Shown here in pieces: positions 1 to 64,000 of a stretch of 64,000 bases of DNA. The position numbers were made by a program, and so were the translations under genes. Location of the stretch: assembly GCA_052146895.1 (NCBI GenBank), contig JBKQLZ010000005.1, positions 6,282 through 70,281 of the forward strand, read 5' to 3'. The stretch comes from Acidimicrobiales bacterium. Its GTDB lineage: Bacteria; Actinomycetota; Acidimicrobiia; Acidimicrobiales; Bog-793. Under the pieces are notes generated by a model. The model was not told the origin of the DNA and made no database searches. It saw nothing but the letters and a program-made list of their open reading frames with translations. Each line of letters starts with the position of its first letter. The stretch's first letter is position 1.

Positions 1-29
1 CTGAGATCAGCGTTGCACACGCCCGAGCC

Positions 30-233
30 TCAAGTGAGGTACTTCTGCCAGGCCGTTCCCAAGCCAACGACCTCGAACCCGAGCACGTCGTTGACGCGGA
101 TCATCGGATCGTTCTCCACTGCGTTCCAAGTGAGCACGAACTCGGTCGCCGGAGAGCGTTGCGCGAGAGCAGTGAGCGAGGAGTGCTCGGCCAATGCCGC
201 GTCGTCGTGCAAGTCGACGGGTTCGGCCCTCAC
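30..233 (-). pseudogene. GNAT-type acetyltransferase C-terminal remnant
   Basis: The 67-aa ORF ends ...TWNAVENDPMIRVNDVLGFEVVG, which resembles a GNAT C-terminal segment. An in-frame stop at 264-266 lies only 10 codons upstream of its GTG, leaving no room for a full domain. Confidence 0.3.
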
Positions 234-263
234 TCGCCGGGTGCCCTCACTCGGCCGTGTATA

Positions 264-821
264 TCACTGCCCTGCTACCTCGTCGTCGCCGACCGAAGCG
301 TCGGGTTCGTCGATCCCGGACCACTGGGCGAGGCGCCGCTGGTAGTCCTCGACACGACGGCGCTTGCGGCGCGACTGCATCGTTCTCGCACAGGCGTCGA
401 GCACGACTTGCTGGCCCCCGTCGAGGGCGAGCACGACGGTCTGGTTCGGCTTCTTCACCATCGAGCTCTCGCCGAGGGTGACAGCCCCTACCGCCTCGCG
501 GTTGATGCGTCTTGTCGCGAACAGGTTGCGCGCCTCCAAGACGTCGCCGCGGACCACCACCGACAAGCTGAGGAGCCGGTAGTAGTAGGCGACCCAGACC
601 GCGAGGGACGCCCCGGCGACAATGGCCCAAACGGTTCCCCTGCCGATCAGCGCGATCGTCACCAAGAGGGCCACGAAGCCTCCAATCGCCAGCATGGCGC
701 CGTGCGCCAGCCGGTTCGCGGGCGCGGCGCGGATCTCGATGTCGGGTTCCGTGTGTGCTCGCGACGTCCCGATCATCGCTGACGCCGCGAGGCTAGAGGG
801 CGCCGCGAGCGCCGGAGGCAT
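264..821 (-). CDS. membrane protein with C-terminal bacterial PH-like domain
   Basis: 185-aa ORF with two hydrophobic helices (AMLAIGGFVALLVTIALIG, VWAIVAGASLAVWVAYYY). These are followed by a soluble beta-rich domain and an acidic tail. Confidence 0.55.
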   Translation of the reverse strand: MPPALAAPSSLAASAMIGTSRAHTEPDIEIRAAPANRLAHGAMLAIGGFVALLVTIALIGRGTVWAIVAGASLAVWVAYYYRLLSLSVVVRGDVLEARNLFATRRINREAVGAVTLGESSMVKKPNQTVVLALDGGQQVVLDACARTMQSRRKRRRVEDYQRRLAQWSGIDEPDASVGDDEVAGQ

Positions 822-850
822 TCAGTCATTTGCGGCGCCGGGCGACCTGC

Positions 851-1651
851 TTAAGCCGTTGCTGCCGGCGGCGTGAAGGTGCTGCTCGGCACGCTCGTCG
901 AATAGCTCGACAGAGTGAGCGTGACGCTGCCAGTGCTGGTCGACGCCTTGACCTCGGCCATCTCGCCCTGCGCCGTTATGCAGAAGGTGTACGACCCGTT
1001 GTTGGTGTGCGTCTTGAAAGTGGCGCACGAAGCACTCTGTCCACCGACCGTCTGCGTCGAAGACGAGACGTCGTAGGCGCCTGTCTCCTCGGCCTTCAAG
1101 CCTGCGAGCTCTGCCTTCGAGGAGTACACGTTCTCGAAGGAGGTCACCGCCCCGCTGAATGCGGCGGCCTCGCTACCTGTGAAGCACTCCCACTTGCCGC
1201 CCACGTAAGCACAAATTGTCGACTTGCCACCGCTGGCGATCTCCTCGAACTGGCCGGCAGTCTCGTCAAAACCGAACAACGAGCTCGTGCCACTGTGAGC
1301 GATCTCGAACGTGCCGTTGAGCGCGTGCCCCGACTCCGTGCCACTGAGGTTGTACTTGGCGAGGAAGGTAGCGCTCTGGCCGCTGCTGAGCTTGGAGGCG
1401 AGGGCCGCGAGCGCGGACGAGCCGCTCGCGGCCGTGGTCGTGGGCGTGGTCGAGGTCGCGCCCGCTGAAGTGCTGGTCGGGGCCGAGGTGGAGCCGCCGG
1501 AGGCAGCTGTGGTGGGTGTGCTCGAAGAGGAGCCGCAAGCAGCTGCTCCAAGCGCAAGCGCACCGAACGCAAGGATCGCGGTTACTCGTCTCGCAGGCGA
1601 GTTACGCACCGTCCGATGCAATGAGCCTCTTGAACTCGCAGTCGGGTCCAT
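851..1651 (-). CDS. hypothetical lipoprotein with Ser/Thr-rich linker
   Basis: Start chosen at the internal ATG (cat at 1649-1651), preceded by GGAGGA. Signal peptide with lipobox LGAAAC, then an S/T/A-rich linker and a Cys-containing globular domain. Confidence 0.65.
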   Translation of the reverse strand: MDPTASSRGSLHRTVRNSPARRVTAILAFGALALGAAACGSSSSTPTTAASGGSTSAPTSTSAGATSTTPTTTAASGSSALAALASKLSSGQSATFLAKYNLSGTESGHALNGTFEIAHSGTSSLFGFDETAGQFEEIASGGKSTICAYVGGKWECFTGSEAAAFSGAVTSFENVYSSKAELAGLKAEETGAYDVSSSTQTVGGQSASCATFKTHTNNGSYTFCITAQGEMAEVKASTSTGSVTLTLSSYSTSVPSSTFTPPAATA

Positions 1652-1775
1652 CAGGGGGCTTCCTCCTTCGCGAGCGCGCTCGCTGTCGGCAGGTGTCTCG
1701 GACCTGTCGGCACATTCTGGCACGTTTGCCTGAGCGCCCCGGGGACCGCTTGCCCGCAAGTTCCCTCAGCGATCC

Positions 1776-2681
1776 TCAGTCTGGTTGGACGTTCCGGTGA
1801 AGCCAGGCAAGCAATCCGGGAGGTGCCAAGTGCGACACGCGAGTGTGGTACCGGGCCACCTCGTCCGGGCTGAGCAGCTCGAGTCCCGCTCCCGAAGTTC
1901 CCCGCCGGAAGAACGCCTTCTTGTCCTTCAAGACACCGGACGGATCCGGCGAGATGCGATCGACGCCAGCCCGCATGCTCCTGAACGACGCAGCCGTGAC
2001 GAGCTCCGGCCAGACTGCCTCGGAGACCGTGATGCCAATACGCCCAGCCAAGCGCCGCATCTCGCCTTCGAGGTCAGCGGACAGGTCGTCGTAGCGCACG
2101 AGACACACGTTCGGCTCGTTGCGACGTGCCCAGGCGTCCGAGAGGTGCCACATGACCCCGGGGAGCGAATCGAGCGCGTCGTGAGGGTCGGGATCGGCCC
2201 CGATCCATGCGACGAGCCATTCGTGCAGGGGTGGCCGTGGTGGCGATGGGAGCGCGGGCTCGGACGCACCGGTGAGCTGACGCAAGCGCTCACGATTGAT
2301 GTTGTTGCCTTGGTGATAAAGCGAGACGGCGGCGTCGAGGGGATGCCTTGCCACGACGATGTACGTGGCTCGGGGATCGAGGACGATGCCGTCGAGAGGG
2401 GTATGGGTCTTTATGACTCGGCGGTTCGACTGGGCAGCAAGCCGCTCGAAGATCTGCTCCCGGGGTGTGACGAGCCAGTCGAGCCATGGTGAGAGCTCCG
2501 ACAGCGGTGCTGGCAGGTCCGGGGTTTGATAGATCAGCAGCGCGCAGATCATCTGCATCCACGTGGTGCCCGCCTTCGAGCGCGTGCTGATCACGACGTC
2601 GCCCTCCCGGAACGGGAAGCCGACCCATCGGGCGCTGTCCTCGTCGGACGAGCGGTAGCGCGTGGGGAGCTCGTTCGGCAT
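1776..2681 (-). CDS. PAPS-dependent sulfotransferase family protein
   Basis: 5'-PSB loop TRSKAGTTW and 3'-PB motif RHPLDAAVS, typical of the cytosolic sulfotransferase fold. 301 aa. Confidence 0.8.
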   Translation of the reverse strand: MPNELPTRYRSSDEDSARWVGFPFREGDVVISTRSKAGTTWMQMICALLIYQTPDLPAPLSELSPWLDWLVTPREQIFERLAAQSNRRVIKTHTPLDGIVLDPRATYIVVARHPLDAAVSLYHQGNNINRERLRQLTGASEPALPSPPRPPLHEWLVAWIGADPDPHDALDSLPGVMWHLSDAWARRNEPNVCLVRYDDLSADLEGEMRRLAGRIGITVSEAVWPELVTAASFRSMRAGVDRISPDPSGVLKDKKAFFRRGTSGAGLELLSPDEVARYHTRVSHLAPPGLLAWLHRNVQPD

Positions 2682-2726
2682 ACGACGAGGTTACGTGCGA
2701 GCCATGCGGCCGCTTATAAGTCGGGC

Positions 2727-3317
2727 TCAGTCCGAAGCAGCGGCAGCACGCCCGACTGCGGCGAGCGCCCGTTCGTGGCGGCCCTCGGCTGCAGGTCCGC
2801 ACGACGCGAGGTTGATCTCCGCGAGACGAGCGGCTGCCCGCGTGGCGCCTTGCGCGAGCTGAGCGCCGGCGAAAGCGTCGCCAGCCAGGTTCGGGTTGCC
2901 ACGAGCGAGAAGTCCCGCCGCCAGCTCGGTCACCTCTGCGCCGAGATCGGCAACTTCAAGCGGTACGTCGCTAGCTGCCAGTAGAGCCGCTGCGAGGTCT
3001 GCGTCAGTGGCAATGGCCTCACCGCCCTGGCTGCGGCGCAGCCGGCGAACTTCGAGAACAGCCTCATAAGCATGGGCATCCGCTGTCGCGAGCGTCAAGG
3101 CGCGGGCCGCAAGCTCGTCGCAACGAGACGCCACCGACAAAGCGTCTGCGAGCGCAGTCTCGGAGTAACGAGCCGCCATGGCGCAAAGGCTCGCCGCGAG
3201 CGCGACTGCGATCGCTGCAACTGCTCCCCCACCCGGGGCCGAGGTCTTGGCAGCCACGTCGTCGAGAAAGCTCTGGAGCGGCCGGCTCGCTAACGACGAG
3301 TCGGACGACTCGGTCAC
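2727..3317 (-). CDS. fchA: cyclodeaminase/cyclohydrolase family protein (methenyl-THF cyclohydrolase-like)
   Basis: N-terminal FLDDVAAKTSAPGGGAVAAIAVALAA signature and an all-helical Ala-rich body, as in the FTCD C-terminal domain and FchA. Lies immediately downstream of fhs. Confidence 0.7.
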   Translation of the reverse strand: MTESSDSSLASRPLQSFLDDVAAKTSAPGGGAVAAIAVALAASLCAMAARYSETALADALSVASRCDELAARALTLATADAHAYEAVLEVRRLRRSQGGEAIATDADLAAALLAASDVPLEVADLGAEVTELAAGLLARGNPNLAGDAFAGAQLAQGATRAAARLAEINLASCGPAAEGRHERALAAVGRAAAASD

Positions 3318-3342
3318 GGGGCAGCCGCGGAAATGGGTGCGA

Positions 3343-5064
3343 TCATGAGAGCCCGACGATCTCGCCAGCGTCGTCTATATCGATGCGCTCCGCGGCCGGG
3401 TGAGACCCGAGGCCCGGCATCGTCCGCATGTCCCCGGAGATGAGGTACACGAAACCTGCGCCGACTGACGCTCGCGCCTCTCGCACCGGGAGGCGCCAGC
3501 CCGTAGGGGCGCCCTTCAGCGCCGGATCGGACGAGATCGAGAGGTGGGTCTTGGCAATGCACACCGGCAGGTTCCCGAAGCCCAAGGACTCGTAGCGGTC
3601 GAGCTGACGCGATGCCGCAGGTGAGTAATCGACACCGTCGGCTCCGTAGACGCGCGTGGCGACAGTCTCGATCTTCTCCCGCAGGCTCGCGTCGGACGGG
3701 TAGAGGACATGGAAGTCGCTCGGCTCCTCCGCCGCCTCCGCCACCATCTCGGCCAGCTCGGTCGCTCCCTTGCCACCATCGGTGAAGTGCCGCGACACCG
3801 CCGCCCGCACACCCATCGAGCTCGCTATCTCCTTGATCGCGTCGTGCTCGGACACGAAGTCGCCAGGGAAGGAGTTGATGGCGACCACAGGCGTGACTCC
3901 GTGCATCTGGACGTTCTCGATCTGCTTGCGGAGATTCTCTCCCCCGATATGCACCTCCTCGGGGTTCTCCTCGAGGATCGCCGGGGGGAGCTCCCGACCC
4001 GCGACGACGTGATGCTTGCCGGAGTGCGACTTCAGCGCACGGACGGTCGCGACGATGACGGCCGCATCCGGCACCAGCCCAGAAGCACGGCACTTGATGT
4101 TGAAGAAGCGCTCGGCACCCATGTCCGCCCCGAAGCCGGCCTCGGTGATGAGGAAGTCGCCGCAGTGGATCCCCAGGAGGTCGGCGACGATGGAGGAGTT
4201 CCCGTGCGCGATGTTGCCGAAGGGCCCCGCGTGCACGAGCACGGGAGTGTTCTCGATCGTCTGCAGCAGGTTCGGCTTGATGGCCTCGCGCATGATGACA
4301 GTCATCGCTCCCGCTGCCTTCAGCTGCTCAGCGGTGACCGGCTCGCCTGCTTTCGAGTACCCGACCACGACACGACTCAGCCGGGCTCGCATGTCCTGCA
4401 GCGACGAGGACAGCGCAAGTATCGCCATGACCTCCGAAGCAGCGGTGATGTCGAAGCCGGTCTCGCGGACCACTCCGTCCTCGGCCGCGCCTAGGCCGAT
4501 GACGATGTTGCGCAAGGCCCGGTCGTTGACGTCGAGGACCCGCCTCCAGGTGATGTTCTTGAGGTCGAGTCCGAGCTCATTGCCCTTGTGCAGGTGGTTG
4601 TCGAGCATCGCCGCGAGCATGTTGTGCGCAGCCGTGACGGCGTGCATGTCGCCAGTGAGGTGAAGGTTGAATGCCTCCATCGGGACGGCTTGGCTGTAGC
4701 CGCCACCCGCGGCACCTCCCTTGATGCCGAACGTGGGACCCATCGACGGCTGCCGGATCGCAAGCGTGGCCAATTTGCCGATGTGCGACATCGCCTGCGC
4801 GATCCCGACGGCGGTCGTCGTCTTTCCCTCCCCAAGCGGAGTCGGGGTGATCGCCGTCACGACGACGTACTTCGCTTTCGGTCGGTCGGCGAGCTCCTCG
4901 ATCGCTTCGAGCTTCACCTTGGCGACCGATGTCCCGTATTGCTCGAGTGCCGAAGGGGGTATGCCCATGTGAGCAGCGATCTCCCCGATAGGCAAGAGCG
5001 TCGCCTTTCGTGCGATCTCGAGATCACTCGGAAACGCCACTTGGACCTCCTTGTCCGTGCGCAT
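3343..5064 (-). CDS. fhs: formate--tetrahydrofolate ligase
   Basis: PSDLEIARKA...ITPTPLGEGKTTT P-loop with full-length collinear Fhs sequence. Start set at the internal ATG (MRTDKEV...), because the upstream 46 codons look non-native. Confidence 0.95.
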   Translation of the reverse strand: MRTDKEVQVAFPSDLEIARKATLLPIGEIAAHMGIPPSALEQYGTSVAKVKLEAIEELADRPKAKYVVVTAITPTPLGEGKTTTAVGIAQAMSHIGKLATLAIRQPSMGPTFGIKGGAAGGGYSQAVPMEAFNLHLTGDMHAVTAAHNMLAAMLDNHLHKGNELGLDLKNITWRRVLDVNDRALRNIVIGLGAAEDGVVRETGFDITAASEVMAILALSSSLQDMRARLSRVVVGYSKAGEPVTAEQLKAAGAMTVIMREAIKPNLLQTIENTPVLVHAGPFGNIAHGNSSIVADLLGIHCGDFLITEAGFGADMGAERFFNIKCRASGLVPDAAVIVATVRALKSHSGKHHVVAGRELPPAILEENPEEVHIGGENLRKQIENVQMHGVTPVVAINSFPGDFVSEHDAIKEIASSMGVRAAVSRHFTDGGKGATELAEMVAEAAEEPSDFHVLYPSDASLREKIETVATRVYGADGVDYSPAASRQLDRYESLGFGNLPVCIAKTHLSISSDPALKGAPTGWRLPVREARASVGAGFVYLISGDMRTMPGLGSHPAAERIDIDDAGEIVGLS

Positions 5065-5156
5065 AGCGCCGATAGCGGCAGCATAGAGGCAGGCCCGGGC
5101 GATCCACCGATCGCTCTGAGCGGCGCGAAGCTGGCCAGTATCGTTTAGCCGGAGTA

Positions 5157-5178
5157 GCCTTGAATACTCGTTCAAGGC
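5157..5178. promoter_or_regulatory. 8-bp-arm inverted repeat in the fhs/fdsG divergent region
   Basis: GCCTTGAA-tactcg-TTCAAGGC, a perfect inverted repeat about 10 nt upstream of the fdsG start. Could be an operator or a leader hairpin. Confidence 0.3.
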
Positions 5179-5188
5179 ACTAGGCACA

Positions 5189-5698
5189 ATGAGGTGCGCC
5201 ATGCAGTGGGGAGTTCGCCGTAGCTACGAAGCGTTTTCTCCCGACCGCGCCGCTGAGGTGATCGCTCTCCGGGCCTCCGAGCGCGGCCCGTTGATCGAGA
5301 TCCTCCACGACCTCCAGGACGCTTTCGGCTACCTCGATCCCGGCGCCACTCCCATCGTTGCCGACGCGCTCAACCTCTCCGAGGCTGAAGTCTTCGGGGT
5401 GATCTCGTTCTACGCCGACTTCCGCACCGAGCCCGGCGGACGTCGAGTGCTCCAGATCTGCCGCGCGGAGGCCTGTCAGTCGATGGGGGCCGAAAGGCTC
5501 TGCGCTCACGCACGAGAGCGGCTCGGTATTGACTTCGGCTCCACCACAGCAGATGGAGCGATCACGTTGGCCGAGGTCTTCTGCCTTGGCAACTGCGCGC
5601 TCTCCCCAGCGGTGCTCGCCGACGGGCGGTTGATCGGTCGCGTCGACGACTCGAAGCTCGACGAACTGATCGAGGAAGCGGAGCTGGCATCTCGATGA
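5189..5698 (+). CDS. fdsG: NAD-dependent formate dehydrogenase gamma subunit (NuoE-like 2Fe-2S)
   Basis: NuoE/FdsG pattern LHDLQDAFGYL...ISFYADF...C..C with a thioredoxin-like 2Fe-2S Cys set. ATGA-coupled to the next gene. Confidence 0.85.
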   Translation: MRCAMQWGVRRSYEAFSPDRAAEVIALRASERGPLIEILHDLQDAFGYLDPGATPIVADALNLSEAEVFGVISFYADFRTEPGGRRVLQICRAEACQSMGAERLCAHARERLGIDFGSTTADGAITLAEVFCLGNCALSPAVLADGRLIGRVDDSKLDELIEEAELASR

Positions 5699-7251
5699 GC
5701 AGCCCCACGACGGTTTTCGTTCCGGGAGATGCCGCAGCACGCTCCGTCGGGGCAGACGAAGTCGCAGCGCAGATCGAGGCCGAGGCTGCCCTGATCGGGC
5801 GCGAGCTCCGCATCGTCCGCAACGGCTCGCGAGGAATGGTCTTCCTCGAGCCCCTCGTCGAGGTCACAACCCCGGCCGGTCGCCTCGCGTACGGCCCGGT
5901 CGGCCCGCACGACGTGGCGGGTCTCGTCGACGCGGGAATGCTCGACGGAGCGGATCACCCTCTGGCGCACGGTTTGACCGAGGAGATCGACTACCTGGCC
6001 CGTCAGACCCGCCTCACGTTCGCACGCGTCGGTGTCACCGACCCACTTTCGTTCGACGACTACGAGGCGAACGGCGGCCTCGCCGGGGTCCGGAAGGCCC
6101 TCGACCTCGCCCCGGAGGACATCGTCGCGGAAGTCACCGAATCGGGCCTGCGAGGACGCGGCGGGGCAGGTTTCCCTGCCGGCATCAAGTGGCGCACGGT
6201 GCTCGATGCGCCCGGCAAGGAGAAACTCGTCTGCTGCAACGCAGACGAAGGAGACAGCGGGACCTTCGCGGACCGCATGCTGATCGAGGGCGACCCATTC
6301 CTCCTCATCGAGTCCATGGTGATCGCGGGGCTCGCCATCGGCGCGACCGAGGGCTACGTCTACCTCCGCTCGGAGTACCCGCAAGCCGCCACCATGCTCC
6401 GCGCGGCAATCGACCTGGCACGCGAGCACGGCCTCCTCGGCGGGTCGGTGCTCGGCTCGGACCACGCCTTCGATGTGCTCCTCCGCGTCGGGGCCGGCAG
6501 CTACATCTGCGGTGAGGAGACGGCGATGCTCGAGAGTCTCGAGGGCCGGCGGGGGGTAGTCAGGGCCAAGCCGCCCCTTCCGGCCATCGCAGGGCTGTTC
6601 GGCTGCCCGACGATCGTCAACAACGTCCTCACCCTCGCCGCCGTGCCTGGCATCTTGTCCGGCGGCGCTAGTGCCTACGCAGATCTCGGCACCGGGCGAT
6701 CGCGCGGGACCCAGGTCTTCCAGCTCGCGGGGAACATCCGGCGCGGCGGCATCGTCGAGACCGCATTCGGGGTCACGTTGGGTGAGCTCGTCGAGGGCTT
6801 CGGTGGCGGCACTGCGAGCGGGCGCCCGATACGGGCCATCCAGGCCGGCGGGCCGCTCGGCTCCTACCTCCCGGCGAGCCAGCTCGGCCTCGAGATGGAC
6901 TACGAGGCTCTTGCGGCAGAAGACGCAATGCTGGGCCACGGCGGCATCGTCGTCTTTGACGACAGCGTCGACATGGGCCTGCAGGCGAGGTTCGCGATGG
7001 AGTTCTGCGCGCTCGAGTCGTGCGGCAAGTGCACGCCGTGCCGGGTGGGCGCCGTTCGGGGCGTGGAGGTGATCGACAAGATCCGTGCCGGGATCGAGGT
7101 CGAAGCGAACCTCGAGCTCCTCGAGGACCTCTGCGAGACGATGACGGACGGTTCGCTTTGCGCGATGGGCTGCCTGACTCCCCAGCCCGTGCTGAGCGTG
7201 CTCCAACACTTCGGAGGCGACATGGTCGGTGCCAGAGGAGGTGCAAACTGA
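5695..7251 (+). CDS. fdsB: formate dehydrogenase beta subunit (NuoF-like, FMN/NAD, 4Fe-4S)
   Basis: GLRGRGGAGFPAGIKW FMN/NADH site and C-terminal ESCGKCTPCR 4Fe-4S motif. Confidence 0.9.
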   Translation: MSSPTTVFVPGDAAARSVGADEVAAQIEAEAALIGRELRIVRNGSRGMVFLEPLVEVTTPAGRLAYGPVGPHDVAGLVDAGMLDGADHPLAHGLTEEIDYLARQTRLTFARVGVTDPLSFDDYEANGGLAGVRKALDLAPEDIVAEVTESGLRGRGGAGFPAGIKWRTVLDAPGKEKLVCCNADEGDSGTFADRMLIEGDPFLLIESMVIAGLAIGATEGYVYLRSEYPQAATMLRAAIDLAREHGLLGGSVLGSDHAFDVLLRVGAGSYICGEETAMLESLEGRRGVVRAKPPLPAIAGLFGCPTIVNNVLTLAAVPGILSGGASAYADLGTGRSRGTQVFQLAGNIRRGGIVETAFGVTLGELVEGFGGGTASGRPIRAIQAGGPLGSYLPASQLGLEMDYEALAAEDAMLGHGGIVVFDDSVDMGLQARFAMEFCALESCGKCTPCRVGAVRGVEVIDKIRAGIEVEANLELLEDLCETMTDGSLCAMGCLTPQPVLSVLQHFGGDMVGARGGAN

Positions 7252-10070
7252 TGGGAGTGCTCATGGAGACCGATCTCGGGACACCTGCCCGGCCGGGGCC
7301 GGCGTCGGTGCGAGTCGTCGTCGACTCGATTGCGGTCGACGTCCCGACAGGCACGTCCGTGCTCCGCGCAGCCGCGCTGGCAGGTATCGACATCCCGAAG
7401 CTCTGCGCGACCGACAGCCTGGAACCGTTCGGATCGTGCCGCCTCTGCCTGGTCGAGGTGGAGGGGCGTCGGGGCACCCCGGCCTCATGCACCACGCCCG
7501 TCGAGGACGGCATGTCGATCCGGACTCAGTCGCCCAAGCTCGAGCGCCTCCGTCGCGGCGTAATGGAGCTCTACATCTCCGACCACCCGCTCGATTGCCT
7601 GACGTGTGCGGCGAACGGCGACTGCGAGCTGCAGGACATGGCAGGCACGGTTGGGCTTCGCGACGTCCGCTACGGCTACGCAGGCGACAACCACCTGGAC
7701 GCCGAGAAGGATGAGAGCAACCCCTATTTCAGCTTCGATCCGGCCAAGTGCATCGTCTGCTCGCGTTGCGTGCGCGCATGCGAGGAGACCCAGGGGACCT
7801 TCGCCCTCACCATCGCCGGCCGCGGCTTCGGCTCGGTCGTCGCTCCCGGTCCAGCGGGCAACTTCTTCGACTCCGAGTGCGTCTCGTGCGGTGCGTGCGT
7901 TCAGGTCTGCCCGACGGCGACCCTCGAGGAGAAGAGCATCATCACTCTCGGCTTGCCCAAGCGAACGGTCTTGACGACGTGCGCCTACTGCGGAGTCGGC
8001 TGCTCGTTCAAGGCTGAGCTGCGCGGTGACGAGGTCGTCCGGATGGTTCCCTACAAAGGCGGTGGGGCGAACGAGGGTCATTCATGTGTGAAGGGCCGTT
8101 TTGCCTGGGGATATGCCACTCACAAGGACCGCGTCCTCAAGCCGATGGTACGCGAGCACATCACCGACCCGTGGCGTGAGGTCAGCTGGGACGAGGCCAT
8201 CGCCCACACCGCCACGCGTCTCAGTGAGATCCAGCAGAGCCACGGCACCGGATCGATCGGCGGCATCAGCTCCTCGCGATGCACGAACGAAGAGGTCTTC
8301 GTCGTGCAGAAGATGGTGCGGGCGGCGTTCCACAACAACAACATCGACACCTGCGCTCGTGTCTGCCACTCCCCCACTGGCTTCGGGCTGAAGCAGACCT
8401 TCGGCACCTCGGCCGGTACCCAGGACTTCCGATCGGTCGATGAGGCGGACTTCATCCTCATAATCGGGGCAAACCCGACCGACGCCCACCCGGTGTTCGC
8501 GTCGCGGATGAAGAGGCGGCTGCGCGAGGGCGGCGCGACCCTCGCGATCATCGACCCTCGCCGGATCGACCTCGTCCGCAGCCCTCACGTGAAGGCGGCG
8601 TATCACCTCGCACTGAGGCCGGGAACGAACGTCGCAATCGTGAACGCCCTCGCGCACGTCATCGTGACCGAGGGGCTGGTCGACACCGAGTTCGTCGCGA
8701 GCCGCTGCGACACCGGGGCCTTCGACCGCTGGGCGGCCTTCATCGCAGATCCGGAGTACTCCCCCGAGGCGACCGAGGAGGCCACCGGCGTCCCGGCGGC
8801 CGACGTGCGCGCCGTGGCGAGGCTCTACGCCTCTTCGCGCAACTCAGCCATCTACTACGGGCTCGGGGTAACGGAGCACTCGCAGGGCTCGACGATGGTC
8901 ATGGGGATGGCGAACCTCGCGATGGCGACCGGCAACATCGGTCGTGAGGGCGTCGGCGTCAATCCCCTCCGAGGCCAGAACAACGTCCAGGGCTCGTGCG
9001 ACATGGGGTCGTTCCCCCACGAGTTCTCTGGTTACCGGCACGTCTCGGACGACGCCGTCCGGCACTCCCTCGAGGCGACGTGGGGCGCCGCGTTGATGTC
9101 CGAGCCGGGCCTCCGGATCCCGAACATGCTCGACGGCGCGGTCGAGGGGACCTTCAAGGCGCTCTTCGTGCAGGGCGAGGACATTGCCCAGTCCGACCCG
9201 AACACCAAGCACGTCAAGGCCGCCCTGGCGGCGCTCGAGTTCGTCGTCGTCCAAGACCTCTTCCTGAACGAGACGGCGGCGTTCGCGCACGTGTTCTTGC
9301 CGGGGACTTCGTTTCTCGAGAAGGACGGGACGTTCACCAACGCCGAGCGCCGCATCAACCGTGTGCGCCCGGTGATGGCGGCGAAGTCCGGCAAGCAGGA
9401 GTGGGAAGTCGTCTGCGAGCTGTCCACTGCTCTCGGCTATCCGATGTCCTACGCGGCTGCGAGCGAGATCATGGACGAGATCGCCGTTACGACGCCGACG
9501 TTCGCCGGCGTCTCGTTCGCCAAGCTCGACGAGACCGGCGGCCTCCAGTGGCCGTGCAACGACGCCGCCCCGCTCGGGACGCCTGTCATGCACGTCGGCT
9601 CGTTCGTGCGCGGCAAGGGCAACTTCGTCGAGACGCCTTTCGTGCCGACCGACGAGCGAGCGAACCGCCGCTTCCCGCTCTTGTTGACGACGGGCCGTAT
9701 CCTCAGCCAGTACAACGTCGGCGCACAGACCCGGCGGACCGACAACGTGGTGTGGCACGAAGCCGACGTCCTAGAGATCCACCCCTGTGACGCAGAGGAA
9801 CGCGGCATTGTCGACGGCGCCCTCGTCGCGCTCTCGAGCAGGGTCGGCGAGACCCAGCTCCGAGCACATATCACCGAGCGGGTTCCTCAAGGCGTCGTTT
9901 ACACGACGTTCCACTACCCCTCCACCGGGGCGAACGTCGTGACGACCGAGTTCTCGGACTGGGCAACGAATTGCCCCGAGTACAAAGTCACAGCCGTCCA
10001 GGTGCGGCCACAGGCGACTCCTCTCGCCGAGGACGCCGGTGAGCGAGTCGCGTCGCTCGTTGGCAGCTGA
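7251..10070 (+). CDS. fdsA: formate dehydrogenase alpha subunit (molybdopterin, Cys-type)
   Basis: N-terminal 2Fe-2S/4Fe-4S ferredoxin modules (CRLCLVEV, CLTCAANGDCELQ, CIVCSRCVRAC) and a Mo-bisPGD domain with ARVCHSPT. Start at ATG 7251 overlaps the fdsB stop (TGATG). Confidence 0.92.
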   Translation: MGVLMETDLGTPARPGPASVRVVVDSIAVDVPTGTSVLRAAALAGIDIPKLCATDSLEPFGSCRLCLVEVEGRRGTPASCTTPVEDGMSIRTQSPKLERLRRGVMELYISDHPLDCLTCAANGDCELQDMAGTVGLRDVRYGYAGDNHLDAEKDESNPYFSFDPAKCIVCSRCVRACEETQGTFALTIAGRGFGSVVAPGPAGNFFDSECVSCGACVQVCPTATLEEKSIITLGLPKRTVLTTCAYCGVGCSFKAELRGDEVVRMVPYKGGGANEGHSCVKGRFAWGYATHKDRVLKPMVREHITDPWREVSWDEAIAHTATRLSEIQQSHGTGSIGGISSSRCTNEEVFVVQKMVRAAFHNNNIDTCARVCHSPTGFGLKQTFGTSAGTQDFRSVDEADFILIIGANPTDAHPVFASRMKRRLREGGATLAIIDPRRIDLVRSPHVKAAYHLALRPGTNVAIVNALAHVIVTEGLVDTEFVASRCDTGAFDRWAAFIADPEYSPEATEEATGVPAADVRAVARLYASSRNSAIYYGLGVTEHSQGSTMVMGMANLAMATGNIGREGVGVNPLRGQNNVQGSCDMGSFPHEFSGYRHVSDDAVRHSLEATWGAALMSEPGLRIPNMLDGAVEGTFKALFVQGEDIAQSDPNTKHVKAALAALEFVVVQDLFLNETAAFAHVFLPGTSFLEKDGTFTNAERRINRVRPVMAAKSGKQEWEVVCELSTALGYPMSYAAASEIMDEIAVTTPTFAGVSFAKLDETGGLQWPCNDAAPLGTPVMHVGSFVRGKGNFVETPFVPTDERANRRFPLLLTTGRILSQYNVGAQTRRTDNVVWHEADVLEIHPCDAEERGIVDGALVALSSRVGETQLRAHITERVPQGVVYTTFHYPSTGANVVTTEFSDWATNCPEYKVTAVQVRPQATPLAEDAGERVASLVGS

Positions 10071-10296
10071 CCCCGGTCCGGCGCTAGTGGCGACGCGGGA
10101 CCTCGTGCGGATGGTGAACCAGATCGCGGCGAACTTCAGCTACCTGAGCGATGACGAGGCAGCTGCTGAGACGGCGTCCCACCTGCGAAGCTTCTGGACT
10201 CCCGAGATGCGACAGGAGCTCTGCGACGACGTGCCCGCGGACGAACTTGTAGCGGCCGCACGCGGGGCAAGGGCCTTGTTATTGCAGCAGGCCTAG
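10039..10296 (+). CDS. fdsD: formate dehydrogenase delta subunit (accessory)
   Basis: MVNQIAANFSYLSDDEAAAETASHLRSFWTPEMR matches the FdsD pattern. The true start may be the in-frame GTG at 10087, just after the fdsA stop. Confidence 0.75.
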   Translation: MSESRRSLAADPGPALVATRDLVRMVNQIAANFSYLSDDEAAAETASHLRSFWTPEMRQELCDDVPADELVAAARGARALLLQQA

Positions 10297-10907
10297 GCGG
10301 GCCTCGAGGGTGCGAGTCCCACGCCAGCCAGTATGTGACTGGCCGCAGACTCGAAGCGCGAGAGATCGTCGAACGAGCGCGCTACGAGCATGGCCCCTTC
10401 AAGTCCGCTGACGATGACTCGGGCGATCTCGCTCGGCGATCCGTCGAACTGAAGGGTCCCCTCGTCCTGCCCCTGAGACAGGATGCGTGTGAGCCACGCC
10501 TCGTTCTCGTCGAAGAAGCTGACGACCGCCCCCTGCATCGGCACCGGAAGAGTGTGGTATTCGGCTGCCAGCATGCCGCAGAGGCACATCCGCCGCTCTC
10601 TCAGCACCCCTAGATACAAGCCGGCGTAGCCGTCGAGCCTGGTGGGCGCATCCTCGCCCGAAGCTTCCACCGCGGCCAGCGCCTCGGCAAAGCGGACCGC
10701 GTAGCGGGCGATGAGTGCCGCTCCGAGCTCGGACTTGCTGGCGAAGTGGTAGTGGAGCGCAGCTTTCGTGATGTTCAACTCGGCGGCGACGTCGGCGTAG
10801 CTGAAGCCGTTGAAACCCCGGGTCTGAACTAGACGTTCGGCCACGTCCAAGATCTGCGTTGCCGTGTCGCCCCGGTCGCTCTGTCCGCTCCTCATGGCTC
10901 CGTCCAC
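10293..10907 (-). CDS. TetR/AcrR family transcriptional regulator
   Basis: N-terminal HTH GFNGFSYADVAAELNITKAALHYHFASKSELG plus a helical ligand domain. Divergent from the cupin operon. Confidence 0.9.
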   Translation of the reverse strand: MDGAMRSGQSDRGDTATQILDVAERLVQTRGFNGFSYADVAAELNITKAALHYHFASKSELGAALIARYAVRFAEALAAVEASGEDAPTRLDGYAGLYLGVLRERRMCLCGMLAAEYHTLPVPMQGAVVSFFDENEAWLTRILSQGQDEGTLQFDGSPSEIARVIVSGLEGAMLVARSFDDLSRFESAASHILAGVGLAPSRPA

Positions 10908-10933
10908 TGTCGCACGTGAAGTCCCTTGACTCT

Positions 10934-10951
10934 TTACCTACTAGTAGGTAA
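10934..10951. promoter_or_regulatory. perfect 18-bp palindrome, candidate TetR operator
   Basis: TTACCTACTAGTAGGTAA lies between tetR and the cupin gene. A TTGACT hexamer lies just upstream at 10926-10931. Confidence 0.5.
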
Positions 10952-10962
10952 GGTGACTTTAT

Positions 10963-10977
10963 CACAGCCGGGCTGTG
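10963..10977. promoter_or_regulatory. second palindrome in the same intergenic region
   Basis: CACAGCC-g-GGCTGTG, 7-bp arms. Confidence 0.3.
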
Positions 10978-11001
10978 GTCTAGCGAGAGGGGTGGAAAGC
11001 G

Positions 11002-11355
11002 ATGCAGGTGACTGAGCACAAGAGTTTCGAGGAGCCTGACGAGGTCCGTGAGTTCCCGAACGGTCGGGCAGAGATCGTCAAAGCAGGCGGAGGCGAGATC
11101 GGGCGTCTCGTCTTCCAACCAGGATGGCGCTGGTCGCGCGACGTGAAGCCGATCGCGAACACCGACAGCTGCGAGGCCCCTCACTTCCAGTATCACGTGA
11201 GCGGGCAGTTGGCGATCCGAATGGACGACGGGACCGAGTTCGTCGCCGGTCCGGGAGACATCACGTCCCTGCCAAGTGGGCACGATGCTTGGGTGGTCGG
11301 GGACGAGCCGGCGGTCACCGTCGACTGGTTCGGCGCGAGCAATTACGCGAGATGA
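11002..11355 (+). CDS. cupin domain protein
   Basis: 117 aa with a small beta-barrel pattern (HFQYHVSGQLAIRMDDG...GDITSLPSGHDAWV). Confidence 0.75.
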   Translation: MQVTEHKSFEEPDEVREFPNGRAEIVKAGGGEIGRLVFQPGWRWSRDVKPIANTDSCEAPHFQYHVSGQLAIRMDDGTEFVAGPGDITSLPSGHDAWVVGDEPAVTVDWFGASNYAR

Positions 11356-11708
11356 GCGGTCCGGGCGAAGAGGAGCCGCTCGACGTCGTCCAGGCGTTCG
11401 GCACGGCATGGGCGAACCATGACCTCGAAGCAACCTTGTCCACGATCACCGAGGACTGTGTGTTCGACGCCACAGGGCCTGCCCCCGATGGCATTCGGCA
11501 CACCGGCCGGGACGCGGTTCGACGGGCATGGGAATCCATATTCAACGATGCCGCCTCCCTCTTCGAGACAGAGGACATCTTCGCGATGGGTGACCGTGTC
11601 GTGCAGCTTTGGCGATACAGCTGGAACGGCGGGCACATCCGGGGGGTGGATGTCTTCCGCGTGAGGGACGGCAAGGTCTCCGAGAAGCTCTCGTACGTGA
11701 AGGGTTGA
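11352..11708 (+). CDS. SnoaL-like / NTF2-fold protein
   Basis: ATGA overlap with the cupin stop. VVQAFGTAWANHDLEATLSTITEDCVFD...GRDAVRRAW is typical of the SnoaL family. Confidence 0.75.
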   Translation: MSGPGEEEPLDVVQAFGTAWANHDLEATLSTITEDCVFDATGPAPDGIRHTGRDAVRRAWESIFNDAASLFETEDIFAMGDRVVQLWRYSWNGGHIRGVDVFRVRDGKVSEKLSYVKG

Positions 11709-11712
11709 CGAC

Positions 11713-12114
11713 ATGACCACGGCGAGATCGCCCGTCAGCACCGCCAGCTCGGTCGACCGTTTGCTTGCTGGCATCGAGGCAGGCGCCGTCCCCCGCGATG
11801 CTTTCTGCGACGACGCGGTATTGGACGCCACAGTCCCGAACTGGCGCTTCCGAGCAAGCGGTGGCGAGGCCGTGCACGCCGAGTTGGCCAAGTGGTTCGC
11901 CGATCCCGGGCACTTCGAGGAGTTGCGGCGCTTCGCAATTGATGACGGCGAGCTCGTGGAGTTCACGCTCGCGTGGCAAGAGGGCGGAGTCGCGCACGCT
12001 TGTCATCAAGCACATCTGTTGCGCATGCGAGACGGACTCGTTGCATCAGACACCGCGTTCTGCGGTGGCCGTTGGCCCGCGCGGCTGCTCGCCGAGATGA
12101 GCGCAGCGCAATAG
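11713..12114 (+). CDS. NTF2-like fold protein
   Basis: 133 aa, similar size and topology to the preceding gene, starting 5 nt after its stop. Confidence 0.55.
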   Translation: MTTARSPVSTASSVDRLLAGIEAGAVPRDAFCDDAVLDATVPNWRFRASGGEAVHAELAKWFADPGHFEELRRFAIDDGELVEFTLAWQEGGVAHACHQAHLLRMRDGLVASDTAFCGGRWPARLLAEMSAAQ

Positions 12115-12163
12115 GCGGCTCACGAGCTCGTCCCCACGATTGGAGTAGCGCGAGACTTCGTCG

Positions 12164-13354
12164 ATGTCGCTTGACCTTGCTCGGTTGCGAGCAGACACAC
12201 CCGGCTGCGAACAAGTGGCCCACCTCAACAACGCGGGCGCGGCACTATCTCCAAGGCCCGTCCTCGAAGCCTTCGTCGGTCACATCGAGCTCGAGGCGCG
12301 TATGGGGGGCTACGAAGCTGCGGACTTTGCTGCAGAGGCGATCGGGGCCGCAGCCGCATCGGTCGGCCGCCTCCTCGGCGTTGACCCGCTGGATATAGCA
12401 CTGACCCAGAACGACACGGCTTCGTGGGCGAAGGCGTTCTGGGGCCTTGCCTTCGGTGGATGGTTCGACGGCGGCGGTCGCGTCCTCGTCGATCGTGCCG
12501 CCTACAACAGTCACTACCTTGCCCTCCTGCAGGCTCGGGAGCGTTTCGGCATCAGCATCGAAGCGGTCGAATCGACCGAGGACGGCTCGGTCGACCTCGA
12601 CGAGCTCGACCGCTGCCTCAACAGCGACGTGCGAATGGTGACGGCCACGCACGTCGGCACCCATCGAGGCCTCGTGAACCCGGTGGCTGAGGTGGGTGCG
12701 CGGACGCGAGCTGCCGGCGTGCCCTTCTTCCTCGATGCCTGCCAGTCCGCCGGGCAGCTCGTGGTCGACCTTCCGGTCATCGGATGCGACGTGGCGACCG
12801 GCACAGGACGCAAGTGGCTCCGCGCGCCGCGCGGCACCGGCTGGCTCTTCGTCGCGCCGGAGTGGTCGGAGCGGATGTCTCCTCCCGGAATCGACGGGAG
12901 ATCAGCAGAGTGGGTCGACGCGAGCAGCTACGAGCTGCGTGAGCGGGCGCGGCGTTTCGAGGAGTTCGAGACGTCGTACGCGGCGCGGCTCGGGTTCGGG
13001 GCCGCGGTCGACTACGCGCTCGACATCGGTATCCATCTGATCGCGGAGCGGATCGAGAAGTTGGCCGAGGAGTTGAGGAGCGGACTCGTCGCGAGCGGAG
13101 CGGCCGTTCATGACGGCGGGACGAAGCGGTCGGGAATTGTCACGTTCACCGTGCCGGGCCACGACTGCTCATCTGTCCAGGAGTCGCTCAGAGGGGTCGG
13201 CATCAACGTGTCTGTCACGCGAGCGCCTTGGGCTCGCCTGGACATGGAGCAGCGCGGTGTGTCCGAGGCAGTCCGGGCCTCCCCGCACGCGTACAACTCC
13301 GAAGAGGAGATCCGGCAACTGGTCGAGCAAGTAGCCCAGCTCGTCAGCGCCTAG
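12164..13354 (+). CDS. class V aminotransferase-fold PLP enzyme (cysteine desulfurase/epimerase-like)
   Basis: 396 aa. HLNNAGAAL start, THVGTHRGLVNP, FFLDACQSAG, and GTGRKWLRAPRGTGWLF around the PLP lysine. Confidence 0.85.
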   Translation: MSLDLARLRADTPGCEQVAHLNNAGAALSPRPVLEAFVGHIELEARMGGYEAADFAAEAIGAAAASVGRLLGVDPLDIALTQNDTASWAKAFWGLAFGGWFDGGGRVLVDRAAYNSHYLALLQARERFGISIEAVESTEDGSVDLDELDRCLNSDVRMVTATHVGTHRGLVNPVAEVGARTRAAGVPFFLDACQSAGQLVVDLPVIGCDVATGTGRKWLRAPRGTGWLFVAPEWSERMSPPGIDGRSAEWVDASSYELRERARRFEEFETSYAARLGFGAAVDYALDIGIHLIAERIEKLAEELRSGLVASGAAVHDGGTKRSGIVTFTVPGHDCSSVQESLRGVGINVSVTRAPWARLDMEQRGVSEAVRASPHAYNSEEEIRQLVEQVAQLVSA

Positions 13355-14502
13355 AGAGTCGGCAGGCTCGCCGTCGTCCAGCTGGCTCCGTAATTCGTGG
13401 TCTTCAAGATGACACCAGCGCCTTTGGTGGTCTGCCCGACGGCAATGCAGTGACCCGAGCCCGGGCTGCACGAGACCGTGTCCAAGAAGTAGGCGGTGTG
13501 CTCCCTCACCTGCGTCCAAGAGCTGCCGCCGTTGCGCGTAGTCTCGACGGCGGCCCAGAAGTCGTACTTGGCGTTCGGCGGCTTGCCGGACACGACCGTG
13601 TAGCCGATGCCGACGGCGAGGCAATGACGGCTGCCGGGGCAGGCGAGGCCATCGAGCGCGATCACCGAGGGCGCACTCTTGACGCGGTACGACCAGGTGG
13701 CACCGCCGTTTGTCGAGGCCTCGATGTAGGCAGATGTGTTCTCGGGAACCGCCGACGTGATGTTGCCGAGCGCGACGCAGTCCTTTGCTGACTTGCATGC
13801 GACGCTGTCCAGTAGCGGCGGCGACTTGGAACTCACCAGCTTCCAGGAGCTGCCTCCAGTCACAGTGGTGAGCACCCCGTATCCGACGATCATGCACTGC
13901 TTCGTCGTGCGGCACTCGATCCCGAACTCACTGTCCATCGGGATGGTGAGCTTCGGGGTCGCTTGCTGGTTCCAGGTGGCGCCTCCGTTCGAGGTCGCGA
14001 TGACGATGTCAGCGCCTGTGTCCACGACCTCTCCGACGGCCCAGCAGTTCGTGGCGCTCGGGCACGTGAGCGCCTGTAGATCGGTGATGTCCGACGGGAG
14101 CGTCTTCGGGGTCCATGCGGTACCACCGTCAATCGTTGAGAGGACGACGCTGGCGCTCTTGGTTGATCCGATCGCCCAGCAGTGCGTGGTCGTAGGGCAA
14201 GCTATCGCCGCTACGCGGCTCACGTCCTTCGGGCTGTCCTGAGCGGTCCAGGTGACGCCTGCATTCGTCGTTGTCAGGATCACTGTTCCCGTCGTCGTGG
14301 TGCCAGCCGCCCAACATGTTCGCTTGGTGGGGCACGACACGGCGGACAGCTCAGTGATCTTTGGCGTCTTCAGGGACGCTGACGATGAGGTCGAGCCGAC
14401 GGCCGTTAGCGCGCCAGCGATCAGGAGCAGGGGAAGCGCGTACCTCAATAATCTCGCCACAGAATCCCCACCTCTCGCTCGAGCTGGGTGCTGCGCACCC
14501 AT
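13351..14502 (-). CDS. secreted 7-bladed Asp-box (BNR-like) beta-propeller with one Cys pair per blade
   Basis: Signal peptide, then seven units of about 45-50 aa. Each unit carries (S/A/T)C(P)xxxxC(W)AxG followed by TxxGGxTW (for example SCPTKRTCWAAG...TTNAGVTWT). Confidence 0.75.
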   Translation of the reverse strand: MGAQHPARARGGDSVARLLRYALPLLLIAGALTAVGSTSSSASLKTPKITELSAVSCPTKRTCWAAGTTTTGTVILTTTNAGVTWTAQDSPKDVSRVAAIACPTTTHCWAIGSTKSASVVLSTIDGGTAWTPKTLPSDITDLQALTCPSATNCWAVGEVVDTGADIVIATSNGGATWNQQATPKLTIPMDSEFGIECRTTKQCMIVGYGVLTTVTGGSSWKLVSSKSPPLLDSVACKSAKDCVALGNITSAVPENTSAYIEASTNGGATWSYRVKSAPSVIALDGLACPGSRHCLAVGIGYTVVSGKPPNAKYDFWAAVETTRNGGSSWTQVREHTAYFLDTVSCSPGSGHCIAVGQTTKGAGVILKTTNYGASWTTASLPTL

Positions 14503-14570
14503 CCGGCGGTGAATCTACGCCTCGGGTAGTGACCTTTGACGGTCGCCCATCGGGTACTCTTCGGGTCCCC

Positions 14571-14644
<74 letters not shown>

Positions 14645-14869
14645 CTCGTTGCCCCTGGTAGCCGCCCTTTATTTGCTCCGCTGCCGCTCGTTCGAGCCCT
14701 CGAAATGCCCGGCGTGACCTAAACGTGACCAATCGGATTTTCGAGTGCCGCAAGACGACGGATCTGTTCCGCGCTGAATGAAGCTCTGGCGCTGACTCAG
14801 CCGGCAAGGCATCCCTTCCTCGCGGCGCCGACACGACCACCCTGTTCAGAAGGCCTCATCGCTGGTCGC

Positions 14870-15283
14870 TTACGGCAGCAGCTCGAAGGCCTCCACATGT
14901 CGCGGCCGAACTACGGTGAAGTCCCGATGGTTGAGTGTCGCCAAGGCCCCAATCTTGAGTCGTTCAGCCACCGCAACCACGCTGGCGTCCACCAGCCCTA
15001 ATCCAAGATCCGCGTACCTGGAGACGAGCTCAATGACGCGCTCCCAGTCCGGCTCGAGCAGATCGACTCGCGTGAGCTCTCCTGCAAGGATCGATGCCAG
15101 AAACGCCGCTTCAGCTTCTGGACCGAGCCGACACTCGATCAGCCAGGATGCCTCAACCATCACGGGCGTTGGCAAGATGAGCTCGGAGGCGGGCCGACCG
15201 GCGAGGAGTTCGTCACAACGCTCGTGATCCCCATCAGCGGCGTCCGCCACAGCAAAGAGCACACCGGTGTCGAGGACGAGCAT
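14870..15283 (-). CDS. vapC: PIN-domain toxin VapC
   Basis: MLVLDTGVLFA first Asp motif, plus later E and D residues (VMVEASW, LGLVDASVVAVA, LNHRDF). Confidence 0.85.
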   Translation of the reverse strand: MLVLDTGVLFAVADAADGDHERCDELLAGRPASELILPTPVMVEASWLIECRLGPEAEAAFLASILAGELTRVDLLEPDWERVIELVSRYADLGLGLVDASVVAVAERLKIGALATLNHRDFTVVRPRHVEAFELLP

Positions 15284-15292
15284 CGGTGGCGC

Positions 15293-15532
15293 TCAGATAT
15301 CGCGTGCAGTCTTGTCTTCGAGGACCTCAGCGATGACTTCGCGATGACGACGGCCGATGTCTCCCCCAGCGGGCCCGGAGGAACCCACGCCGGAAAAGCT
15401 CAGGCTGCGGCGAGGCGGCAGTTGAGCGGCGATGGCTTCCAAGGCGACCTCCTCGGGCGACTGGTGGCGCGCTGCAGCCACCTCCTCGACCCGGCGGGCC
15501 AACTCCTCGGGCACATTTACCGTGAGCGCCAT
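15293..15532 (-). CDS. VapB-type antitoxin (RHH-like)
   Basis: 79-aa ORF from the internal ATG (MALTVNVPEELARRVEEVAAARHQSPEEVALEAI), ending 9 nt upstream of vapC. The longer 160-aa ORF prefix is Arg/Gly-rich noise. Confidence 0.65.
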   Translation of the reverse strand: MALTVNVPEELARRVEEVAAARHQSPEEVALEAIAAQLPPRRSLSFSGVGSSGPAGGDIGRRHREVIAEVLEDKTARDI

Positions 15533-15817
15533 AGATGCAAGCGTAGAGCCGCGAGAGGACTCAGTTGACGGATTCCTGTGATTCTCTTGTGGTCGGCCGC
15601 CGGCGACTCCGAGCGGCCCCTTTCGGTCAGCCGTTCGGTGCGGGTGTCCAAGGCGAGATGGGCCAGCACGGGGTGTCCAGAACGTCGGAGCCAGCCAGCC
15701 AGAGGCAGGTGGAAGGCGGATGGCACCTCGGGCACACCACCGCGGCCGCCCTCTGCACGCCCCACCAGCGGCCACCAGCTGGGCTAAGTAGGGTGTGCGG
15801 CGTCGACCTGCCAGGGA

Positions 15818-16882
15818 GTGACAATGGCATCTTCGAGGAGAGGGTCTGACGGAGACGAAGAACCGCGAGCCGACCTCGACCCCTCTGTCCGTGACGTGGT
15901 GGCCCGAAGTCAGTTGCTGTGCCTGGTCATCGAGGTTCCTTCCGAGTTGATCGTTGCCGCGAGCCCTAGCGCAGCGCGCCTGCTCACGACGCGAGGCGAA
16001 GACGTAGCCGGACGCAACCTAGAAGACTTCCTCGCCGACGATCCTGCGGGAGGCGTGGAGCTGCTCCACGCCGGGAAATTGATGGGCTACGAGACGGTTC
16101 GACGTGTCAGGCAAGGCAAGGACGAGATCCAGTTGCACGCCTGGGTGCAAGCGCTTCGCGACGTCGCCCCGCCTCGGTACGCGCTGATCGTGGCGTGGGA
16201 GAGCGACACCACGAGAGTGGCCGTACCGCCATTGGCAGATGCAGCACTGCCGCCAGTGGTTGGCACGGTCGACCGTGACCTCCTCATCGACAGGATAAGC
16301 GCTGAGGTGCGTGAGGTTCTCGGCTACGGTCCTGAAGCACTCCTCGGTCAGTCGCTTCTGCGTCTCGTGGAGGAGCCGGACATAGCGAACGTCCTACTCG
16401 TTCTCGGCCACGCAGCGACGAACGGCAGGGGTGCACGTCACCGGGTGCGGGTTCGGACCGCCGATGGGGACTCCGTGCTCTGCTGGGTTCTCGTCTTGCC
16501 GCTAGTACCTCTGCCTAGCGCGGCATTCGCTCTCTTGCCCGGCGAGGAGCGCGTCGACGACGCATTGGTCTCCGGACGGGCGATCGAACAGATCATGGAT
16601 CGGCTTGGCCGGACTATCTCCGGAGCCACGCTCTCTCGCGAAGTCGCCGGGGCGCCATGGAGTACGTCGTCCTCACTGAGCACCCTGTCCTCTCGCGAAC
16701 TCGACATCGTCCGCCGGCTGGCTGCCGGTGACCGCGTGCCGACGATCGCAGCGACGCTCTACGTGAGTCAAAGCACGGTTCGCAACCATCTCTCAGCGGT
16801 GTTTCGGAAGCTCGGCGTCCACTCTCAACAGGAGCTCATCGACGTGCTGCGAGAAATGAGCGCTCCGTCGTCAGACGAGTGA
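15818..16882 (+). CDS. LuxR-family transcriptional regulator with N-terminal PAS-like sensor regions
   Basis: C-terminal LSSRELDIVRRLAAGDRVPTIAATLYVSQSTVRNHLSAVFRKLGV HTH. Confidence 0.8.
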   Translation: MTMASSRRGSDGDEEPRADLDPSVRDVVARSQLLCLVIEVPSELIVAASPSAARLLTTRGEDVAGRNLEDFLADDPAGGVELLHAGKLMGYETVRRVRQGKDEIQLHAWVQALRDVAPPRYALIVAWESDTTRVAVPPLADAALPPVVGTVDRDLLIDRISAEVREVLGYGPEALLGQSLLRLVEEPDIANVLLVLGHAATNGRGARHRVRVRTADGDSVLCWVLVLPLVPLPSAAFALLPGEERVDDALVSGRAIEQIMDRLGRTISGATLSREVAGAPWSTSSSLSTLSSRELDIVRRLAAGDRVPTIAATLYVSQSTVRNHLSAVFRKLGVHSQQELIDVLREMSAPSSDE

Positions 16883-16972
16883 CACTTCGCCCATAGGCAC
16901 GGCACGCCAGCTAGCGGACACTGGACGGACCATGTCAATTGGCGACCCACCGGCGCGCCGCGCCTTCAGTTC

Positions 16973-18298
16973 TTGAGCGCCCAACAGGAGCCCATGACCG
17001 ACGCTCCCTCCGGCATGCCCGATCCCGCTCAGTTGCCTGGCCTTGTGAGCAGGGCGGCATTGCTGCGCGCTGCCTGGCAGTCGATCTCAATGCACAGAGA
17101 TGTGGCGCTGCTCGTTCTCGACGTCGATCGATTCCGCACCATCAACGAGTCTCTTGGACAGATCGTCGGCGACGGCGTGCTCGCTGTCGTCGCTGAACGG
17201 TTACGAGGCTGGGTGAGGCCGGATGTCACTGTGGGTCGGATCGGAGACGACGAATTTGGCCTGCTAATCGCATCTGGCGTCGACCCGGAACTCCTCACGG
17301 CGTACGGCGAGCACCTCGTCGCACTGCTGGGTCTACCAATGCGTGTCAGCGGGGAGGAGGTCCGAATCACAGTGAGCGTAGGCATCTTTCTCCCGGGCGA
17401 AGGGACGACCACGGTAGAGAGCCTGCTTCGCAGCGCGGGGCTCGCCCTAGCTCATGCAAAACACCTGGGCGGGAATCGATGTGAGCTCCTCGATGAGGCA
17501 GAGCGCAAGTCAGCAACGGCGAGGGCAAGGCTAGAAACCGATCTACGAATAGCCCTCGACAGCCATCAACTGACGGTCCACTTCCAGCCAGTCGTCCGCT
17601 TCGACGGCACGATTGTCAGCGTCGAAGCGCTCGCGCGATGGTTGCACCCGACGCTCGGAGCAATCTCGCCGTATGAGTTCGTCCCGCTCGCCGAGGAGGC
17701 GGGACTGATCACCATGTTGGGGACACAGGTGATCGAGATCGCGGCAACACAGGTCGCTCTGTGGCGCAGAGCCCTGGCTCCCTCGCTGCGGCTGTCAGTC
17801 AATACGTCGGCGTGTCAGTTCGTTGAAGACGGATCAGCCGAAGCCATACGGGAGGCGCTAGCGAGAACTGGCCTCGATCCCGCGGCCGTGTGCCTGGAGT
17901 TGACGGAGACGGCCTTTCTCGAGAATCAAGAGCACGCGGCAGCTGCGCTCACCGAGTTGCATCGCCACGGCATGGAGATCGCCGTGGACGACTTCGGCAC
18001 CGGCTACTCCTCGCTCTTGTACCTAGATCAGTTCCCTGTCCAAATCCTGAAAGTGGATCGGTATTTCATCGCCCGCCTTGGCACCGAGCGGTCGGCGACC
18101 GGCATCGTCGAGGCGATCGTCAAACTGGCGCACTCGCTCGGACTTCTCGCAGTCGCGGAGGGAGTCGAGACCATCGAGCAGGTACGAGCCCTGACTGACC
18201 TTGGGTGCGACCTTGGGCAGGGCTATTACTGGTGCCGTCCCCTGCCGGCGACCGAGATGGAGACGTTGCTGGAGATTCGAGCGACCAAGTTCACTTAG
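16973..18298 (+). CDS. degenerate GGDEF (GDDEF) - EAL domain protein, likely c-di-GMP phosphodiesterase
   Basis: RIGDDEFGLL replaces GGDEF. EAL motifs are intact (VEALARW, DDFGTGYSSL, KVDRYF, EGVE, QGYY). Confidence 0.9.
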   Translation: MSAQQEPMTDAPSGMPDPAQLPGLVSRAALLRAAWQSISMHRDVALLVLDVDRFRTINESLGQIVGDGVLAVVAERLRGWVRPDVTVGRIGDDEFGLLIASGVDPELLTAYGEHLVALLGLPMRVSGEEVRITVSVGIFLPGEGTTTVESLLRSAGLALAHAKHLGGNRCELLDEAERKSATARARLETDLRIALDSHQLTVHFQPVVRFDGTIVSVEALARWLHPTLGAISPYEFVPLAEEAGLITMLGTQVIEIAATQVALWRRALAPSLRLSVNTSACQFVEDGSAEAIREALARTGLDPAAVCLELTETAFLENQEHAAAALTELHRHGMEIAVDDFGTGYSSLLYLDQFPVQILKVDRYFIARLGTERSATGIVEAIVKLAHSLGLLAVAEGVETIEQVRALTDLGCDLGQGYYWCRPLPATEMETLLEIRATKFT

Positions 18299-18467
18299 CG
18301 AGGTGCAGCGCCAATCGGCGCCGAGGCCTAGTCGTCGCCTCCTCCGAGGTAGTAATCAACGATGGTCTTGGCGGTGGTGGCCGTCGCCGGAATGCACGAC
18401 GCTCGCCACCTTCGAGCCAGTGCCAGGAGCGAGTGCCGAGACGTACTTCGCACTTGACTGCGGGCGG

Positions 18468-18983
18468 CTACCAGTGGCCTCGGTGGACGACCTCGTCGAA
18501 CGGGCGGCGGTCGGGGCGGGCGATCGGCTTGAGGGGCCGGTCGGCCGGATAGCCCAGGGCCAGCATGTAGGCGCAGATCCGGTTCTCGGATATGCCGAGA
18601 ATGCGCCGGCAGGCCTCTTGGTCGCCGATGGCCGAGTGGCCTGAACCGATGCCCAGGTCGGTGGCGGACAACATCATCGCCATAGTCGCCTGGCCCAGGT
18701 CGTACTGGTCGATGGTGAGATAGCGCTCCTCCTCCGGCTGCCGAAGGGTCATCACTACGGCCGCGGCTGCTCCGGCCAGGTGCCGCGCCCCCATCCACAC
18801 CGTGGTGAGCTCCTGCAGCTGGGACCGGTCGGTCACCAGCACGAAGTCCCAAGGCTGCCGGTTGGACGCCGATGGTGAACGCCAGCCGGCTTCGAGGATC
18901 CTGTCGAGGTCGCCGGCCGCGATGAGCCGGTCCTCGTAGGTACGGACGTTACGGCGGGCCCTGATGGCGTCCCATGTCTCCAT
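18468..18983 (-). CDS. nitroreductase family protein
   Basis: WDAIRARRNVRTY...PSASNRQPWDFVLV signature. Confidence 0.85.
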   Translation of the reverse strand: METWDAIRARRNVRTYEDRLIAAGDLDRILEAGWRSPSASNRQPWDFVLVTDRSQLQELTTVWMGARHLAGAAAAVVMTLRQPEEERYLTIDQYDLGQATMAMMLSATDLGIGSGHSAIGDQEACRRILGISENRICAYMLALGYPADRPLKPIARPDRRPFDEVVHRGHW

Positions 18984-19076
18984 AAGCCCAAGTTACGGGA
19001 TGGGTGGGCGTGCGGCGTGGCGGCGTGATTCGAGGACAAGTACACGGGCCGCCCGCGCAGATCGGCTCTGTTAGAC

Positions 19077-20018
19077 ATGACCGTCATGGCTGATCTTCCT
19101 ACCTCCACCCTTGGCCGTACCGGCCTCGAGGTGACCAAGCTGGGTTACGGGGCAATGGAACTGCGAGGACCCGGTGGCCGCGGCATGGGCCGCAACATCG
19201 ACGACGAACAGGCCGGCGCAGTCCTCAACGCCGTTGTCGATGCCGGCATCAACTGGATCGACACGTCACCCGACTACGGCGTGTCCGAGGAGCTCATCGG
19301 TCGGCACCTCTCTGCCCGCCGGAGCGAGTTCTTCCTGGCATCGAAGTGCGCCTGTGCCGTGAGCCCAGACGGGTCGGCGACCGGCTTCGGGCAACACGAC
19401 TTCAGCCGGTCCAACGTGCGGGCTGGTGTCGAACAGAGCCTGCATCGCATGAAGATGGACCACCTCGACCTGGTGCAATTCCATGCCAGTCCCTCCCGGG
19501 AGACCCTGGAAGCGAATGACTCGGTGAATGAGCTGGTCGAACTCCAGAGAGAGGGAAAGATCCGCTTCATCGGGATGTCAGGAACGCTGCCCAACATCGA
19601 GGCTCAGATCAGCATGGGCGTCTTCGACGTGTTCCAGATCCCCTACTCCGCCGTCGAGCGCGAGCACGAGGAGATCATCACCCGGGCAGCCAAGGCAGGT
19701 GCCGGCACCGTGATCCGCGGCGGGGTCGCCCGCGGCATTCCGGTGGCGCCAGACGACGTCATTGATCGCCTCCCCGAGAACTTCCGCGACGTGTACCGGG
19801 TCCGTCGCGACCGCTTCGAGGAAGCCAAGCTCGGGGACTTGCTCGATGGCATGTCCCGCATGGAGTTCATGCTCCGCTTCACGATCTCTCATCCCGACAT
19901 GAACACGACCATCGTCGGCACCGCCAATCCAGAGCACCTGAAGGTCAACCTGGCCGCTGCAGCCAAAGGCCCCCTGCCCCGCGACCTCTACGAAGAGGCG
20001 AAGCGCCGCCTCACCTAA
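19077..20018 (+). CDS. aldo/keto reductase
   Basis: LGRTGLEVTKLGYGAMEL, IDTSPDYG, and LDLVQFH motifs. 313 aa. Confidence 0.9.
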   Translation: MTVMADLPTSTLGRTGLEVTKLGYGAMELRGPGGRGMGRNIDDEQAGAVLNAVVDAGINWIDTSPDYGVSEELIGRHLSARRSEFFLASKCACAVSPDGSATGFGQHDFSRSNVRAGVEQSLHRMKMDHLDLVQFHASPSRETLEANDSVNELVELQREGKIRFIGMSGTLPNIEAQISMGVFDVFQIPYSAVEREHEEIITRAAKAGAGTVIRGGVARGIPVAPDDVIDRLPENFRDVYRVRRDRFEEAKLGDLLDGMSRMEFMLRFTISHPDMNTTIVGTANPEHLKVNLAAAAKGPLPRDLYEEAKRRLT

Positions 20019-20191
20019 AACCCGAGGGCTGACCTAGCCTCGTATTGACGACCCCTCGCCCTCGCCCTCGCCTCACGACTCACGCTACCTTCGCTAGCTC
20101 GAAATGGCATGAGCGAGCCACGACGGAATTGATCCGGCACGACGCTGCCACGGCGGCTGTTGAAACCGAGCGGGCCCACAGAACGCTGGAT

Positions 20192-20527
20192 TCAGGGACT
20201 CTGAGATTCCTCAACCGTTAGCTCAGCTGCCGGATCCGCTTCGAGGCGCGCTTCAGGGATCGGAAGACCGCTGCGGATCGAGTATCCGAACGTCCCGTCC
20301 TCGAGTCGGCGTTCGGCGCGGTCCAACGCCTCCAACCGCTCACGCAGCCCGGCAGCGACGGCGTCATCACCTTCTTCGGCCGTGAGCCTTTCCGCTGGAT
20401 CCGTGAGATCTCCCGGGTCGTTCGCCGCCGCGCGATCCTCGTGCCCGGCCGAGAGCGTCTCGCTCAGCAGACCCTCGACACGCATCCGCTCCAACCTCAG
20501 CAGTTCTCTAGCCTGCGCTTGGTCCAT
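20192..20527 (-). CDS. DksA/TraR-like protein lacking the C4 zinc-finger cysteines
   Basis: 111-aa ORF from the internal ATG. Coiled-coil N-terminus and LEDGTFGYSIRSGLPIPEARLEADPAAELTVEE, where CxxC...CxxC normally sits. Confidence 0.65.
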   Translation of the reverse strand: MDQAQARELLRLERMRVEGLLSETLSAGHEDRAAANDPGDLTDPAERLTAEEGDDAVAAGLRERLEALDRAERRLEDGTFGYSIRSGLPIPEARLEADPAAELTVEESQSP

Positions 20528-20710
20528 GGGCCCTCCTCGTTGTCGGGACGGCACCAGCCTTAATCGTCCCGAGCTGGGGGTCAAGGCCTCGCCCGTGGCT
20601 GGGCCGCGCGCGAAAAGATCTTGCGCGCTAACGGGACCGGACCCATAATCTCGGAACCAATCGAGAGCGACCGTGACGATGGACCGCCGTGCGATGGAAA
20701 GGCCCCCGCT

Positions 20711-21201
20711 ATGAGTTCGGCTGCCGCAGGTGACACATCCCCGAGCGAACCCCTGCAGCCGGGTACTCCAGCCCCCGACTTCTCGCTGCCGGCCACGCCG
20801 GACCAGTTCGTGACTCTGGCGGAGCTGCATGGCCCGGTGGTCCTCGTGTTCTATCCAGCCGACTGGAGCCAGTCTGCGGCGACGAGCTCTCGATGTTCGA
20901 GGCAGCGCGCAACCTCTTTTCGCGCCGCGGCGCTCAGCTGCTCGGCATTTCCGTCGACGGGCCTTGGTGCCACGTCGCATTCAAAGCCGACCGCAAGCTC
21001 GAGTTCCCTCTCCTGGCGGACTTCCATCCGAAGGGCGAGGTCGCTCGCGCCTACGGTGTCTACCGACCACATGACGGCACCACCGAGCGGGCTCTCTTCG
21101 TGCTCGACGGCCAACACGACGTCGCCTGGAGCTACGTCTCTCCGATCGGCGTCAGCCCGGGGGTGGACGGCGCGCTCGCGGCGGTCGAGGCACTCCCATG
21201 A
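20711..21201 (+). pseudogene. peroxiredoxin (Bcp/AhpE-like), interrupted by a -1 frameshift
   Basis: Frame A reads ...PAPDFSLPA...VVLVFYPADWS. Frame B continues PVCGDELSMFEAARNLFSRRGAQLLGISVD. The junction at 20868-20871 has CC where CCC would restore PADWSPVC. Confidence 0.75.
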
Positions 21202-21737
21202 CCACCTCCGCACCCCGCCTCGCGGTGCCCGTCGGTCCGAAGGACCATGTGTCCGGGCCCGAAGACGCCACCATCACCCTCGTCGAGTACGGCGACTACG
21301 AGTGCCCGTACTGCGGGCAGGCGTTCCCTATAGTGAAAGAGCTCCAGCGGCTGTTTTCGGAGAGGTTGCGCTTCGTCTTTCGCAACATGCCGCTCGCCAA
21401 CGTCCATCCGCATGCTGAACTCGCCGCGGAGGCGGCGGAGGCTGTTGGGCTGCAGGGGAAGTTCTGGATGATGCACGACCTGCTCTACGAGAACCAGGGC
21501 GATCTCGAGGAGCGGTCGCTGCTTCGCTACGCCGAGCTGACTGGTGCAGACGCAGGCGAGGTGGCGGACGCTCTTGGTCGCCGCGTGACGCTCCCACGGG
21601 TGGAAGAAGACCTCGAGGGTGGCATCCGAAGCGGAGTGAACGGCACGCCAACGTTCTTCGTCAACGGAGCGCGCTACGACGCCTCATGGGCATTCGAGCC
21701 GTTCCGTGACCACCTTCAACGGCTGCCCGAGAAGTAG
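21198..21737 (+). CDS. DsbA-family thiol:disulfide oxidoreductase
   Basis: YGDYECPYCGQAF CxxC motif within a thioredoxin fold. ATGA overlap with the peroxiredoxin stop. Confidence 0.85.
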   Translation: MTTSAPRLAVPVGPKDHVSGPEDATITLVEYGDYECPYCGQAFPIVKELQRLFSERLRFVFRNMPLANVHPHAELAAEAAEAVGLQGKFWMMHDLLYENQGDLEERSLLRYAELTGADAGEVADALGRRVTLPRVEEDLEGGIRSGVNGTPTFFVNGARYDASWAFEPFRDHLQRLPEK

Positions 21738-21743
21738 CCGGCT

Positions 21744-22769
21744 GTGCAACTGCCAGAACGACAAGCGGTCCTTGCGCCGCTAACGGAGGCGGCGATCTTC
21801 CTTGTGCTGACAGTGCAAGCCGGTTCTGAGGAACCAGTTCGGGAGCTCCTGACAGATGTCTCCGGGCTGACGCGATCGGTCGGCTTTCGTATCCCCGATG
21901 GCGAGCTCACCTGTGTCGTCGGGCTCGGCTCCCTCCTCTGGGATCGCGTCTTCGGCGAGCCTCGACCCGCTTCCTTGCACGAGTTCAGAGAGCTGACCGG
22001 TCCGAGGCACACCGCGGTCGCCACACCTGGGGACTTGCTGTTCCACATCCGCGCTCATCGCTTCGACCTGTGTTTCGAGCTCGCCGAGCAACTGCTGCAT
22101 CGGCTTGAAGGACACGTGCGAGTAGTCGACGAGGTGCATGGATTCAAGTACTTCGAGGAGCGCGACCTTCTCGGGTTCGTGGACGGCACAGAGAACCCGA
22201 GAGCCGGGGCCGCCCTCGCCGCTGTTGCAATACAGGACGAAGATCCCTGGTTCGAAGGCGGCAGCTACGTCATAGTCCAGAAGTACCTCCACGACCTTGC
22301 CGCTTGGGACGCCCTGCCGGTGGAGCAGCAGGAGCTCGCCGTCGGCCGGTCGAAGCTGTCCGACATCGAGATGCCAGACGACCTCAAACCGACCAACTCT
22401 CACGTGGCACTCAACACCATCGTCGACGAGAACGGTGAGCAGCGTCAGATCGTGCGCGCAAACATGCCGTTCGGTCGGATCGGCGCACGCGAGTTCGGGA
22501 CCTACTTCATCGGGTATGCCCGCAGTCCGGACGTTATCGAGGAGATGTTGACGAACATGTTTCTCGGCAAGCCACCTGGCAACTACGACCGGATATTGGA
22601 CTTCTCGACGGCGGTAACGGGCAGCCTGTTCTTCGTGCCGACCGTCGACTTTCTTGACGATCCACCACCGCCGTCTACTGAGCCGGCAGACGCCACGGCA
22701 CCGAGAGTCGAGGTCGCAAGCGAGGACGGATCGCTTGGGATCGGCAGCTTGAAGGAGCCCCTGACATGA
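21744..22769 (+). CDS. Dyp-type peroxidase with C-terminal encapsulin-targeting peptide
   Basis: GFVDGTENP (GxxDG), NSHVALN proximal His region, and RANMPFG. The C-terminal tail is EDGSLGIGSLKEPLT. Confidence 0.9.
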   Translation: MQLPERQAVLAPLTEAAIFLVLTVQAGSEEPVRELLTDVSGLTRSVGFRIPDGELTCVVGLGSLLWDRVFGEPRPASLHEFRELTGPRHTAVATPGDLLFHIRAHRFDLCFELAEQLLHRLEGHVRVVDEVHGFKYFEERDLLGFVDGTENPRAGAALAAVAIQDEDPWFEGGSYVIVQKYLHDLAAWDALPVEQQELAVGRSKLSDIEMPDDLKPTNSHVALNTIVDENGEQRQIVRANMPFGRIGAREFGTYFIGYARSPDVIEEMLTNMFLGKPPGNYDRILDFSTAVTGSLFFVPTVDFLDDPPPPSTEPADATAPRVEVASEDGSLGIGSLKEPLT

Positions 22770-23185
22770 ACCACCTGCTCCGCCGGAACGCTCCTCTCAG
22801 CGACACGGTCTGGAAGATTCTCGATGACGAGGCCAGTGAACGCGCGACTCCCGCCCTCGCAGCGCGCAAGGTCGTCGACTTCTCCGGCCCACTTGGCTGG
22901 GAGCACTCTGGCGCACGACCCCGCTCGCGTCGCAGCTGATCGAGGGAGTGACAGGGCTTCAGCGACGCCTTCCCGCTCGTGGAGGTGCGTGCGGACTTCG
23001 CCCGCCAAATCGCGGTTGCAGAGAAGGTCGCCGTCTTTCACATCTCGGCGAGCGACGCGGCTGGTACCGCTTCAGCCACTGCTACGGGAGGGACGAAAGG
23101 GACCTTTGCCTCTGGTCAACCATCGACCGATAGGCCCAAGCTCGGTCGCAAGGCGAAGTGGACTAGAGGAGAACGCGATGGTTGA
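22766..23185 (+). pseudogene. family-1 encapsulin shell gene remnant (frameshifted, internally deleted, 3'-truncated)
   Basis: ATGA-coupled 57-codon ORF MNHLLRRNAPLSDTVWKILDDEASERATPALAARKVVDFSGPLGWEHSGA, with a stop at 22937-22939. Homology continues in the other two frames (PLASQLIEGVTGLQRR; FPLVEVRADFARQIAVAEKVAVFH) and ends by 23185. Confidence 0.7.
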
Positions 23186-23254
23186 GGTTCGACTCGCGCG
23201 GGGCGGGCAGGTCACACAAGCGGGCACGGACGGAGTGAGGCCGGGGCGCCAGCC

Positions 23255-25267
23255 ATGAGCGGGACGAGGCGCGGCCGTCGCTGGATGGGCGTCGCAGTGG
23301 CCTGCTTGATCGCCGGTCCTGTCTGCCTCGGGGGGATCCCGGTGGGGGCCCAGAAGGACCAGTCCCATTCGACAATTGCCCAGACATGGAGCATCCAGAA
23401 GCAATACCCCGCTTATCCTCTGCGGCTCGAGAACGCGACTGGCGTGTCATGCCCGACCGCCACCGAGTGCTGGGCCGTCGGACAGTCCGCATCCGGCGCC
23501 GGCGCCATTGCAGCTACTTCGAACGGCGGTGGGTTCTGGGCGCGCGAGTCCGTTACTAGCAGGGCCACCACCTTTAGCGCAGTGTCGTGTCCGACCACCA
23601 GCGACTGCTGGGCCGTGGGACAGACCACGTCTGGCCAGGGCGTCGTCGTGGCGACGACGGATGGCGGCGGGCTCTGGAAGACCCAGCGACTCCAGAGCGG
23701 GGTCGGCGACCTGAGCGGCGTGTCGTGTCCGACGAGCAAGGACTGCTGGGGCGTGGGGCAGTCGCCCTCGGACGAGGGCGTCGTCGTGGCGACGACGGAT
23801 GGCGGCCGGCTTTGGAAGACCCAGCCACTCCCGAGCGGGATCGGCGACCTGAGCGGCGTGTCGTGTCCGACGAGCAAGGACTGCTGGGGCGTGGGACAGT
23901 CGTCCTCGGGCGCCACAATCGTTGTAGCCATGACGACTGGTGGCACTTGGACCTACCAGTCCCTCCCGAGCGGGCTCGACTACCTCGGCGGCTTGTCCTG
24001 CCCGAGCAGCACCTACTGCTGGGCGGCGGGGAACGTGATCGGGGGCCCTGGAGCCATTGTCGTCACCAAGAACGGCGGCCGCACCTGGAGGACCCAGGCG
24101 CTGATGGCCGGAGTCGGCTACCTCGGCAGCGTCTCGTGCCCGACCAGATCCAACTGCTTCGCGGTCGGATACATGGCTTCCGGCCCTGGAGCCGTCGTGG
24201 CCACCACCGACGGAGGTCAAGTCTGGGGCTCCCCCCTCTTGAGCCCTATCAGGGTGCTTAATGCCGTGTCCTGTCCGACCACTACGCGATGCCTCGCGGT
24301 GGGACAGTCACCTGCGGGCGCCGGAGTGATCGTGGCAACTGTCAACGGCGGGCGCACGTGGAGGTTCCAGACCCTGCCGAGGACGGTCAGTAGCCTCAAC
24401 GCCGTCTCTTGCCCGACCAGCACGCACTGCTGGGCGGTGGGCCAACTTTCCTCGGGCGCCGGAGTCATCCTGGCCACCGTCAACGGCGGCCACACGTGGA
24501 ACCCGCAGACCCTTCCGAGGGGTGACCGTCACCGAGTGATCTTGGGCGTGTCCTGCGCGACAGGCACCGACTGCTGGGCGGTGGGCGTGTTGTGCACGAC
24601 TGGAAGCGGGTGCTTCACGCCTGGGGCGACCCTGGGCATCGCAGACGTCCTGGCCACTACCGACGGAGGCAGCACGTGGAGATCCCAGACGCTCCCGAGC
24701 GGAGTCGGTTACCTCAACGGAGTGTCGTGCCCGAACTCCATCGACTGCTTCGCGGGAGGACAGACCCTGACGGGCCAAGGAGCGATCGTGGACACCACCA
24801 ATGGTGGCCACACGTGGAGGTCCCGCTCCTTCGCCCTCCCGATCGGCCTCAACTTCCTCCTCGGCATGTCGTGCCCGAGCGCCAACAACTGCTGGGCGGC
24901 GGGGACTTACGCTGCGGGGGCTTACGATCTGCCGGTCGCAGCTGTCGTCGCCACCGCCAACGGTGGCCGCACCTGGAGGTCCCAACCACTCCCCCGCTCA
25001 CTGGACGTTTACAGCGAGCTCTTCGGACTGTCGTGCCCGACCACCAACGACTGCTGGACTGTGGGCTACCAGTTGGACCTCAAGTCACACGCGATGCTCG
25101 CGAGCGTCGTCGCGACCGACAACGGCGGCCACACCTGGAGATCGCAGGCTCTGCCGATTCAGGTCGGCTGGATCGGCGGAGTGTCGTGCCTGAACCGCAC
25201 CGAGTGCTGGGGAGTTGGCCTGACGACCGGCGATGTTCCATTGATCATGTCGACCGCGGGCAAGTGA
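23255..25267 (+). CDS. secreted 13-repeat Asp-box beta-propeller protein with one Cys pair per repeat
   Basis: Signal peptide (RRGRRWMGVAVACLIAG...), then 13 units of about 46 aa: xVSCPTxxxCWAVGQ...VVATTDGGxxWxxQxLP. Confidence 0.8.
   Translation: MSGTRRGRRWMGVAVACLIAGPVCLGGIPVGAQKDQSHSTIAQTWSIQKQYPAYPLRLENATGVSCPTATECWAVGQSASGAGAIAATSNGGGFWARESVTSRATTFSAVSCPTTSDCWAVGQTTSGQGVVVATTDGGGLWKTQRLQSGVGDLSGVSCPTSKDCWGVGQSPSDEGVVVATTDGGRLWKTQPLPSGIGDLSGVSCPTSKDCWGVGQSSSGATIVVAMTTGGTWTYQSLPSGLDYLGGLSCPSSTYCWAAGNVIGGPGAIVVTKNGGRTWRTQALMAGVGYLGSVSCPTRSNCFAVGYMASGPGAVVATTDGGQVWGSPLLSPIRVLNAVSCPTTTRCLAVGQSPAGAGVIVATVNGGRTWRFQTLPRTVSSLNAVSCPTSTHCWAVGQLSSGAGVILATVNGGHTWNPQTLPRGDRHRVILGVSCATGTDCWAVGVLCTTGSGCFTPGATLGIADVLATTDGGSTWRSQTLPSGVGYLNGVSCPNSIDCFAGGQTLTGQGAIVDTTNGGHTWRSRSFALPIGLNFLLGMSCPSANNCWAAGTYAAGAYDLPVAAVVATANGGRTWRSQPLPRSLDVYSELFGLSCPTTNDCWTVGYQLDLKSHAMLASVVATDNGGHTWRSQALPIQVGWIGGVSCLNRTECWGVGLTTGDVPLIMSTAGK
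23641..23916 (+). repeat. 2 x 138-bp near-identical in-frame tandem duplication inside the propeller gene
   Basis: Copy 1 (23641-23778) and copy 2 (23779-23916) share a 55-nt perfectly identical core (tcggcgacctgagcggcgtgtcgtgtccgacgagcaaggactgctggggcgtggg). About 90% identity overall by eye. Confidence 0.85.
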
Positions 25268-25329
25268 TGACTTTCGCCTCTGTTGGCAGAGGACGAAGTG
25301 CGGACAATGGCTGAGAAAGGGAGCGAGCG

Positions 25330-26604
25330 ATGAGTCGATTGAGCGTTCAAGTCACCCGGAGTGGAGCGATCGCAGCGCTCCTCGGTGCGCTCGCCCTCGC
25401 AGGGGCGGCTCCGACGGCCGCAGCTGGCGCCAGGCCAGGGAGCCGGACGGACAGCAGCGCCGCGACGCGGCCGCGGGTGAGCGCCGCGCCGGCTACGGCG
25501 GTCCCAAAGGGCTTCAGGGCCAACTCCATCACATGGATGTCGCCAGAACAGGGCTGGGTGCTCGGCAGCGCTCCCTGCAGCAAGGCAAAGTCACCCGACT
25601 CGGGTCCGCCGCCGGTGAAGTCATGTGCGTACGTCATCGGGACCACCAACGGAGCGAAGTCTTGGAGCCTGCTCAGCTCGATCAACGCGCCGATCGTCAC
25701 GATCGGCCAATCCGGCGAAAAGGGTGTCACCGAGATCCGCTTTGCCACCACCAAGATCGGCTGGGTCTTCGGACCCGAGCTGTTCCGCACCACCAACGGA
25801 GGGAAGTCCTGGACCTCGCTGAAAATCCCGGGAGGTGACAAGCAGGTGACGAGCCTGGCAGCCAACTCCAAGACTGCCTACGCCGTGGTCTCTCCCTGCC
25901 AGTGGGCGACGTCCGGCCCGTGCGGGCAACAGGCGTACAGCTTGTGGCGAACCGCCACGCTGACTGGCAGCGCGTGGAAGCAGATCTCTGTGAACTTGGC
26001 TCCCGCGGCAGGGATGTACAACTCGGGTGCCGACGTCGCCGTCTACGACAAGACCGTCTACGTCCTCAGCTCGACCACAAACAACTTCGGCACAGTAGTT
26101 CAAAGCAAGTTCTACGCCAGCACCGACGGCGTTCACTTCTCCGTCCCGCACGACCCGTGCGATGCCTCGAAGCTACTCTCCCTGTCCCAGGCGGTCCCGA
26201 CGTCGGCGACCGACGTCGCCCTCCTCTGTGAGGGCGAGTCCTCGATGGGAGAGACCTCCAGGTCCGTCTACCGGTCGACGAACGCGGGCAAGACCGATAT
26301 CTCCGCCGGCACGCCGTCCCCGTCGGGCGACTACGCCGAGCTGGCGGCGTCACCGTCGGGCAACCTGGCTGTGTCGTCGTCGTTCGGAGCCTCGTGGATT
26401 TTCATCAACGACACCCACAAGACGAAATGGACCACGGCGGTAGACGAGGGCGACGGTGGCCTCGGATGGAACGACATCGTGTACGTCACCAGCAAAGAGG
26501 CCTGGATCGTTCGCGCGCCAGCCGAGGACATATACGGGCTCGCCCCCGGTCAGGTCTTTGTCACCCACGACGCTGGAGGGCATTGGACGGTCGCCACGTT
26601 GTAA
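25330..26604 (+). CDS. secreted Asp-box/BNR-like repeat protein
   Basis: Signal peptide, then a Pro/Ser/Ala linker. Repeats include TTNGAKSWSL, TTNGGKSWTSL, and THDAGGHWT, with irregular Cys pairs. Confidence 0.7.
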   Translation: MSRLSVQVTRSGAIAALLGALALAGAAPTAAAGARPGSRTDSSAATRPRVSAAPATAVPKGFRANSITWMSPEQGWVLGSAPCSKAKSPDSGPPPVKSCAYVIGTTNGAKSWSLLSSINAPIVTIGQSGEKGVTEIRFATTKIGWVFGPELFRTTNGGKSWTSLKIPGGDKQVTSLAANSKTAYAVVSPCQWATSGPCGQQAYSLWRTATLTGSAWKQISVNLAPAAGMYNSGADVAVYDKTVYVLSSTTNNFGTVVQSKFYASTDGVHFSVPHDPCDASKLLSLSQAVPTSATDVALLCEGESSMGETSRSVYRSTNAGKTDISAGTPSPSGDYAELAASPSGNLAVSSSFGASWIFINDTHKTKWTTAVDEGDGGLGWNDIVYVTSKEAWIVRAPAEDIYGLAPGQVFVTHDAGGHWTVATL

Positions 26605-26641
26605 CCGTTCGTCTCTCAGTGGACCGAGAAGGAGGAAGATC

Positions 26642-28468
26642 ATGGCGACAGTCGCAAAGCAAGTGGACCTAGCGCACTTCGGCAACTCGAGGCGGACCCG
26701 GATGCGCTCCGACGGCAGTGCCACGGCGCCGCGGCAGTTCCGCCTGTTCGCGCTCGCGGTGGCGGTGCCCTTGCTGACGCTGCTTGCCGTTCCCGTCACC
26801 TCTGTCGGCGCGACACGCCCAGCTGCGGCCGGCAGCACCTACTACGCGATCGGTAAGCCGCTGTGCAAGCCGCCAAAGCCGGGATACTTCTCGTGTTACG
26901 CAATACGCCGGGTTGAAGTGAAGAAGGGTACGCCTGGTGCGAAGCCGTTCAAGCTCGCGGCGGGCGCTACCGCGAGCATCGCCACGAGCGGCCGAACGGC
27001 AACGATCGGGCCGGCCGGCGGGCTCACGCCGTACGACCTCGCAAACGCCTACGACTACGACTCGGCTGCGCCGGTGACTGGCCAGACTGTCGCGATCATC
27101 GACGCCTACAACGACCCGAAGATCAACAGCAATCTCCAGACATTCGACACCCACTACGGCCTTATTCCTTGCAGCATCTCGAACGGATGCCTGAAGGTCG
27201 TGAACCAGAGCGGCGGCTCGACTCTGCCCCCGAACGACACGAGCGGGTGGTCCGGCGAGGAGACCCTCGATGTCGAGACCGTCCACTCGGTCTGCGAGAA
27301 CTGCAAGATCATCCTGCTCGAGGTGACCACTCCTTCAATCAGCAACTTCGACGTCGCAGTGAACGAGGCGGCCAAGCTGAAGGCGACGGAGATCAGCAAC
27401 TCCTACGGCGGTGCCGAGAGCTCTTCGACCCCGACCGGAGAGGCGGCTTACAACCATCCCGGCATAGTCATCACCGCCTCCGCCGGGGACGACGGGTACT
27501 ACAGCTTCGACACCGGAGGCGCGAACCAGCCGAACGCACCCGCTTCATTTGCCACTGTGGTAGCGGTCGGAGGCACGTCGCTATACCTCGGCCAAACCGC
27601 TACGCGCCAGTCTGAGTCGGTGTGGAACGACAACGGGCCGCGGGACTTCTGGGGGAAGATCCTGGGTCCGTTGGGCGCGACCGGAGGCGGCTGCAGCACA
27701 CTGATTCCAGCCCCAGGTTGGCAGAGCGGCATGAGTGTCTGGCCGAGTACAGGCTGCGCCACACATCGCCTCGTGGCGGACATCGCAGTCGATGCTGATT
27801 ACCTGACCGGATTCGACATCTATGACACTTACGTCTGCGGCTCCGCCTGCGGCACGCCTGGCTGGTCCACTGTCGGCGGCACCTCGCTCTCCTCGCCGAT
27901 CATCGCCTCCATGTTCGGTCTGGCGGGCGGGGCAGAGGGCGTCGCCTATCCGGCGCTCACGCTCTACGGCCATCTCGGGAGCTCCTCGCTCTACGACGTC
28001 ACGTCCGGCGGGAACGGCTATTGCGACGGCGAGGGCGCGGCTGCATGCGGCGACCCGAACACGGGCGGGGAGATCCTTGACTGCGACTACCCGGCGACCG
28101 GGAGCACGCCGAGCCCTAGCGATCGTGCCTGCGACGCTCTTGCCGGCTACGACGGCCCCACCGGTGTCGGTACGCCGAACGGGCTCGGTGCGTTCGCTAA
28201 GACCGGCCCTACCGCCGCGGTCGGCGGGCCGGCGTCGGTCACAAGCGGAACGACCAACTTCTGGACGGCGACGACGGCCGATCCCTTCCCGGGAGGCACG
28301 GTCACGAGCTACACGTGGAACTGGGGTGACGGCAGCACCCCCACCGTCACGACGACCGACTCGGCCTCACATGACTACCTGACCGGCGGGAGCGACACCA
28401 TCACGCTGACCGTGACGGACAACTACGGCCAGACGGGCGCGGCGACGTACCCCGTGGAGGTGAGCTGA
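26642..28468 (+). CDS. sedolisin (S53) family serine peptidase with pro-domain and C-terminal PKD domain
   Basis: ATG at 26642 preceded by GAAGGAGG, then a signal peptide. Catalytic motifs GEETLDVE, SAGDDGYY, and GGTSLSSPIIASMF. PKD-like tail YTWNWGDGSTP...ITLTVTDNYGQTG. Confidence 0.85.
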   Translation: MATVAKQVDLAHFGNSRRTRMRSDGSATAPRQFRLFALAVAVPLLTLLAVPVTSVGATRPAAAGSTYYAIGKPLCKPPKPGYFSCYAIRRVEVKKGTPGAKPFKLAAGATASIATSGRTATIGPAGGLTPYDLANAYDYDSAAPVTGQTVAIIDAYNDPKINSNLQTFDTHYGLIPCSISNGCLKVVNQSGGSTLPPNDTSGWSGEETLDVETVHSVCENCKIILLEVTTPSISNFDVAVNEAAKLKATEISNSYGGAESSSTPTGEAAYNHPGIVITASAGDDGYYSFDTGGANQPNAPASFATVVAVGGTSLYLGQTATRQSESVWNDNGPRDFWGKILGPLGATGGGCSTLIPAPGWQSGMSVWPSTGCATHRLVADIAVDADYLTGFDIYDTYVCGSACGTPGWSTVGGTSLSSPIIASMFGLAGGAEGVAYPALTLYGHLGSSSLYDVTSGGNGYCDGEGAAACGDPNTGGEILDCDYPATGSTPSPSDRACDALAGYDGPTGVGTPNGLGAFAKTGPTAAVGGPASVTSGTTNFWTATTADPFPGGTVTSYTWNWGDGSTPTVTTTDSASHDYLTGGSDTITLTVTDNYGQTGAATYPVEVS

Positions 28469-28526
28469 CAAAGCGCGCGGCCTGCTTCTTGCCTGACGGC
28501 GACACCGCCGCTGCTAGAACTTCTCG

Positions 28527-29363
28527 ATGCTGCATGCCGTGTTCCCGGGCCTCACGCTCGCGCGCGCGGCGTACGGCTTCGACGTCGGAGGAGCGCCTCC
28601 TGACCACTGCGGTCCCGGCGGCATGGTCTTCGGGCCCGGTGACGACTGGCTCGTCGCTAATAGCGGGACTGGCAGCCTCTTCCGGTTACACGGCAACGAT
28701 GCCCCCGCAACGGAGGTTCTCAACGCGGATAGCGGCGTGTCCGATCTAGCCGTCAGCCCAGACGGCGCCCTCTTTGGCTCTCGGAGGACCGAGATAGTCG
28801 AGCTCGATCCGGCGAACGGTGCCGTCTTGCGGACCGTGGCCAACGGCTTCAGAGAGCTCGTCGGGCTCGTGTTCGACGCGCGGTCAGGCAGGCTCCTCGT
28901 TGCCGACTTCGAAGCATCGGCGATCTACGCGGTCGATCACGTGACCGGTGCCTGCTCTGTGCGTGCCGCGGGAGACTCGCTCGGCAACCCGAACGGGATC
29001 GTGGTCGACGACGACGGGCGCTTGCTCGTCGCCGGGTATGGCAGCAGGCGCGTTCTTGCCGTCGAGGGCGACGGTGGCGTGGTGGATCTCGGGCGATTGC
29101 CTGGCGGTCCGGACGGGGTCGCGCTCGGTGGCGCAGATGGCCCGTTCTCGGGTTCCGCGATCGTCAACCAGCGGGACGGACAGGTCGTCCAGCTTGCACC
29201 AAACGGGCAGCTCACGACGCTCGCGACGGGCGGCACGCCCGGCGATCTGGTCGCCGTGGACACCGAAGGTTACTTGCTAGTAACTCAGCTGAGCGAGATT
29301 TTCCGAATCGGACCACCGTGGTTCGCTCCACAGCCCTGGCGAGTCCTTCCGCCTCCGCCCTAA
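28527..29363 (+). CDS. NHL/SMP-30-like six-bladed beta-propeller protein
   Basis: Repeated hydrophobic-strand-plus-DG pattern (VSDLAVSPDGALF, LVGLVFDARSGRLLVAD, PNGIVVDDDGRLLVAG, PDGVALG). No obvious signal peptide. Confidence 0.6.
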   Translation: MLHAVFPGLTLARAAYGFDVGGAPPDHCGPGGMVFGPGDDWLVANSGTGSLFRLHGNDAPATEVLNADSGVSDLAVSPDGALFGSRRTEIVELDPANGAVLRTVANGFRELVGLVFDARSGRLLVADFEASAIYAVDHVTGACSVRAAGDSLGNPNGIVVDDDGRLLVAGYGSRRVLAVEGDGGVVDLGRLPGGPDGVALGGADGPFSGSAIVNQRDGQVVQLAPNGQLTTLATGGTPGDLVAVDTEGYLLVTQLSEIFRIGPPWFAPQPWRVLPPPP

Positions 29364-29462
29364 AGAATCCGTACAAATTTGCCGATGAACTGCGGGCGAG
29401 GGAATTCCTCCCTCGATCGCGCTTCGGCGCGGGGTAGGTCATAAGACGAGGGGAGGTTCGCT

Positions 29463-32400
29463 GTGCCTGCGTTGCGAGCTTCGGTGTCGCGTTGGTACCT
29501 CCTGTTCATCGCTGTCGTCGGCATGATCTACTTCCCCTTCCTCGAATGGCAAGGACAGGTGGCCGCGTGGGCGGTCATCGGTCTCTCCTCGGTGACCGCG
29601 ATCATCTACGGCACTTATCGCAACCGCCCGAACGTGCCTCGTGCATGGGGCGTGCTTGCAGCAGGCGTGTTCCTGTTCATCACAGGCGACACGATGTACA
29701 AGTTCTCCAACCAGATCCTCCACCACACTCCGCCGTTCCCGTCGATCATCGACGTGATCTACATCACGATGTACCCGACGCTCGCAGTCGGCCTTCTCCT
29801 TCTTGTGCGGGCGCGGGTGCCAGGAGGTGACCGAGCGAGCCTTCTCGACGCGCTCACGGTCACTGCCGGGCTTGCGTTGTTGTCCTGGGTCTTCCTGATC
29901 GTCCCGTACTTCCGGGCTCCAGACCTGTCCATCCTCGAGCGGCTCACGTCGGTCGCGTACCCGCTCGGTGATGTCCTGCTCTTGGCCATGCTCGCCCATC
30001 TCTGGAGTGCCGGCGGCTTGCGCAACGCGGCTGGCCGCTTCCTTGCTATCGGGACCGTCGGCTGCCTCGTCTCTGACAGCCTTTATGGCGCCATACAGCT
30101 GCACGGCACATGGCATGACGGGAACCCAGTCGACTTCGGCTGGATGCTCTTTTACGCATGCTGGGGCGCTGCCGCGCTGCATCCCTCGATGCGTGACCTC
30201 GCCAAGCCAGTCCTTGCCGCGACGCACCGAACGAGTCGCTCCAGGCTCTTCCTGCTCGCGGGTGTGTCCCTGATCGCACCGATCGTGCTCTTGAGCGAGA
30301 CGATGTTCGGGACTCCCGTCGACGCCGCCGTGATCGGTGTGGCGGCTGGCGTGATGTTCCTGCTCGTGCTCACACGAATGGCCGGTCTCGTCAACGTCCA
30401 CCAACAAGCGGTGACGCGCGAGCAGGTGCTCCGGTCCGCGGCCGCAGACCTCGTCGCGGCCTCGGGTCGCGAGGCTCTCTATGAGGCCGTCCTCGCGGAC
30501 GTGGGCGCGCTCGCGTCGGGACAAGGCGAGATCTCAGTCTCGATGGCCGTCGCGCAGGGTACCGGCGCCGACCTCGAGATCGTCGCGAGGTCCGAGAACT
30601 CCGGAGCTGCACAAGAGGTGTTGCCGGCACCCGTGTCGTTGCCCGCCGGGCTGCGAGATCAGTTGCTGACCGGTGACGCCGCCCGTTGCCAGCTCAGCGA
30701 CTTCCCGGAGCTCGGCGGTTCCGAGGACAAGCCATCGCTACTGATCTGCCCGCTCGTGACCGATGACAAGCTGAGCGGGCTGGTCGCGGTCGCAAGCGCC
30801 CGCCAGTGGCCCGTCGACCTTGCGAGAGCAATCGAGACCCTCTCGTCGCAGGTTGCGCTCGCGCTGGAGAGCGAGGCGCTCACAGAGGCCTTCCACGCCG
30901 CTCGCAGCGAAGCACGGTTCCAGGCACTCGTGCAGAACGCGTCGGACGTGATCCTGATCGTTCACCCGGACACCACAATCATCTACCAGACCCCGTCGAC
31001 GAAGCGGATCCTGGGCTACCAGGAGGGCCTCGAAGGCAGCCGGCTCACCGAGCTGTTGCATCCTGATGACGTTCAGCAGGCAATCGCCGTCTGGAACGAC
31101 ACGGCCTATCGCACCGATGCTTCGACGGCCGTGGCCTGGCGACTTCGCCATCAAGACGGATCGTGGCGAGACGTCGAGGTAGTGGCGAACAACCTGCTCG
31201 GCGACGCCGACGTCGAGGGAATCGTTCTCACGATCCGCGACGTGAGCGACCGCAAGCGGCTCGAAGAGGAGTTGAAGCACCAGGCGTTCCACGACTCGCT
31301 CTGCGGACTGGCCAACAGGGCGCTGTTCGGGGACCGGCTCGAGCAGGCGCTCGCGAGAGCAGCTCGCTCGCAAAGGCCCCTTGCGGTGCTCTTCATCGAC
31401 CTCGCCGACTTCAAGATCATCAACGACACTCTCGGGCACTCAGCTGGGGACGAACTCCTCGTGGCCGTTGCGCAACGCCTGACGGAGGCCCTGCGAGCCG
31501 GCGACACGGCGGCGAGGTTCGGAGGCGACGAGTTCGCAGTCCTGCTCGAAGACGTGCGCGACCTCGAGGAAGCCCGTTTCGTCGCTGAGCGGATCATCAG
31601 CTCGTTGCGTCCGACGGTGACAGTCGGGGATCAGCAGGTCAACGTGCAGGCGAGCCTGGGCATCGCCCTCAGCCCAGAGGGCTCGGACAGCCCGTCGGAC
31701 TTGCTGCAAGCGGCGGACGTCGCAATGTACGCGGCGAAGGCACGCGGCAAGGGTTGCTGCGAGGTGTACGAGCCCATGCTGCGAGACGCCATCATCGAAC
31801 GTCTCGAGCGGACGTCGGACTTGCAGCGCGCCCTCGACGCGAGGGAGTTCGAGCTGTACTACCAGCCGATCGTGGACCTGGCGGACAGCCGAATCATCGG
31901 GGTGGAGGCTCTCGCTCGCTGGAACCACCCGGTCCGCGGACTCTGCCTTCCGAAGGACTTCATCGCACTGGCTGAGGACACCGGGCTCATCATCCCCTTC
32001 TCGCGGTGGGTGCTAGAGGAGGCCTGCAAGCAAGCGCGCTCTTGGCACGTCGCGGGCGCACCCGAGCTGACGGTCAGTGTCAACATCTCTGCCCGGCACT
32101 TCCAGCAAGAGGGCATCGTCGACGACGTCGCTCGGGCGATCGAGCTAGCCGGCCTCGATCCCGCGAGCCTGGTGCTCGAGATCACCGAGAGTGCTCTGCT
32201 CCAAGACGCAGGCGCAGTCGTGACTCGCATGATCGACTTGAAGATGCTCGGTGTCCAGTTCGCGATCGACGATTTCGGCACGGGCTACTCATCGCTCAGC
32301 TATCTGCAGCGGTTCCCGATCGACATCCTCAAGGTTGACAAGTCCTTCGTCGACGGGGTCGGCGACTCGGTCGAGGAGGGCGCGCTAGCAGACGCGATCG

Positions 32401-32645
32401 TCCAGCTCGGAAGGACGCTCCACCTGCAGACGATTGCCGAGGGCATCGAGCAGCCGCGACAGGTCGCCGGGCTGCGCGCGATGGCTTGCCACTACGGGCA
32501 GGGCTTCTTCTTCGAGCGACCCGGCACTGCCCAGGCGATCGGTGAGCTGATCGCGCGTCAGCATGCGCTGGTCCTGCCGGATGGGTCCACATCGAACGGG
32601 GTGGCCCTCAATGGTCACCTCCATGCGACTGGGGTACAAAGATGA
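29463..32645 (+). CDS. polytopic membrane sensor with PAS, GGDEF (I-site intact) and EAL domains
   Basis: About 9-10 N-terminal TM helices, then a PAS region. RAGDTAARFGGDEFAVLL carries RxxD five residues before GGDEF. EAL motifs are all present (EALARW, DDFGTGYSSLSYL, KVDKSF, EGIE, QGFF). Confidence 0.9.
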   Translation: MPALRASVSRWYLLFIAVVGMIYFPFLEWQGQVAAWAVIGLSSVTAIIYGTYRNRPNVPRAWGVLAAGVFLFITGDTMYKFSNQILHHTPPFPSIIDVIYITMYPTLAVGLLLLVRARVPGGDRASLLDALTVTAGLALLSWVFLIVPYFRAPDLSILERLTSVAYPLGDVLLLAMLAHLWSAGGLRNAAGRFLAIGTVGCLVSDSLYGAIQLHGTWHDGNPVDFGWMLFYACWGAAALHPSMRDLAKPVLAATHRTSRSRLFLLAGVSLIAPIVLLSETMFGTPVDAAVIGVAAGVMFLLVLTRMAGLVNVHQQAVTREQVLRSAAADLVAASGREALYEAVLADVGALASGQGEISVSMAVAQGTGADLEIVARSENSGAAQEVLPAPVSLPAGLRDQLLTGDAARCQLSDFPELGGSEDKPSLLICPLVTDDKLSGLVAVASARQWPVDLARAIETLSSQVALALESEALTEAFHAARSEARFQALVQNASDVILIVHPDTTIIYQTPSTKRILGYQEGLEGSRLTELLHPDDVQQAIAVWNDTAYRTDASTAVAWRLRHQDGSWRDVEVVANNLLGDADVEGIVLTIRDVSDRKRLEEELKHQAFHDSLCGLANRALFGDRLEQALARAARSQRPLAVLFIDLADFKIINDTLGHSAGDELLVAVAQRLTEALRAGDTAARFGGDEFAVLLEDVRDLEEARFVAERIISSLRPTVTVGDQQVNVQASLGIALSPEGSDSPSDLLQAADVAMYAAKARGKGCCEVYEPMLRDAIIERLERTSDLQRALDAREFELYYQPIVDLADSRIIGVEALARWNHPVRGLCLPKDFIALAEDTGLIIPFSRWVLEEACKQARSWHVAGAPELTVSVNISARHFQQEGIVDDVARAIELAGLDPASLVLEITESALLQDAGAVVTRMIDLKMLGVQFAIDDFGTGYSSLSYLQRFPIDILKVDKSFVDGVGDSVEEGALADAIVQLGRTLHLQTIAEGIEQPRQVAGLRAMACHYGQGFFFERPGTAQAIGELIARQHALVLPDGSTSNGVALNGHLHATGVQR

Positions 32646-33904
32646 CGTCGACGTTCCCGCAAGTCTCCTCCGAACGAGTGCGGGTCGACGAGCGCTGGGC
32701 GGACCTCGAGCGTCTACGTTCCTCCCACCCGATGATGGATGCCGTCATCGACGAGGTGCGTGTGCGGCAGATTCGGGTCGGCGACAAGTGGCTCACTGAC
32801 TTCGCTTCCTGTAACTACCTGGGCTTTGACTGGCATCCGAAGATAATTGCCTCAGTTCAGTCTGCGCTCCAGCAGTGGGGTACCCATCCCAGCTGGTCGC
32901 GCCTGCTCGGCAGTCCTCGCCTCTACGTCGACATCGAGGAGCACATGACCGAGTTGCTCGGGGCGCCCGACACCTTGCTGCTCCCGACGATCACCCACAT
33001 CCACTCCTCGGTCATTCCCGTCCTTGCGGGCCAAGGAGCCGTCCTTCTCGACGCGCAGGCGCACAAGACGATGTGGGACGGATGCGCCCACGCCCGCGCC
33101 AACGGTGCGACTCTGCGCCGCTTCCGCTCGAACGACTCGGACTACCTCGCAGACATGCTCAGGTCGCTCCCTGCCGGGCTGTCCCGACTTGTGTGCATGG
33201 ACGGCGTCAACTCCATGACCGGCAACGCGCCGAATCTCGTCGAGTTCGCACGGGTGTGTCGCGAGAACGATGCCCTCTTGTACATCGACGACGCTCACGG
33301 GTTCGGCGTCATCGGCGAGTCTCCTTCGAAAGAGGTGCCCTACGGTCACCGCGGGAACTCAATCGTTCGTCACTTTGACGAGTCGTACGACAACATCGTT
33401 CTCGTCGCCGGCTTCTCCAAGTCGTACTCCTCGCTCCTCGCGTTCCTGGCACTACCGACGAAACTCAAGAACTTCCTCAAAGTCGCTGCGCCCCCCTACC
33501 TGTATTCGGGTCCGTCGCCGACCGCCTCGCTCGCGACCGTGCTTGCCGGCCTCGAGGTCAACGAGGAGGAAGGTGAGGACATCCGGCGATCGCTGTACCT
33601 CAAGACGACGCGGGTGCTCGACCACATCGATACCCTCGGCATTCGCACGCCCAACACCTCGAAGTTGCCGATCATCGAGCTTCCACTGGCGAACAGCGAG
33701 GACATCGACGCCGTGGGCGAGTTCCTGTTCAAGAATGGCATCTACGTCACCTTGGCGGCCTACCCCTTGGTGCCGAGAGAACAAGTCGGCTTCAGGGTGC
33801 AGATCACCGCTGCCAACACCGATGAGGAGATCGACCACTTGAACGAGGTCCTCTCGGCCCTCGCGCAACGATTCGATATGCAGCCTGGCCGCCACGCGGC
33901 GTGA
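32642..33904 (+). CDS. alpha-oxoamine synthase family PLP enzyme (BioF/Kbl/Spt/CqsA superfamily)
   Basis: SCNYLGF, DDAHGFG, and the GFSKSYSS PLP-lysine motif. ATGA overlap with the upstream GGDEF-EAL gene. Confidence 0.85.
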   Translation: MTSTFPQVSSERVRVDERWADLERLRSSHPMMDAVIDEVRVRQIRVGDKWLTDFASCNYLGFDWHPKIIASVQSALQQWGTHPSWSRLLGSPRLYVDIEEHMTELLGAPDTLLLPTITHIHSSVIPVLAGQGAVLLDAQAHKTMWDGCAHARANGATLRRFRSNDSDYLADMLRSLPAGLSRLVCMDGVNSMTGNAPNLVEFARVCRENDALLYIDDAHGFGVIGESPSKEVPYGHRGNSIVRHFDESYDNIVLVAGFSKSYSSLLAFLALPTKLKNFLKVAAPPYLYSGPSPTASLATVLAGLEVNEEEGEDIRRSLYLKTTRVLDHIDTLGIRTPNTSKLPIIELPLANSEDIDAVGEFLFKNGIYVTLAAYPLVPREQVGFRVQITAANTDEEIDHLNEVLSALAQRFDMQPGRHAA

Positions 33905-35202
33905 GCAGGAGCCCGGCAGCATTGGGACTCACGACACCGTTCAAACGGCGGGAGTTCCGACTGCTCTGGATGGGCCTTGCGGTATCTCTCCTCGGAGACG
34001 GGGTCTTCCTTGTTGCCGTCGCTTGGCAGGTCTATGCGATCGCTGACCGACCCTCCGCCCTCGCCTACGTCGGGATCGCAATGTCGCTCCCACAGGTCGC
34101 CATGCTGCTCGTCGGTGGAGCTGTCTCCGACCGTATGGATCGTCGGACGATACTGCTGTTGTCCGATGTGACGCGCGGGCTTGCGCTCGCATGTCTCGCC
34201 GGAGTCACGGTGGCGGGCGACGTCCATCTCTGGGAGCTCTATGTCGCCGCGGCGCTCATCGGGGTAGCTGCGGCGTTCGCATCGCCAGCACTCGACGCGC
34301 TCGTACCGCAGCTCGTTCCCTCACATGAGCTCACTCAGGCCAACTCCGTGGACCAGTTCATGCGCCCGTTCGCCCTTCAGCTCGCGGGCCCGGCGCTCGG
34401 GGGGGTTGCCGTGGTCCTCCTGCACCCGGGCGGCGCCTTCGGGTTCGACGCGCTCACGTTCGCTTTCTCGGGTTGGTGTGTGTGGCGCCTCGCCCCGATC
34501 GCGTCGGAGCCCCCAGAAGTGCAGACGACGCTCCGGAGCGATGTGCGCGAGGGACTCGCTTACGTTCGTCGCCACGTCTGGCTGTGGGGCACGTTCGTGT
34601 CCGCGACGATCACGTACCTTCTCTTCATAGGGCCGACGCAGGTGCTGCTGCCCTATCTCGTCCGGAACTCGCTACACGCCGGCGCCACGACCTATGGGGC
34701 AGTGCTGGCAGTGGGAGGCCTAGGCGCGCTCATCGGCGCCTTCTTCGTCGCGAGGCGCCCCGACGTGCGGCGACCGATCACCTGGATGTACGTCTGGTGG
34801 ACGGTGGCGACGTTGGCCGTCGCCGGTTACGGCATCGCCACCCACGCGTGGGGTCTGGCGTGCGCGGCCTTCGTGATCAACGGTGCCGAAGCGGTCGGGA
34901 CTGTCGTGTGGGCCACGCTCAAGCAACGCCGGGTCGCGAACTCGATGCTCGGGCGCGTGTCGAGCATCGATTGGTGCGTCTCGACCGCCCTGCTCCCGCT
35001 CAGCTACGCGTTGACCCCGCCGCTCGTTCATCTCCTCGGAGTGCGAATGACGCTCGTGCTCGCCGGCACGATCGGCTCGGTGACCACCATCGCGTTCCTC
35101 TTCCTCCCGGGGATGCGAGACGCCGATCGCCAGGGCGACCCGCTGCGCGAGATGGACCCCAGCACAGAGACGCCGGTGCGCACAGAAGCACCCTCACGCT
35201 GA
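33901..35202 (+). CDS. MFS transporter
   Basis: About 12 TM helices with the GGAVSDRMDRR loop motif. GTGA overlap with the upstream gene. Confidence 0.85.
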   Translation: MSRSPAALGLTTPFKRREFRLLWMGLAVSLLGDGVFLVAVAWQVYAIADRPSALAYVGIAMSLPQVAMLLVGGAVSDRMDRRTILLLSDVTRGLALACLAGVTVAGDVHLWELYVAAALIGVAAAFASPALDALVPQLVPSHELTQANSVDQFMRPFALQLAGPALGGVAVVLLHPGGAFGFDALTFAFSGWCVWRLAPIASEPPEVQTTLRSDVREGLAYVRRHVWLWGTFVSATITYLLFIGPTQVLLPYLVRNSLHAGATTYGAVLAVGGLGALIGAFFVARRPDVRRPITWMYVWWTVATLAVAGYGIATHAWGLACAAFVINGAEAVGTVVWATLKQRRVANSMLGRVSSIDWCVSTALLPLSYALTPPLVHLLGVRMTLVLAGTIGSVTTIAFLFLPGMRDADRQGDPLREMDPSTETPVRTEAPSR

Positions 35203-35245
35203 ACCCTCAGGCGGGGGAGGTGTAACTACGCTGGCGGCAAGTTAC

Positions 35246-36841
35246 GTGACTCGGCGACGAGAGGTGCGGCCCATGGCCCAAGGACGTGAGGACAGGAGCC
35301 GCCGGCGGCTCACAGCCAGCTGTGTAGGTGCGGCTCTCGCCGTCGCCGCCGCAGGTTGCTCGACCGCTTCGGCGGCGGGCGCTCCGGCGACGACCAGTCC
35401 GGCGGCGACGACGCCCTCCTCCACGTCGCCGCCTCCGCCCACAGTCCGCACCAAAGCGGCGGCGCCATCGCTCGGCGCGCTCACGACGTACGGGTACGGC
35501 AACTCCCGGTCAGGAAGGGACAAGGTCGACCCGGCGATCGCCAAACTCTCGTCCGCGCCCAAGTGGAACGACTCCCTCGACGGTGCCGTCTACGGCCAGC
35601 CGCTCGTCTACAACGCAACGGTGTACGTCGGCACCGAGAACGACACGATCTATGCAATCAAGGCGACGACGGGAAAGGTCCTCTGGCACGTCCACGTCGG
35701 GACCGCCGTCAGCACGTCAGTGGTCGACACCGCCCCGACCCTGGGTGGGAGCTGCGGTGACATCGACCCGCTCGGCATCACAGGGACGCCCGTCATCGAC
35801 AAGGGAGCCAGCGAGATCTTCGCCGCCGAGGAGACCGAGGTCGGCGGCAACAAGTGGCAGGACATCAAGCACGAGCTCGTCGCCGTGTCGCTCAGCACTC
35901 ACAAGGAGCTCTGGAACCGGCAGATCGACCCGCCGCATGCAAACCACTCGAACTACTACTACATCGCTGCCGAGCAGCAGCGCCCGGCCCTCACCCTCCT
36001 CGGTGGGCGGATCTACGCCGAGTACGGCGGCCTCGACGGAGACTGCGGCCAGTACCACGGCTACGTCGTGGGCCTGCCGGAGTCGGGTAAGGGAACGCTC
36101 CTCAGCTACCAGGTTCCCACTCAGCGCGAAGGGGGCATCTGGGGTACGAGCGGGGCCTTCGTCGCGCCGAACGGGAACCTGTACGTCGCCACCGGCAACG
36201 GGAGCTCGAACACGAAGTACGACGAAGGCAACTCGGTCGTCGAGTTGTCTCCGGAGCTGAAGCGACTCGGCTACTGGGCACCGAAGAACTGGGTGCAGCT
36301 GAACGAGGACGACTGGGATCTCGGTTCGGCCGGTCCCGTTGCGGTACCGGGCACGTCGTTGTTGTTCGCGGCCGGGAAGCCCGCGTCGTCTGGCAGCTTC
36401 GGCGACCTCATGAAGGACTCACCTCTCGGCGGCGTCGGCAAGGGCGCGTTCACGGGAGACCTCTGCGGCGGAGGCAGCGGAGCATTCGGTGCTGACGCGG
36501 CAGACGTGATCGGATCCGGTGCCACCAAGCGCACCTACGTGTACGCGCCGTGCGGGAGCGGCACCGAGGCAGTCGAGATCGACATCGCCAAGATGACGTT
36601 CAAGCAGGCTTGGTCGCCCTCGACCGGCTCTCCGAACGGTCCGCCCATCGTCGCTGGCGGGCTGGTCTGGGCCCTCGACTGGAACGCCGGAGCGCTCTAT
36701 GGAATGAAGCCCACGACCGGCAAGGTCGTCATCGAGCGCCCGACCGACGGCCTCGAGCATTTCGTCACGCCGGCCGTCGGCGACGCGATGCTCTTCGTAC
36801 CCACCCAAAGCGGCGTGGAGGCGTGGACCACAACGAAATGA
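35246..36841 (+). CDS. PQQ-like beta-propeller repeat lipoprotein
   Basis: SRRRL...AVAAAGC lipobox, then a Pro/Thr/Ser linker. Includes YGQPLVYNATVYVGTENDTIYAIKATTGKVLWH-type repeats. The start may be the ATG at 35273. Confidence 0.75.
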   Translation: MTRRREVRPMAQGREDRSRRRLTASCVGAALAVAAAGCSTASAAGAPATTSPAATTPSSTSPPPPTVRTKAAAPSLGALTTYGYGNSRSGRDKVDPAIAKLSSAPKWNDSLDGAVYGQPLVYNATVYVGTENDTIYAIKATTGKVLWHVHVGTAVSTSVVDTAPTLGGSCGDIDPLGITGTPVIDKGASEIFAAEETEVGGNKWQDIKHELVAVSLSTHKELWNRQIDPPHANHSNYYYIAAEQQRPALTLLGGRIYAEYGGLDGDCGQYHGYVVGLPESGKGTLLSYQVPTQREGGIWGTSGAFVAPNGNLYVATGNGSSNTKYDEGNSVVELSPELKRLGYWAPKNWVQLNEDDWDLGSAGPVAVPGTSLLFAAGKPASSGSFGDLMKDSPLGGVGKGAFTGDLCGGGSGAFGADAADVIGSGATKRTYVYAPCGSGTEAVEIDIAKMTFKQAWSPSTGSPNGPPIVAGGLVWALDWNAGALYGMKPTTGKVVIERPTDGLEHFVTPAVGDAMLFVPTQSGVEAWTTTK

Positions 36842-36873
36842 GCGGGGCCACGATACTGGGCACCGCCGCTACC

Positions 36874-36894
36874 GTATATCAAGTCAGGATATAC
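36874..36894. promoter_or_regulatory. inverted repeat upstream of vapB, candidate autoregulatory operator
   Basis: GTATATC-aagtcag-GATATAC, a perfect inverted repeat. A flanking direct repeat ATACTGGG occurs at 36853-36860 and 36892-36899. The site is a locally AT-rich patch. Confidence 0.4.
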
Positions 36895-36928
36895 TGGGGT
36901 ATTGCAGAGCAGTGTTTGGAGGAGGGTC

Positions 36929-37141
36929 GTGTCCAAGACGCTTATCGACATCGACGAGGGTCTGCTCGAGCGAGCACGAGCACTTCTCGGCCCGAAGACC
37001 ACCAAGAAGGACGCCGTGAACACCGCCCTCTCGAAGTTGGTGCGCCTGCACGACCAGCGGGAGACCGTCGACTGGATCATCGCGACGGATCCGGTCGCTG
37101 ACCTTCGTGATCCAGAGGTCCGTGCAGCCGCACGCAGGTGA
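36929..37141 (+). CDS. vapB: VapB-family antitoxin
   Basis: GTG at 36929 preceded by GGAGGAGG. VSKTLIDIDEGLLERARALLG is typical of type II antitoxins of this class. Confidence 0.75.
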   Translation: MSKTLIDIDEGLLERARALLGPKTTKKDAVNTALSKLVRLHDQRETVDWIIATDPVADLRDPEVRAAARR

Positions 37142-37563
37142 GCCGTTATCTCGTTGACAACAGCGTCCTCCAGCGCCTGCCCCGTAGTGTCGAGGTACAG
37201 AGCGCCGTCGCCGCGATCCTCCATGCCGAGCACGAATTGTGTTGCTGCGCCCTTACTCTCGACGAGTTCGCGTTCAGCGCTCGGTCCGCAGCAGAACACG
37301 CTACCGGTCTGCAACGCCTGAGGACCTCGTGGCTCTATCTGCCCGCTTCGCCCGAGACCGACCAGATCATCATCGACATCCGGACCGCACTCTGGCGCGC
37401 CGGTAAGGGCCGCGCTGCTGGAGTGATCGATGTCGCCATCGCCGCAAGCGCTGTCCAGTCCACCGCAACTGTTCTTCACTACGACACTGACTTCGAGCAC
37501 ATCATCGGCGTATATCCCCAGCTGACGGCCGAGTGGGTGGTGCCCCGGGGTTCCATCGACTGA
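37138..37563 (+). CDS. vapC: PIN-domain toxin VapC
   Basis: GTGA overlap with vapB. YLVDNSVL first acidic motif and later IDVAIAASA and YDTDFEHI. Confidence 0.85.
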   Translation: MSRYLVDNSVLQRLPRSVEVQSAVAAILHAEHELCCCALTLDEFAFSARSAAEHATGLQRLRTSWLYLPASPETDQIIIDIRTALWRAGKGRAAGVIDVAIAASAVQSTATVLHYDTDFEHIIGVYPQLTAEWVVPRGSID

Positions 37564-37606
37564 ACGGCTAGGTGGGCGTGCACCACCAACCGTCAGGGCC
37601 CCAGAG

Positions 37607-38482
37607 TCAAGTCACAGCGATCAGCCCCGCGAGCCCGCCACGGATCGCGCGCTCGCCACGGGCGTTGCGAACTTCGAATCTCGCGAGTACCGAGCCGGGC
37701 TCGCTCTCTTGCAGTTGCCCGACCTGCACCGTGATCTCGGACGGCACGACCACCATCGCCGCGAACTCGGCGTCCACCGCGGCCATCCGACGGTGCGGCC
37801 CGGCCATCTCCATGACCAGGCTCACGGCGATCGCGAGCGAGGCCGTGCCGTGGAGAATCGGACCGGGCAGCCCAGCGCTCCTAGCGACGACCGGATCGGT
37901 GTGGATCGGGTTCCAGATGCGGGCGCACTCGGTGTAGACGATGGCTGTCGTCGGCTCAATCGGCACTCTGAGCTCACGGAGAACGTCGAGCTCGACAGGT
38001 TTGCCCTGGGGTGAGCTTGGTGAGCTTCCCTCCGCCGCGTCGCTGGTCACCCCCAGGAACACCACGCCCATCTTCGTCGTGGCTACCGGTCGCCGCACGC
38101 CGTCAAGTGTCTCGAGCTCGATCACCAGCCTGGCCCCGGCGCGCCCTTCCGTGACCGAGGCCACCCTGGCTGAAGTAGTGAGCACATCGCCCGGTCGGAT
38201 CGGCTGGTGAAGCCGCAGCGAATGTGTGGAGTGGACCCCGCGCATCGCCTCGTCGGGAGACAGCCCCGCTGACATTGCGATGCGGCTCACCTCTTGCACT
38301 AACGGCCACTCGAGGCACACCGGGAAGATGGGATGGGCCCGTATGCCCCCGGGACACTCACCGTCGACATACTGAAGGCCGTGATCTCCTATGCCGGCGG
38401 CGTACGCAGCGATCCACCGCTGGTCGATCTCGTGCGTGATCGACGGTGTCACCGCTCCTTCGAGCGACTTGCTCAGCGCCAC
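37607..38482 (-). CDS. MaoC-like double hot-dog (R)-hydratase/dehydratase
   Basis: 291 aa with two hot-dog halves. The C-terminal half carries NPIHTDPVVARSAGLPGPILHG. Confidence 0.8.
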   Translation of the reverse strand: MALSKSLEGAVTPSITHEIDQRWIAAYAAGIGDHGLQYVDGECPGGIRAHPIFPVCLEWPLVQEVSRIAMSAGLSPDEAMRGVHSTHSLRLHQPIRPGDVLTTSARVASVTEGRAGARLVIELETLDGVRRPVATTKMGVVFLGVTSDAAEGSSPSSPQGKPVELDVLRELRVPIEPTTAIVYTECARIWNPIHTDPVVARSAGLPGPILHGTASLAIAVSLVMEMAGPHRRMAAVDAEFAAMVVVPSEITVQVGQLQESEPGSVLARFEVRNARGERAIRGGLAGLIAVT

Positions 38483-38613
38483 GTCGCCCCGAACCCGGAT
38501 CTAGCAAAGAGCAGGAAGTCATCATCCGGCACAATGCCAAACTAGTGACCTGAGTCAGAGATCCGCTGGCAGTATCCAGCGAGTGACTCCAGCTCGACGA
38601 GCTCTTCGATCGC

Positions 38614-40023
38614 GTGGGCTCTCGCCGGCGTTCGGCAGGTCTCGGAGACGCGGTGTTCACCATGGTGGCGAACCGGCTCGTCGATCCCTCCTCCAAGCGT
38701 CGCTGTGTCACCGACTGGCTCGGTGCCGACGCCGCAGTTCCCGACGGCCGAAGCGCCCCGTCGCTCGACCGTCTCTATCGCGCCCTTGACGCCGTGGCCG
38801 AGGCGAAGGACGAGATCGAACAGCACTGCTTCACCGAGCTGTGCACTCTGGCAAACCTCGATCTCCGGCTTGTCTGTTACGACCTCACCTCGAGCTACTT
38901 CGAGGGCGACGTGAAGCCCTCCGTGCGCTTTCCCTCGAAGGCCTTCGGCTACAGCCGCGATCACCGGGACGACCGACCCCAGATCGTGATCGGCCTGCTC
39001 GTCACCTCTGACGGCATCCCGATCGCCCATCACGTCTTCTCGGGCAACACCGCCGACCGGTCGACACTGCCGGCTCTGATGGCCGACCTACAGGCACGCT
39101 TCGGGGTCGGGCGGATCGCCCTTGTGGCTGACCGTGGTCTCGTCTCCGAGGAGAACTTGAAACAGGTCGAGGCGAACGGCTTTGACCACGTGCTCGCGAC
39201 ACGGCTCCATCGCGACCCGGCGGTGGCTGGCGTGCTGGAGGCCGTCGCGAGGAACGACGCCGTGTTCGTCCCGGTCGGAGACGACGGGACGAAAGCGACA
39301 GAGGTCACCCACGAGGGACGGCGCTATGTCGTCGTCGACTCGCCTGCTCGCCATGTTCGCGACGATCGGAGGCGAACTGAGCTCCTCGCACGGACCGAAG
39401 ACCGCCTGATCGCACTTGCCGACCGGGTGAGATCTGGTCGACTCGCCGACCCGGCCAAGATCGGTGCCGCATCAGACCGCATCTTGAGGGACTCAGGCGT
39501 CGGCCGGTGCTTTACGACCAAGATCGCCCATGGGATCTTCACCTGGGAGTACGACGAAGAGCACATGGACTACGAGGAGCGCCTCCTCTCGGGCCGGTAT
39601 GTGATCACGACCTCGCTCGACAAGAAGTCTGCTTCGACCGCCCAGGTCGTCTCGCACTACAAGAGCCTCCAATCGGTCGAGCGGCGCTTTCGGGTCCTGA
39701 AGGACTTCCTCGCGCTGCGACCGGTCTTCCACTACACCGAAAAGCGCGTGCGCGGTCACGTCGCGATCTGCGTACTCGCCGCTGTGATCGAGTCGGTCAT
39801 CTCCCTCGACCTCGCACGAGCACGGATCGGCGACCCGGACCTAGACGGCCAACAGCTCACGGCGCGCCGCGCACTTCGCGGGCTCGAGCGCGTCCGCATC
39901 ATCAGCTTTGTCGACACCAACGGCGACAAGCGCCAGGTCGTCACGAGACCTAACCCCTTCCAGGCCAAGATCCTCGCCGCCATCGGCGTCGACATCTCCG
40001 CCTGGCGCTCACGCGTCGCCTGA
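38614..40023 (+). mobile_element. IS1634-family DDE transposase gene, 5'-truncated remnant
   Basis: AVFTMVANRLVDPSSKRRCVTDW, YDLTSSYFEGD, LVADRGLVSEENL, and FRVLKDFLALRPVFHYTEKRVRGHVAICVLA. An in-frame stop lies 10 codons upstream. Only about 130 nt remain before the neighbouring gene, so roughly 100 N-terminal codons are missing. Confidence 0.8.
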
Positions 40024-40071
40024 ACGACCCCGATCACCGTTGTAGGGCAAAAACCGCCTCACCGCGACCTC

Positions 40072-40473
40072 GTGAGCAGGCCCTTCATTGTTGAGCCGCC
40101 GAAGTCGGGTCTGACTGGCGACCCGCCCGAGATGGCTAGCCGAGCGACCGCTTACCTCGCGAACGAGAGCGGCCTACTGCTCACTGACCTGGTGGCCGCC
40201 GCGACGGTTTACGTTCTCGAGTCCTTCTACGAGGCGCCGCGCGACCAGGTTGCCGAGTCGCTTCGGTCGCTGATCGCTTTCGACTCGGTCGTGTGCGTCG
40301 ACCCGCCACTTCTGCTGCGTGCGATCGAGGTGTACGAGACCCACAGGATCGACTTCGCTGAGGCATACCTCGTCGCTTGTGCGGAGAGCACCGGCGTGGC
40401 AAGGATCGCCTCATTCGACCGCTCACTGGATCGTGTCCACTCGGTAGAGCGAGTCGAGCCTCCGCCTATCTAG
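40072..40473 (+). CDS. PIN-domain protein with aberrant N-terminus (orphan toxin)
   Basis: Middle and C-terminal PIN motifs are present (VYVLESFY, RIDFAEAYLVACAES, ASFDRSL). The N-terminal DTNV-type Asp motif is not recognisable. No antitoxin ORF lies upstream, and the IS remnant abuts the gene. Confidence 0.55.
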   Translation: MSRPFIVEPPKSGLTGDPPEMASRATAYLANESGLLLTDLVAAATVYVLESFYEAPRDQVAESLRSLIAFDSVVCVDPPLLLRAIEVYETHRIDFAEAYLVACAESTGVARIASFDRSLDRVHSVERVEPPPI

Positions 40474-40528
40474 AGTTGTCGGACAGATCCGCGAGTGACG
40501 TCGCTAACAAACACAGGAGGATTCCGCA

Positions 40529-40942
40529 ATGCTCAAGGAGTTCAAGGCCTTCATCTTGCAGGGCAATGTTGTGATGCTCGCCGTCGCGGTCGTCATAGGC
40601 GTTGCCTTCCAGGCAGTCATCAAGGCGATCGTCGCGGACATCCTCACCCCGCTCATCTCGATCCCGGGCAAGGCGAACTTCGAGTCGTTGTCGTTCACCA
40701 TCCACGGAAGCACGTTCCTCTACGGCGACGTGCTGAACGAGATCATCGCGTTTCTTGCCGTAGCCATCGCCGTCTTCTTCATCGTCGTGAAGCCGTACAA
40801 CGTGAGCCAGGCCCGTAAAGCCAAGACCGAGGAGGCGACGACGCGCGACTGCCCGGCCTGCCTGACAGAGGTTCCCCTCGCGGCGACGCGGTGCGCGGCG
40901 TGCACGAGCGACCTCCCACCGGTGGCGACGGAGGCCGGCTAA
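40529..40942 (+). CDS. mscL: large-conductance mechanosensitive channel with C-terminal CxxC-x10-CxxC tail
   Basis: MLKEFKAFILQGNVVMLAVAVVIGVAF... is the canonical MscL TM1. The tail is DCPACLTEVPLAATRCAACTSDL. Confidence 0.9.
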   Translation: MLKEFKAFILQGNVVMLAVAVVIGVAFQAVIKAIVADILTPLISIPGKANFESLSFTIHGSTFLYGDVLNEIIAFLAVAIAVFFIVVKPYNVSQARKAKTEEATTRDCPACLTEVPLAATRCAACTSDLPPVATEAG

Positions 40943-40960
40943 ACACTCGCCGGCGCCCCG

Positions 40961-41848
40961 TCAGGATTCGACCGGCACCTGAGCGGCGTGCGCCGTCACG
41001 AGCTCGACGATCGGCTCCCAGTACTGCGGCGGGTAGTCATGACCCATGCCCTCGAGCAGCTCGAGACGCGCACCGGGGATCACCTCGGCCGTCCTGCGCC
41101 CGCCGCTCGGGTCGATGAGCGTGTCCGCGCTGCCGTGAAGAACGAGCGTCGGGACGCTGACGTTGCGGAGGGCGGCCGTGCGGCTCCCCGACGCCATGAT
41201 GGCGATCAGCTGCCGGACGCGCCCCGAAGGGAAGTTGCTCCGGTCGAAAGCCTCGCCCGCGTTCGCCACCAACCGCTCCTCGTCGAAGCAGGCGGGGCTC
41301 CCCCAGATGCGCAAGCCTGCCAACGAGCCGGCGATGTATCCGTCACGGTCGCTCGCGGGCGGAGTCAGGAGCAGCCGGCGTGCCTCCTCGGTGGATTGCC
41401 CGACGTCCGGGTCGCCCGTCGTGGACATCATCGAAGTCACCGTGAGCAGGCGCTCTGGATGCTCGATTGCCATCGTCTGGACGATCATCCCTCCCATCGA
41501 CAGGCCCATGACGTGCGCCCGCTCGATCCCGAGGTCGTCGAGCACTGCGAGCCCGTCGGACGCCATGTCTGTCAGCAGGTAAGGCACATCGGCAAAGTCC
41601 CCCTCCGCCACGGAGCGGGCGACCGCCGCCACGTCGGGCATCTCGTCGCCGAACTTCGTCGACAGGCCGACGTCGCGGTTGTCGTATCGGATCACGAAGT
41701 AGCCGGCGGAGGCGAAACTCTCACACCACTCCACGCGGTAATTGATGCACTGACTTCCCAGCCCGTTGACCAGCAACAGGGCCGGGCGCCCCGGATCGCC
41801 GAAGGTCTCGTAGTAGATCTCGACGTCACCGTTGTGAGCAAAGGCCAT
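40961..41848 (-). CDS. alpha/beta hydrolase
   Basis: Start at the internal ATG preceded by GGAGGAG. Includes LLLVNGLG, the nucleophile elbow GLSMGG, and C-terminal GHD. Confidence 0.85.
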   Translation of the reverse strand: MAFAHNGDVEIYYETFGDPGRPALLLVNGLGSQCINYRVEWCESFASAGYFVIRYDNRDVGLSTKFGDEMPDVAAVARSVAEGDFADVPYLLTDMASDGLAVLDDLGIERAHVMGLSMGGMIVQTMAIEHPERLLTVTSMMSTTGDPDVGQSTEEARRLLLTPPASDRDGYIAGSLAGLRIWGSPACFDEERLVANAGEAFDRSNFPSGRVRQLIAIMASGSRTAALRNVSVPTLVLHGSADTLIDPSGGRRTAEVIPGARLELLEGMGHDYPPQYWEPIVELVTAHAAQVPVES

Positions 41849-41935
41849 TGCGACTCCTCCTCGTCCCCGACCCTGACGGTTTAGCAGCCTCGACGAGGCG
41901 CCACCGCCGCCGACCATGGCTGACATACTCAACCT

Positions 41936-43885
41936 GTGAGCACAACCGCCTCGGTCCGATCCCTCCCTCCCGGTCTCGACGACGACGAGACGATTCGCCG
42001 CGCCCTTGAGGTGGCAGAGGTACCTGCCCTCATGCCGGCGATCGCCTGGCTGACAGGCGACCTGTCACTACTTCGCGACGAGCTCAGGCCAGACCCGGAC
42101 CGATTGCTCGAACCGGAGGCAGGGCTGACAGCCGAGGCGATGGCGCTCGGGCGACAGCTTGCCTACGAGGCGCTCGTCCGCTTCCGCGACAGCGGGGCAC
42201 ACGAGCTCGCTCCCCTCTCCGACGAAGAGCTACGGCCTCTCCTGCAGTTCCTCGCAGCCGGCTCCGGTGACGGGATCGACGACTACGCCCTCTTGCTCGA
42301 AGAGGAGCTCGGGCTCGAGGACCTCCGGGCGCCGGACTGGAGCAAGCAGGCGCTCGCGCCTGACCGGCCCTTTTCCGTCGCGGTAATCGGTGCGGGCATG
42401 TCGGGGCTCCTCGCCGCCTACCGACTGAAGCAGGCAGGTATCGACTTCGTCGTCCTCGAACAAGCGGACGACGTCGGCGGCACGTGGCTGAAGAACCAGT
42501 ACCCGGGCTGCCGCGTCGACGTGACAAACCTCTTCTACAGCTACTCCTTCGAGCAGCGCGACGACTGGCCCCAGCTGTTCTCGAGCCAACCCGAGTTGCT
42601 CGGCTACTTCCGCAACTTCGCCGACCGCGCAGGCATCCGGGATCACGTCAGGTTCGCGACAGAGGTTCGTTCCGCGAGCTGGGACGACGAGCGCCACGAA
42701 TGGCAACTCGAGGTCGGCCCGGCACATGGTCGCGATCCCAGCGGCGAGACGCTCGTCGTGAACGCCGTCATCAGTGCCGTCGGGCAGCTCAACCGGCCTC
42801 AGCTCCCGAACATCGAGGGGGTCGGGCGCTTCGCAGGCCCGGCCTTCCACACGGCCGAGTGGGACGACACCGTGGACCTCGCCGGCAAGCGAGTCGCCGT
42901 CATCGGCACGGGCGGGAGCGCAATGCAGGTCATCCCGAGCATCGCCGCCGAAGTTGCCCGCCTCGACGTCTACCAGCGGACGCCTGCTTGGCTGATCCCC
43001 ACACCGGATTACACCTCCGACGTATCCGCCGAGCAGAGCTGGCTCTTCGAGAACCTGCCGGCCTACGCGAACTGGAACCGGCTTTGGACGTTCTGGCGGA
43101 ACGTCGAAGGCCTGCTGCCGGCGGGCCGGGTCGACGAGTCGTGGGACCGCGAAGCGAACAACTCGGTCGGCGGCGTCAACGAGCTCGCCCGCATCCTGAT
43201 GCAGGCCTACATAGAGGCTGAATTCGCCAACCACCCTGACCTTCTCACCCGCGTCATCCCCGACTACCCCGTCGCCGCCAAGCGCATGATCCGCGACGAC
43301 GGCAGCTGGGCGGCCGCCTTGTCGCGGGACAACGTCGAGCTCGTGACGGACCCGATCGCCGAGATCACGCCGACCGGTATCCGGACCGCAAATGGGCGGG
43401 AGCGGGAGGTCGATGTGATCGTGTACGGGACGGGTTTCTCAGCGTCGGAGTTCCTCATGCCGATGAAAGTGACCGGCCGGATGGGCACCGATCTGCAGGA
43501 GCAGTGGTCCGGTACGGCGAGCGCTTACCTCGGCATCACCATGCCGAACTTCCCCAACCTGTTCTGCTTGTACGGGCCGAACACGAACATCGTCATCAAC
43601 GGCAGCATCATCTACTTCTCCGAGTGCGAGGTCTTCTACGTCCAGCAGTGCCTGAAGGCCCTGCTCGCCGACGGCCATGCCGCGCTCGATTGCCGGCCCG
43701 AGGTGCTCGACCGCTACCAGCGCTGGGTCGACGAAGGCAACCGCTCGATGGCGTGGGGAGTGTCCGACGTCAACACCTGGTACAAGAACAAAGAGGGAAA
43801 GATCACGCAGAACTGGCCGTTCAGCCTCCTCGACTACTGGACCCAGACCCGAGACGTGAACCTCGAGGACTTCGAGCTTCTCTAG
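41936..43885 (+). CDS. type I Baeyer-Villiger / flavin monooxygenase with about 140-aa N-terminal extension
   Basis: GAGMSGL FAD Rossmann motif, BVMO fingerprint FAGPAFHTAEW (FxGxxxHxxxW), and GTGGSA NADP motif. Confidence 0.85.
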   Translation: MSTTASVRSLPPGLDDDETIRRALEVAEVPALMPAIAWLTGDLSLLRDELRPDPDRLLEPEAGLTAEAMALGRQLAYEALVRFRDSGAHELAPLSDEELRPLLQFLAAGSGDGIDDYALLLEEELGLEDLRAPDWSKQALAPDRPFSVAVIGAGMSGLLAAYRLKQAGIDFVVLEQADDVGGTWLKNQYPGCRVDVTNLFYSYSFEQRDDWPQLFSSQPELLGYFRNFADRAGIRDHVRFATEVRSASWDDERHEWQLEVGPAHGRDPSGETLVVNAVISAVGQLNRPQLPNIEGVGRFAGPAFHTAEWDDTVDLAGKRVAVIGTGGSAMQVIPSIAAEVARLDVYQRTPAWLIPTPDYTSDVSAEQSWLFENLPAYANWNRLWTFWRNVEGLLPAGRVDESWDREANNSVGGVNELARILMQAYIEAEFANHPDLLTRVIPDYPVAAKRMIRDDGSWAAALSRDNVELVTDPIAEITPTGIRTANGREREVDVIVYGTGFSASEFLMPMKVTGRMGTDLQEQWSGTASAYLGITMPNFPNLFCLYGPNTNIVINGSIIYFSECEVFYVQQCLKALLADGHAALDCRPEVLDRYQRWVDEGNRSMAWGVSDVNTWYKNKEGKITQNWPFSLLDYWTQTRDVNLEDFELL

Positions 43886-44002
43886 CGCGATGGCCGAACC
43901 TGTGACCGGCGTGTCGCTCGTCCTCGCAGGCCGCCAACGAGACGCACCTCCTGATTATCCGGTCGCCGCCAGGGACTTAGCGGGGCCGCCGGCGAGCATG
44001 GC

Positions 44003-45022
44003 TCATCCGACGTCGGCGACGGTGCCGCTCGTCAGTTCCACTAGCTCGCCGAACGAGGTCGGGAACACGGCGTGCGGCGTACCCGCGGCCGCCCAGACCA
44101 CCTCGAAACGCTCGAGGCTCCGGTCCACAAGCGTCCTGATCGCGTACGGGTGCCCGAGCGGTGCAACTCCCCCGATCGGGAAGCGAGTCGCGGAACGGAC
44201 CACCTCTGCGTCGGCACGCGCGAGGCTCGCCGCCCCGAGCACCTGAGCCGACTGGTGGGGATCGACCCGGCGATCGCCCGCGACGAGCAGGAGCACCGGC
44301 TCACCGTCAGCCACGAAGACGAGGGACTTGACGATCTGGCCCACCTCTACCCCGAGCGTCGCCGCAGCCTCCTCGGCAGTCCGGGCGGAGGTCTCTACCT
44401 CTATCACCCGGGAGCGGGACCCGGCAGCTTGGAGCGCGTCTTGGACCCGGCGGGCGTTGCGATGAAGCTGCCTGACGCTCGAGGCTGCCGCTACTCCCGC
44501 CGCCGCCTCGTCGAGGTCGTCCGCAGTCAGGACCGAGATCACCGTCAGTCCGGCATCATCGAGCACCTCGTGCGCGCCGCCGCTCCGGTCGATGACACAT
44601 AGGACCTGTTCTACGTGGGCACCAAGGTTCCGCAGATCATCGGTCGACATCACAACCTGGCCGCCTGTCGTGATCACGTCCTCGACGACGAGCACCTGCC
44701 GGTCGGCGACCTGGCCGCCCTCGGCGAGCTTCGCCGTCCCGTAGGACTTCGCCACCTTGCGCACGAACACGACCTCGATCCCCGTCGCGAGCGAGAGCGC
44801 GGTGGCAACCGGTACGCCGCCGAGCTCGAGCCCGGCCAGCACCTCCGTGCCGGGGGGCACGAGCGGGATCATGTGGGCGGCCACCTCGCGCAGGAGCCCC
44901 GGATCTCCTTCGAAGAGGTACTTGTCGAAGTAGTGGTCAGTCACCTGACCGGACCGAAGGGTGAACGAGCCCTCCAGCCGGCAGAGGTCGTTGATCCTCG
45001 CAGCGAGCGCCTGTCTGTCCAT
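44003..45022 (-). CDS. pyrE: orotate phosphoribosyltransferase fused to a YbaK/ProX-type aminoacyl-tRNA deacylase domain
   Basis: N-terminal half has FTLRSGQVTDHYFDKY and the PRPP loop VLVVEDVITTGGQV. C-terminal half has KSLVFVADGEPVLLLVAGDRRVD...PIGGVAPLGH, typical of the YbaK fold. Single uninterrupted ORF. Confidence 0.8.
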   Translation of the reverse strand: MDRQALAARINDLCRLEGSFTLRSGQVTDHYFDKYLFEGDPGLLREVAAHMIPLVPPGTEVLAGLELGGVPVATALSLATGIEVVFVRKVAKSYGTAKLAEGGQVADRQVLVVEDVITTGGQVVMSTDDLRNLGAHVEQVLCVIDRSGGAHEVLDDAGLTVISVLTADDLDEAAAGVAAASSVRQLHRNARRVQDALQAAGSRSRVIEVETSARTAEEAAATLGVEVGQIVKSLVFVADGEPVLLLVAGDRRVDPHQSAQVLGAASLARADAEVVRSATRFPIGGVAPLGHPYAIRTLVDRSLERFEVVWAAAGTPHAVFPTSFGELVELTSGTVADVG

Positions 45023-45117
45023 CGTCGCCAGTCTGGTGCAACGATCGGGCCGATGGGAAACGTCGCCTCGGTACCGAGCGAACCCGCACTGGTGCGGGAA
45101 CGGTGTAGGACAGGGGC

Positions 45118-46035
45118 ATGCTGATCGTTGGCACGACAACCCACCTCGAGGACCTCGACCGCAGCTACACCTTCGCCCTCGACGTCTCCGTCACAGCACT
45201 GACGGCCAACCCGTCCGCCCAAGGGCTGATCGGGTCGGCCCCCGGCGTCTGCGTCCTGCTCGACGGCGAGCGGATCGACAAGGTCGAGGACGTCGACTTG
45301 GCACCCTTGGTACCGCTTTCGACGACCGGCGCGCAGAGCATGGCCGCGACGGCAACCGGCGACCTGCTCGTCGGCCTCGTCGGCGCCCACCTCATGACCG
45401 TGAGCCTCGCCGGCGCCATCAATCCCGTGACCTCCTTCGACTCCGTGCCCGGTCGGGACACCTGGCGGAACCCGGCCGGGAGCGAGTTGGAGCTGCGGTC
45501 CATCGCGGTCACGAGCGACGACCGGTGGTTCGCCAACGTGCACGTCGGCGGCGTATGGCGATCCGACGACCAGGGGAGCTCGTGGAGGAGCGTCCTCGCT
45601 CCGGAGACGGACGTGCACGAGATCGTCGCAGGGCCGAACGGGCGGGTTGCGGTCGCGGCGCAAGGAGGGCTCGGCTGGAGCGACGACAACGGTGACAGCT
45701 GGCAATGGACGGCCGAGGGGTTGCACGCGCCGTATGCGAGAGCCGTCGCGCTCGACGGCGACACCGCCTACGTCACCGCCTCGACCGGACCGCAGACGAG
45801 CGACGGGCGCCTCTACCGCTGCACGCTCGGGTCGGCTCTCGAGCCTTGCGGGGCGGGCGGGGGCCTCCCAGGTTCGTTCCCGTTCAACCTAGACAGTGGC
45901 AGCGTCACTGCCATCTCCGGCCAGGTCGCACTCGGGACCCACGACGGGCAGGTCTTCCACTCACGCGACGGCGGATCGACCTTCGAGCGGATCGCCCAGG
46001 GCATGCGGCCGGTAAGGATCCTTCGTTACGTTTGA
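45118..46035 (+). CDS. cytoplasmic BNR/Asp-box-like repeat protein
   Basis: SDDQGSSWRSV, SDDNGDSWQW, and SRDGGSTFERI Asp-boxes. No signal peptide and no regular Cys pairs. Confidence 0.6.
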   Translation: MLIVGTTTHLEDLDRSYTFALDVSVTALTANPSAQGLIGSAPGVCVLLDGERIDKVEDVDLAPLVPLSTTGAQSMAATATGDLLVGLVGAHLMTVSLAGAINPVTSFDSVPGRDTWRNPAGSELELRSIAVTSDDRWFANVHVGGVWRSDDQGSSWRSVLAPETDVHEIVAGPNGRVAVAAQGGLGWSDDNGDSWQWTAEGLHAPYARAVALDGDTAYVTASTGPQTSDGRLYRCTLGSALEPCGAGGGLPGSFPFNLDSGSVTAISGQVALGTHDGQVFHSRDGGSTFERIAQGMRPVRILRYV

Positions 46036-46068
46036 CCGCCAGCCCTAGCCGGGTAAGAGTCGGCCGAC

Positions 46069-47016
46069 ATGGCTCATCAGCGCGGGACGACCAAGCCCCA
46101 CCGCGCTCGGGTACTCACGGTCCCGCCCTCGAAGTGGCCCTCGCTCGCGAAGCGCGTCGTGACCGAAGCCGCCCACGACCGCGTCACGATGATCGCCGCC
46201 AGCCTCGCGTTCCACGGCTTCCTCGCGCTGTTGCCGATCCTGATCGCGGCGGTCGGGCTGCTTGGTCTCGTCGGCCTCTCCGGCTCGACCTTGCACCATC
46301 TCCTGCATGCAACGAGCGTGCTCCTGCCCGCTCAGATGTCACAGGTCCTGAACGCGCAGCTGCTCAAGCCCGCCAGCAAGCAGGTCAACCTCGTCGAGCT
46401 CGTGCTCGGTGTGGTCGTGGCCCTTTGGAGCTCGATCGAGGCGATGTCCGCCCTGCAGGTCGCCCTCGACGTGGCGTATGAGGTGCCGCGAGATCGGGGT
46501 TTCTTCGGGAGGCGGCTCGTCGCCATTCCCTTGATCGGCGTGACCATGCTCCTCGGGGGCGTCGCCTCGGTGCTGCTCGTGCTCGGGACCCCGTTGGCAG
46601 AGCTCTTGCCATCAGCGTTCGCGCTCGTGAAACCGGAATACCACGCCGCCCTGCTCGTCATCCGCTACGGCGGGTCACTCGTGCTCGTGATGCTGCTCTT
46701 GTCGGCCTACTACAGCTTCGGGGTGGCTCGGCCGAAGTCGTCTTGGGAGTGGGTGAGCCCCGGCAGCGTGGTGGCGGCTGTCGGATGGGTGCTGGCTGCG
46801 GGAATCTTCTCGTTCTATCTCGACCACTTCGCCCATGAGTCCCGCACGTACGGGGCCCTCGCCGGCGTGGCGGTCACGCTGCTCTGGATGTTCCTCACCG
46901 GCGTCGTGATCCTCTTCGGGGCAGAGCTCAACCGGGAATTCGAGCGGATGGCGGAGGCCGATGATGCCGCCAAACCGGGTTCAGGCGACGCGGCCGCCGA
47001 GCCGCCGGCCCTCTAG
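46069..47016 (+). CDS. YihY/BrkB family membrane protein
   Basis: DRVTMIAASLAFHGFLALLPILIA and six TM helices. Ends GAELNREFER. Confidence 0.85.
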   Translation: MAHQRGTTKPHRARVLTVPPSKWPSLAKRVVTEAAHDRVTMIAASLAFHGFLALLPILIAAVGLLGLVGLSGSTLHHLLHATSVLLPAQMSQVLNAQLLKPASKQVNLVELVLGVVVALWSSIEAMSALQVALDVAYEVPRDRGFFGRRLVAIPLIGVTMLLGGVASVLLVLGTPLAELLPSAFALVKPEYHAALLVIRYGGSLVLVMLLLSAYYSFGVARPKSSWEWVSPGSVVAAVGWVLAAGIFSFYLDHFAHESRTYGALAGVAVTLLWMFLTGVVILFGAELNREFERMAEADDAAKPGSGDAAAEPPAL

Positions 47017-48708
47017 GCGCTCGTTCACCCACGCGGCGAGCTCGCCGGTAGGCACGATCTCGCTCTCGCGTCCCTCGGCCGATCGCAGCTTCGCCTCCAC
47101 GCCGCCGGCTGCGAGCGAGCGCTTCGACACGGTCAGCAGGACAGGGCAGCCGATCAGCTCGGCGTCGGTGAACTGGACCCCTGGGCGCTCCCCGCGGTCG
47201 TCGACGAGGACGTCGATCCCAGAAGACTCGAGCTCTTCGATTATGGCCGGTGCTGCTTCGAGCCCTTCGTCACCGAGGGCGCACAAGTGGACGGCAAAAG
47301 GAGCGATCGAGGCAGGCCAGCGCAAGCCGCGCTCGTCCCGGTGCTCCTCGGCGACCGAGGCGAGCAACCGCCCGACGCCGATGCCGTACGAGCCCATCAC
47401 GATCGGCTGCTCAGTCCCGTCCTCAGCGAGGTAGTTCGCACCGAGCGAGGCCGAGTACTTGGTGCCGAGCTTGAAGATGTTCCCCACCTCGATGCCCCGC
47501 TCGGTCCTCAGCGTGGCGCCGCAGACGACACAGGGCTGGCCCTCGTCCGCAGCGGTGATGTCAGCGACGATGTCGGGTTCGAAGTCGCGGCCCGAGTTCA
47601 CGTTCATGAGGTGCCAGCCCTCTTCGTTCGCGCCGGCCACGAGGTTGCGCGACTCGGCCGCGAGCTCGTCCACGATCACGGTCGCCCGCTCCCCCACCCC
47701 GATGGGCGAGGCGTAGCCGGGCACGCACCCGATGGCGCGGATCTCCTCGGGCGTCATGGGGCGCAGCTCGGCTGCGTGCACGAGGTTGCCGACCTTCGTC
47801 TCGTTCACCTGCATGTCGCCGCGCACGACCGCCACCACGAACCGGCCGGAGTTGGTCGCGAGGAAGACGATCTTTGCCGTGCGGTCGGCGGCGATCCCGA
47901 GCAGCTTGCACAGCGTGTCTATGGTCGTGGTGTCGGGCGTCGAGACGCGCTCGATCGGCAAGGGCTCCTCGGTTACGTCGGCGGCCGGCTTGGCGGACCG
48001 GGCGACCTGGCGGTTCTCCGCGTAACCGCACGAGTCGCAAAGGACGATCGTGTCCTCGCCGATCGGGTTCAAGTACATGAACTCGTGCGCCCCGGAGCCG
48101 CCCATCATCCCGACATCGGCGGTGACAGCGATGACGGGTAACTCGCAGCGGCGAAAGATCTCGTCGTAAGCGCGGTGGAGGCGCTCGTACTGGATCTCGA
48201 GGCCGGCCTCGTCGCGGTCGAGCGTGTAGGCGTCCTTCATCGTGAACTCCCGCACACGGAGAAGCCCGGCGCGCGGCCTCGGGTCGTCCCGGAACTTGAG
48301 CTGTATGTGGTACACGAGCTTCGGGAGCTGCCGCCAGGATTGGATCTCGGTCGCCGACAGCCCGGCGACCACTTCCTCGTGCGTCATCGCGAGGACGAGG
48401 GGGCGGTCGCGCCGGTCGACGAAACGCACGAGCTCCGGCCCCACAGCCTCGTAACGCCCGGACCGCTTCCACAGCTCGCCGGGCTGCACCATCGGCATCG
48501 ACATCTCGACACCCCCGGCATCGTTCATCTCCTCGCGCATGATGTCCTCGATGCGGCGCATCGCCCGCCACGCGAGCGGCAGGTACGAGAAGATGCCCTG
48601 TCCGAGCTGACGGATGTAGGCGCCGCGGAGCAAGAGCTGGTACCCGGGGGTCTCAGCGCCCGCGGGAGCCTCTCGCAGGGTGGACCCGAACAGCTGTGAC
48701 ATCTTCAT
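46981..48708 (-). CDS. proS: proline--tRNA ligase (bacterial type with INS editing domain)
   Basis: MKMSQLFGSTLREAP..., class II motifs (FRDDPRPRAGLLRVREF, GIEVGNIFKLG) and about a 180-aa insertion domain. Confidence 0.95.
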   Translation of the reverse strand: MKMSQLFGSTLREAPAGAETPGYQLLLRGAYIRQLGQGIFSYLPLAWRAMRRIEDIMREEMNDAGGVEMSMPMVQPGELWKRSGRYEAVGPELVRFVDRRDRPLVLAMTHEEVVAGLSATEIQSWRQLPKLVYHIQLKFRDDPRPRAGLLRVREFTMKDAYTLDRDEAGLEIQYERLHRAYDEIFRRCELPVIAVTADVGMMGGSGAHEFMYLNPIGEDTIVLCDSCGYAENRQVARSAKPAADVTEEPLPIERVSTPDTTTIDTLCKLLGIAADRTAKIVFLATNSGRFVVAVVRGDMQVNETKVGNLVHAAELRPMTPEEIRAIGCVPGYASPIGVGERATVIVDELAAESRNLVAGANEEGWHLMNVNSGRDFEPDIVADITAADEGQPCVVCGATLRTERGIEVGNIFKLGTKYSASLGANYLAEDGTEQPIVMGSYGIGVGRLLASVAEEHRDERGLRWPASIAPFAVHLCALGDEGLEAAPAIIEELESSGIDVLVDDRGERPGVQFTDAELIGCPVLLTVSKRSLAAGGVEAKLRSAEGRESEIVPTGELAAWVNERLEGRRLGGRVA

Positions 48709-48875
48709 CCGTAAGAAACTAATCCGTCCTCCGACGCCCTCCCTCTGGCCACCCGAGCGCCGCGCCAGCTTGCGGGTGTAATTCGGCGCCGCTCATGAGT
48801 ACGCTGTTACCCCTGGGGAGAGGCCGCGCCCAGCACATTGAGTCGCGGCCACGTAAGAGCATCGGAGATAGACAG

Positions 48876-49913
48876 ATGGCTCGAGCGATCTGGACCGGCT
48901 CGATCAGTTTTGGCTTGGTGAACATTCCCGTCGGCCTGTACTCCGCGGTCTCGGAGAAGACGATCCGGTTCAACCAACTGCAAAAGGGCACCTCCGACCG
49001 CATCCGCTACAAGCGGGTGAACGAGAACACGGGCGAGGAAGTCGAGTATCAGGACATCGTGAAGGGCTACGACGTCGGCGACGGGCGCTACGTCGTGCTC
49101 ACGCCGAAGGAGCTCGAGGCGGTCGAGCCCTCCGGGTCGCGCACCATCGAGATCGAGGACTTCGTCGACCAGGTCGACATCGATCCGATCTTCTACAACC
49201 AGACCTACTTCGTGGCACCCAAGACGGAGGCCGCCGGCCGGCCCTACGCGCTCTTGATCGAGGCAATGCGCAAGTCAGGCAAGGTCGGCATCGCGACGTT
49301 CGTCATGCGGAGCCGCGAGCACCTCGCGGCGCTCCGCGTCAACGGCGAGGTCCTCGCGCTCGAGACGATGTACTTCGCCGACGAGATCCGCGAGCCCTCG
49401 CGCGAGATAGAGATCGCCCCGAGCGGGGAGCCGCCGCGCGAGCGCGAGCTCACCACAGCGATATCTCTCATCGAGTCGATGGGCGCCAAGTGGGACCCGA
49501 CCAGTTACCACGACCGCTACCGGCTGCGCGTCGAGGAGCTGATCGACCAGAAGCTCCAGGGTCAAGAGGTGGTCACGGGCAAGCCCGCCGACCGCGACAC
49601 GAACGTCGTCGACTTGATGGAGGCGCTCCGCCGCTCGGTCGACCGGGTGCGCGAGGACCGTAACGGGGGCGCGGACGGTGAGGCTTCGAGTGAAGGTGCC
49701 GGCAAGCACGCTGGCAACGGCAAGGGGGAGGGGAAGTCGGGCTCGCGATCGAAGGCGGCGAAGGCGGCTCCACAGGGAGAACAGCTCGCGATGATGAGCC
49801 GGGACGAGCTTTACCAGCTCGCGCAGGACATCAAGGTGCCGGGCCGCTCCAAGATGAGCCGAGAAGAGCTCGTCGAAGCAGTAGCGAACGCACAGGCCCG
49901 CCAGGCTTCCTGA
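48876..49913 (+). CDS. ku: Ku protein (NHEJ) with C-terminal HeH/Rho_N-like motif
   Basis: MARAIWTGSISFGLVNIPVGLYSA core. Lys/Gly-rich linker, then MSRDELYQLAQDIKVPGRSKMSREELVEAV. Confidence 0.92.
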   Translation: MARAIWTGSISFGLVNIPVGLYSAVSEKTIRFNQLQKGTSDRIRYKRVNENTGEEVEYQDIVKGYDVGDGRYVVLTPKELEAVEPSGSRTIEIEDFVDQVDIDPIFYNQTYFVAPKTEAAGRPYALLIEAMRKSGKVGIATFVMRSREHLAALRVNGEVLALETMYFADEIREPSREIEIAPSGEPPRERELTTAISLIESMGAKWDPTSYHDRYRLRVEELIDQKLQGQEVVTGKPADRDTNVVDLMEALRRSVDRVREDRNGGADGEASSEGAGKHAGNGKGEGKSGSRSKAAKAAPQGEQLAMMSRDELYQLAQDIKVPGRSKMSREELVEAVANAQARQAS

Positions 49914-49929
49914 CACACTCGCAGCGCGC

Positions 49930-50931
49930 GTGCCGGAACCGATGACAGCGAGAACGGTGCCGGCAATGCCGCGGTCGATCAAGCCGATGCTCGCGAGTCT
50001 CGGCCACCTGCCGGCACCCGATGACAACCGGTGGGCGTACGAATTCAAGTGGGACGGGGTTCGCGCGATCGCGTACGTCGACGGGGGCGAGCTGCGGCTC
50101 GAATCGCGCAACGGCAACAACCTGACGGCTTCGTTTCCCGAGCTGCAGGCACTTGCCGGAAGGCTCGGAGGGAAGACCGTGGTCCTCGACGGCGAGATCG
50201 TCGCCTTCGACTCGGCAGGGCGCCCGAGCTTCCAGCGGCTCCAGCCGAGGATTCATTCGTCGGACGCCGCCAAGGCGTTGCGGCTCGCTGCGGAGCAGCC
50301 GGTCACTTATGTCGTCTTCGACGTCCTCTGGGCGGATGGCGAGCCCTTGCTCGAGCTGACCTACGACGAGCGCCGGCGGCGGCTCGATCAGCTCGGCCTC
50401 GGTGAAGGCGATGCTTGGACCGTAAGCCCGCGCTTCGAAGGCCCGGGAATCGATGTCCTCAGCGCGAGCAACCAGCAAGGGCTCGAGGGGGTAGTCGCCA
50501 AGCGCACGGACTCGCCCTACCGGCCTGGCAAGCGTTCCCCGGAGTGGACGAAGGTGAAGAACATCCGCACTCAAGAAGTCGTGATCGGGGGGTGGACTCA
50601 AGGTCAGGGCCACCGGAACAATCAAATCGGCTCGCTGCTTCTCGGGCTACCCGATCACGGCTCCCTCTCCTACATCGGCCAGGTCGGAACCGGGTTCACG
50701 GAGGCGATCCTCGCGGATCTCGCAAAGAAGCTCGAGCCGATCTCGCGAGAGTCGAGCCCTTTCGACGGCGACATCCCGACTCGGTATCGCAAGAACGCCC
50801 ACTACGCCGAGCCGCTCCTCGTCGGTGAGGTGGCCTTCTCCGAGTGGACGGCAGAAGACCGGCTCCGCCATCCCGTGTGGCGCGGGCTTCGTGACGACAA
50901 AGGCCCGGAGGAGGTCGTCCGTGAGTCCTGA
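49930..50931 (+). CDS. ligD: ATP-dependent DNA ligase (LigD ligase domain only)
   Basis: Adenylation motif EFKWDGVRA, with DGEIV, the OB-fold, and C-terminal RHPVWRGLRDDK. Confidence 0.9.
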   Translation: MPEPMTARTVPAMPRSIKPMLASLGHLPAPDDNRWAYEFKWDGVRAIAYVDGGELRLESRNGNNLTASFPELQALAGRLGGKTVVLDGEIVAFDSAGRPSFQRLQPRIHSSDAAKALRLAAEQPVTYVVFDVLWADGEPLLELTYDERRRRLDQLGLGEGDAWTVSPRFEGPGIDVLSASNQQGLEGVVAKRTDSPYRPGKRSPEWTKVKNIRTQEVVIGGWTQGQGHRNNQIGSLLLGLPDHGSLSYIGQVGTGFTEAILADLAKKLEPISRESSPFDGDIPTRYRKNAHYAEPLLVGEVAFSEWTAEDRLRHPVWRGLRDDKGPEEVVRES

Positions 50932-51847
50932 CAGCGCCAAGGTCTCGGTGAACGTCGACGGGAAGGAGCTCGTCCTCTCCAACCTCGGAAAGCAGCTCTA
51001 CCCGAGTGGGTTCGCCAAGGGCGATCTGCTCGACTACTACGCGAGGATCGCCCCGGTGATGCTGAACCACCTCCGGGGAAGGCCAGTGACCGTAAAGCGG
51101 TTCCCAAACGGGACTGATGCGAGTGGTTTTGTCGAGAAGAACGTCCCGCGCCACGCTCCGGACTGGATCCAGACGGTCACGCTCCCGCGAAAGGGCACGG
51201 GCTGGGGAGCGGCCAAGCAGAGCGACCGTGACACGACTCATTACACGATCGTCAACGACCTCGCCACGCTCACCTGGCTCGCCAACCTCGCGGCCATCGA
51301 GTTCCACAGCCCGATGTGGCGGGTGGGGCCGGAGAACACGCCTCAGGCGCCCGACATTGTCGTGTTCGATCTCGATCCCGGTGAGCCGGCCACCATCACC
51401 GAGTGCTGCGACGTGGCTCTGCGCCTCCGGGACCGGGTTGCCGAACAGGGCATCGACTTGCTCGCCAAGACGAGCGGCTCGAAGGGGCTGCAATGCTACG
51501 GACGGATCGCCGATCTCGGCTGGGCTCCTGAGCACTCCAACGAGTACGCCCACGAGATCGCCGAGGAGCTCGAGGCTGCCTCCCCTGATCTGATCGTCTC
51601 GAAGATGGCCAAGGCCCTGAGGCCCGGCAAGGTCCTGATCGACTGGAGCCAGAACAACATGGCGAAGACGACGGTGACGCCCTACTCGTTGCGGGCGCTC
51701 GACCATCCTTGCGTCTCGACTCCTGTCACGTGGGACGAGGTCGAACAGGGTGCGGCCGCCAAGGCGGATCTGCTCGGTCTCGATCCGGCGCAGGTGCTCG
51801 ACCGCGTCGAACGGCTGGGCGACCTGTTCGGATCGCTCGCCTCTTAG
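50921..51847 (+). CDS. LigD polymerase/primase domain protein (stand-alone)
   Basis: GTG at 50921 overlaps the ligase 3' end. Includes LSNLGKQLYP, RPVTVKRFPNG, DLDP, and KTSGSKGLQ motifs. Confidence 0.85.
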   Translation: MSPDSAKVSVNVDGKELVLSNLGKQLYPSGFAKGDLLDYYARIAPVMLNHLRGRPVTVKRFPNGTDASGFVEKNVPRHAPDWIQTVTLPRKGTGWGAAKQSDRDTTHYTIVNDLATLTWLANLAAIEFHSPMWRVGPENTPQAPDIVVFDLDPGEPATITECCDVALRLRDRVAEQGIDLLAKTSGSKGLQCYGRIADLGWAPEHSNEYAHEIAEELEAASPDLIVSKMAKALRPGKVLIDWSQNNMAKTTVTPYSLRALDHPCVSTPVTWDEVEQGAAAKADLLGLDPAQVLDRVERLGDLFGSLAS

Positions 51848-52623
51848 CCGACGAGCAGCCTGATCGCCGTCGCCAGCCCGAGGCCGAGCACGAGGACCCG
51901 GAACGCCACCGGCGGGAGCCGCCTCGCGACGCGGGCGCCGAAGTACCCGCCCGCGAGGCTCGTCAGCGCGAGCAATCCGGCGTCGCCCCAGGCGATGTCG
52001 CCGTGCACGATGAAGATGATCGCCGCGGCGGTATTGACGACGAGTGACAGCACGGTCCGCAGGCCGTTGGTGCGCATGAGCGCGTCCGGCAGGGTCAGGC
52101 CGAGCAGCGCCAGCAGGACGACGCCGAGCCCGGCCCCGAAGTAGCCGCCGTAGACCGCTCCGGCGAACGTGCCGGCATGAGCTACCACCGAGCGCCGCGA
52201 GCGAGGTGCGGGCGCGGGCGCGCCAACCTCGGTGGCGTGCCCGCCGACGACCCGCGACACGGCCGGCTGTATGGCGAACAGCAGGCATGCAGCAAAGACG
52301 AGATAGGGCACAACGGCGGCAAACGTGTGCTGCGGCGTAGTGAACAACAGGACCGAGCCGAGAGCGGCGCCGGCCAAGGCGGGGATCGTCAGCGTTAGCG
52401 CGCGGTGTCTCTGGTCGCCCAACTCGGACCGGAAGCCGGCGGCACCGCCGGCGTAACCCGGCCAGATGCCGACGGTCGATGTCATGTTCGCCCGCAGCGC
52501 CGGGAGGCCAACTGCGAGCAGGGCGGGGAACGACACGAGAGTGCCGCCGCCGGCGGCGCCGTTGCAGGTGCCGGCGAGGAAGCCTGCGGCGATGAGCAGC
52601 GCCGTCGAGGCGTCAGGGCTCAG
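51844..52623 (-). CDS. TauE/SafE family sulfite/anion exporter (start codon unresolved)
   Basis: The ORF track starts at GTG 52536. However, 29 conserved upstream in-frame codons (LSPDASTALLIAAGFLAGTCNGAAGGGTL) contain no ATG/GTG/TTG. A CTG at 52621-52623 overlaps the dedA stop. Confidence 0.75.
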   Translation of the reverse strand: MSPDASTALLIAAGFLAGTCNGAAGGGTLVSFPALLAVGLPALRANMTSTVGIWPGYAGGAAGFRSELGDQRHRALTLTIPALAGAALGSVLLFTTPQHTFAAVVPYLVFAACLLFAIQPAVSRVVGGHATEVGAPAPAPRSRRSVVAHAGTFAGAVYGGYFGAGLGVVLLALLGLTLPDALMRTNGLRTVLSLVVNTAAAIIFIVHGDIAWGDAGLLALTSLAGGYFGARVARRLPPVAFRVLVLGLGLATAIRLLVG

Positions 52624-53318
52624 GCTGGGCTCTTTTGCTCGCGCTCTCGCCGCACGGCAAGGTAGCGGTGCCCGATGAAGGCTGCGATCGCAACGACCGC
52701 CAAAGCAGCCAGCACGTAGCCAGCGTCACTGAAGCCCTTTGTCAGCTCGTGCCACTTCGAGCCGAGCTCGTACCCGGCGATTGACAGTGCAGTGCACCAC
52801 ACGAGGCTGCCGCCGGCCGTCGCCAGCCCGAAACGCACGGGGCTCATCTCAGCGACGCCCGCCGGCAGCGAGATGAACGTCCGGATGATCGGGAGGACCC
52901 GCCCGAGCGCCACCGCGGGCTCGCCCCGCCGCTCGAACCACCGGTGGGCGCGATCGAGGTCGGTCTTCGTGAGAAGGACGTACTTGCCGAGCCGGTCGAT
53001 CAAGGGGCGTCCTCCGTAGCGACCGATTCCCCACCCGACGAAAGAACCGCACAGCTCGCCCAGCGTCGCCAGCAGGATCACGAGCACGATCTCGAGTTTG
53101 TGCTCGTAGGCGAGGTATCCCGCGAAGCCGAGCGTGATCTCCGAGGGGATCGGAATGCACGCTGCTTCGGCGAATGTCAGGACGACGAGCGCGAGATAGC
53201 CCCAGGATTGGAGGAACGACTGCACGGCAGGTGTTTCTACTACGTGGTGCCCCGCCGACGTGTCCACGGCGGGAGCTGCGCAACCGCTAACTTGCCGCGA
53301 TGCCTGAGCGCCCTCCAA
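52620..53318 (-). CDS. DedA family membrane protein
   Basis: FAEAACIPIPSEITLGFAGYL and RFGLATAGGSLVW motifs. An alternative GTG start exists at 53226. Confidence 0.85.
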   Translation of the reverse strand: MEGAQASRQVSGCAAPAVDTSAGHHVVETPAVQSFLQSWGYLALVVLTFAEAACIPIPSEITLGFAGYLAYEHKLEIVLVILLATLGELCGSFVGWGIGRYGGRPLIDRLGKYVLLTKTDLDRAHRWFERRGEPAVALGRVLPIIRTFISLPAGVAEMSPVRFGLATAGGSLVWCTALSIAGYELGSKWHELTKGFSDAGYVLAALAVVAIAAFIGHRYLAVRREREQKSPA

Positions 53319-54157
53319 TTGTCGTCACCACCCGTGACGGATCCGAGGTCGTCGTGCATGACATGGGTGGCTCCGGCGAGCCGTTGCTGCTGTCGCACGC
53401 CACCGGCCTGCACGGGCACGTGTTCGAACCGCTCGTTTCTCACCTGCGGACCCGGTTCCGGTGCTTCTCGATCGACCACAGGGCACACGGGGACGCGCGG
53501 GCCGCAGCTTCATGGACAGGTGACTGGCGCGGCTTTGCAGACGATCTCCTGAGTGCAGTCGGGGCGCTCGCGCTCGGCTCTCCCATGGGGTTCGGGCACT
53601 CCTCGGGCGGCGCGGCGATGCTGCTGGCGGAGGAGGCGGCCCCGGGCACCTTCTCGTCGGTGTATTGCTTCGAGCCGATAATCCGACCCGACGACGACCC
53701 GCCGTCGCCCAATTTTGAGAACCCCCTCTCGGTCGGTGCCCTTCGTCGCCGGGAGAGCTTCGGCTCGTTCGAGGAGGCACGCAAGAGCTTCGAGTCCAAA
53801 CCACCTTTCTCGGCAGTCGACCCCGAAGCGCTCACGGCATACGTGCAGCACGGCTTCGAGCAGCACGCCGACGGGTTGGTTCACCTGAAGTGCCGCCCAG
53901 CCGACGAGGCGCGCGTCTACGCCTACGCCAACTCTCACCGCGCCTTCTCGCGGCTGGGCGACGTTAGAAGTCCCGTGACCCTCGCGTGTGGGACGAAGGC
54001 CGACTCGAGGGGTGCGGACCTTCTCGAACCGCTCGCTCTCAGGCTGCGCCACCGCCGAATCGAGGTCATCGGAGGGGTCGGTCATTTCGGGCCGCTCGAG
54101 CGGCCAGATCTCGTGGCGGCATCGATGATCCGGGCTCTTGACACACCCCCGGCGTAG
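53300..54157 (+). CDS. alpha/beta hydrolase
   Basis: LLLSHATGLHG, nucleophile elbow GHSSGG, and C-terminal GHFGP. Confidence 0.8.
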   Translation: MPERPPIVVTTRDGSEVVVHDMGGSGEPLLLSHATGLHGHVFEPLVSHLRTRFRCFSIDHRAHGDARAAASWTGDWRGFADDLLSAVGALALGSPMGFGHSSGGAAMLLAEEAAPGTFSSVYCFEPIIRPDDDPPSPNFENPLSVGALRRRESFGSFEEARKSFESKPPFSAVDPEALTAYVQHGFEQHADGLVHLKCRPADEARVYAYANSHRAFSRLGDVRSPVTLACGTKADSRGADLLEPLALRLRHRRIEVIGGVGHFGPLERPDLVAASMIRALDTPPA

Positions 54158-54159
54158 CC

Positions 54160-54993
54160 TTGCAAGCAATGGCCTCCATCGCCGCCACGCCGGTAACCGT
54201 CACGCCGCTTGATCTCCCGAGCACACTCACGCCTTCGAAGATCAGCGCATTCACGAGCTGCCCGCTCGCATTCAGGTTCTCCGTGCTGGAGCGGCTGCCA
54301 GAGCCTCCATCCCTCCCGGCTGTCAGAGGGACACTCGTCCACCGCGCTCTTCAGCTGCTCTTCACCTACGCCGACGAGGGCGAGCGTGACCGGGCCCGGG
54401 CCGAGAAGGCGCTGCAGCAGGCTTTCGTCGATCTGACCTCGTCCGATGCCGACCTTGCTGCCCTCGAGCTCACCGACGAGGCGCGCGAAGTCCTCATGCG
54501 GCAGGCCGGAGTGCTCCTCGACCGGTACTACGAGATCGAGGACCCCAACACGGTCCGACCCGTCGGGCTCGAGCTCGACCTCCAGGTCGAGGTAGACGGC
54601 CTCACGCTGCGGGGGATCATCGACCGGCTCGACGTGCTGCCGGACGGACGCTTTGCGGTCGTCGACTACAAGACGGGGCGGGCGCCCCGCGCCGAGCAGG
54701 CGAAATCCCGGCTGTCCGGAGTCCAGCTGTACGCCTTCTTGTGCGAGGAGATCCTCGGGCAGCGGCCGGCGGCGGTGCGGCTGCTTTACTTGCGCGACCG
54801 CGTCGTAGTCTCCTCGGAGCCGTCCGACATGTCGATGCGCGGCGTCCGGCAGCGCGCGGGGGCCGTCTGGAAGGCGATCGAGCGGGCATGTGAGCACTCC
54901 GATTTCCGGCCGAGCCCGTCAGGACTTTGCAGCTGGTGCGCTTTCCAGCAGTACTGCCCCGCCTTCGGCGGGGATCCCGACGCCGCCCGATGA
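54160..54993 (+). CDS. PD-(D/E)XK (RecB/Cas4-like) nuclease with 4-Cys Fe-S signature
   Basis: N-terminal SKISAFTSCPLAFRF, core IDRLD...VVDYKTG, and C-terminal CSWCAFQQYC. Confidence 0.8.
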   Translation: MQAMASIAATPVTVTPLDLPSTLTPSKISAFTSCPLAFRFSVLERLPEPPSLPAVRGTLVHRALQLLFTYADEGERDRARAEKALQQAFVDLTSSDADLAALELTDEAREVLMRQAGVLLDRYYEIEDPNTVRPVGLELDLQVEVDGLTLRGIIDRLDVLPDGRFAVVDYKTGRAPRAEQAKSRLSGVQLYAFLCEEILGQRPAAVRLLYLRDRVVVSSEPSDMSMRGVRQRAGAVWKAIERACEHSDFRPSPSGLCSWCAFQQYCPAFGGDPDAAR

Positions 54994-55529
54994 GAGACGC
55001 CATCAGGCGGCTCGACGACCGGGTAGACACGGCGTTCGACCGCCTAAGAGGCGACCCGCTCGCGGACCGGGTCTTCTACACGGCCTCGGCGCTCGGTGAT
55101 TTCGGGCTCATCTGGGTCATGATCGCCCTCGTCCGAATGCTCCGTCGCAGGCCGAACGACGAGCGAGCCGCTATCCGGGCGATCGTCGCCACTGGGATCG
55201 AGTCCGTGTTGGTCAACGCCGGTCTCAAATCGCTCTTCGGTAGGGGTCGCCCGATCTCTGAGATCGTCCACCCCTACCCGTTCCGCCAACCGCTGACCTC
55301 GAGCTTCCCGAGCGGACATGCCACGGCGGCCTTCTGCGCAGCGACCCTTCTTTCCGACCAGGACGAGCTCGCCCCGCTCTACTTCGCATTGGCGACCGTC
55401 ATAGCGGCCAGCCGTATTCACACGAAGATCCACCACGCCTCCGACGTAGCGGGCGGAATCGCTGTTGGCACGGCTCTGGGCCTGATAGGCCGCCGCCTAT
55501 CGCCGCTCCCGCCGAAGAGGCGACGCTAG
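54990..55529 (+). CDS. PAP2-family phosphatase
   Basis: ATGA overlap with the upstream gene. Motifs KxxxxxxRP (KSLFGRGRP), PSGH, and SRIHTKIHHASD. Confidence 0.85.
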   Translation: MRDAIRRLDDRVDTAFDRLRGDPLADRVFYTASALGDFGLIWVMIALVRMLRRRPNDERAAIRAIVATGIESVLVNAGLKSLFGRGRPISEIVHPYPFRQPLTSSFPSGHATAAFCAATLLSDQDELAPLYFALATVIAASRIHTKIHHASDVAGGIAVGTALGLIGRRLSPLPPKRRR

Positions 55530-55571
55530 GGTCCTGCCAGGTGACAGACAACCGAAAGGAACCCCACTCGA

Positions 55572-56063
55572 ATGAGCGTCGCCATAGTGATGGGCAGCGA
55601 CTCCGATGCGCCGGTGATGAGGCAGGCCGCCGAAGCGCTCGATGAGTTCGGGATCGAGTGGGAGATGCGGGTCCTCTCGGCGCACCGGACCCCGGACGAC
55701 GCCCTCGACTACTCGCGCTCGGCCGCGAGCCGCGGGATCGAGGTCGTCATCGCCGGGGCGGGGGGCGCGGCCCATCTGCCGGGCGTCATCGCTGCCACCA
55801 CGACGCTGCCGGTCATCGGCGTGCCCATCGCGCTCAAGAACTTCGACGGTCTCGACTCGCTCCTGTCGATCGTGCAGATGCCGAAGGGCATCCCAGTCGC
55901 CACGGTCGCGGTCGACGGTGGGCGCAACGCCGGCCTGCTCGCAGTGAGGATCCTCGCCGTCGGCAACGCGGCGCTGACCGGGAGGATCGAGGACTTCGGC
56001 GCTCGCATGGCCGAAGAGGTGCGCCGGAAGGACGCTGCGCTCCAAGAGGAGCTGGGCAGGTGA
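55572..56063 (+). CDS. purE: 5-(carboxyamino)imidazole ribonucleotide mutase
   Basis: [10 protein letters not shown]...SAHRTP...[10 protein letters not shown]...PVIGVP is the canonical PurE pattern. Confidence 0.93.
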
Positions 56064-56923
56064 CCAGCCCCGGCACGAAGACTCTGGCTGAGCGCCTCGG
56101 CCACGATGAAGGGGCCCGGCTCCTGATCGTCAACTGCGACGATCTCGGCTCCTCACACGCGGCGAACCTGGGCGTCTACGACGCGCTCCGCCATGGCGCC
56201 GCGACGTCGGCCACATTGATGGTGCCGTGCCCGTGGGCGCGCGGCGCCGCGGCGGAGTACCGCGGCGAAGACGTGGGCGTCCACCTCACGCTCAACGCGG
56301 AGTGGGACCTCTACCGCTGGGGCCCGATCACCCAGGCACCTTCGCTGCTCGATGGCGACGGGGGCTTCCCGAGGACGGTTGCCGACGTCTGGGACCACGC
56401 CGACCTCGACGAGGTCCGCCGGGAGTGCCGCGCGCAAATAGAACGGGCGATCTTCTGGGGCTTCGACGTCAGCCACCTGGACTCCCACATGGGGACGCTC
56501 CAACTGCGAGCCGAGTTCTTCGACGTCTACCTCGACCTCGCCGACGAGTTCCGGCTCCCGATGCGCCTGAGCGGGGCGTCGACTGAGAGGGTGGTGGGAT
56601 TCCCGTTTCGAAAGCTTGCGGCCGAGCGAGGCGTGGTGATCCCGGACCACCTGCTCCATGTACCGGGCGTGGGAAGCCGCGGGGTGATCGAAGGGCTGAT
56701 AGCCGACTTGAGGCCGGGCGTGAGCGAGGCCTACTTCCATCCGGCGGCGGACACGCCTGAGCTGCGGGCGATGTCACCCGACTGGGAGGGCAGGGTCGAC
56801 GATCACCGGTTCCTCGTCGACGAGGCGGGTCTGCGAGCGATTGCCGCAGCGAGCGGCGTCGTCCTGATCGGCTACCGAGCGCTGCGCGAGCTCATGCGGG
56901 CCAGCGGGCCCCCGACGGACTGA
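56060..56923 (+). CDS. ChbG/HpnK (YdjC) family carbohydrate deacetylase
   Basis: GTGA overlap with purE. Includes [23 protein letters not shown], and SHLDSH motifs. Confidence 0.8.
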
Positions 56924-56956
56924 GCACGAGCTCGCCGCCGGAGGCGGTACGCCGGC

Positions 56957-57343
56957 TCAGAACTCCGTGGTCTCGAGGATTTGGGTCTGCAGTGCCTTGT
57001 ACTCAGGAGAGTTCGTGATCGGAAGCAGCGACATGAGCTTTGCCATGTTGCCTGTCACCTTCACCCGGCCCTGCATGAAAGCCGCGTTGGCGTCGAGCTC
57101 ACCCTTTTGGATGCGCATGGCGTCGTCGTGGCTCTGCGTGAGCGTCACCTCGGCGTCCTCGAGCTCACCGAGCTGGGACTCGAGCAGCTTGCCGTTCTCC
57201 AGCACCCAGTAGTACTTGATGTCCCCGTCTGGGCCACCGGTCACGACGTACTGCATGCGCGCAGTCGCCCCGGGCCGCTCGGGCTGGCCCTCCGACAGCT
57301 GGCGCCCCTCGTCGAGCCACTCCTGGCTGAGCCACTTCGCCAT
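56957..57343 (-). CDS. SCP2 sterol-binding domain protein
   Basis: IQKGELDANAAFMQGRVKVTGNMAKLM is typical of the SCP2 C-terminus. Confidence 0.85.
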   Translation of the reverse strand: MAKWLSQEWLDEGRQLSEGQPERPGATARMQYVVTGGPDGDIKYYWVLENGKLLESQLGELEDAEVTLTQSHDDAMRIQKGELDANAAFMQGRVKVTGNMAKLMSLLPITNSPEYKALQTQILETTEF

Positions 57344-57459
57344 CTCGTCCTCCTTCGTCCCGGTCCAGCCGGGATCTTCGACCTCGTTACCTACGAGCCG
57401 CTGATGATAGTGACCGTACCCGGCGGCTGCCGAGATGGCGCTCGGCGGTGCCTAGCGGG

Positions 57460-58341
57460 TCAGCGCGAGACCGGCGCCCAGATGCCGGCGAACAGGTCGG
57501 TCTCGGGCGGGTCGGAGTCGACGAGGCTGCGGGCGAGCACGTAATCGTCGAAGGGGTAGATCTTGCGAGCCTCGTGCGTCGGAAGCCCGAACCAGAACTT
57601 CGACGTCGGGTCGATCTGGGTCGCGTGCGCCAGCAGGGCCTCGCGCCTCACGTCCTCGAAGCCCGTCAGGTCGATCGACGTGGTGATGTCGTCTTCCTGG
57701 TTCGCTCTGTCGTCGGCCCGCTTGAACCACGCCTCATCGAAAGGCGACTCCAAGCCAAGCTCGAGAAACTTCTCGTGCGTCTCGATGATCCTCCGCCGCG
57801 ACCACACCGTGTAATAGAGCTTGAGAGGTTGGAAGGCCTCGCCCGCCTCCTCGAAACGCCCGGGGTCCCCGGCTGCCTCGAACGCGGCCACGGCGATCTC
57901 GTGCGCCCGGATGTGGTCCGGGTGCGGGTATCCGCTGTGGTCCTCCCCGTAGCCGATGATGACCTGCGGCCGGACCCGCCTGACTATCGCCACGAGCCTC
58001 CCGACGGCCTCCTCGAGCGGGGCTGCAGCGAAGCAGTCGGGATTGGAGTTCGCCTCGCTCCCTGCCATTCCGGAGTCCCGGTAGCCGAGCAGCTCGACCT
58101 CGTCGTAGCCGATCGCGTCGGCAGCGGCGTCGAGCTCGCGTTCGCGGACCCCCCCGATGTCGGCCCGCACCTCGGGCGTGTCCATCGCCGGATTGAGGAT
58201 CTCGCCCTCCTCACCGCCGGTGCAGGTGACGAGGACCGTGTGCACACCAGCAGCGTGATACTTCGCCACTGTGCCCGGTCCCTTCGAAGCTTCGTCGTCA
58301 GGGTGGGCGTGTACGGTGAGAAGTGAGAACCGCTCGTCCAT
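57460..58341 (-). CDS. mca: mycothiol S-conjugate amidase (LmbE/PIG-L family)
   Basis: LLTVHAHPDDE, GGEEGEILNPAM, and GYPHPDHIR, with collinear similarity to mycobacterial Mca including the PPETDLFAGI tail. Confidence 0.85.
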   Translation of the reverse strand: MDERFSLLTVHAHPDDEASKGPGTVAKYHAAGVHTVLVTCTGGEEGEILNPAMDTPEVRADIGGVRERELDAAADAIGYDEVELLGYRDSGMAGSEANSNPDCFAAAPLEEAVGRLVAIVRRVRPQVIIGYGEDHSGYPHPDHIRAHEIAVAAFEAAGDPGRFEEAGEAFQPLKLYYTVWSRRRIIETHEKFLELGLESPFDEAWFKRADDRANQEDDITTSIDLTGFEDVRREALLAHATQIDPTSKFWFGLPTHEARKIYPFDDYVLARSLVDSDPPETDLFAGIWAPVSR

Positions 58342-58464
58342 GGCCTGCGACGCTACCCGCGCCAGCCGGTACCGTGACACCTGGCGCGGGGCCTGTGATC
58401 TTGGCGCCGACGTAGACTCCATTCAGAAAGGTCTCGCGATGGGGCTCGAGAGGAAGGTACGCCA

Positions 58465-59364
58465 ATGGGAGTGATGAAGCGCCTCACGTCAATCGTGCAG
58501 GCCAAGGCGAACAAGGCTCTTGACCGCGCCGAGGATCCGAGGGAGACGCTCGATCTCTCCTACGAGAAGCAGCTGGAGCAGTTGCAGCAGGTCCGCCGGG
58601 GAGTGGCGGATGTCGCGACGGCCCGAAAGCGCCTCGAGCTGCAGGCACAGCAACTGCAGGCAAGCGCTTCCAAGCTGCAGGACCAGGCGCGCCAGGCGAT
58701 CTCGCAGAACCGCGAGGACCTGGCCAAAGAGGCGCTCACGCGGCGTGCCTCGATCGCTACCCAGCTTGAGCAGCTGAAGGTTCAACACGACCAGCTCGTG
58801 CAGCAAGAGGACAAGCTCGTGCAGACGACCCAGCAGCTGCAGGCCCGGGTCGAGTCCTTCCGCACGCAGAAGGAGACCTTGAAGGCCTCCTACACCGCCG
58901 CGCAGGCCCAGACGAAGATCGGCGAGGCCGTCTCGGGGATCTCCGAGTCCATGAGCGACACCGGCATGGCGATGCAGCGAGCGCAGGACAAGATCGCGAA
59001 CATGCAGGCCCGAGCTGGCGCTGTCGACGAGCTGCTCGCCTCCGGCGCGCTCAACGACCTCTCGGGCTCGTCGGACCCGCTGCAGGCCGAGCTCGACAAG
59101 ACGAGCGCACAGAGCCAGGTCGACCTCGAGCTTGCGCAGCTGAAGAGCGAGCTTGCTCCCCCAGCACCCGCCGCTGCGATCGCTCCTGCCGCCTCGGACG
59201 CAGCTCCGGCCGCTTCGTCGGAGACCGCAGAGGACGCCGACGCTGACGCTGACGCAGCCCCGGCAGAGGTCGTGCCCGAGGCAGCCTCGGCCGCCGGCGA
59301 TGGCGCCGTACCGGCAGTCGCTCCGGACCTGTTCTCGCTCGGCGGCGACGGAGGTCAGTCATGA
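58465..59364 (+). CDS. pspA: PspA/IM30 family protein
   Basis: MKRLTSIVQAKANKALDRAEDPRETLDLSYEKQLEQLQ and a long coiled coil, then an Ala/Pro-rich tail. Confidence 0.9.
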   Translation: MGVMKRLTSIVQAKANKALDRAEDPRETLDLSYEKQLEQLQQVRRGVADVATARKRLELQAQQLQASASKLQDQARQAISQNREDLAKEALTRRASIATQLEQLKVQHDQLVQQEDKLVQTTQQLQARVESFRTQKETLKASYTAAQAQTKIGEAVSGISESMSDTGMAMQRAQDKIANMQARAGAVDELLASGALNDLSGSSDPLQAELDKTSAQSQVDLELAQLKSELAPPAPAAAIAPAASDAAPAASSETAEDADADADAAPAEVVPEAASAAGDGAVPAVAPDLFSLGGDGGQS

Positions 59365-59657
59365 TCGTCCGCATTCTCGGTGAGGGGCAGTTCGAGGTGC
59401 CTGACGACGTGCTCGGCTCTCTCGAGGAGCTCGACGCTCAGCTGAACGCGGCGATGGAGGCAGAGGAAGAGGAGCGTTTCGGCCAGGCTCTAGAGGCGCT
59501 TGCCGAGGCGGTCCGCAGCTCTGGCCAAGAGCTCGACCCGACCACCATCGTCCCCTCGGACCTGACAGTCCCACACAAGGGAGCCACTATCGCCGAGGTG
59601 CGGGAGCTTCTCGCCTCGGACACCGGCGACGCACAAACAGCTACTGAAGGGGTCTGA
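59361..59657 (+). CDS. small acidic PspA-associated protein (PspAA-like)
   Basis: ATGA-coupled to pspA. 98 aa, MIVRILGEGQFEVPDD... Confidence 0.55.
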   Translation: MIVRILGEGQFEVPDDVLGSLEELDAQLNAAMEAEEEERFGQALEALAEAVRSSGQELDPTTIVPSDLTVPHKGATIAEVRELLASDTGDAQTATEGV

Positions 59658-59663
59658 CAACCG

Positions 59664-60620
59664 TTGGCAAAGACAAAGTTTCCCGTCGACAGGGGCCTGA
59701 CGGCCCGCATGCTCACGACGGTCTTCCTGCTCTTCGTCTTCTACGCGATTCTCGTGCTCGTGCTCGCGATCTTCGTAAAGACCCTCGCGATCATCATCAT
59801 CATCCCGCTCGGGCTGATGTTCGCCCAGTACTACGCCTCGGACAAGATCGCCTTGTACGCGATGCACGCCAAGGTCGTCACCGAGGAGCAGGCCCCGCAG
59901 TTGCACGCCGTCATCGACCGGCTCTGTGCCCTGGCCGATATGCCCAAGCCGCGAGTAGCGATCGCTGACGTCGACATGCCGAACGCGTTCGCCACCGGGC
60001 GCAACCAGTCGCACGCCGTCGTCTGTGTGACAACCGGGATCCTGCGGCGGCTGAACGAGCAGGAGCTCGGGGCGGTGCTCGCCCACGAGCTCAGCCACGT
60101 CGCTCACCGAGATGTCGCCGTGATGACGATCGCGAGCTTCCTCGGCATCCTCGCCGGTTTCATCACCCGCATGCTGCTGTGGAGCGACATGTTCGGTGGG
60201 CTCGGCGGCGGCGGCCGGAGCCGGGGTGGCAACAACCAGGGCGGTGGCCAGTTGGTGCTGTTCGAGCTTGCCGCGCTCGCGTTCTCTGCTCTGTTCTATC
60301 TCTTGAGCTTCATGCTCATCAGAGCGCTGTCTCGCTACCGCGAGCTGGCGGCGGACCGCTCCGGCGCCATCTTGATCGGGCAGCCGCGCCTCCTTGCGAC
60401 GGCACTGCAGAAGGTCACCGGCGACATCGGCAACATCCCGACGCGCGACCTGCGCACCGCGCAGAACTTCAACGCCTTCTTCTTCGCCCCAGCGTTCACG
60501 AAGGGCAAAGGCGGCGCGAGCGTCTCCTCCCTCTTCGCGACGCACCCGCCCCTCGAGGTGCGCCTCGAGCAGCTTGCCAAGCTCGAGGCCCAGATGAGCT
60601 CCGCCTCCCGGGCCGTCTGA
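59664..60620 (+). CDS. htpX: zinc metalloprotease HtpX (M48)
   Basis: HELSHVAHRD zinc motif, four TM segments, and TTG start. Confidence 0.92.
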   Translation: MAKTKFPVDRGLTARMLTTVFLLFVFYAILVLVLAIFVKTLAIIIIIPLGLMFAQYYASDKIALYAMHAKVVTEEQAPQLHAVIDRLCALADMPKPRVAIADVDMPNAFATGRNQSHAVVCVTTGILRRLNEQELGAVLAHELSHVAHRDVAVMTIASFLGILAGFITRMLLWSDMFGGLGGGGRSRGGNNQGGGQLVLFELAALAFSALFYLLSFMLIRALSRYRELAADRSGAILIGQPRLLATALQKVTGDIGNIPTRDLRTAQNFNAFFFAPAFTKGKGGASVSSLFATHPPLEVRLEQLAKLEAQMSSASRAV

Positions 60621-60654
60621 GCCGGCTGAACCGGACCGGACGCGAACACCGACG

Positions 60655-61296
60655 ATGCCCCGCATCTTCGACGTACTTCTGGGCAAGACCAAGCCGGTGC
60701 AGGCGAACCTCGACCAGCTCTTCGGGCTCGTCAGTGCGCAGATCACCCTTCAGACGGCCGAGGCGCTCATCCCGACTGGGCAGGCGGGAGTCTGCTACAA
60801 GCCGGTCGCGGGGCGCTCCTTCGCCGACACCTCCAGCGAGACGTCACAGCTGCTCGGGCTCGGCGACGACCCCACTGCGGATGCGGCCGGGCTTGCCGGC
60901 TCCGTCGCTCCAATCGTCAAACAGCAGGACGACCAGTACGGGTACCACTGGGTCGTGCAGACCGTCCCGGATTTCCAAGAGCTCGTCAACCAGGTGCACC
61001 TGATCAACTCGACGTTGCAGGACAACGGTTATGGCCCGCAGCTGCTCTGCACGGTCTGCGCGTTCCGTGCCGACCCGACAGCCACCGCCGCGAGTGGTCC
61101 CGCCGGGCCTCCACTCGTCTACCTCGTGTACCTGTACAAGCGGGGCACCTTCTACCCGTTCGTGCCCGCGGCCGGCGCTGGCGAGCACAGGGACAACGAG
61201 ACCGAGCTACGCCTGCAACAGGTCCTGGCGGAGGACCTCAAGATCGAGCCCGACAAGGAGCGCTGGATGGCCCTCTGGGGTCTCCCGGTCCACTGA
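60655..61296 (+). CDS. PspA-operon-associated protein (PspAB-like), function unknown
   Basis: 213-aa soluble ORF 34 nt after htpX. Includes ...YGYHWVVQTVPDFQELVNQVHLINSTL... Confidence 0.5.
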   Translation: MPRIFDVLLGKTKPVQANLDQLFGLVSAQITLQTAEALIPTGQAGVCYKPVAGRSFADTSSETSQLLGLGDDPTADAAGLAGSVAPIVKQQDDQYGYHWVVQTVPDFQELVNQVHLINSTLQDNGYGPQLLCTVCAFRADPTATAASGPAGPPLVYLVYLYKRGTFYPFVPAAGAGEHRDNETELRLQQVLAEDLKIEPDKERWMALWGLPVH

Positions 61297-61329
61297 GCGG
61301 CCGCCGCCCGGTCGGATCGGCCGCCGAGC

Positions 61330-62526
61330 TCAGCGCGCTCCTCCACGCTTGGGTCGCTTACCCGCACCCTTGCGCCTGCCGCTCGGCCTCGTCGTGCGCT
61401 CGTCACGCCTTTCCCTCCGCTCGGTGACGTAGGCGCCTCCGGGCTGGAAGGGGTCCCACGCTGCCGGGGCATCGAGTAGGTACGCCCGTACGCGCTCGGC
61501 GATCAGCTCAGGCGCGAGCTCCGTCAGGCCGTCCGACGACGGGCGCAGCCGGCCGACGATGGCACCGACGGGGTTCGCCTCCCAGGTCACCTGGCCCGGT
61601 TCGAGAGAGGTCAGCTCTGCGGCGAGCGGCTCGAGGTCGGGACGAAGGGGCACGGGGCGGCTGACATATCGGACCCAGCCCTCGTATCGCAGGTAGAGCT
61701 CGCAACGGGGGCCGTCGAAAGCCAGCACACGGCTCGCCGGGGTGGCGGAGTGCACCGAAGCCGCGTGGATTGGGAGACCGCCTGAGGCGCCGATGAGCCG
61801 AGTCGCTCCAGCCGATGCCTCTGACGAGCCAGGGCCCGCTGTGTCGCCGCGCCTGACGATGGCAAGGTCGGCCACGTCATCGGTGATCAGCACGTCACCC
61901 CGCTCGATGGCAGCCCGACCAGCAAGAAACACCTGCATCTCCTCATGCCAAAGTGCCTCGTACTGCTCCGGGTGCTCGACAAGGTCGCGGACACGCGGCA
62001 GCACCGCGAGGTACCGCTCGGACGTCCCCGCGCCGGCGCCGGCCTCCTGCTCGGCGAGCGGTCCGATGGCGAACGCGATGTTCGCTCCGATGTCGGAGGT
62101 CACGACGCCGAAGTCACCGCACGAGGCGGCGTCGCAAAGTAGGCGCTCGTGCGCGAGTGAGAACTCAGGGTCGACGAGCGCGAGGACGGACATCACCCCG
62201 TCCTCGTCGAAGTGGTCGTTCGTGACCGCCTCCGCCTGGCGCCCGGCGGCCAGCAGGCCAAGGACCTGTGGGCGGGCACGCCTCCCGGAGCTTGACCGCC
62301 CTGTGGCGAGGCGCACGTACTCGAGCGCGATCTCGACGGACAGGTCCCGCGCCAGAACCTGCGGTGTCGGGCTCTGTGGCCAGTGCGAGAGCGTCACGAC
62401 GCTGGAGCGCCGCGCTGCGCCGTCGACCATCACGTGAGGTCGCTCCTCGAGCGCCTCGTAGGCGGCGTAGCCGAGGGGGACCGCCCCGCGCGGAGGCCGT
62501 GAACCGTGCGAGTCCGGTGCGCTCAT
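61330..62526 (-). CDS. conserved hypothetical protein with highly basic C-terminal tail
   Basis: 398-aa ORF with coding-like composition, a TNDHFDEDG motif, and the tail RRERRDERTTRPSGRRKGAGKRPKRGGAR. Confidence 0.5.
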   Translation of the reverse strand: MSAPDSHGSRPPRGAVPLGYAAYEALEERPHVMVDGAARRSSVVTLSHWPQSPTPQVLARDLSVEIALEYVRLATGRSSSGRRARPQVLGLLAAGRQAEAVTNDHFDEDGVMSVLALVDPEFSLAHERLLCDAASCGDFGVVTSDIGANIAFAIGPLAEQEAGAGAGTSERYLAVLPRVRDLVEHPEQYEALWHEEMQVFLAGRAAIERGDVLITDDVADLAIVRRGDTAGPGSSEASAGATRLIGASGGLPIHAASVHSATPASRVLAFDGPRCELYLRYEGWVRYVSRPVPLRPDLEPLAAELTSLEPGQVTWEANPVGAIVGRLRPSSDGLTELAPELIAERVRAYLLDAPAAWDPFQPGGAYVTERRERRDERTTRPSGRRKGAGKRPKRGGAR

Positions 62527-62551
62527 GCGGGCAGCGGCGCCATCGGCCCTG

Positions 62552-63855
62552 TCAGCCTTCGAGGGCTACGTCGTCGAGCAAGCTGGCGAACTTCGAGATC
62601 GCTGCAGCCCGCCGCGTCGGCACGTGCTCGGTCGGGACGTCGACGCGCTCGTACCCCTTGAGCAGCTGGCGCGCCACCGTCACGCGGTGCACCTCGTCCG
62701 GCCCGTCGTAGATCCGCGCCGCCCTGGCGGCCCGGTACATGTGCTCGAGAGGCATATCCGTCGAGAAACCCAAGCTCCCATGCACCTGAATCGCCCTATC
62801 AACCACGTCGTGCAGCACCTTGGCCCCGTAGAACTTGATCATCGCGATCTCGACGCGGGCGGCTTGAGCGCCTACCTGGTCCATCTTCCATGCGGCGTAC
62901 AGGGTCATCAACCGCGCGGCGGTCATCTCGGCGTAGGAGTCGGCGACCCAATTCTGGACGGTCTGTTTCTCGGCGAGATACGAGCCGTGGGTGTACCTCG
63001 ACACCGAGCGCTCGCACAGCATGTCGAAGGCGCGCTTCGACTGGCCGAGCCAACGCATGCAGTGATGGATCCGGCCGGGGCCGAGACGTTGCTGAGCGAG
63101 GCGGAACCCATCGCCTTCGTTCCCGACAAGGTTCCCGGCCGGGATCCGGACGTCCCGGTAGATGATCTCCGAGTGAGCGCCGAACTTCCCGAAGTGCTCG
63201 ACGGGGTCCTCCATCGTCGCCACGTCCCGCACGATGTCGACTCCCGGCGTGGAGGTCGGCACGAGGAACATCGAAGAGCCCTGGTAGGGATGGACGTCGG
63301 GGTTGGTGACGGCCATCACGACGAGCACGTCGGAGACCGAGCCGTTCGAGGTGAACCACTTGTGCCCGTTGATGACCCACTCGTCGCCGTCGAGGATCGC
63401 CCTTGTCGAGATCAGCGTCGGGTCGGCACCCGCGCCTGGTTCGGTCATCGAGAACGCCGAACGGATCTTGCCCGCGAGGAGCGGTTCGAGCCACTGCTCC
63501 TTTGGTCCTCGCGCCCCGTGGTCTCGATGCCGAGAGCGATCAGCTCGGCGTTGCCCGAGTCGGGCGCGTTGTTGCCGAACACGACAGGCCCGTACGCTGT
63601 CTGGCCGAGGATCTCGTGCATCAGCCCGAGCTTGACCTGACCAAAGCCGCCGCCACCGAGCTCCGGCGGGAGGTGTGATGCCCACAGGCCCTGCTCTCTC
63701 ACTTGGTCCTGTAGAGGCGCGAGGAGTCGAGCGCGCTGCTCGGGCGTCAGTGTCTCGGTGATGCCCTCTAGCGGGATGATCTCGTCTCGGACGAGGGCGC
63801 GCATCCACTCGAGCTTTTCCTCGAACTCGGGCTCGGTCGAGAAGTCCCAGGCCAT
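62552..63855 (-). pseudogene. acyl-CoA dehydrogenase, interrupted by a -1 frameshift
   Basis: N-terminal part (MAWDFSTEPEFEEKLEWM...GNAELIALGIETTG) and C-terminal part (ARGPKEQWLEPLLAGKIRSAFSMTEP... to the end) are in different frames. The junction is at the C4 run 63514-63517, and one extra C restores a single ORF. Confidence 0.8.
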
Positions 63856-64000
63856 CGTTGCTCCTTCGGTCAGCGGCTCGTGCGGAGATCGGGTGGGGGC
63901 GGTTGCCCGGTCCGACCCGGCGCCTCCCCTCACGCTAGTGCCGCGTCAGGCAACGGTTGCCTGGTCTCGAGTGACTGCTACACCCGCTCGTCATGACTCA

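Follow-up and report, generated by a model that had tools for sequence, protein, structure and literature searches.

A tagged DyP peroxidase followed by a shell-gene remnant in an uncultured Acidimicrobiales population

The 64-kb stretch of Acidimicrobiales DNA that was analysed, referred to here as the window, contains a DyP peroxidase gene at positions 21744-22769 on the forward strand, as are all genes and gene fragments described below. Its 341-residue product matched both DyP domains in Pfam (Dyp_perox_N, E 7e-34; Dyp_perox_C, E 5.7e-58), and the motifs GFVDGTENP (Asp147), NSHVALN (His220) and VRANMPFG (Arg238) are conserved in an alignment of 13 DyPs. Both domains are thus accompanied by the distal Asp (GxxDG), distal Arg and proximal His that mark encapsulin-associated (B-type) DyPs. 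The closest solved structure was the encapsulated DyP of M. smegmatis (7BOK, E 5e-137), and the protein was also aligned to DypB (3QNR). We assigned it to the encapsulated subgroup of B-type DyPs. A comparison with the nearest relative harbouring a shell gene (L001/L082) gave a dN/dS of 0.11 for DyP against the L001 sequence, and no rate acceleration was seen in the 13-protein alignment. Purifying selection acts on this DyP, which would still be a peroxide-detoxifying enzyme.

The DyP terminates in EDGSLGIGSLKEPLT. Residues 329-337 of the 341 are GSLGIGSLK, and the alignment with 7BOK runs through this segment and matches it to the tag of the mycobacterial protein. Together with the terminal EPLT it constitutes a C-terminal encapsulin targeting peptide (22728-22766), whose core is also present in the EncFtn cargo of related shells. 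The peptide is of the SLGIGSLK type, lies less than about 15 residues from the C-terminus and is preceded by a disordered linker. This linker (22668-22727), rich in Pro and Ala, separates the tag from the catalytic domain, which ends in FLDDPP; its length and sequence vary across the 13 aligned DyPs, and the motifs on both sides of it are conserved. In the window DyP the linker, like the tag and the catalytic residues, is undamaged. An earlier sequence-only reading of this DNA had proposed an intact DyP, on the basis of FVDGTENP, NSHVALN and RANMPFG, with an intact family-1 targeting peptide close to SLGIGSLK, and both proposals proved correct.

DyP is the last gene of a tightly packed, co-directional block. 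The block begins with an AhpC/TSA-type peroxiredoxin gene (20711-21201), recognised through the intact 163-residue version in L081 (AhpC-TSA, E 5.7e-33). The gene is frameshifted in this window only, owing to a 1-bp deletion at 20868/20869, where the window reads CC and every other assembly CCC, just before PADWSPVCGDE. A DsbA-like thioredoxin-fold protein (21198-21737; Thioredoxin_4, E 1.5e-21; DSBA, E 1.8e-15) follows, its gene sharing an ATGA overlap with the peroxiredoxin stop and ending 6 nt upstream of the DyP start. The spacing of the genes suggests that DyP is expressed and co-transcribed with the two genes upstream. No relative compared for synteny displayed this peroxiredoxin/DsbA-like/DyP context or the gene now found further downstream, which encodes a secreted-looking BNR/Ycf48-like repeat protein of 670 residues (23255-25267; PSII_BNR, E 1.9e-15). 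Scans for promoters, terminators, Rfam families, repeats and composition around the junction at this locus gave nothing informative.

Between DyP and the BNR gene lies what is left of a shell gene. The TGA stop of DyP overlaps an ATG as ATGA (22766-22769), a junction also present in L001, and a Shine-Dalgarno-like hexamer, AAGGAG (22752-22757), which may serve the downstream start, is located within the tag codons 8 nt upstream of this ATG. The ATG opens a 57-codon stub ORF whose translational coupling to DyP persists (22766-22939), in which codons 1-46 are derived from the shell gene and the tail is out of frame. The stub matched positions 1-48 of the 253 positions of Linocin_M18 (PF04454) with an E-value of 1.2e-13, in agreement with the earlier proposal that an overlapping 57-codon ORF resembles an encapsulin N-terminus; the peptide stitched together in that reading matched positions 1-86 (E 2.5e-15). 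We also constructed a custom HMM from 53 family-1 shells and ran it on all six frames of the window. The remnant was the sole site detected (HMM 1-49, E 1.4e-18), with a weak second match to HMM 107-137 at 22994-23086 (E 0.04), and such a six-frame profile search, which the sequence-only reading had put forward as a check, therefore found encapsulin similarity at 22766-23041, or to 23086 if the weak match is included. The significant N-terminal homology, together with the position directly after a tagged cargo, indicates descent from a shell gene.

The lesions were located at base level by alignment to the intact 266-codon ortholog of L001, whose product matches family-1 shells of known structure over its entire length. 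After codon 46 of the shell gene, a 13-bp deletion at 22905/22906 shifts the frame, so that shell codons of about 52-71 (LWRTTPLASQLIEGVTGLQR; 22906-22967) are out of frame. A net -2 indel at 22968-22972 restores the first frame, and shell codons 75-83 (PLVEVRADF) follow, the indel and these codons occupying 22968-22999. An exact 75-bp (25-codon) deletion at 22999/23000 then joins this segment to codons 109-122 (ARQIAVAEKVAVFH; 23000-23041), the last recognisable shell sequence apart from the weak HMM extension to 23086. Codons 123-266 are lost, and in their place is a spacer (23042-23254; no strand assigned) without shell homology in a global alignment and without HMM, Pfam or Rfam matches. 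The sequence-only reading had anticipated an internal deletion of about 25 codons and, more broadly, the loss of the shell through frameshifts and deletions with DyP and its tag preserved; the alignment with L001 and the recurrence of the lesions described below bear this out. It had also placed shell segments in three frames and let the remnant run to 23185, about 420 nt, and in these two respects it needs correction. As the -13 and net -2 indels sum to -15, only two frames are involved, the supposed third being the first frame again, and the remnant ends at about 23041 (possibly 23086), leaving 276 of 801 nt, about one third, recognisable.

Over the 89 alignable codons the remnant is 84% identical to the L001 shell gene at the nucleotide level, with preservation best in the first 46 codons (118/138 nt identical). 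A full-length PF04454 protein would be expected to span some 253 profile positions in about 260-270 codons, against the 57 codons of the stub. The absence of homology to codons 123-266 in any frame means that the HK97 fold is incomplete; the missing portion corresponds to what we take to be the entire A-domain and the remainder of the P-domain, with boundaries from the T. maritima and mycobacterial shells. A one-third remnant cannot build an HK97-fold shell, and no compartment is produced from this locus.

The window derives from a metagenome-assembled genome and carries the private 1-bp indel in the peroxiredoxin gene mentioned above, and we considered the possibility that the apparent decay is an artefact of sequencing, assembly or binning, with an intact shell gene at this position in the true genome. 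However, all three lesions (13-bp, net -2 and 75-bp) recur, together with an unchanged 3' junction, in contigs that were assembled independently, at least 11 of them and representing 10 samples; they differ by a single SNP. Every stub-bearing contig that was recovered contained this remnant, and the junction with the BNR gene was the same in every assembly reaching that point. Read errors, moreover, do not typically remove 13 or 75 bp or leave 435 nucleotides missing. This recurrence identifies the remnant as a real pseudogene, and an artefact is effectively refuted.

Taking these results together, the locus is very probably a family-1 DyP-encapsulin operon undergoing decay in an uncultured population of soil Acidimicrobiales, and the process is ordinary gene decay within a well-known two-gene system. 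In the ancestral state the TGA of a tagged DyP overlapped the start codon of a 266-codon shell gene, an arrangement intact in L001/L082. In the window lineage this gene has taken three small indels (-13, net -2 and -75) and has lost codons 123-266. Concerning the age of these events, the dN/dS of the remnant against L001 was 0.28, compared to 0.11 for DyP. The window lineage has about eight amino-acid changes of its own, several of which affect residues that are invariant in the other sequences, and L001 has about three, an excess that is statistically not significant on 89 codons. Relaxation is thus only modest, which points to a recent loss of the shell, probably late compared with the divergence from L001, and gives support to the recent nanocompartment loss that had been raised as one option from the letters alone.

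A different origin can be conceived, in which DyP and the 5' shell fragment are a partial copy generated by a rearrangement that broke within the shell gene, the genome retaining a complete DyP-shell operon elsewhere. In its favour, homology to L001 extends only across 21726-23041, with both flanks unrelated, and DyP has a different neighbourhood in each of the three nearest lineages. On the other hand, the window contains no second DyP or shell, and a protein search returned a single DyP cluster at 99-100% identity. We consider a partial copy improbable. Another possibility is that the 57-residue stub has been kept because it is functional. It corresponds to the N-terminal helix and first strand of the shell protein, elements that help form the tag-binding pocket in solved shells, as in the T. 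maritima structure. The ATGA coupling and the AAGGAG 8 nt upstream are intact, the shell-derived codons of the stub are those best preserved, and the ORF does not differ between contigs. Overall population diversity, however, is only about 0.1%, and identity between contigs therefore says nothing about constraint on the stub; a polymorphism-based selection test was likewise uninformative at this diversity, nearly all differences falling in a repeat gene. Furthermore, substitutions in the first 46 codons have hit invariant residues (EAR has become EAS, for instance), the last 11 residues of the stub are frameshift read-through, and an HK97 piece of 46 residues would be unlikely to fold alone. 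A functional stub is thus highly unlikely, and decay of the operonic shell gene remains our preferred reading.

We then considered what the surviving tag signifies. At the indel density of the remnant, the neutral expectation that linker and tag together remain free of indels is p ~0.4, and for the tag alone ~0.7-0.8, so that survival of the tag weighs neither way. As the loss of the shell is recent, retention of the tag cannot yet be taken as a sign of selection, and it may persist merely because there has been too little time for it to decay.

In order to place the locus among its relatives, we surveyed the DyP loci of 80 related species, with flanks of up to 10 kb on each side. Tag and shell occurred together in 31 species and a tag without a shell in 41 (33 of these loci having flanks of at least 5 kb on both sides), and no species had a shell without a tag. 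The other eight lacked both a tag and an intact shell; seven gave no shell match, and L017 carried a stub. When the other 48 shell-less loci were checked for shell remnants, only L017 was positive, and its lesions may be nanopore errors. On the tree of DyPs, shell adjacency switches at least 12 times, and entire shell-less clades retain the tag. The premise of the sequence-only reading that DyP cargo sits directly upstream of its shell gene thus holds in L001/L082 but is not reliable in this clade; with 41/72 tag-bearing DyPs having no shell in the fetched locus, a shell-less tagged DyP is common here rather than exceptional.

The other two options of the sequence-only reading were a DyP that works free and a shell encoded elsewhere. 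The compartment may truly have been lost, with no other shell, the DyP free in the cytosol within its peroxiredoxin/DsbA-like/DyP block and the tag an undecayed vestige. DyPs outside a compartment, R. jostii DypB for one, show activity in vitro. With a dN/dS of 0.28 and only three small indels the remnant is young, and a neutral tag is often still intact after such a time. An end-state of this kind exists, as 8/49 relatives without an intact shell also lack the tag, and four tag-less DyPs (L031, L041, L067 and L071) stop cleanly just past the catalytic domain. The window, moreover, holds no second shell (tblastn with an intact shell and the family-1 HMM found the remnant only), no EncFtn and no other tag-bearing ORF. 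A search of accession neighbourhoods for a trans shell of this species gave no candidate in the ranges MGO99119xx or MGO95575xx. In contrast, 41/49 relatives without an intact shell, whole clades included, retain the conserved tag despite hypervariable linkers, which argues that tags are normally held by selection and implies a shell in trans. Compatible shells in EncFtn operons are also common in these taxa. We regard a free DyP as a possibility standing somewhat short of an even chance.

All four shells that were looked up (P0178, P0208, P0202 and P0220), 80-82% identical to the L001 shell, are situated in EncFtn-shell operons. None of the four came from a MAG that had also supplied a shell-less DyP locus. 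The EncFtn proteins translated from L095 and L097 end in YEDGSLGIGSLRG, and their tag, DGSLGIGSLR, is essentially the same as that on the window DyP. Since tagged shell-less DyPs are common in the relatives and the same tag occurs on EncFtn-operon cargo, a shell encoded elsewhere for this DyP is plausible. We lean slightly towards a tag that is still in use over a vestige. A second shell elsewhere would have rendered the DyP-linked copy dispensable. This led us to a tentative reading, to which we give rather less than even odds, that a core cargo is turning into a secondary one: two near-identical family-1 shells in the ancestor, one DyP-linked and one EncFtn-linked, would have accepted the same GSLGIGSL(K/R) tag, the redundant DyP-linked copy would be in the course of erasure, and the shell of the EncFtn operon would now take up the DyP of the peroxiredoxin/DsbA-like block.

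The family-1 operons closest to the locus are DyP/Cfp29 of M. smegmatis (7BOK/7BOJ) and M. tuberculosis, the DypB-encapsulin pair of R. jostii and the Brevibacterium linens system. The locus shares with them an encapsulated-subgroup DyP, GSLGIGSLK behind a flexible linker and the stop/start overlap, but its shell gene is a pseudogene in which only codons 1-46, 52-71, 75-83 and 109-122 are recognisable. DyP as a 'secondary cargo' encoded away from the shell has been documented, with eight 'Peroxi' secondary cargos, for example in Pseudonocardia dioxanivorans (Giessen & Silver, bioRxiv 10.1101/085266). As in that class, the tagged DyP has no functional shell gene adjoining it, the same state being found, cleanly, at the 41 relative loci. 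The class requires a shell elsewhere in the same genome. In the window, traces of the earlier operonic shell can still be seen, and this DyP would therefore be a core cargo caught becoming a secondary cargo. FLP systems have been listed for Solirubrobacterales MAGs (Andreas & Giessen 2021, PMC8346489, supplement). The EncFtn-shell operons of Solirubrobacterales/Actinomycetota considered here (L095, L097, L098 and L101) carry another cargo type, and their shells are candidate acceptors for the DyP by analogy only. A literature search found no paper on encapsulin pseudogenes.

The stub is named 'encapsulin' in GenBank (MGO9557554.1, MGO9911907.1) and clears the PF04454 cut-off in Pfam (51 bits vs 24), so surveys that count PF04454 would wrongly score a DyP nanocompartment at this locus. 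The locus provides a dated snapshot of the breakdown of a two-gene system, in which the shell was lost first and the cargo and its tag were kept. If a core cargo is indeed turning secondary here, mixed compartments of DyP and EncFtn would be implied, and at least 12 repeats of this process across Acidimicrobiia and Solirubrobacterales would account for the lack of an adjoining shell at more than half of the tagged DyP loci there. As half of the tagged DyPs of related species have no shell alongside and EncFtn operons carry the same tag, different cargo types may share shells, or be loaded in trans, far more often in soil Actinomycetota than the few reported cases of 'secondary Peroxi cargo' suggest.

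The DyP gene (21744-22769, + strand) encodes a peroxidase of 341 residues in which the two DyP domains of Pfam are recognised (E 7e-34 and 5.7e-58), and the motifs GFVDGTENP with Asp147, NSHVALN with His220 and VRANMPFG with Arg238 are all present, confirming that the gene is intact as had been read from the sequence. Its C-terminus is ...EDGSLGIGSLKEPLT. The nearest solved structure is 7BOK, the encapsulated DyP of Mycobacterium smegmatis (E 5e-137), and the alignment extends through the C-terminal encapsulin targeting peptide, or tag (DGSLGIGSLK). The DyP stop codon overlaps, as ATGA, the ATG of a 57-codon ORF (22766-22939, + strand), here designated the stub. Its proposed resemblance to an encapsulin N-terminus was borne out by a match to positions 1-48 of the 253 in Linocin_M18 of Pfam (E 1.2e-13, 51 bits versus a cut-off of 24); the peptide stitched together in the sequence-only reading covered positions 1-86. 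A Shine-Dalgarno-like hexamer, AAGGAG (22752-22757), is found within the tag codons (Leu-Lys-Glu), 8 nt 5' of the shell ATG, and thus the tag-coding DNA also serves as the putative ribosome-binding site of the shell gene. Judging from the sequence, the stub is probably still translated. An Arg/Ser/Pro-rich ORF of 144 codons in the third frame (22824-23258) spans the remnant, and its stop overlaps the start of the following 670-aa gene as ATGA. It had no Pfam match and resembles the off-frame ORFs that high-GC DNA typically contains.

A scan of species-representative genomes identified the closest shell-bearing relative in an Acidimicrobiaceae MAG (L001). Its DyP is 85.6% identical to that of the window. 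The stop of this DyP gene overlaps an intact downstream shell gene of 266 codons in the same way as in the window, and the product of that shell gene aligns end to end with the solved family-1 shells 9RY4, 7BOJ, 7P1T and 3DKT. Alignment of the window to this reference gene revealed a 13-bp deletion at 22905/22906, after shell nt 140, a net -2 change (-3/+1) at 22968-22972, and a deletion at 22999/23000 of exactly 75 bp, the internal loss of about 25 codons that had been proposed. As the first two lesions total -15, FPLVEVRADF...VAVFH is back in the frame of the stub, and the shell segments occupy two frames rather than the three described previously. Beyond shell codon 122 (window 23041), no credible homology to the L001 shell was observed. 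The six-frame profile search suggested earlier was run over the whole window with a custom family-1 HMM built from 53 shells, and detected shell similarity only at the remnant, with matches to HMM positions 1-49 (E 1.4e-18) and, weakly, 107-137, ending at 23086 (E 0.04). The surviving shell sequence amounts to about 276 of 801 nt, not the 420 nt or so ending at 23185 that had been estimated; 23042-23254 is unrelated sequence, after which the downstream 670-aa gene begins. The remnant is unable to make an HK97-fold shell, and the main proposal, that the shell was lost through frameshifts and deletions while DyP and its tag were kept, holds.

At least 11 contigs encode exactly this 57-residue product. 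They derive from 10 samples: one MAG, two metagenome assemblies from NCBI and seven Logan assemblies of SRA runs. This recurrence rules out a sequencing or assembly artefact. Over the remnant and its junction with the downstream gene, each of these contigs matches the window at 98.6-100% identity, so wherever a contig with the stub was recovered, it carries the pseudogene. In a 571-bp alignment of five contigs, the sole variable site was a G/A polymorphism at 22993. Lower overall contig identities were wholly due to repeat variation within the downstream gene, which encodes a BNR/Ycf48-like protein (23255-25267, 670 aa) with repeated 'VSCPT..CWAVGQ' units. This gene contains 138-nt tandem repeats (units at 23582-23909) and holds nearly all differences between assemblies (its product is 624 aa in L088, another assembly of the region), pointing to repeat-number variation or assembly collapse. 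The stub, which scores above the Pfam gathering threshold, has been deposited in GenBank as 'encapsulin' (MGO9557554.1, MGO9911907.1) without a pseudogene flag, and is an annotation trap for surveys. The window locus thus belongs to the known DyP-encapsulin operon system but with its shell decayed: it is a recently pseudogenised shell gene, common to every contig recovered with it.

Rates were estimated between the window and L001. DyP gave a dN of 0.082 and a dS of 0.714 (dN/dS 0.11), and the 89 alignable codons of the remnant gave 0.112 and 0.401 (dN/dS 0.28). The window has 12-17 unique amino-acid changes in DyP and about 8 in the remnant, compared with 12-22 and about 3 for L001 (ten outgroups were used for the remnant). 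DyP displays no rate asymmetry and is thus still constrained; the excess in the remnant is suggestive and not significant. Several otherwise invariant remnant positions are changed in the window (EAR to EAS, LGRT to LWRT, AENV to AEKV). Selection appears to have acted on the shell gene for most of the period following the divergence from L001, and the gene to have died recently. The remnant contains three small indels in 366 nt. At this density, a neutral linker and tag would be indel-free with a probability of ~0.4, and the tag alone with ~0.7-0.8, so that retention of the tag at this locus is not in itself evidence of selection. The tag could be a young vestige on a free DyP enzyme, a reading that we regard as possible and hold tentatively.

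We then turn to the relatives. Among 80 species-representative genomes holding the closest DyPs (flanks of up to 10 kb), 31 loci carried a tag and an intact shell, 41 a tag without a shell (in 33 of these, both flanks extended for 5 kb or more), seven neither, and one a shell stub without a tag; a shell without a tag did not occur. Thus, 41 of the 72 tag-bearing DyPs, from related Acidimicrobiia and Solirubrobacterales species, lacked a family-1 shell within the retrieved region, and an intact shell was missing from all eight tagless loci. Shell adjacency changed at least 12 times on a neighbour-joining DyP tree. The GSLGIGSL(K/R) core is conserved in whole shell-less clades with hypervariable linkers, which argues that the tag is normally selected even without an adjacent shell. 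We consider it somewhat probable that the tag in the window is still in use. The locus with the shell stub (L017, 10001-11300, an Acidimicrobiaceae MAG) is a second, independent case, retaining only the first ~70 shell codons 3' of DyP; a frameshift in its DyP linker leaves the tag readable in a different frame. Either genuine decay or indel errors of nanopore sequencing could account for this.

Homology to L001 is limited to 21726-23041. It begins ~18 nt 5' of the GTG start of DyP (21726-21743), in the last codons of a DsbA-like thioredoxin-fold gene (21198-21737) that ends 6 nt before DyP, so the left boundary of the module common to both genomes falls within the 3' end of that gene. Further upstream and tightly packed with DyP is an AhpC/TSA peroxiredoxin gene (20711-21201); this spacing suggests that DyP is the final intact gene in a peroxide-stress block. 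In this peroxiredoxin gene, two positions upstream of DyP, 20868-20869 reads CC in the window only and CCC in every other covering assembly (L081/L085, L086, L088), a frameshift just 5' of the PADWSPVCGDE cysteine motif that is either a consensus error in the window's assembly or a strain-specific knockout. Synteny comparison found neither flank of the window in any relative, and DyP neighbourhoods differ in all three nearest lineages (the window, L001/L082 and L084). The L084 DyP is 84% identical, with an intact tag and no shell.

Within the 64-kb window we found no second shell, encapsulated ferritin (EncFtn) or other tag-bearing ORF, and look-ups of similar shells and accessions established no distant shell tied to the window's MAG. 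Of the shells most similar to that of L001 (80-82% identity), all four that were looked up reside in EncFtn-shell operons (L095 and L097, 5612-6801; L098 and L101, 4612-5801). The two EncFtn proteins translated, from L095 and L097, have the C-terminus ...YEDGSLGIGSLRG, which is essentially that of the tagged DyPs. This suggests that different cargo types of the clade may use one another's shells or share them. Cargo encoded apart from its shell has been described as 'secondary cargo', with eight peroxidase cases (bioRxiv 10.1101/085266), and FLP-type systems are listed in Solirubrobacterales MAGs (PMC8346489 supplement). Taking into account the tag-bearing EncFtn cargo with similar shells and the published secondary cargo, loading of DyP into a shell encoded elsewhere would be mechanistically plausible. 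Together, the remnant and the clade-wide pattern hint at a possibly widespread sharing of shells, or loading of DyP in trans, in soil Actinomycetota.

Follow-up and report, generated by a model that had tools for sequence, protein, structure and literature searches.

A cassette of three tightly coupled genes in the window (the whole 64,000-nucleotide stretch of Acidimicrobiales DNA analysed, from a soil actinobacterium), encoding a membrane sensor with c-di-GMP output domains, an alpha-oxoamine synthase (AOS) and a putative MFS exporter, is kept in uncultured Actinomycetota by the hundred and has the look of a putative small-molecule signalling system not described before (Table 1). The reading that we hold with about even confidence is that of a cognate synthase/receptor pair, similar to CqsA/CqsS but assembled from other components and with a direct link to c-di-GMP.

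Table 1. Positions of the cassette, its domains and the adjoining gene in the window.
Feature	Position	Strand	Description
Shine-Dalgarno GGGGAGG	29450..29456	+	6 nt 5' of sensor GTG start; read from sequence
Sensor gene	29463..32645	+	1060 aa, GTG start; 10-TM, GAF-like, PAS, GGDEF with I-site, EAL
N-terminal 10-helix membrane domain	29463..30449	+	aa 1-329; proposed ligand receptor
PAS domain	30915..31244	+	aa 485-594; Pfam PAS_3/PAS, TIGR00229 at 61 bits
GGDEF diguanylate cyclase domain	31284..31751	+	aa 608-763, Pfam 163 bits; RxxD I-site aa 678-681, GGDEF aa 687-691
EAL phosphodiesterase domain	31818..32522	+	aa 786-1020, Pfam 258 bits; canonical catalytic motifs all present
AOS gene	32642..33904	+	420 aa, stand-alone alpha-oxoamine synthase, PLP-dependent acyltransferase, uncharacterised clade
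MFS gene	33901..35202	+	433 aa, MFS_3 / DHA3-like putative exporter
Propeller lipoprotein gene	35246..36841	+	531 aa, PQQ_2/BamB-like; outside conserved unit

Re-reading of the sequence together with a Pfam search recovered the open reading frames, the domains and the intact GGDEF, I-site and EAL motifs claimed in the original prediction, and also the two overlaps it had described, ATGA between the sensor stop and the AOS start (32642-32645) and GTGA between the AOS stop and the MFS start (33901-33904). The sensor/AOS overlap of 4 nt recurs in approximately 29 of the 36 Acidimicrobiales loci and is therefore not due to chance, and its retention implies co-translation. The MFS start is uncertain: it may be the GTG at 33901 or an in-frame TTG at 33922 preceded by AGGAG at 33906-33910. 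The alignment of the MFS orthologues begins only at residue 8-13, and the gap between AOS and MFS in orthologous loci is usually 13-28 nt; the linkage of the two genes appears tight with either start. The 99-nt intergenic region carrying the sensor Shine-Dalgarno (29364-29462) is likely the 5' end of the operon. No convincing sigma-70 site or terminator was found inside the unit, the six terminator-like sites seen (3.7 +/- 1.6 expected) all lying within coding sequence.

A survey of 185,579 species-representative genomes gave only 238 relatives, and all the carriers are uncultured, being MAGs or metagenome contigs. The gene order is sensor, AOS, MFS in the Acidimicrobiales and AOS, sensor, MFS in the Thermoleophilia, with variable and unrelated flanks. 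In 80 loci anchored on the AOS, the membrane sensor adjoined it in 70 and was fused to it in three, six were cut by a contig end, and one was a true exception; an MFS orthologue followed the cassette in 63. The proposal that the three genes function together as one unit was borne out by the retention of the trio in two actinobacterial classes and in two orders, by the kept overlap and by a natural sensor-GGDEF-EAL-AOS fusion. The conservation of the neighbourhood did not extend to the fourth gene, whose product had been suggested as a possible partner. The propeller gene (PQQ_2, Pfam 53.8 bits; plausible lipobox VAAAGC) has no homologue in any of the 80 loci, and synteny with a 92%-identical relative breaks at 35179, about the MFS stop codon and before the propeller gene, which lies in a strain-specific region also carrying an IS1634 transposase (38614-40023). 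On both counts the propeller lipoprotein falls outside the unit.

The I-site of the sensor, RAGD, lies five residues ahead of GGDEF (aa 678-691 span), and the translated EAL domain includes EAL (815-817), N874, EITES (906-910), DDFGTGYSS (936-944), KVDKSF, AEGIE and GQGF. The GGDEF, I-site and EAL motifs are kept across approximately 60 sensor orthologues, among which RxxDTAARFGGDEF is invariant. The stretch before the PAS domain (aa ~330-470) is poorly conserved in the conservation profile, and its assignment to GAF, at 21.2 bits, falls short of the 22.4 bits that Pfam requires. The membrane domain was modelled with AlphaFold2 as 10 helices (pLDDT 90.9, pTM 0.87), with an N-in/C-in topology according to the positive-inside rule, and D97, Y100, D129, W142, D170, D205, D224, W227 and H240 are invariant in the orthologue alignment. 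Its architecture suggests a ligand-binding role; a PDB fold search with the model gave no match at E<0.001, and hence no fold match to known receptors.

The same membrane domain is also fused to HisKA_3 kinases, in proteins of ~540 aa of which it is the sole sensor domain. In the metagenome scan, an AOS orthologue (at least 50% identity) was present within 3.5 kb in 21 of the 24 informative loci with sensors of the GGDEF-EAL type and in 17 of the 22 of the kinase type. The AOS beside one kinase-type sensor is 60% identical to that of the window. The AOS partner was missing from the remaining three and five loci, respectively, and one further locus (L029) also lacked a partner. The AOS of the kinase-type loci follows downstream of the kinase and of a response regulator with a single REC domain (116 aa) and no DNA-binding domain, and a dedicated exporter was found in none of 33. 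Three independent Solirubrobacteraceae MAGs carry fusion reading frames (1213-1236 aa) joining a divergent membrane domain, GGDEF, EAL and AOS in one polypeptide, followed by an MFS gene with a 4-nt overlap; their membrane domain was recognised by hhalign (97.3%, E 2.6e-11). The pairing of the AOS with the membrane domain is thus independent of the output module. The original prediction rightly saw a c-di-GMP enzyme in the sensor and overlooked that the part tracking the AOS is the N-terminal 10-TM domain. This domain co-travels with the AOS whatever the output, and is therefore likely a receptor. In four further loci, a sensor with the membrane domain, GGDEF and EAL is divergent from an MbtH-A-PCP-reductase NRPS, which is predicted to make an alpha-amino-aldehyde. 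Both partner enzymes of the membrane sensor, the AOS and the A-PCP-R NRPS, are thus predicted to give alpha-amino-carbonyl products.

The AOS (Aminotran_1_2, 89.5 Pfam bits) retains H141, D217, H219, K260 and R386, catalytic residues kept in 121 family members, and its identity between classes is unusually high (58-75%). Its closest relatives, at 35-43% identity and 260-340 bits, are AOS domains that terminate AMP-binding-PP-AOS and KS-AT-DH-ACP-AOS proteins; they act on carrier-bound acyl chains, and we take them to be of the PigH/RedN/RedL and SxtA type. The motifs G[TV]HPSW[ST]R, P-T-I-T-x-x-H, AH[KR][ST] and TAAN are shared with these domains and separate both from BioF, Kbl and SPT. The AOS consequently belongs with the chain-releasing domains of megasynthases (FAAL-ACP, PKS), and to none of the clades among which its placement had been proposed (BioF, Kbl, Spt, CqsA and LqsA), nor to ALAS. 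The implied kinship with CqsA/LqsA did not hold: the NCBIfam model for these enzymes has a cut-off of 428 bits and gave 90.6, and the match to CqsA structures reached only 40 bits. The best matches among solved structures were serine palmitoyltransferases (131 bits); an assignment as SPT was rejected, the scores being 168, 167 and 132 bits against family cut-offs of 640, 500 and 670. Unlike the megasynthase domains, the AOS of the window stands alone in a signalling operon and not in a biosynthetic gene cluster, and neither Pfam nor the flanks of the loci revealed a carrier protein, adenylation domain or PKS module fused to it or neighbouring it. The transporter (MFS_3 / MFS_1 in Pfam) is distant to Tet(V) and EntS in NCBIfam and weakly matches the LplT-type MFS domain of acyl-ACP-phospholipid acyltransferases.

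In the synthase/receptor reading, the AOS would join an amino acid to the acyl group, fatty or other, of a CoA or ACP thioester and so form a lipophilic alpha-amino-ketone. This compound, or an amino-alcohol, hydroxyketone or dihydropyrazine/pyrazine derived from it spontaneously or enzymatically, would be the signal, taken out of the cytoplasm by the MFS pump and bound in the membrane or its outer leaflet by the 10-helix domain of the neighbouring protein, where several invariant aspartates within the membrane would make fitting partners for a protonated amine. Relayed through the GAF-like/PAS linker, the signal would tip the GGDEF cyclase against the EAL phosphodiesterase, and its amount would thereby set the cellular c-di-GMP level; elsewhere in the Actinomycetota this receptor domain would instead drive the HisKA_3 kinase and the single-domain response regulator. 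The linkage of the trio, the pairing seen from both sides, the fusion, the overlap, the intact AOS and GGDEF/EAL motifs, the NRPS variant and the precedents of CqsA/CqsS, LqsA/LqsS and Bacteroides appear to support this reading. Against it stand the loci without a partner, the membrane domain that resembles no known receptor in fold, and the exporter that is not universal, being absent from the kinase-type loci. The high AOS identity would be expected of a conserved metabolic or lipid role at least as much as of a diversifying signal, and the fusion may just as well reflect regulation of the enzyme by the sensor or by c-di-GMP.

The latter possibility leads to a reversed flow of information, which we consider unlikely though worth weighing: the sensor would perceive another cue (envelope or membrane state, redox, an external compound) and control both the production and the export of the AOS product by c-di-GMP, direct protein contact or phosphotransfer, the product (an antibiotic, surfactant, siderophore-like or matrix-modifying compound) being the output and not the ligand. 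Allosteric control of the enzyme is compatible with the fusion in three MAGs and with the stoichiometric co-expression given by the kept overlap, and the MFS_3/DHA3 relatives EntS and Tet(V) export secondary metabolites and drugs. The AOS of the kinase-type loci is placed like a regulated target, but simple transcriptional control is not obvious with a lone REC domain, and the AOS of the window shares the transcript of the sensor ahead of it, without a separate regulated promoter. Such a flow also leaves unexplained why the A-PCP-R NRPS, another enzyme forming alpha-amino-carbonyls, pairs with the same membrane domain. Also improbable, in our judgement, is a housekeeping feedback loop of membrane aminolipid homeostasis instead of cell-cell signalling, in which the AOS would make a structural long-chain base or amino-lipid (sphingoid-like), the MFS protein flip it to the outer leaflet and the membrane domain monitor its level in the bilayer. 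The structural matches to serine palmitoyltransferases point this way, but the SPT family scores are far under their cut-offs; the closest relatives use fatty-acyl carriers, but the conserved neighbours of the cassette include no ceramide synthase, reductase, ACP or acyl ligase. LplT-type MFS proteins flip lysolipids and the sensor is entirely membrane-embedded, yet the kinase-type loci have no flippase, and the strong conservation of the AOS between classes is set against a distribution that is patchy for a core lipid.

The view that a biotin or threonine role was unsupported was upheld. [quoted passage not shown] None of the NCBIfam scores comes near its cut-off: bioF reaches 181.6 bits against 426, the Kbl models reach 137 and 130 bits against 460 and 493, and identity to the Escherichia coli enzymes is 28% (BioF) and 26% (Kbl), the signature motifs SGFxxN and NHAS being replaced. 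No homologues of BioA, BioB or BioD were found across 167 loci (2.3 Mb), tdh-like matches were sporadic and none consistently adjacent, and the linkage to the sensor is kept between classes, also as a fusion. By these comparisons the BioF/Kbl assignment appears effectively refuted.

Among known membrane domains, MASE5 is likewise polytopic, N-terminal and fused to GGDEF/EAL or kinase outputs. Its similarity to the membrane domain of the window is weak but recurrent (four of seven members, best E 8.8e-4), and below the Pfam gathering threshold (17.1 vs 25.2 bits); to our knowledge, MASE5 has no known ligand or partner synthase.

CqsA/CqsS and LqsA/LqsS are adjacent pairs of an AOS-family synthase and a transmembrane receptor (PMC3376566), in which the product of the synthase (amino-ketone converted to hydroxyketone) is the ligand of the receptor (PMC3376566, PMC3285556), and CqsS is able to control a nucleotide cyclase directly (PMC4821796). 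In Vibrio and Legionella, as here, the PLP enzyme adjoins a protein sensing by a polytopic transmembrane domain only, and lqsA-lqsR-lqsS includes an adjacent response regulator, as does the kinase-type variant. The differences are that the AOS of the window belongs to another clade, the receptor has 10 helices instead of six and is unrelated in sequence, and the output is either GGDEF-EAL, acting on c-di-GMP directly, or a HisKA_3 kinase instead of a hybrid HisKA kinase acting on LuxU/LuxO; furthermore, there is a dedicated MFS exporter, and the hosts are Gram-positive Actinomycetota. In the Lgs/TetR system of Bacteroides fragilis, a released molecule made by an AOS derepresses the TetR-controlled GA3 T6SS (bioRxiv 10.1101/2025.08.20.671311). 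There too a stand-alone AOS of unspecified substrate lies beside a presumed sensor, but the sensor is a cytoplasmic TetR in another phylum, without membrane receptor, c-di-GMP enzyme or exporter. The Streptomyces proteins CdgF and CdgC are described as 10TM-PAS-PAC-GGDEF-EAL, CdgF being predicted bifunctional and the input signals being unknown (PMC6205966). Compared by description only, they share the overall architecture of the window sensor (10 TM, PAS, GGDEF, EAL), although the EAL domain of CdgC is degenerate, unlike here. Proteins of Streptomyces and Kitasatospora are 44-47% identical to the membrane domain of the window, and the Streptomycetales-type homologues of the sensor adjoin the A-PCP-R NRPS and not an AOS.

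The synthase gene and the sensor's membrane domain were found to travel together, and this co-occurrence is the key finding of the analysis. Scanning one genome per species across 185,579 species gave 238 relatives of the alpha-oxoamine synthase (AOS), and the best 80 of these were studied as AOS-anchored loci. The N-terminal membrane (TM) domain of the sensor was present in 70 of the 80; contig ends cut six loci, three had the domain fused to the AOS, and L029 was a true exception. In L029 (1–10000), an Actinomycetota MAG and the sole clear exception among these loci, the order was AOS>MFS, with 10 kb upstream lacking a recognisable sensor. An orthologue of the MFS transporter was found in 63 of the 80 loci. 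The gene order was sensor>AOS>MFS in the Acidimicrobiales (L001–L033) and mostly AOS>sensor>MFS in the Thermoleophilia/Solirubrobacterales (L034–L080). The 4-nt overlap of sensor and AOS was kept in approximately 29 of 36 Acidimicrobiales loci, and the AOS>sensor junction of the Thermoleophilia mostly measured -4, -1 or a few bases. Because the three genes are kept together in two classes with permuted order, the neighbourhood proposed in the original prediction holds for the sensor, AOS and MFS, and gives strong evidence for their functional coupling. Clustering of all ORFs detected no other family common to more than a handful of the 80 loci, so the flanks of the cassette are unrelated, and no conserved ACP, acyl ligase, reductase or ceramide genes near the AOS. 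The close AOS homologues were all from metagenomes or MAGs, with no cultured carrier among the search results.

The association was recovered also from the side of the sensor. An alignment-based scan detected at least 581 TM-domain relatives in metagenome contigs, of which 80 loci were fetched, and an AOS orthologue was counted at ≥50% identity within 3.5 kb. Sensors of the GGDEF-EAL type had an AOS in 21 of 24 informative loci and an MFS gene in 18 of the 32 loci of the type. A homology search with the TM domain only showed that it also forms, at 44–51% identity, the N-terminal two-thirds of HisKA_3/HATPase kinases of ca. 540 aa, which have no other sensory domain. These kinase-type sensors had an AOS orthologue in 17 of the 22 loci with enough flanking DNA, in gene orders including HK>RR>AOS, HK>AOS and AOS>HK, and no MFS gene beside them (0/33 loci). 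In L082 the kinase is followed by a single-domain response regulator and a 420-aa aminotransferase 60% identical to the AOS of the window. The regulator (L082 6696–7046) and its equivalents in L088–L107 are stand-alone receivers of 116 aa; because no DNA-binding domain is attached, the kinase variant is unlikely to act by straightforward control of transcription. An SDR gene upstream of some kinase-type loci was rejected as a partner, its presence reflecting local synteny inside one sub-clade only.

In three independent assemblies of Solirubrobacteraceae MAGs (L059, L062 and L067) the sensor and the AOS form one ORF. Pfam identified GGDEF, EAL and Aminotran_1_2 in it, a diverged version of the TM domain makes up its first 330 residues (hhalign 97.3%, E 2.6e-11), and an MFS_1 gene lies 3' of the fusion with a 4-nt overlap. 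In these ORFs the sensor, the c-di-GMP enzymes and the AOS are truly joined in one chain, as a Rosetta-stone fusion. L062 also has a divergent GGDEF-HD-GYP(HD_5) gene upstream (2920–4575, −). Another candidate fusion from the representative library, P0241 (1500 aa), was considered doubtful because its Arg/Gly/Pro-rich linker is what would be expected from out-of-frame read-through of the 4-nt overlap; the argument from fusion is based on L059, L062 and L067.

A different enzyme partner was present in Kitasatospora sp. NPDC093558 (L084) and three soil MAGs (L085–L087). Here GGDEF and EAL come after the TM domain, frameshift-split in these assemblies, and the sensor is divergent from a single-module NRPS of the composition MbtH-A-PCP-reductase; a Leu/Phe-tRNA-protein-transferase-family gene and an enoyl-CoA hydratase also adjoin it. 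A-PCP-R enzymes produce alpha-amino-aldehydes and AOS enzymes alpha-amino-ketones, and both kinds of compound readily form dihydropyrazines and pyrazines, a known class of bacterial signals. It is suggestive that both partners of the TM domain would thus yield alpha-amino-carbonyl compounds, and the NRPS may serve this receptor family as a second source of signal.

Coordinates of the features in the window and of the variant loci
Feature	Location	Strand	Details
Sensor	29463-32645	+	1060 aa; GTG start; PAS, GGDEF (163 bits), EAL (258 bits) by Pfam
AOS	32642-33904	+	420 aa; Aminotran_1_2, 89.5 bits (Pfam)
MFS transporter	33901-35202	+	MFS_3/MFS_1 (Pfam)
Propeller lipoprotein	35246-36841		PQQ_2/BamB-like, plausible lipobox
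MaoC/HadAB-like dehydratase	37607-38482	-	
IS1634-family transposase	38614-40023		344 bits vs 100-bit cut-off
tRNA-Gly(TCC)	14571-14644		
Sensor-AOS fusion ORFs	L059 7580-11290; L062 4834-8493; L067 7676-11317		1213-1236 aa, one ORF each
NRPS-type loci	L084 1-1589; L085 4388-7690; L086 4286-7457; L087 3377-7661		

Reading of the ORFs confirmed all four genes where the original prediction had placed them. The ATGA shared by the sensor stop and the AOS start was present as claimed, and so was the GTGA shared by the AOS stop and the MFS start, even though an in-frame TTG at 33922, after AGGAG, is an equally good start for the MFS gene; in the orthologues the AOS-to-MFS gap is usually 13–28 nt. 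The GTG of the sensor has a GGGGAGG Shine-Dalgarno sequence six bases upstream. The sensor motifs said to be intact were all seen in the translation and are conserved in approximately 60 aligned orthologues: the I-site RxxD lies five residues N-terminal of an intact GGDEF, and the EAL domain has the complete canonical set (EAL, N, EITES, DDFGTGYSS, KxD, EGIE, QG). By these active-site motifs the sensor is a predicted bifunctional GGDEF-EAL protein of c-di-GMP turnover. The region preceding the PAS domain gave only a GAF match below the Pfam threshold. The MFS transporter scored 117 bits with Pfam MFS_3 (gathering 27), 228.9 against a cut-off of 319.6 in the test for the DHA3 type (TIGR00900), 253 against 640 for Tet(V) and 140 against 324 for EntS. 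The Rfam scan found no riboswitches in the window, the sole match being the tRNA-Gly, and promoter and terminator scans of the region were uninformative.

The Aminotran_1_2 match and the catalytic residues H141, D217, H219, K260 (the lysine of FSK(260)S) and R386, kept in 121 of the 121 members examined, identify the AOS as an AOS-fold PLP enzyme with a catalytic lysine. Against the curated NCBIfam models every score was far under the cut-off. This applied to BioF (TIGR00858, 181.6 vs 426.45 bits; 28% identity to E. coli BioF), Kbl (NF005394 and TIGR01822, 137 and 130 vs 460 and 493 bits; 26% identity to E. coli Kbl), bacterial SPT (168.5, 166.9 and 131.7 vs 640, 500 and 670 bits, with no sphingolipid genes conserved nearby) and ALAS (103 vs 339 bits). 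The best solved-structure matches were SPT and the Thermus AOS (ca. 130 bits), followed by E. coli BioF and Kbl (ca. 100) and CqsA (40). The kinship with CqsA/LqsA that had been raised at the outset was not borne out (PRK07179, 90.6 vs 428 bits; CqsA structures 2wk7 and 3hqt, 40 bits, E 2e-9). No homologues of BioA, BioB or BioD were detected by tblastn (E ≤ 1e-6) in the window and 167 related loci (2.3 Mb), and Tdh-like matches occurred in only eight loci, at ≤33% identity and in scattered positions, as sporadic generic zinc-ADH. The context thus does not support a biotin or threonine role, as originally argued, and the BioF/Kbl reading is effectively excluded. Members of the family (P0001–P0120, P0391–P0510) are publicly labelled '8-amino-7-oxononanoate synthase' or '7-keto-8-aminopelargonate synthetase-like', which is probably a systematic mis-annotation, since the curated BioF score is less than half of the cut-off and there are no bio genes nearby.

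When 1.84 billion cluster representatives were searched exhaustively with HMMER, those of the AOS family itself appeared at 60–65% identity. The next tier, at 35–43% identity and 260–340 bits, consisted of C-terminal domains of proteins of ca. 1090 aa and larger, which by Pfam are AMP-binding-PP-binding-AOS and KS-AT-DH-PP-binding-AOS; such domains release the chain in assembly lines of the fatty-acyl-AMP-ligase/ACP or the PKS kind. The AOS family and the megasynthase AOS share the motifs G[TV]HPSW[ST]R, P-T-I-T-x-x-H, AHK[TS], DGVxSMxG and TAAN, in place of those of BioF, Kbl and SPT. The nearest stand-alone relatives likewise all scored below every curated cut-off. By curated HMM cut-offs, PDB scores, the representative search and motif comparison the AOS appears closest to the megasynthase-type, carrier-protein-dependent chain-releasing clade, though it stands alone without a carrier protein, and no PP-binding or AMP-binding gene is fused to it or kept near it. 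It would be a competent enzyme condensing an amino acid with an acyl thioester, and because of its megasynthase-type relatives the acyl substrate is probably a fatty or otherwise extended chain.

Residues 1–330 of the sensor matched no Pfam family; MASE5 (PF17178) gave 17.1 against 25.2 bits (E 0.005), and sub-threshold MASE5 matches were obtained for four of seven members of the TM-domain family (best E 8.8e-4). The AlphaFold2 model from a 35-sequence alignment has ten transmembrane helices (pLDDT 90.9, pTM 0.87), and Foldseek found no PDB fold match with E<0.001. The positive-inside rule and predicted helix limits place both ends in the cytoplasm. Among the invariant residues are five aspartates located within helices 4–8 or at their ends (D97, D129, D170, D205 and D224), together with Y100, W142, W227 and H240.

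The closest relative of the window (G+C 63–69%) was L001, an uncultured Acidimicrobiaceae MAG with an AOS 92% identical. Nucleotide synteny with it extends from 28510 to 35179 and then ends, near the MFS stop. The propeller lipoprotein, originally suggested as an extracytoplasmic partner, is not part of the unit, as none of the 80 related loci has a homologue. Given where the synteny ends, it belongs together with the MaoC dehydratase and the IS1634 transposase to a strain-specific segment (35203–40023), which also includes a possible ORF (36697–37500, −); the IS1634-family insertion sequence may have caused the break. The MFS gene of L001 (11262–12542) is alignable from residue 135 only, with nucleotide identity continuing, and the shortening probably reflects a frameshift in the long-read assembly of this MAG, not a genuinely truncated gene; the frameshift-split sensor genes of L085–L087 are similar cases. 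Upstream, approximately 14 kb following the tRNA-Gly (14645–28500) are not in L001, where the distance from the tRNA to the NHL-repeat gene is ca. 1.5 kb. Genes for large proteins with BNR/Ycf48-like and PKD domains (23255–25267, 25330–26604, 26456–28468) lie in this additional DNA, which resembles a genomic island associated with the tRNA and carrying secreted or surface proteins.

The simplest model covering all the architectures is a cognate pair of synthase and receptor. The AOS product or its derivative would enter the membrane by partition, or be pumped across, and be bound by the 10-TM domain, from which the signal would pass to the output module: in the window the antagonistic GGDEF and EAL activities setting the c-di-GMP level, elsewhere the kinase. 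Gene linkage, the fusion, intact domains and the clade of the AOS are observed, while the product, its export and binding, and the direction in which information flows are predictions of the model. Information may also flow in the opposite direction, with the sensor controlling the AOS enzyme; the sensor-AOS fusion and the gene overlap agree with this, but a response regulator lacking a DNA-binding domain fits it poorly, and so does co-transcription. Alternatively, the AOS may make a structural amino-lipid whose level is controlled by feedback; this would explain the high conservation of the AOS and its SPT-like structural matches, but not so well why the distribution is patchy and further lipid genes are absent. 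Extending the synthase/receptor model, an undescribed Actinomycetota-wide form of cell-cell signalling can be envisaged, in which the autoinducer, an alpha-amino-ketone or a compound of pyrazine type, comes from a megasynthase-derived stand-alone AOS and is sensed by a new 10-TM receptor family that changes c-di-GMP or triggers phosphotransfer; we put this forward tentatively, as a somewhat improbable reading.

In the Gram-positive Actinomycetota, the known cases of small-molecule signalling mostly involve gamma-butyrolactones and related furans or butenolides, with cytoplasmic TetR receptors. The cassette is a concrete candidate for a synthase/receptor pair tying a self-made metabolite directly to c-di-GMP; it can be put to direct test and has so far gone unannotated. 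Its distribution is wide, with hundreds of soil lineages that are abundant but uncultured among the carriers (Acidimicrobiia, Thermoleophilia and others), and its natural variants, with kinase output, full fusion or NRPS partner, are ready-made experimental controls. Two uncharacterised families were defined, the AOS clade mislabelled BioF and the 10-TM sensor domain without a structural relative. The inputs of many membrane-bound c-di-GMP enzymes are largely not known (PMC6205966). If the Actinomycetota-wide reading is true, the receptor family, NRPS-paired in Streptomycetales, would also show what class of ligand is bound by membrane diguanylate cyclases of the CdgF/CdgC type, which time Streptomyces development.

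CqsA/CqsS and LqsA/LqsS are adjoining pairs of an AOS-family synthase and a TM receptor (PMC3376566), and a nucleotide cyclase fused to the membrane receptor CqsS can come under its direct control (PMC4821796). In Bacteroides, a released molecule made by an AOS controls a TetR regulator (bioRxiv 10.1101/2025.08.20.671311). The cassette resembles CqsA/CqsS in that the AOS gene adjoins a sensor with a polytopic TM domain (70/80, 21/24 and 17/22 loci in the AOS-anchored, GGDEF-EAL-type and kinase-type sets). However, CqsS and LqsS are 6-TM histidine kinases, whereas the cassette sensor has ten TM helices in the model and a GGDEF-EAL output, with HisKA_3 in its relatives. In its proposed mode of action the cassette parallels CqsA/CqsS, yet it falls outside that family, differing in both synthase clade and receptor type. 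The sensor shares the 10TM-PAS-GGDEF-EAL plan of Streptomyces CdgF/CdgC, whose input signals are not known (PMC6205966), a likeness by published architecture; its TM domain scored under the gathering threshold of MASE5 (PF17178). In the literature surveyed, of incomplete coverage, no description was found of any actinomycetotal pairing between an AOS and a sensor, be it of the GGDEF-EAL or the kinase type. We rate the cassette as new in its parts and in its direct c-di-GMP output, while AOS-based synthase/receptor signalling as a kind is already known.
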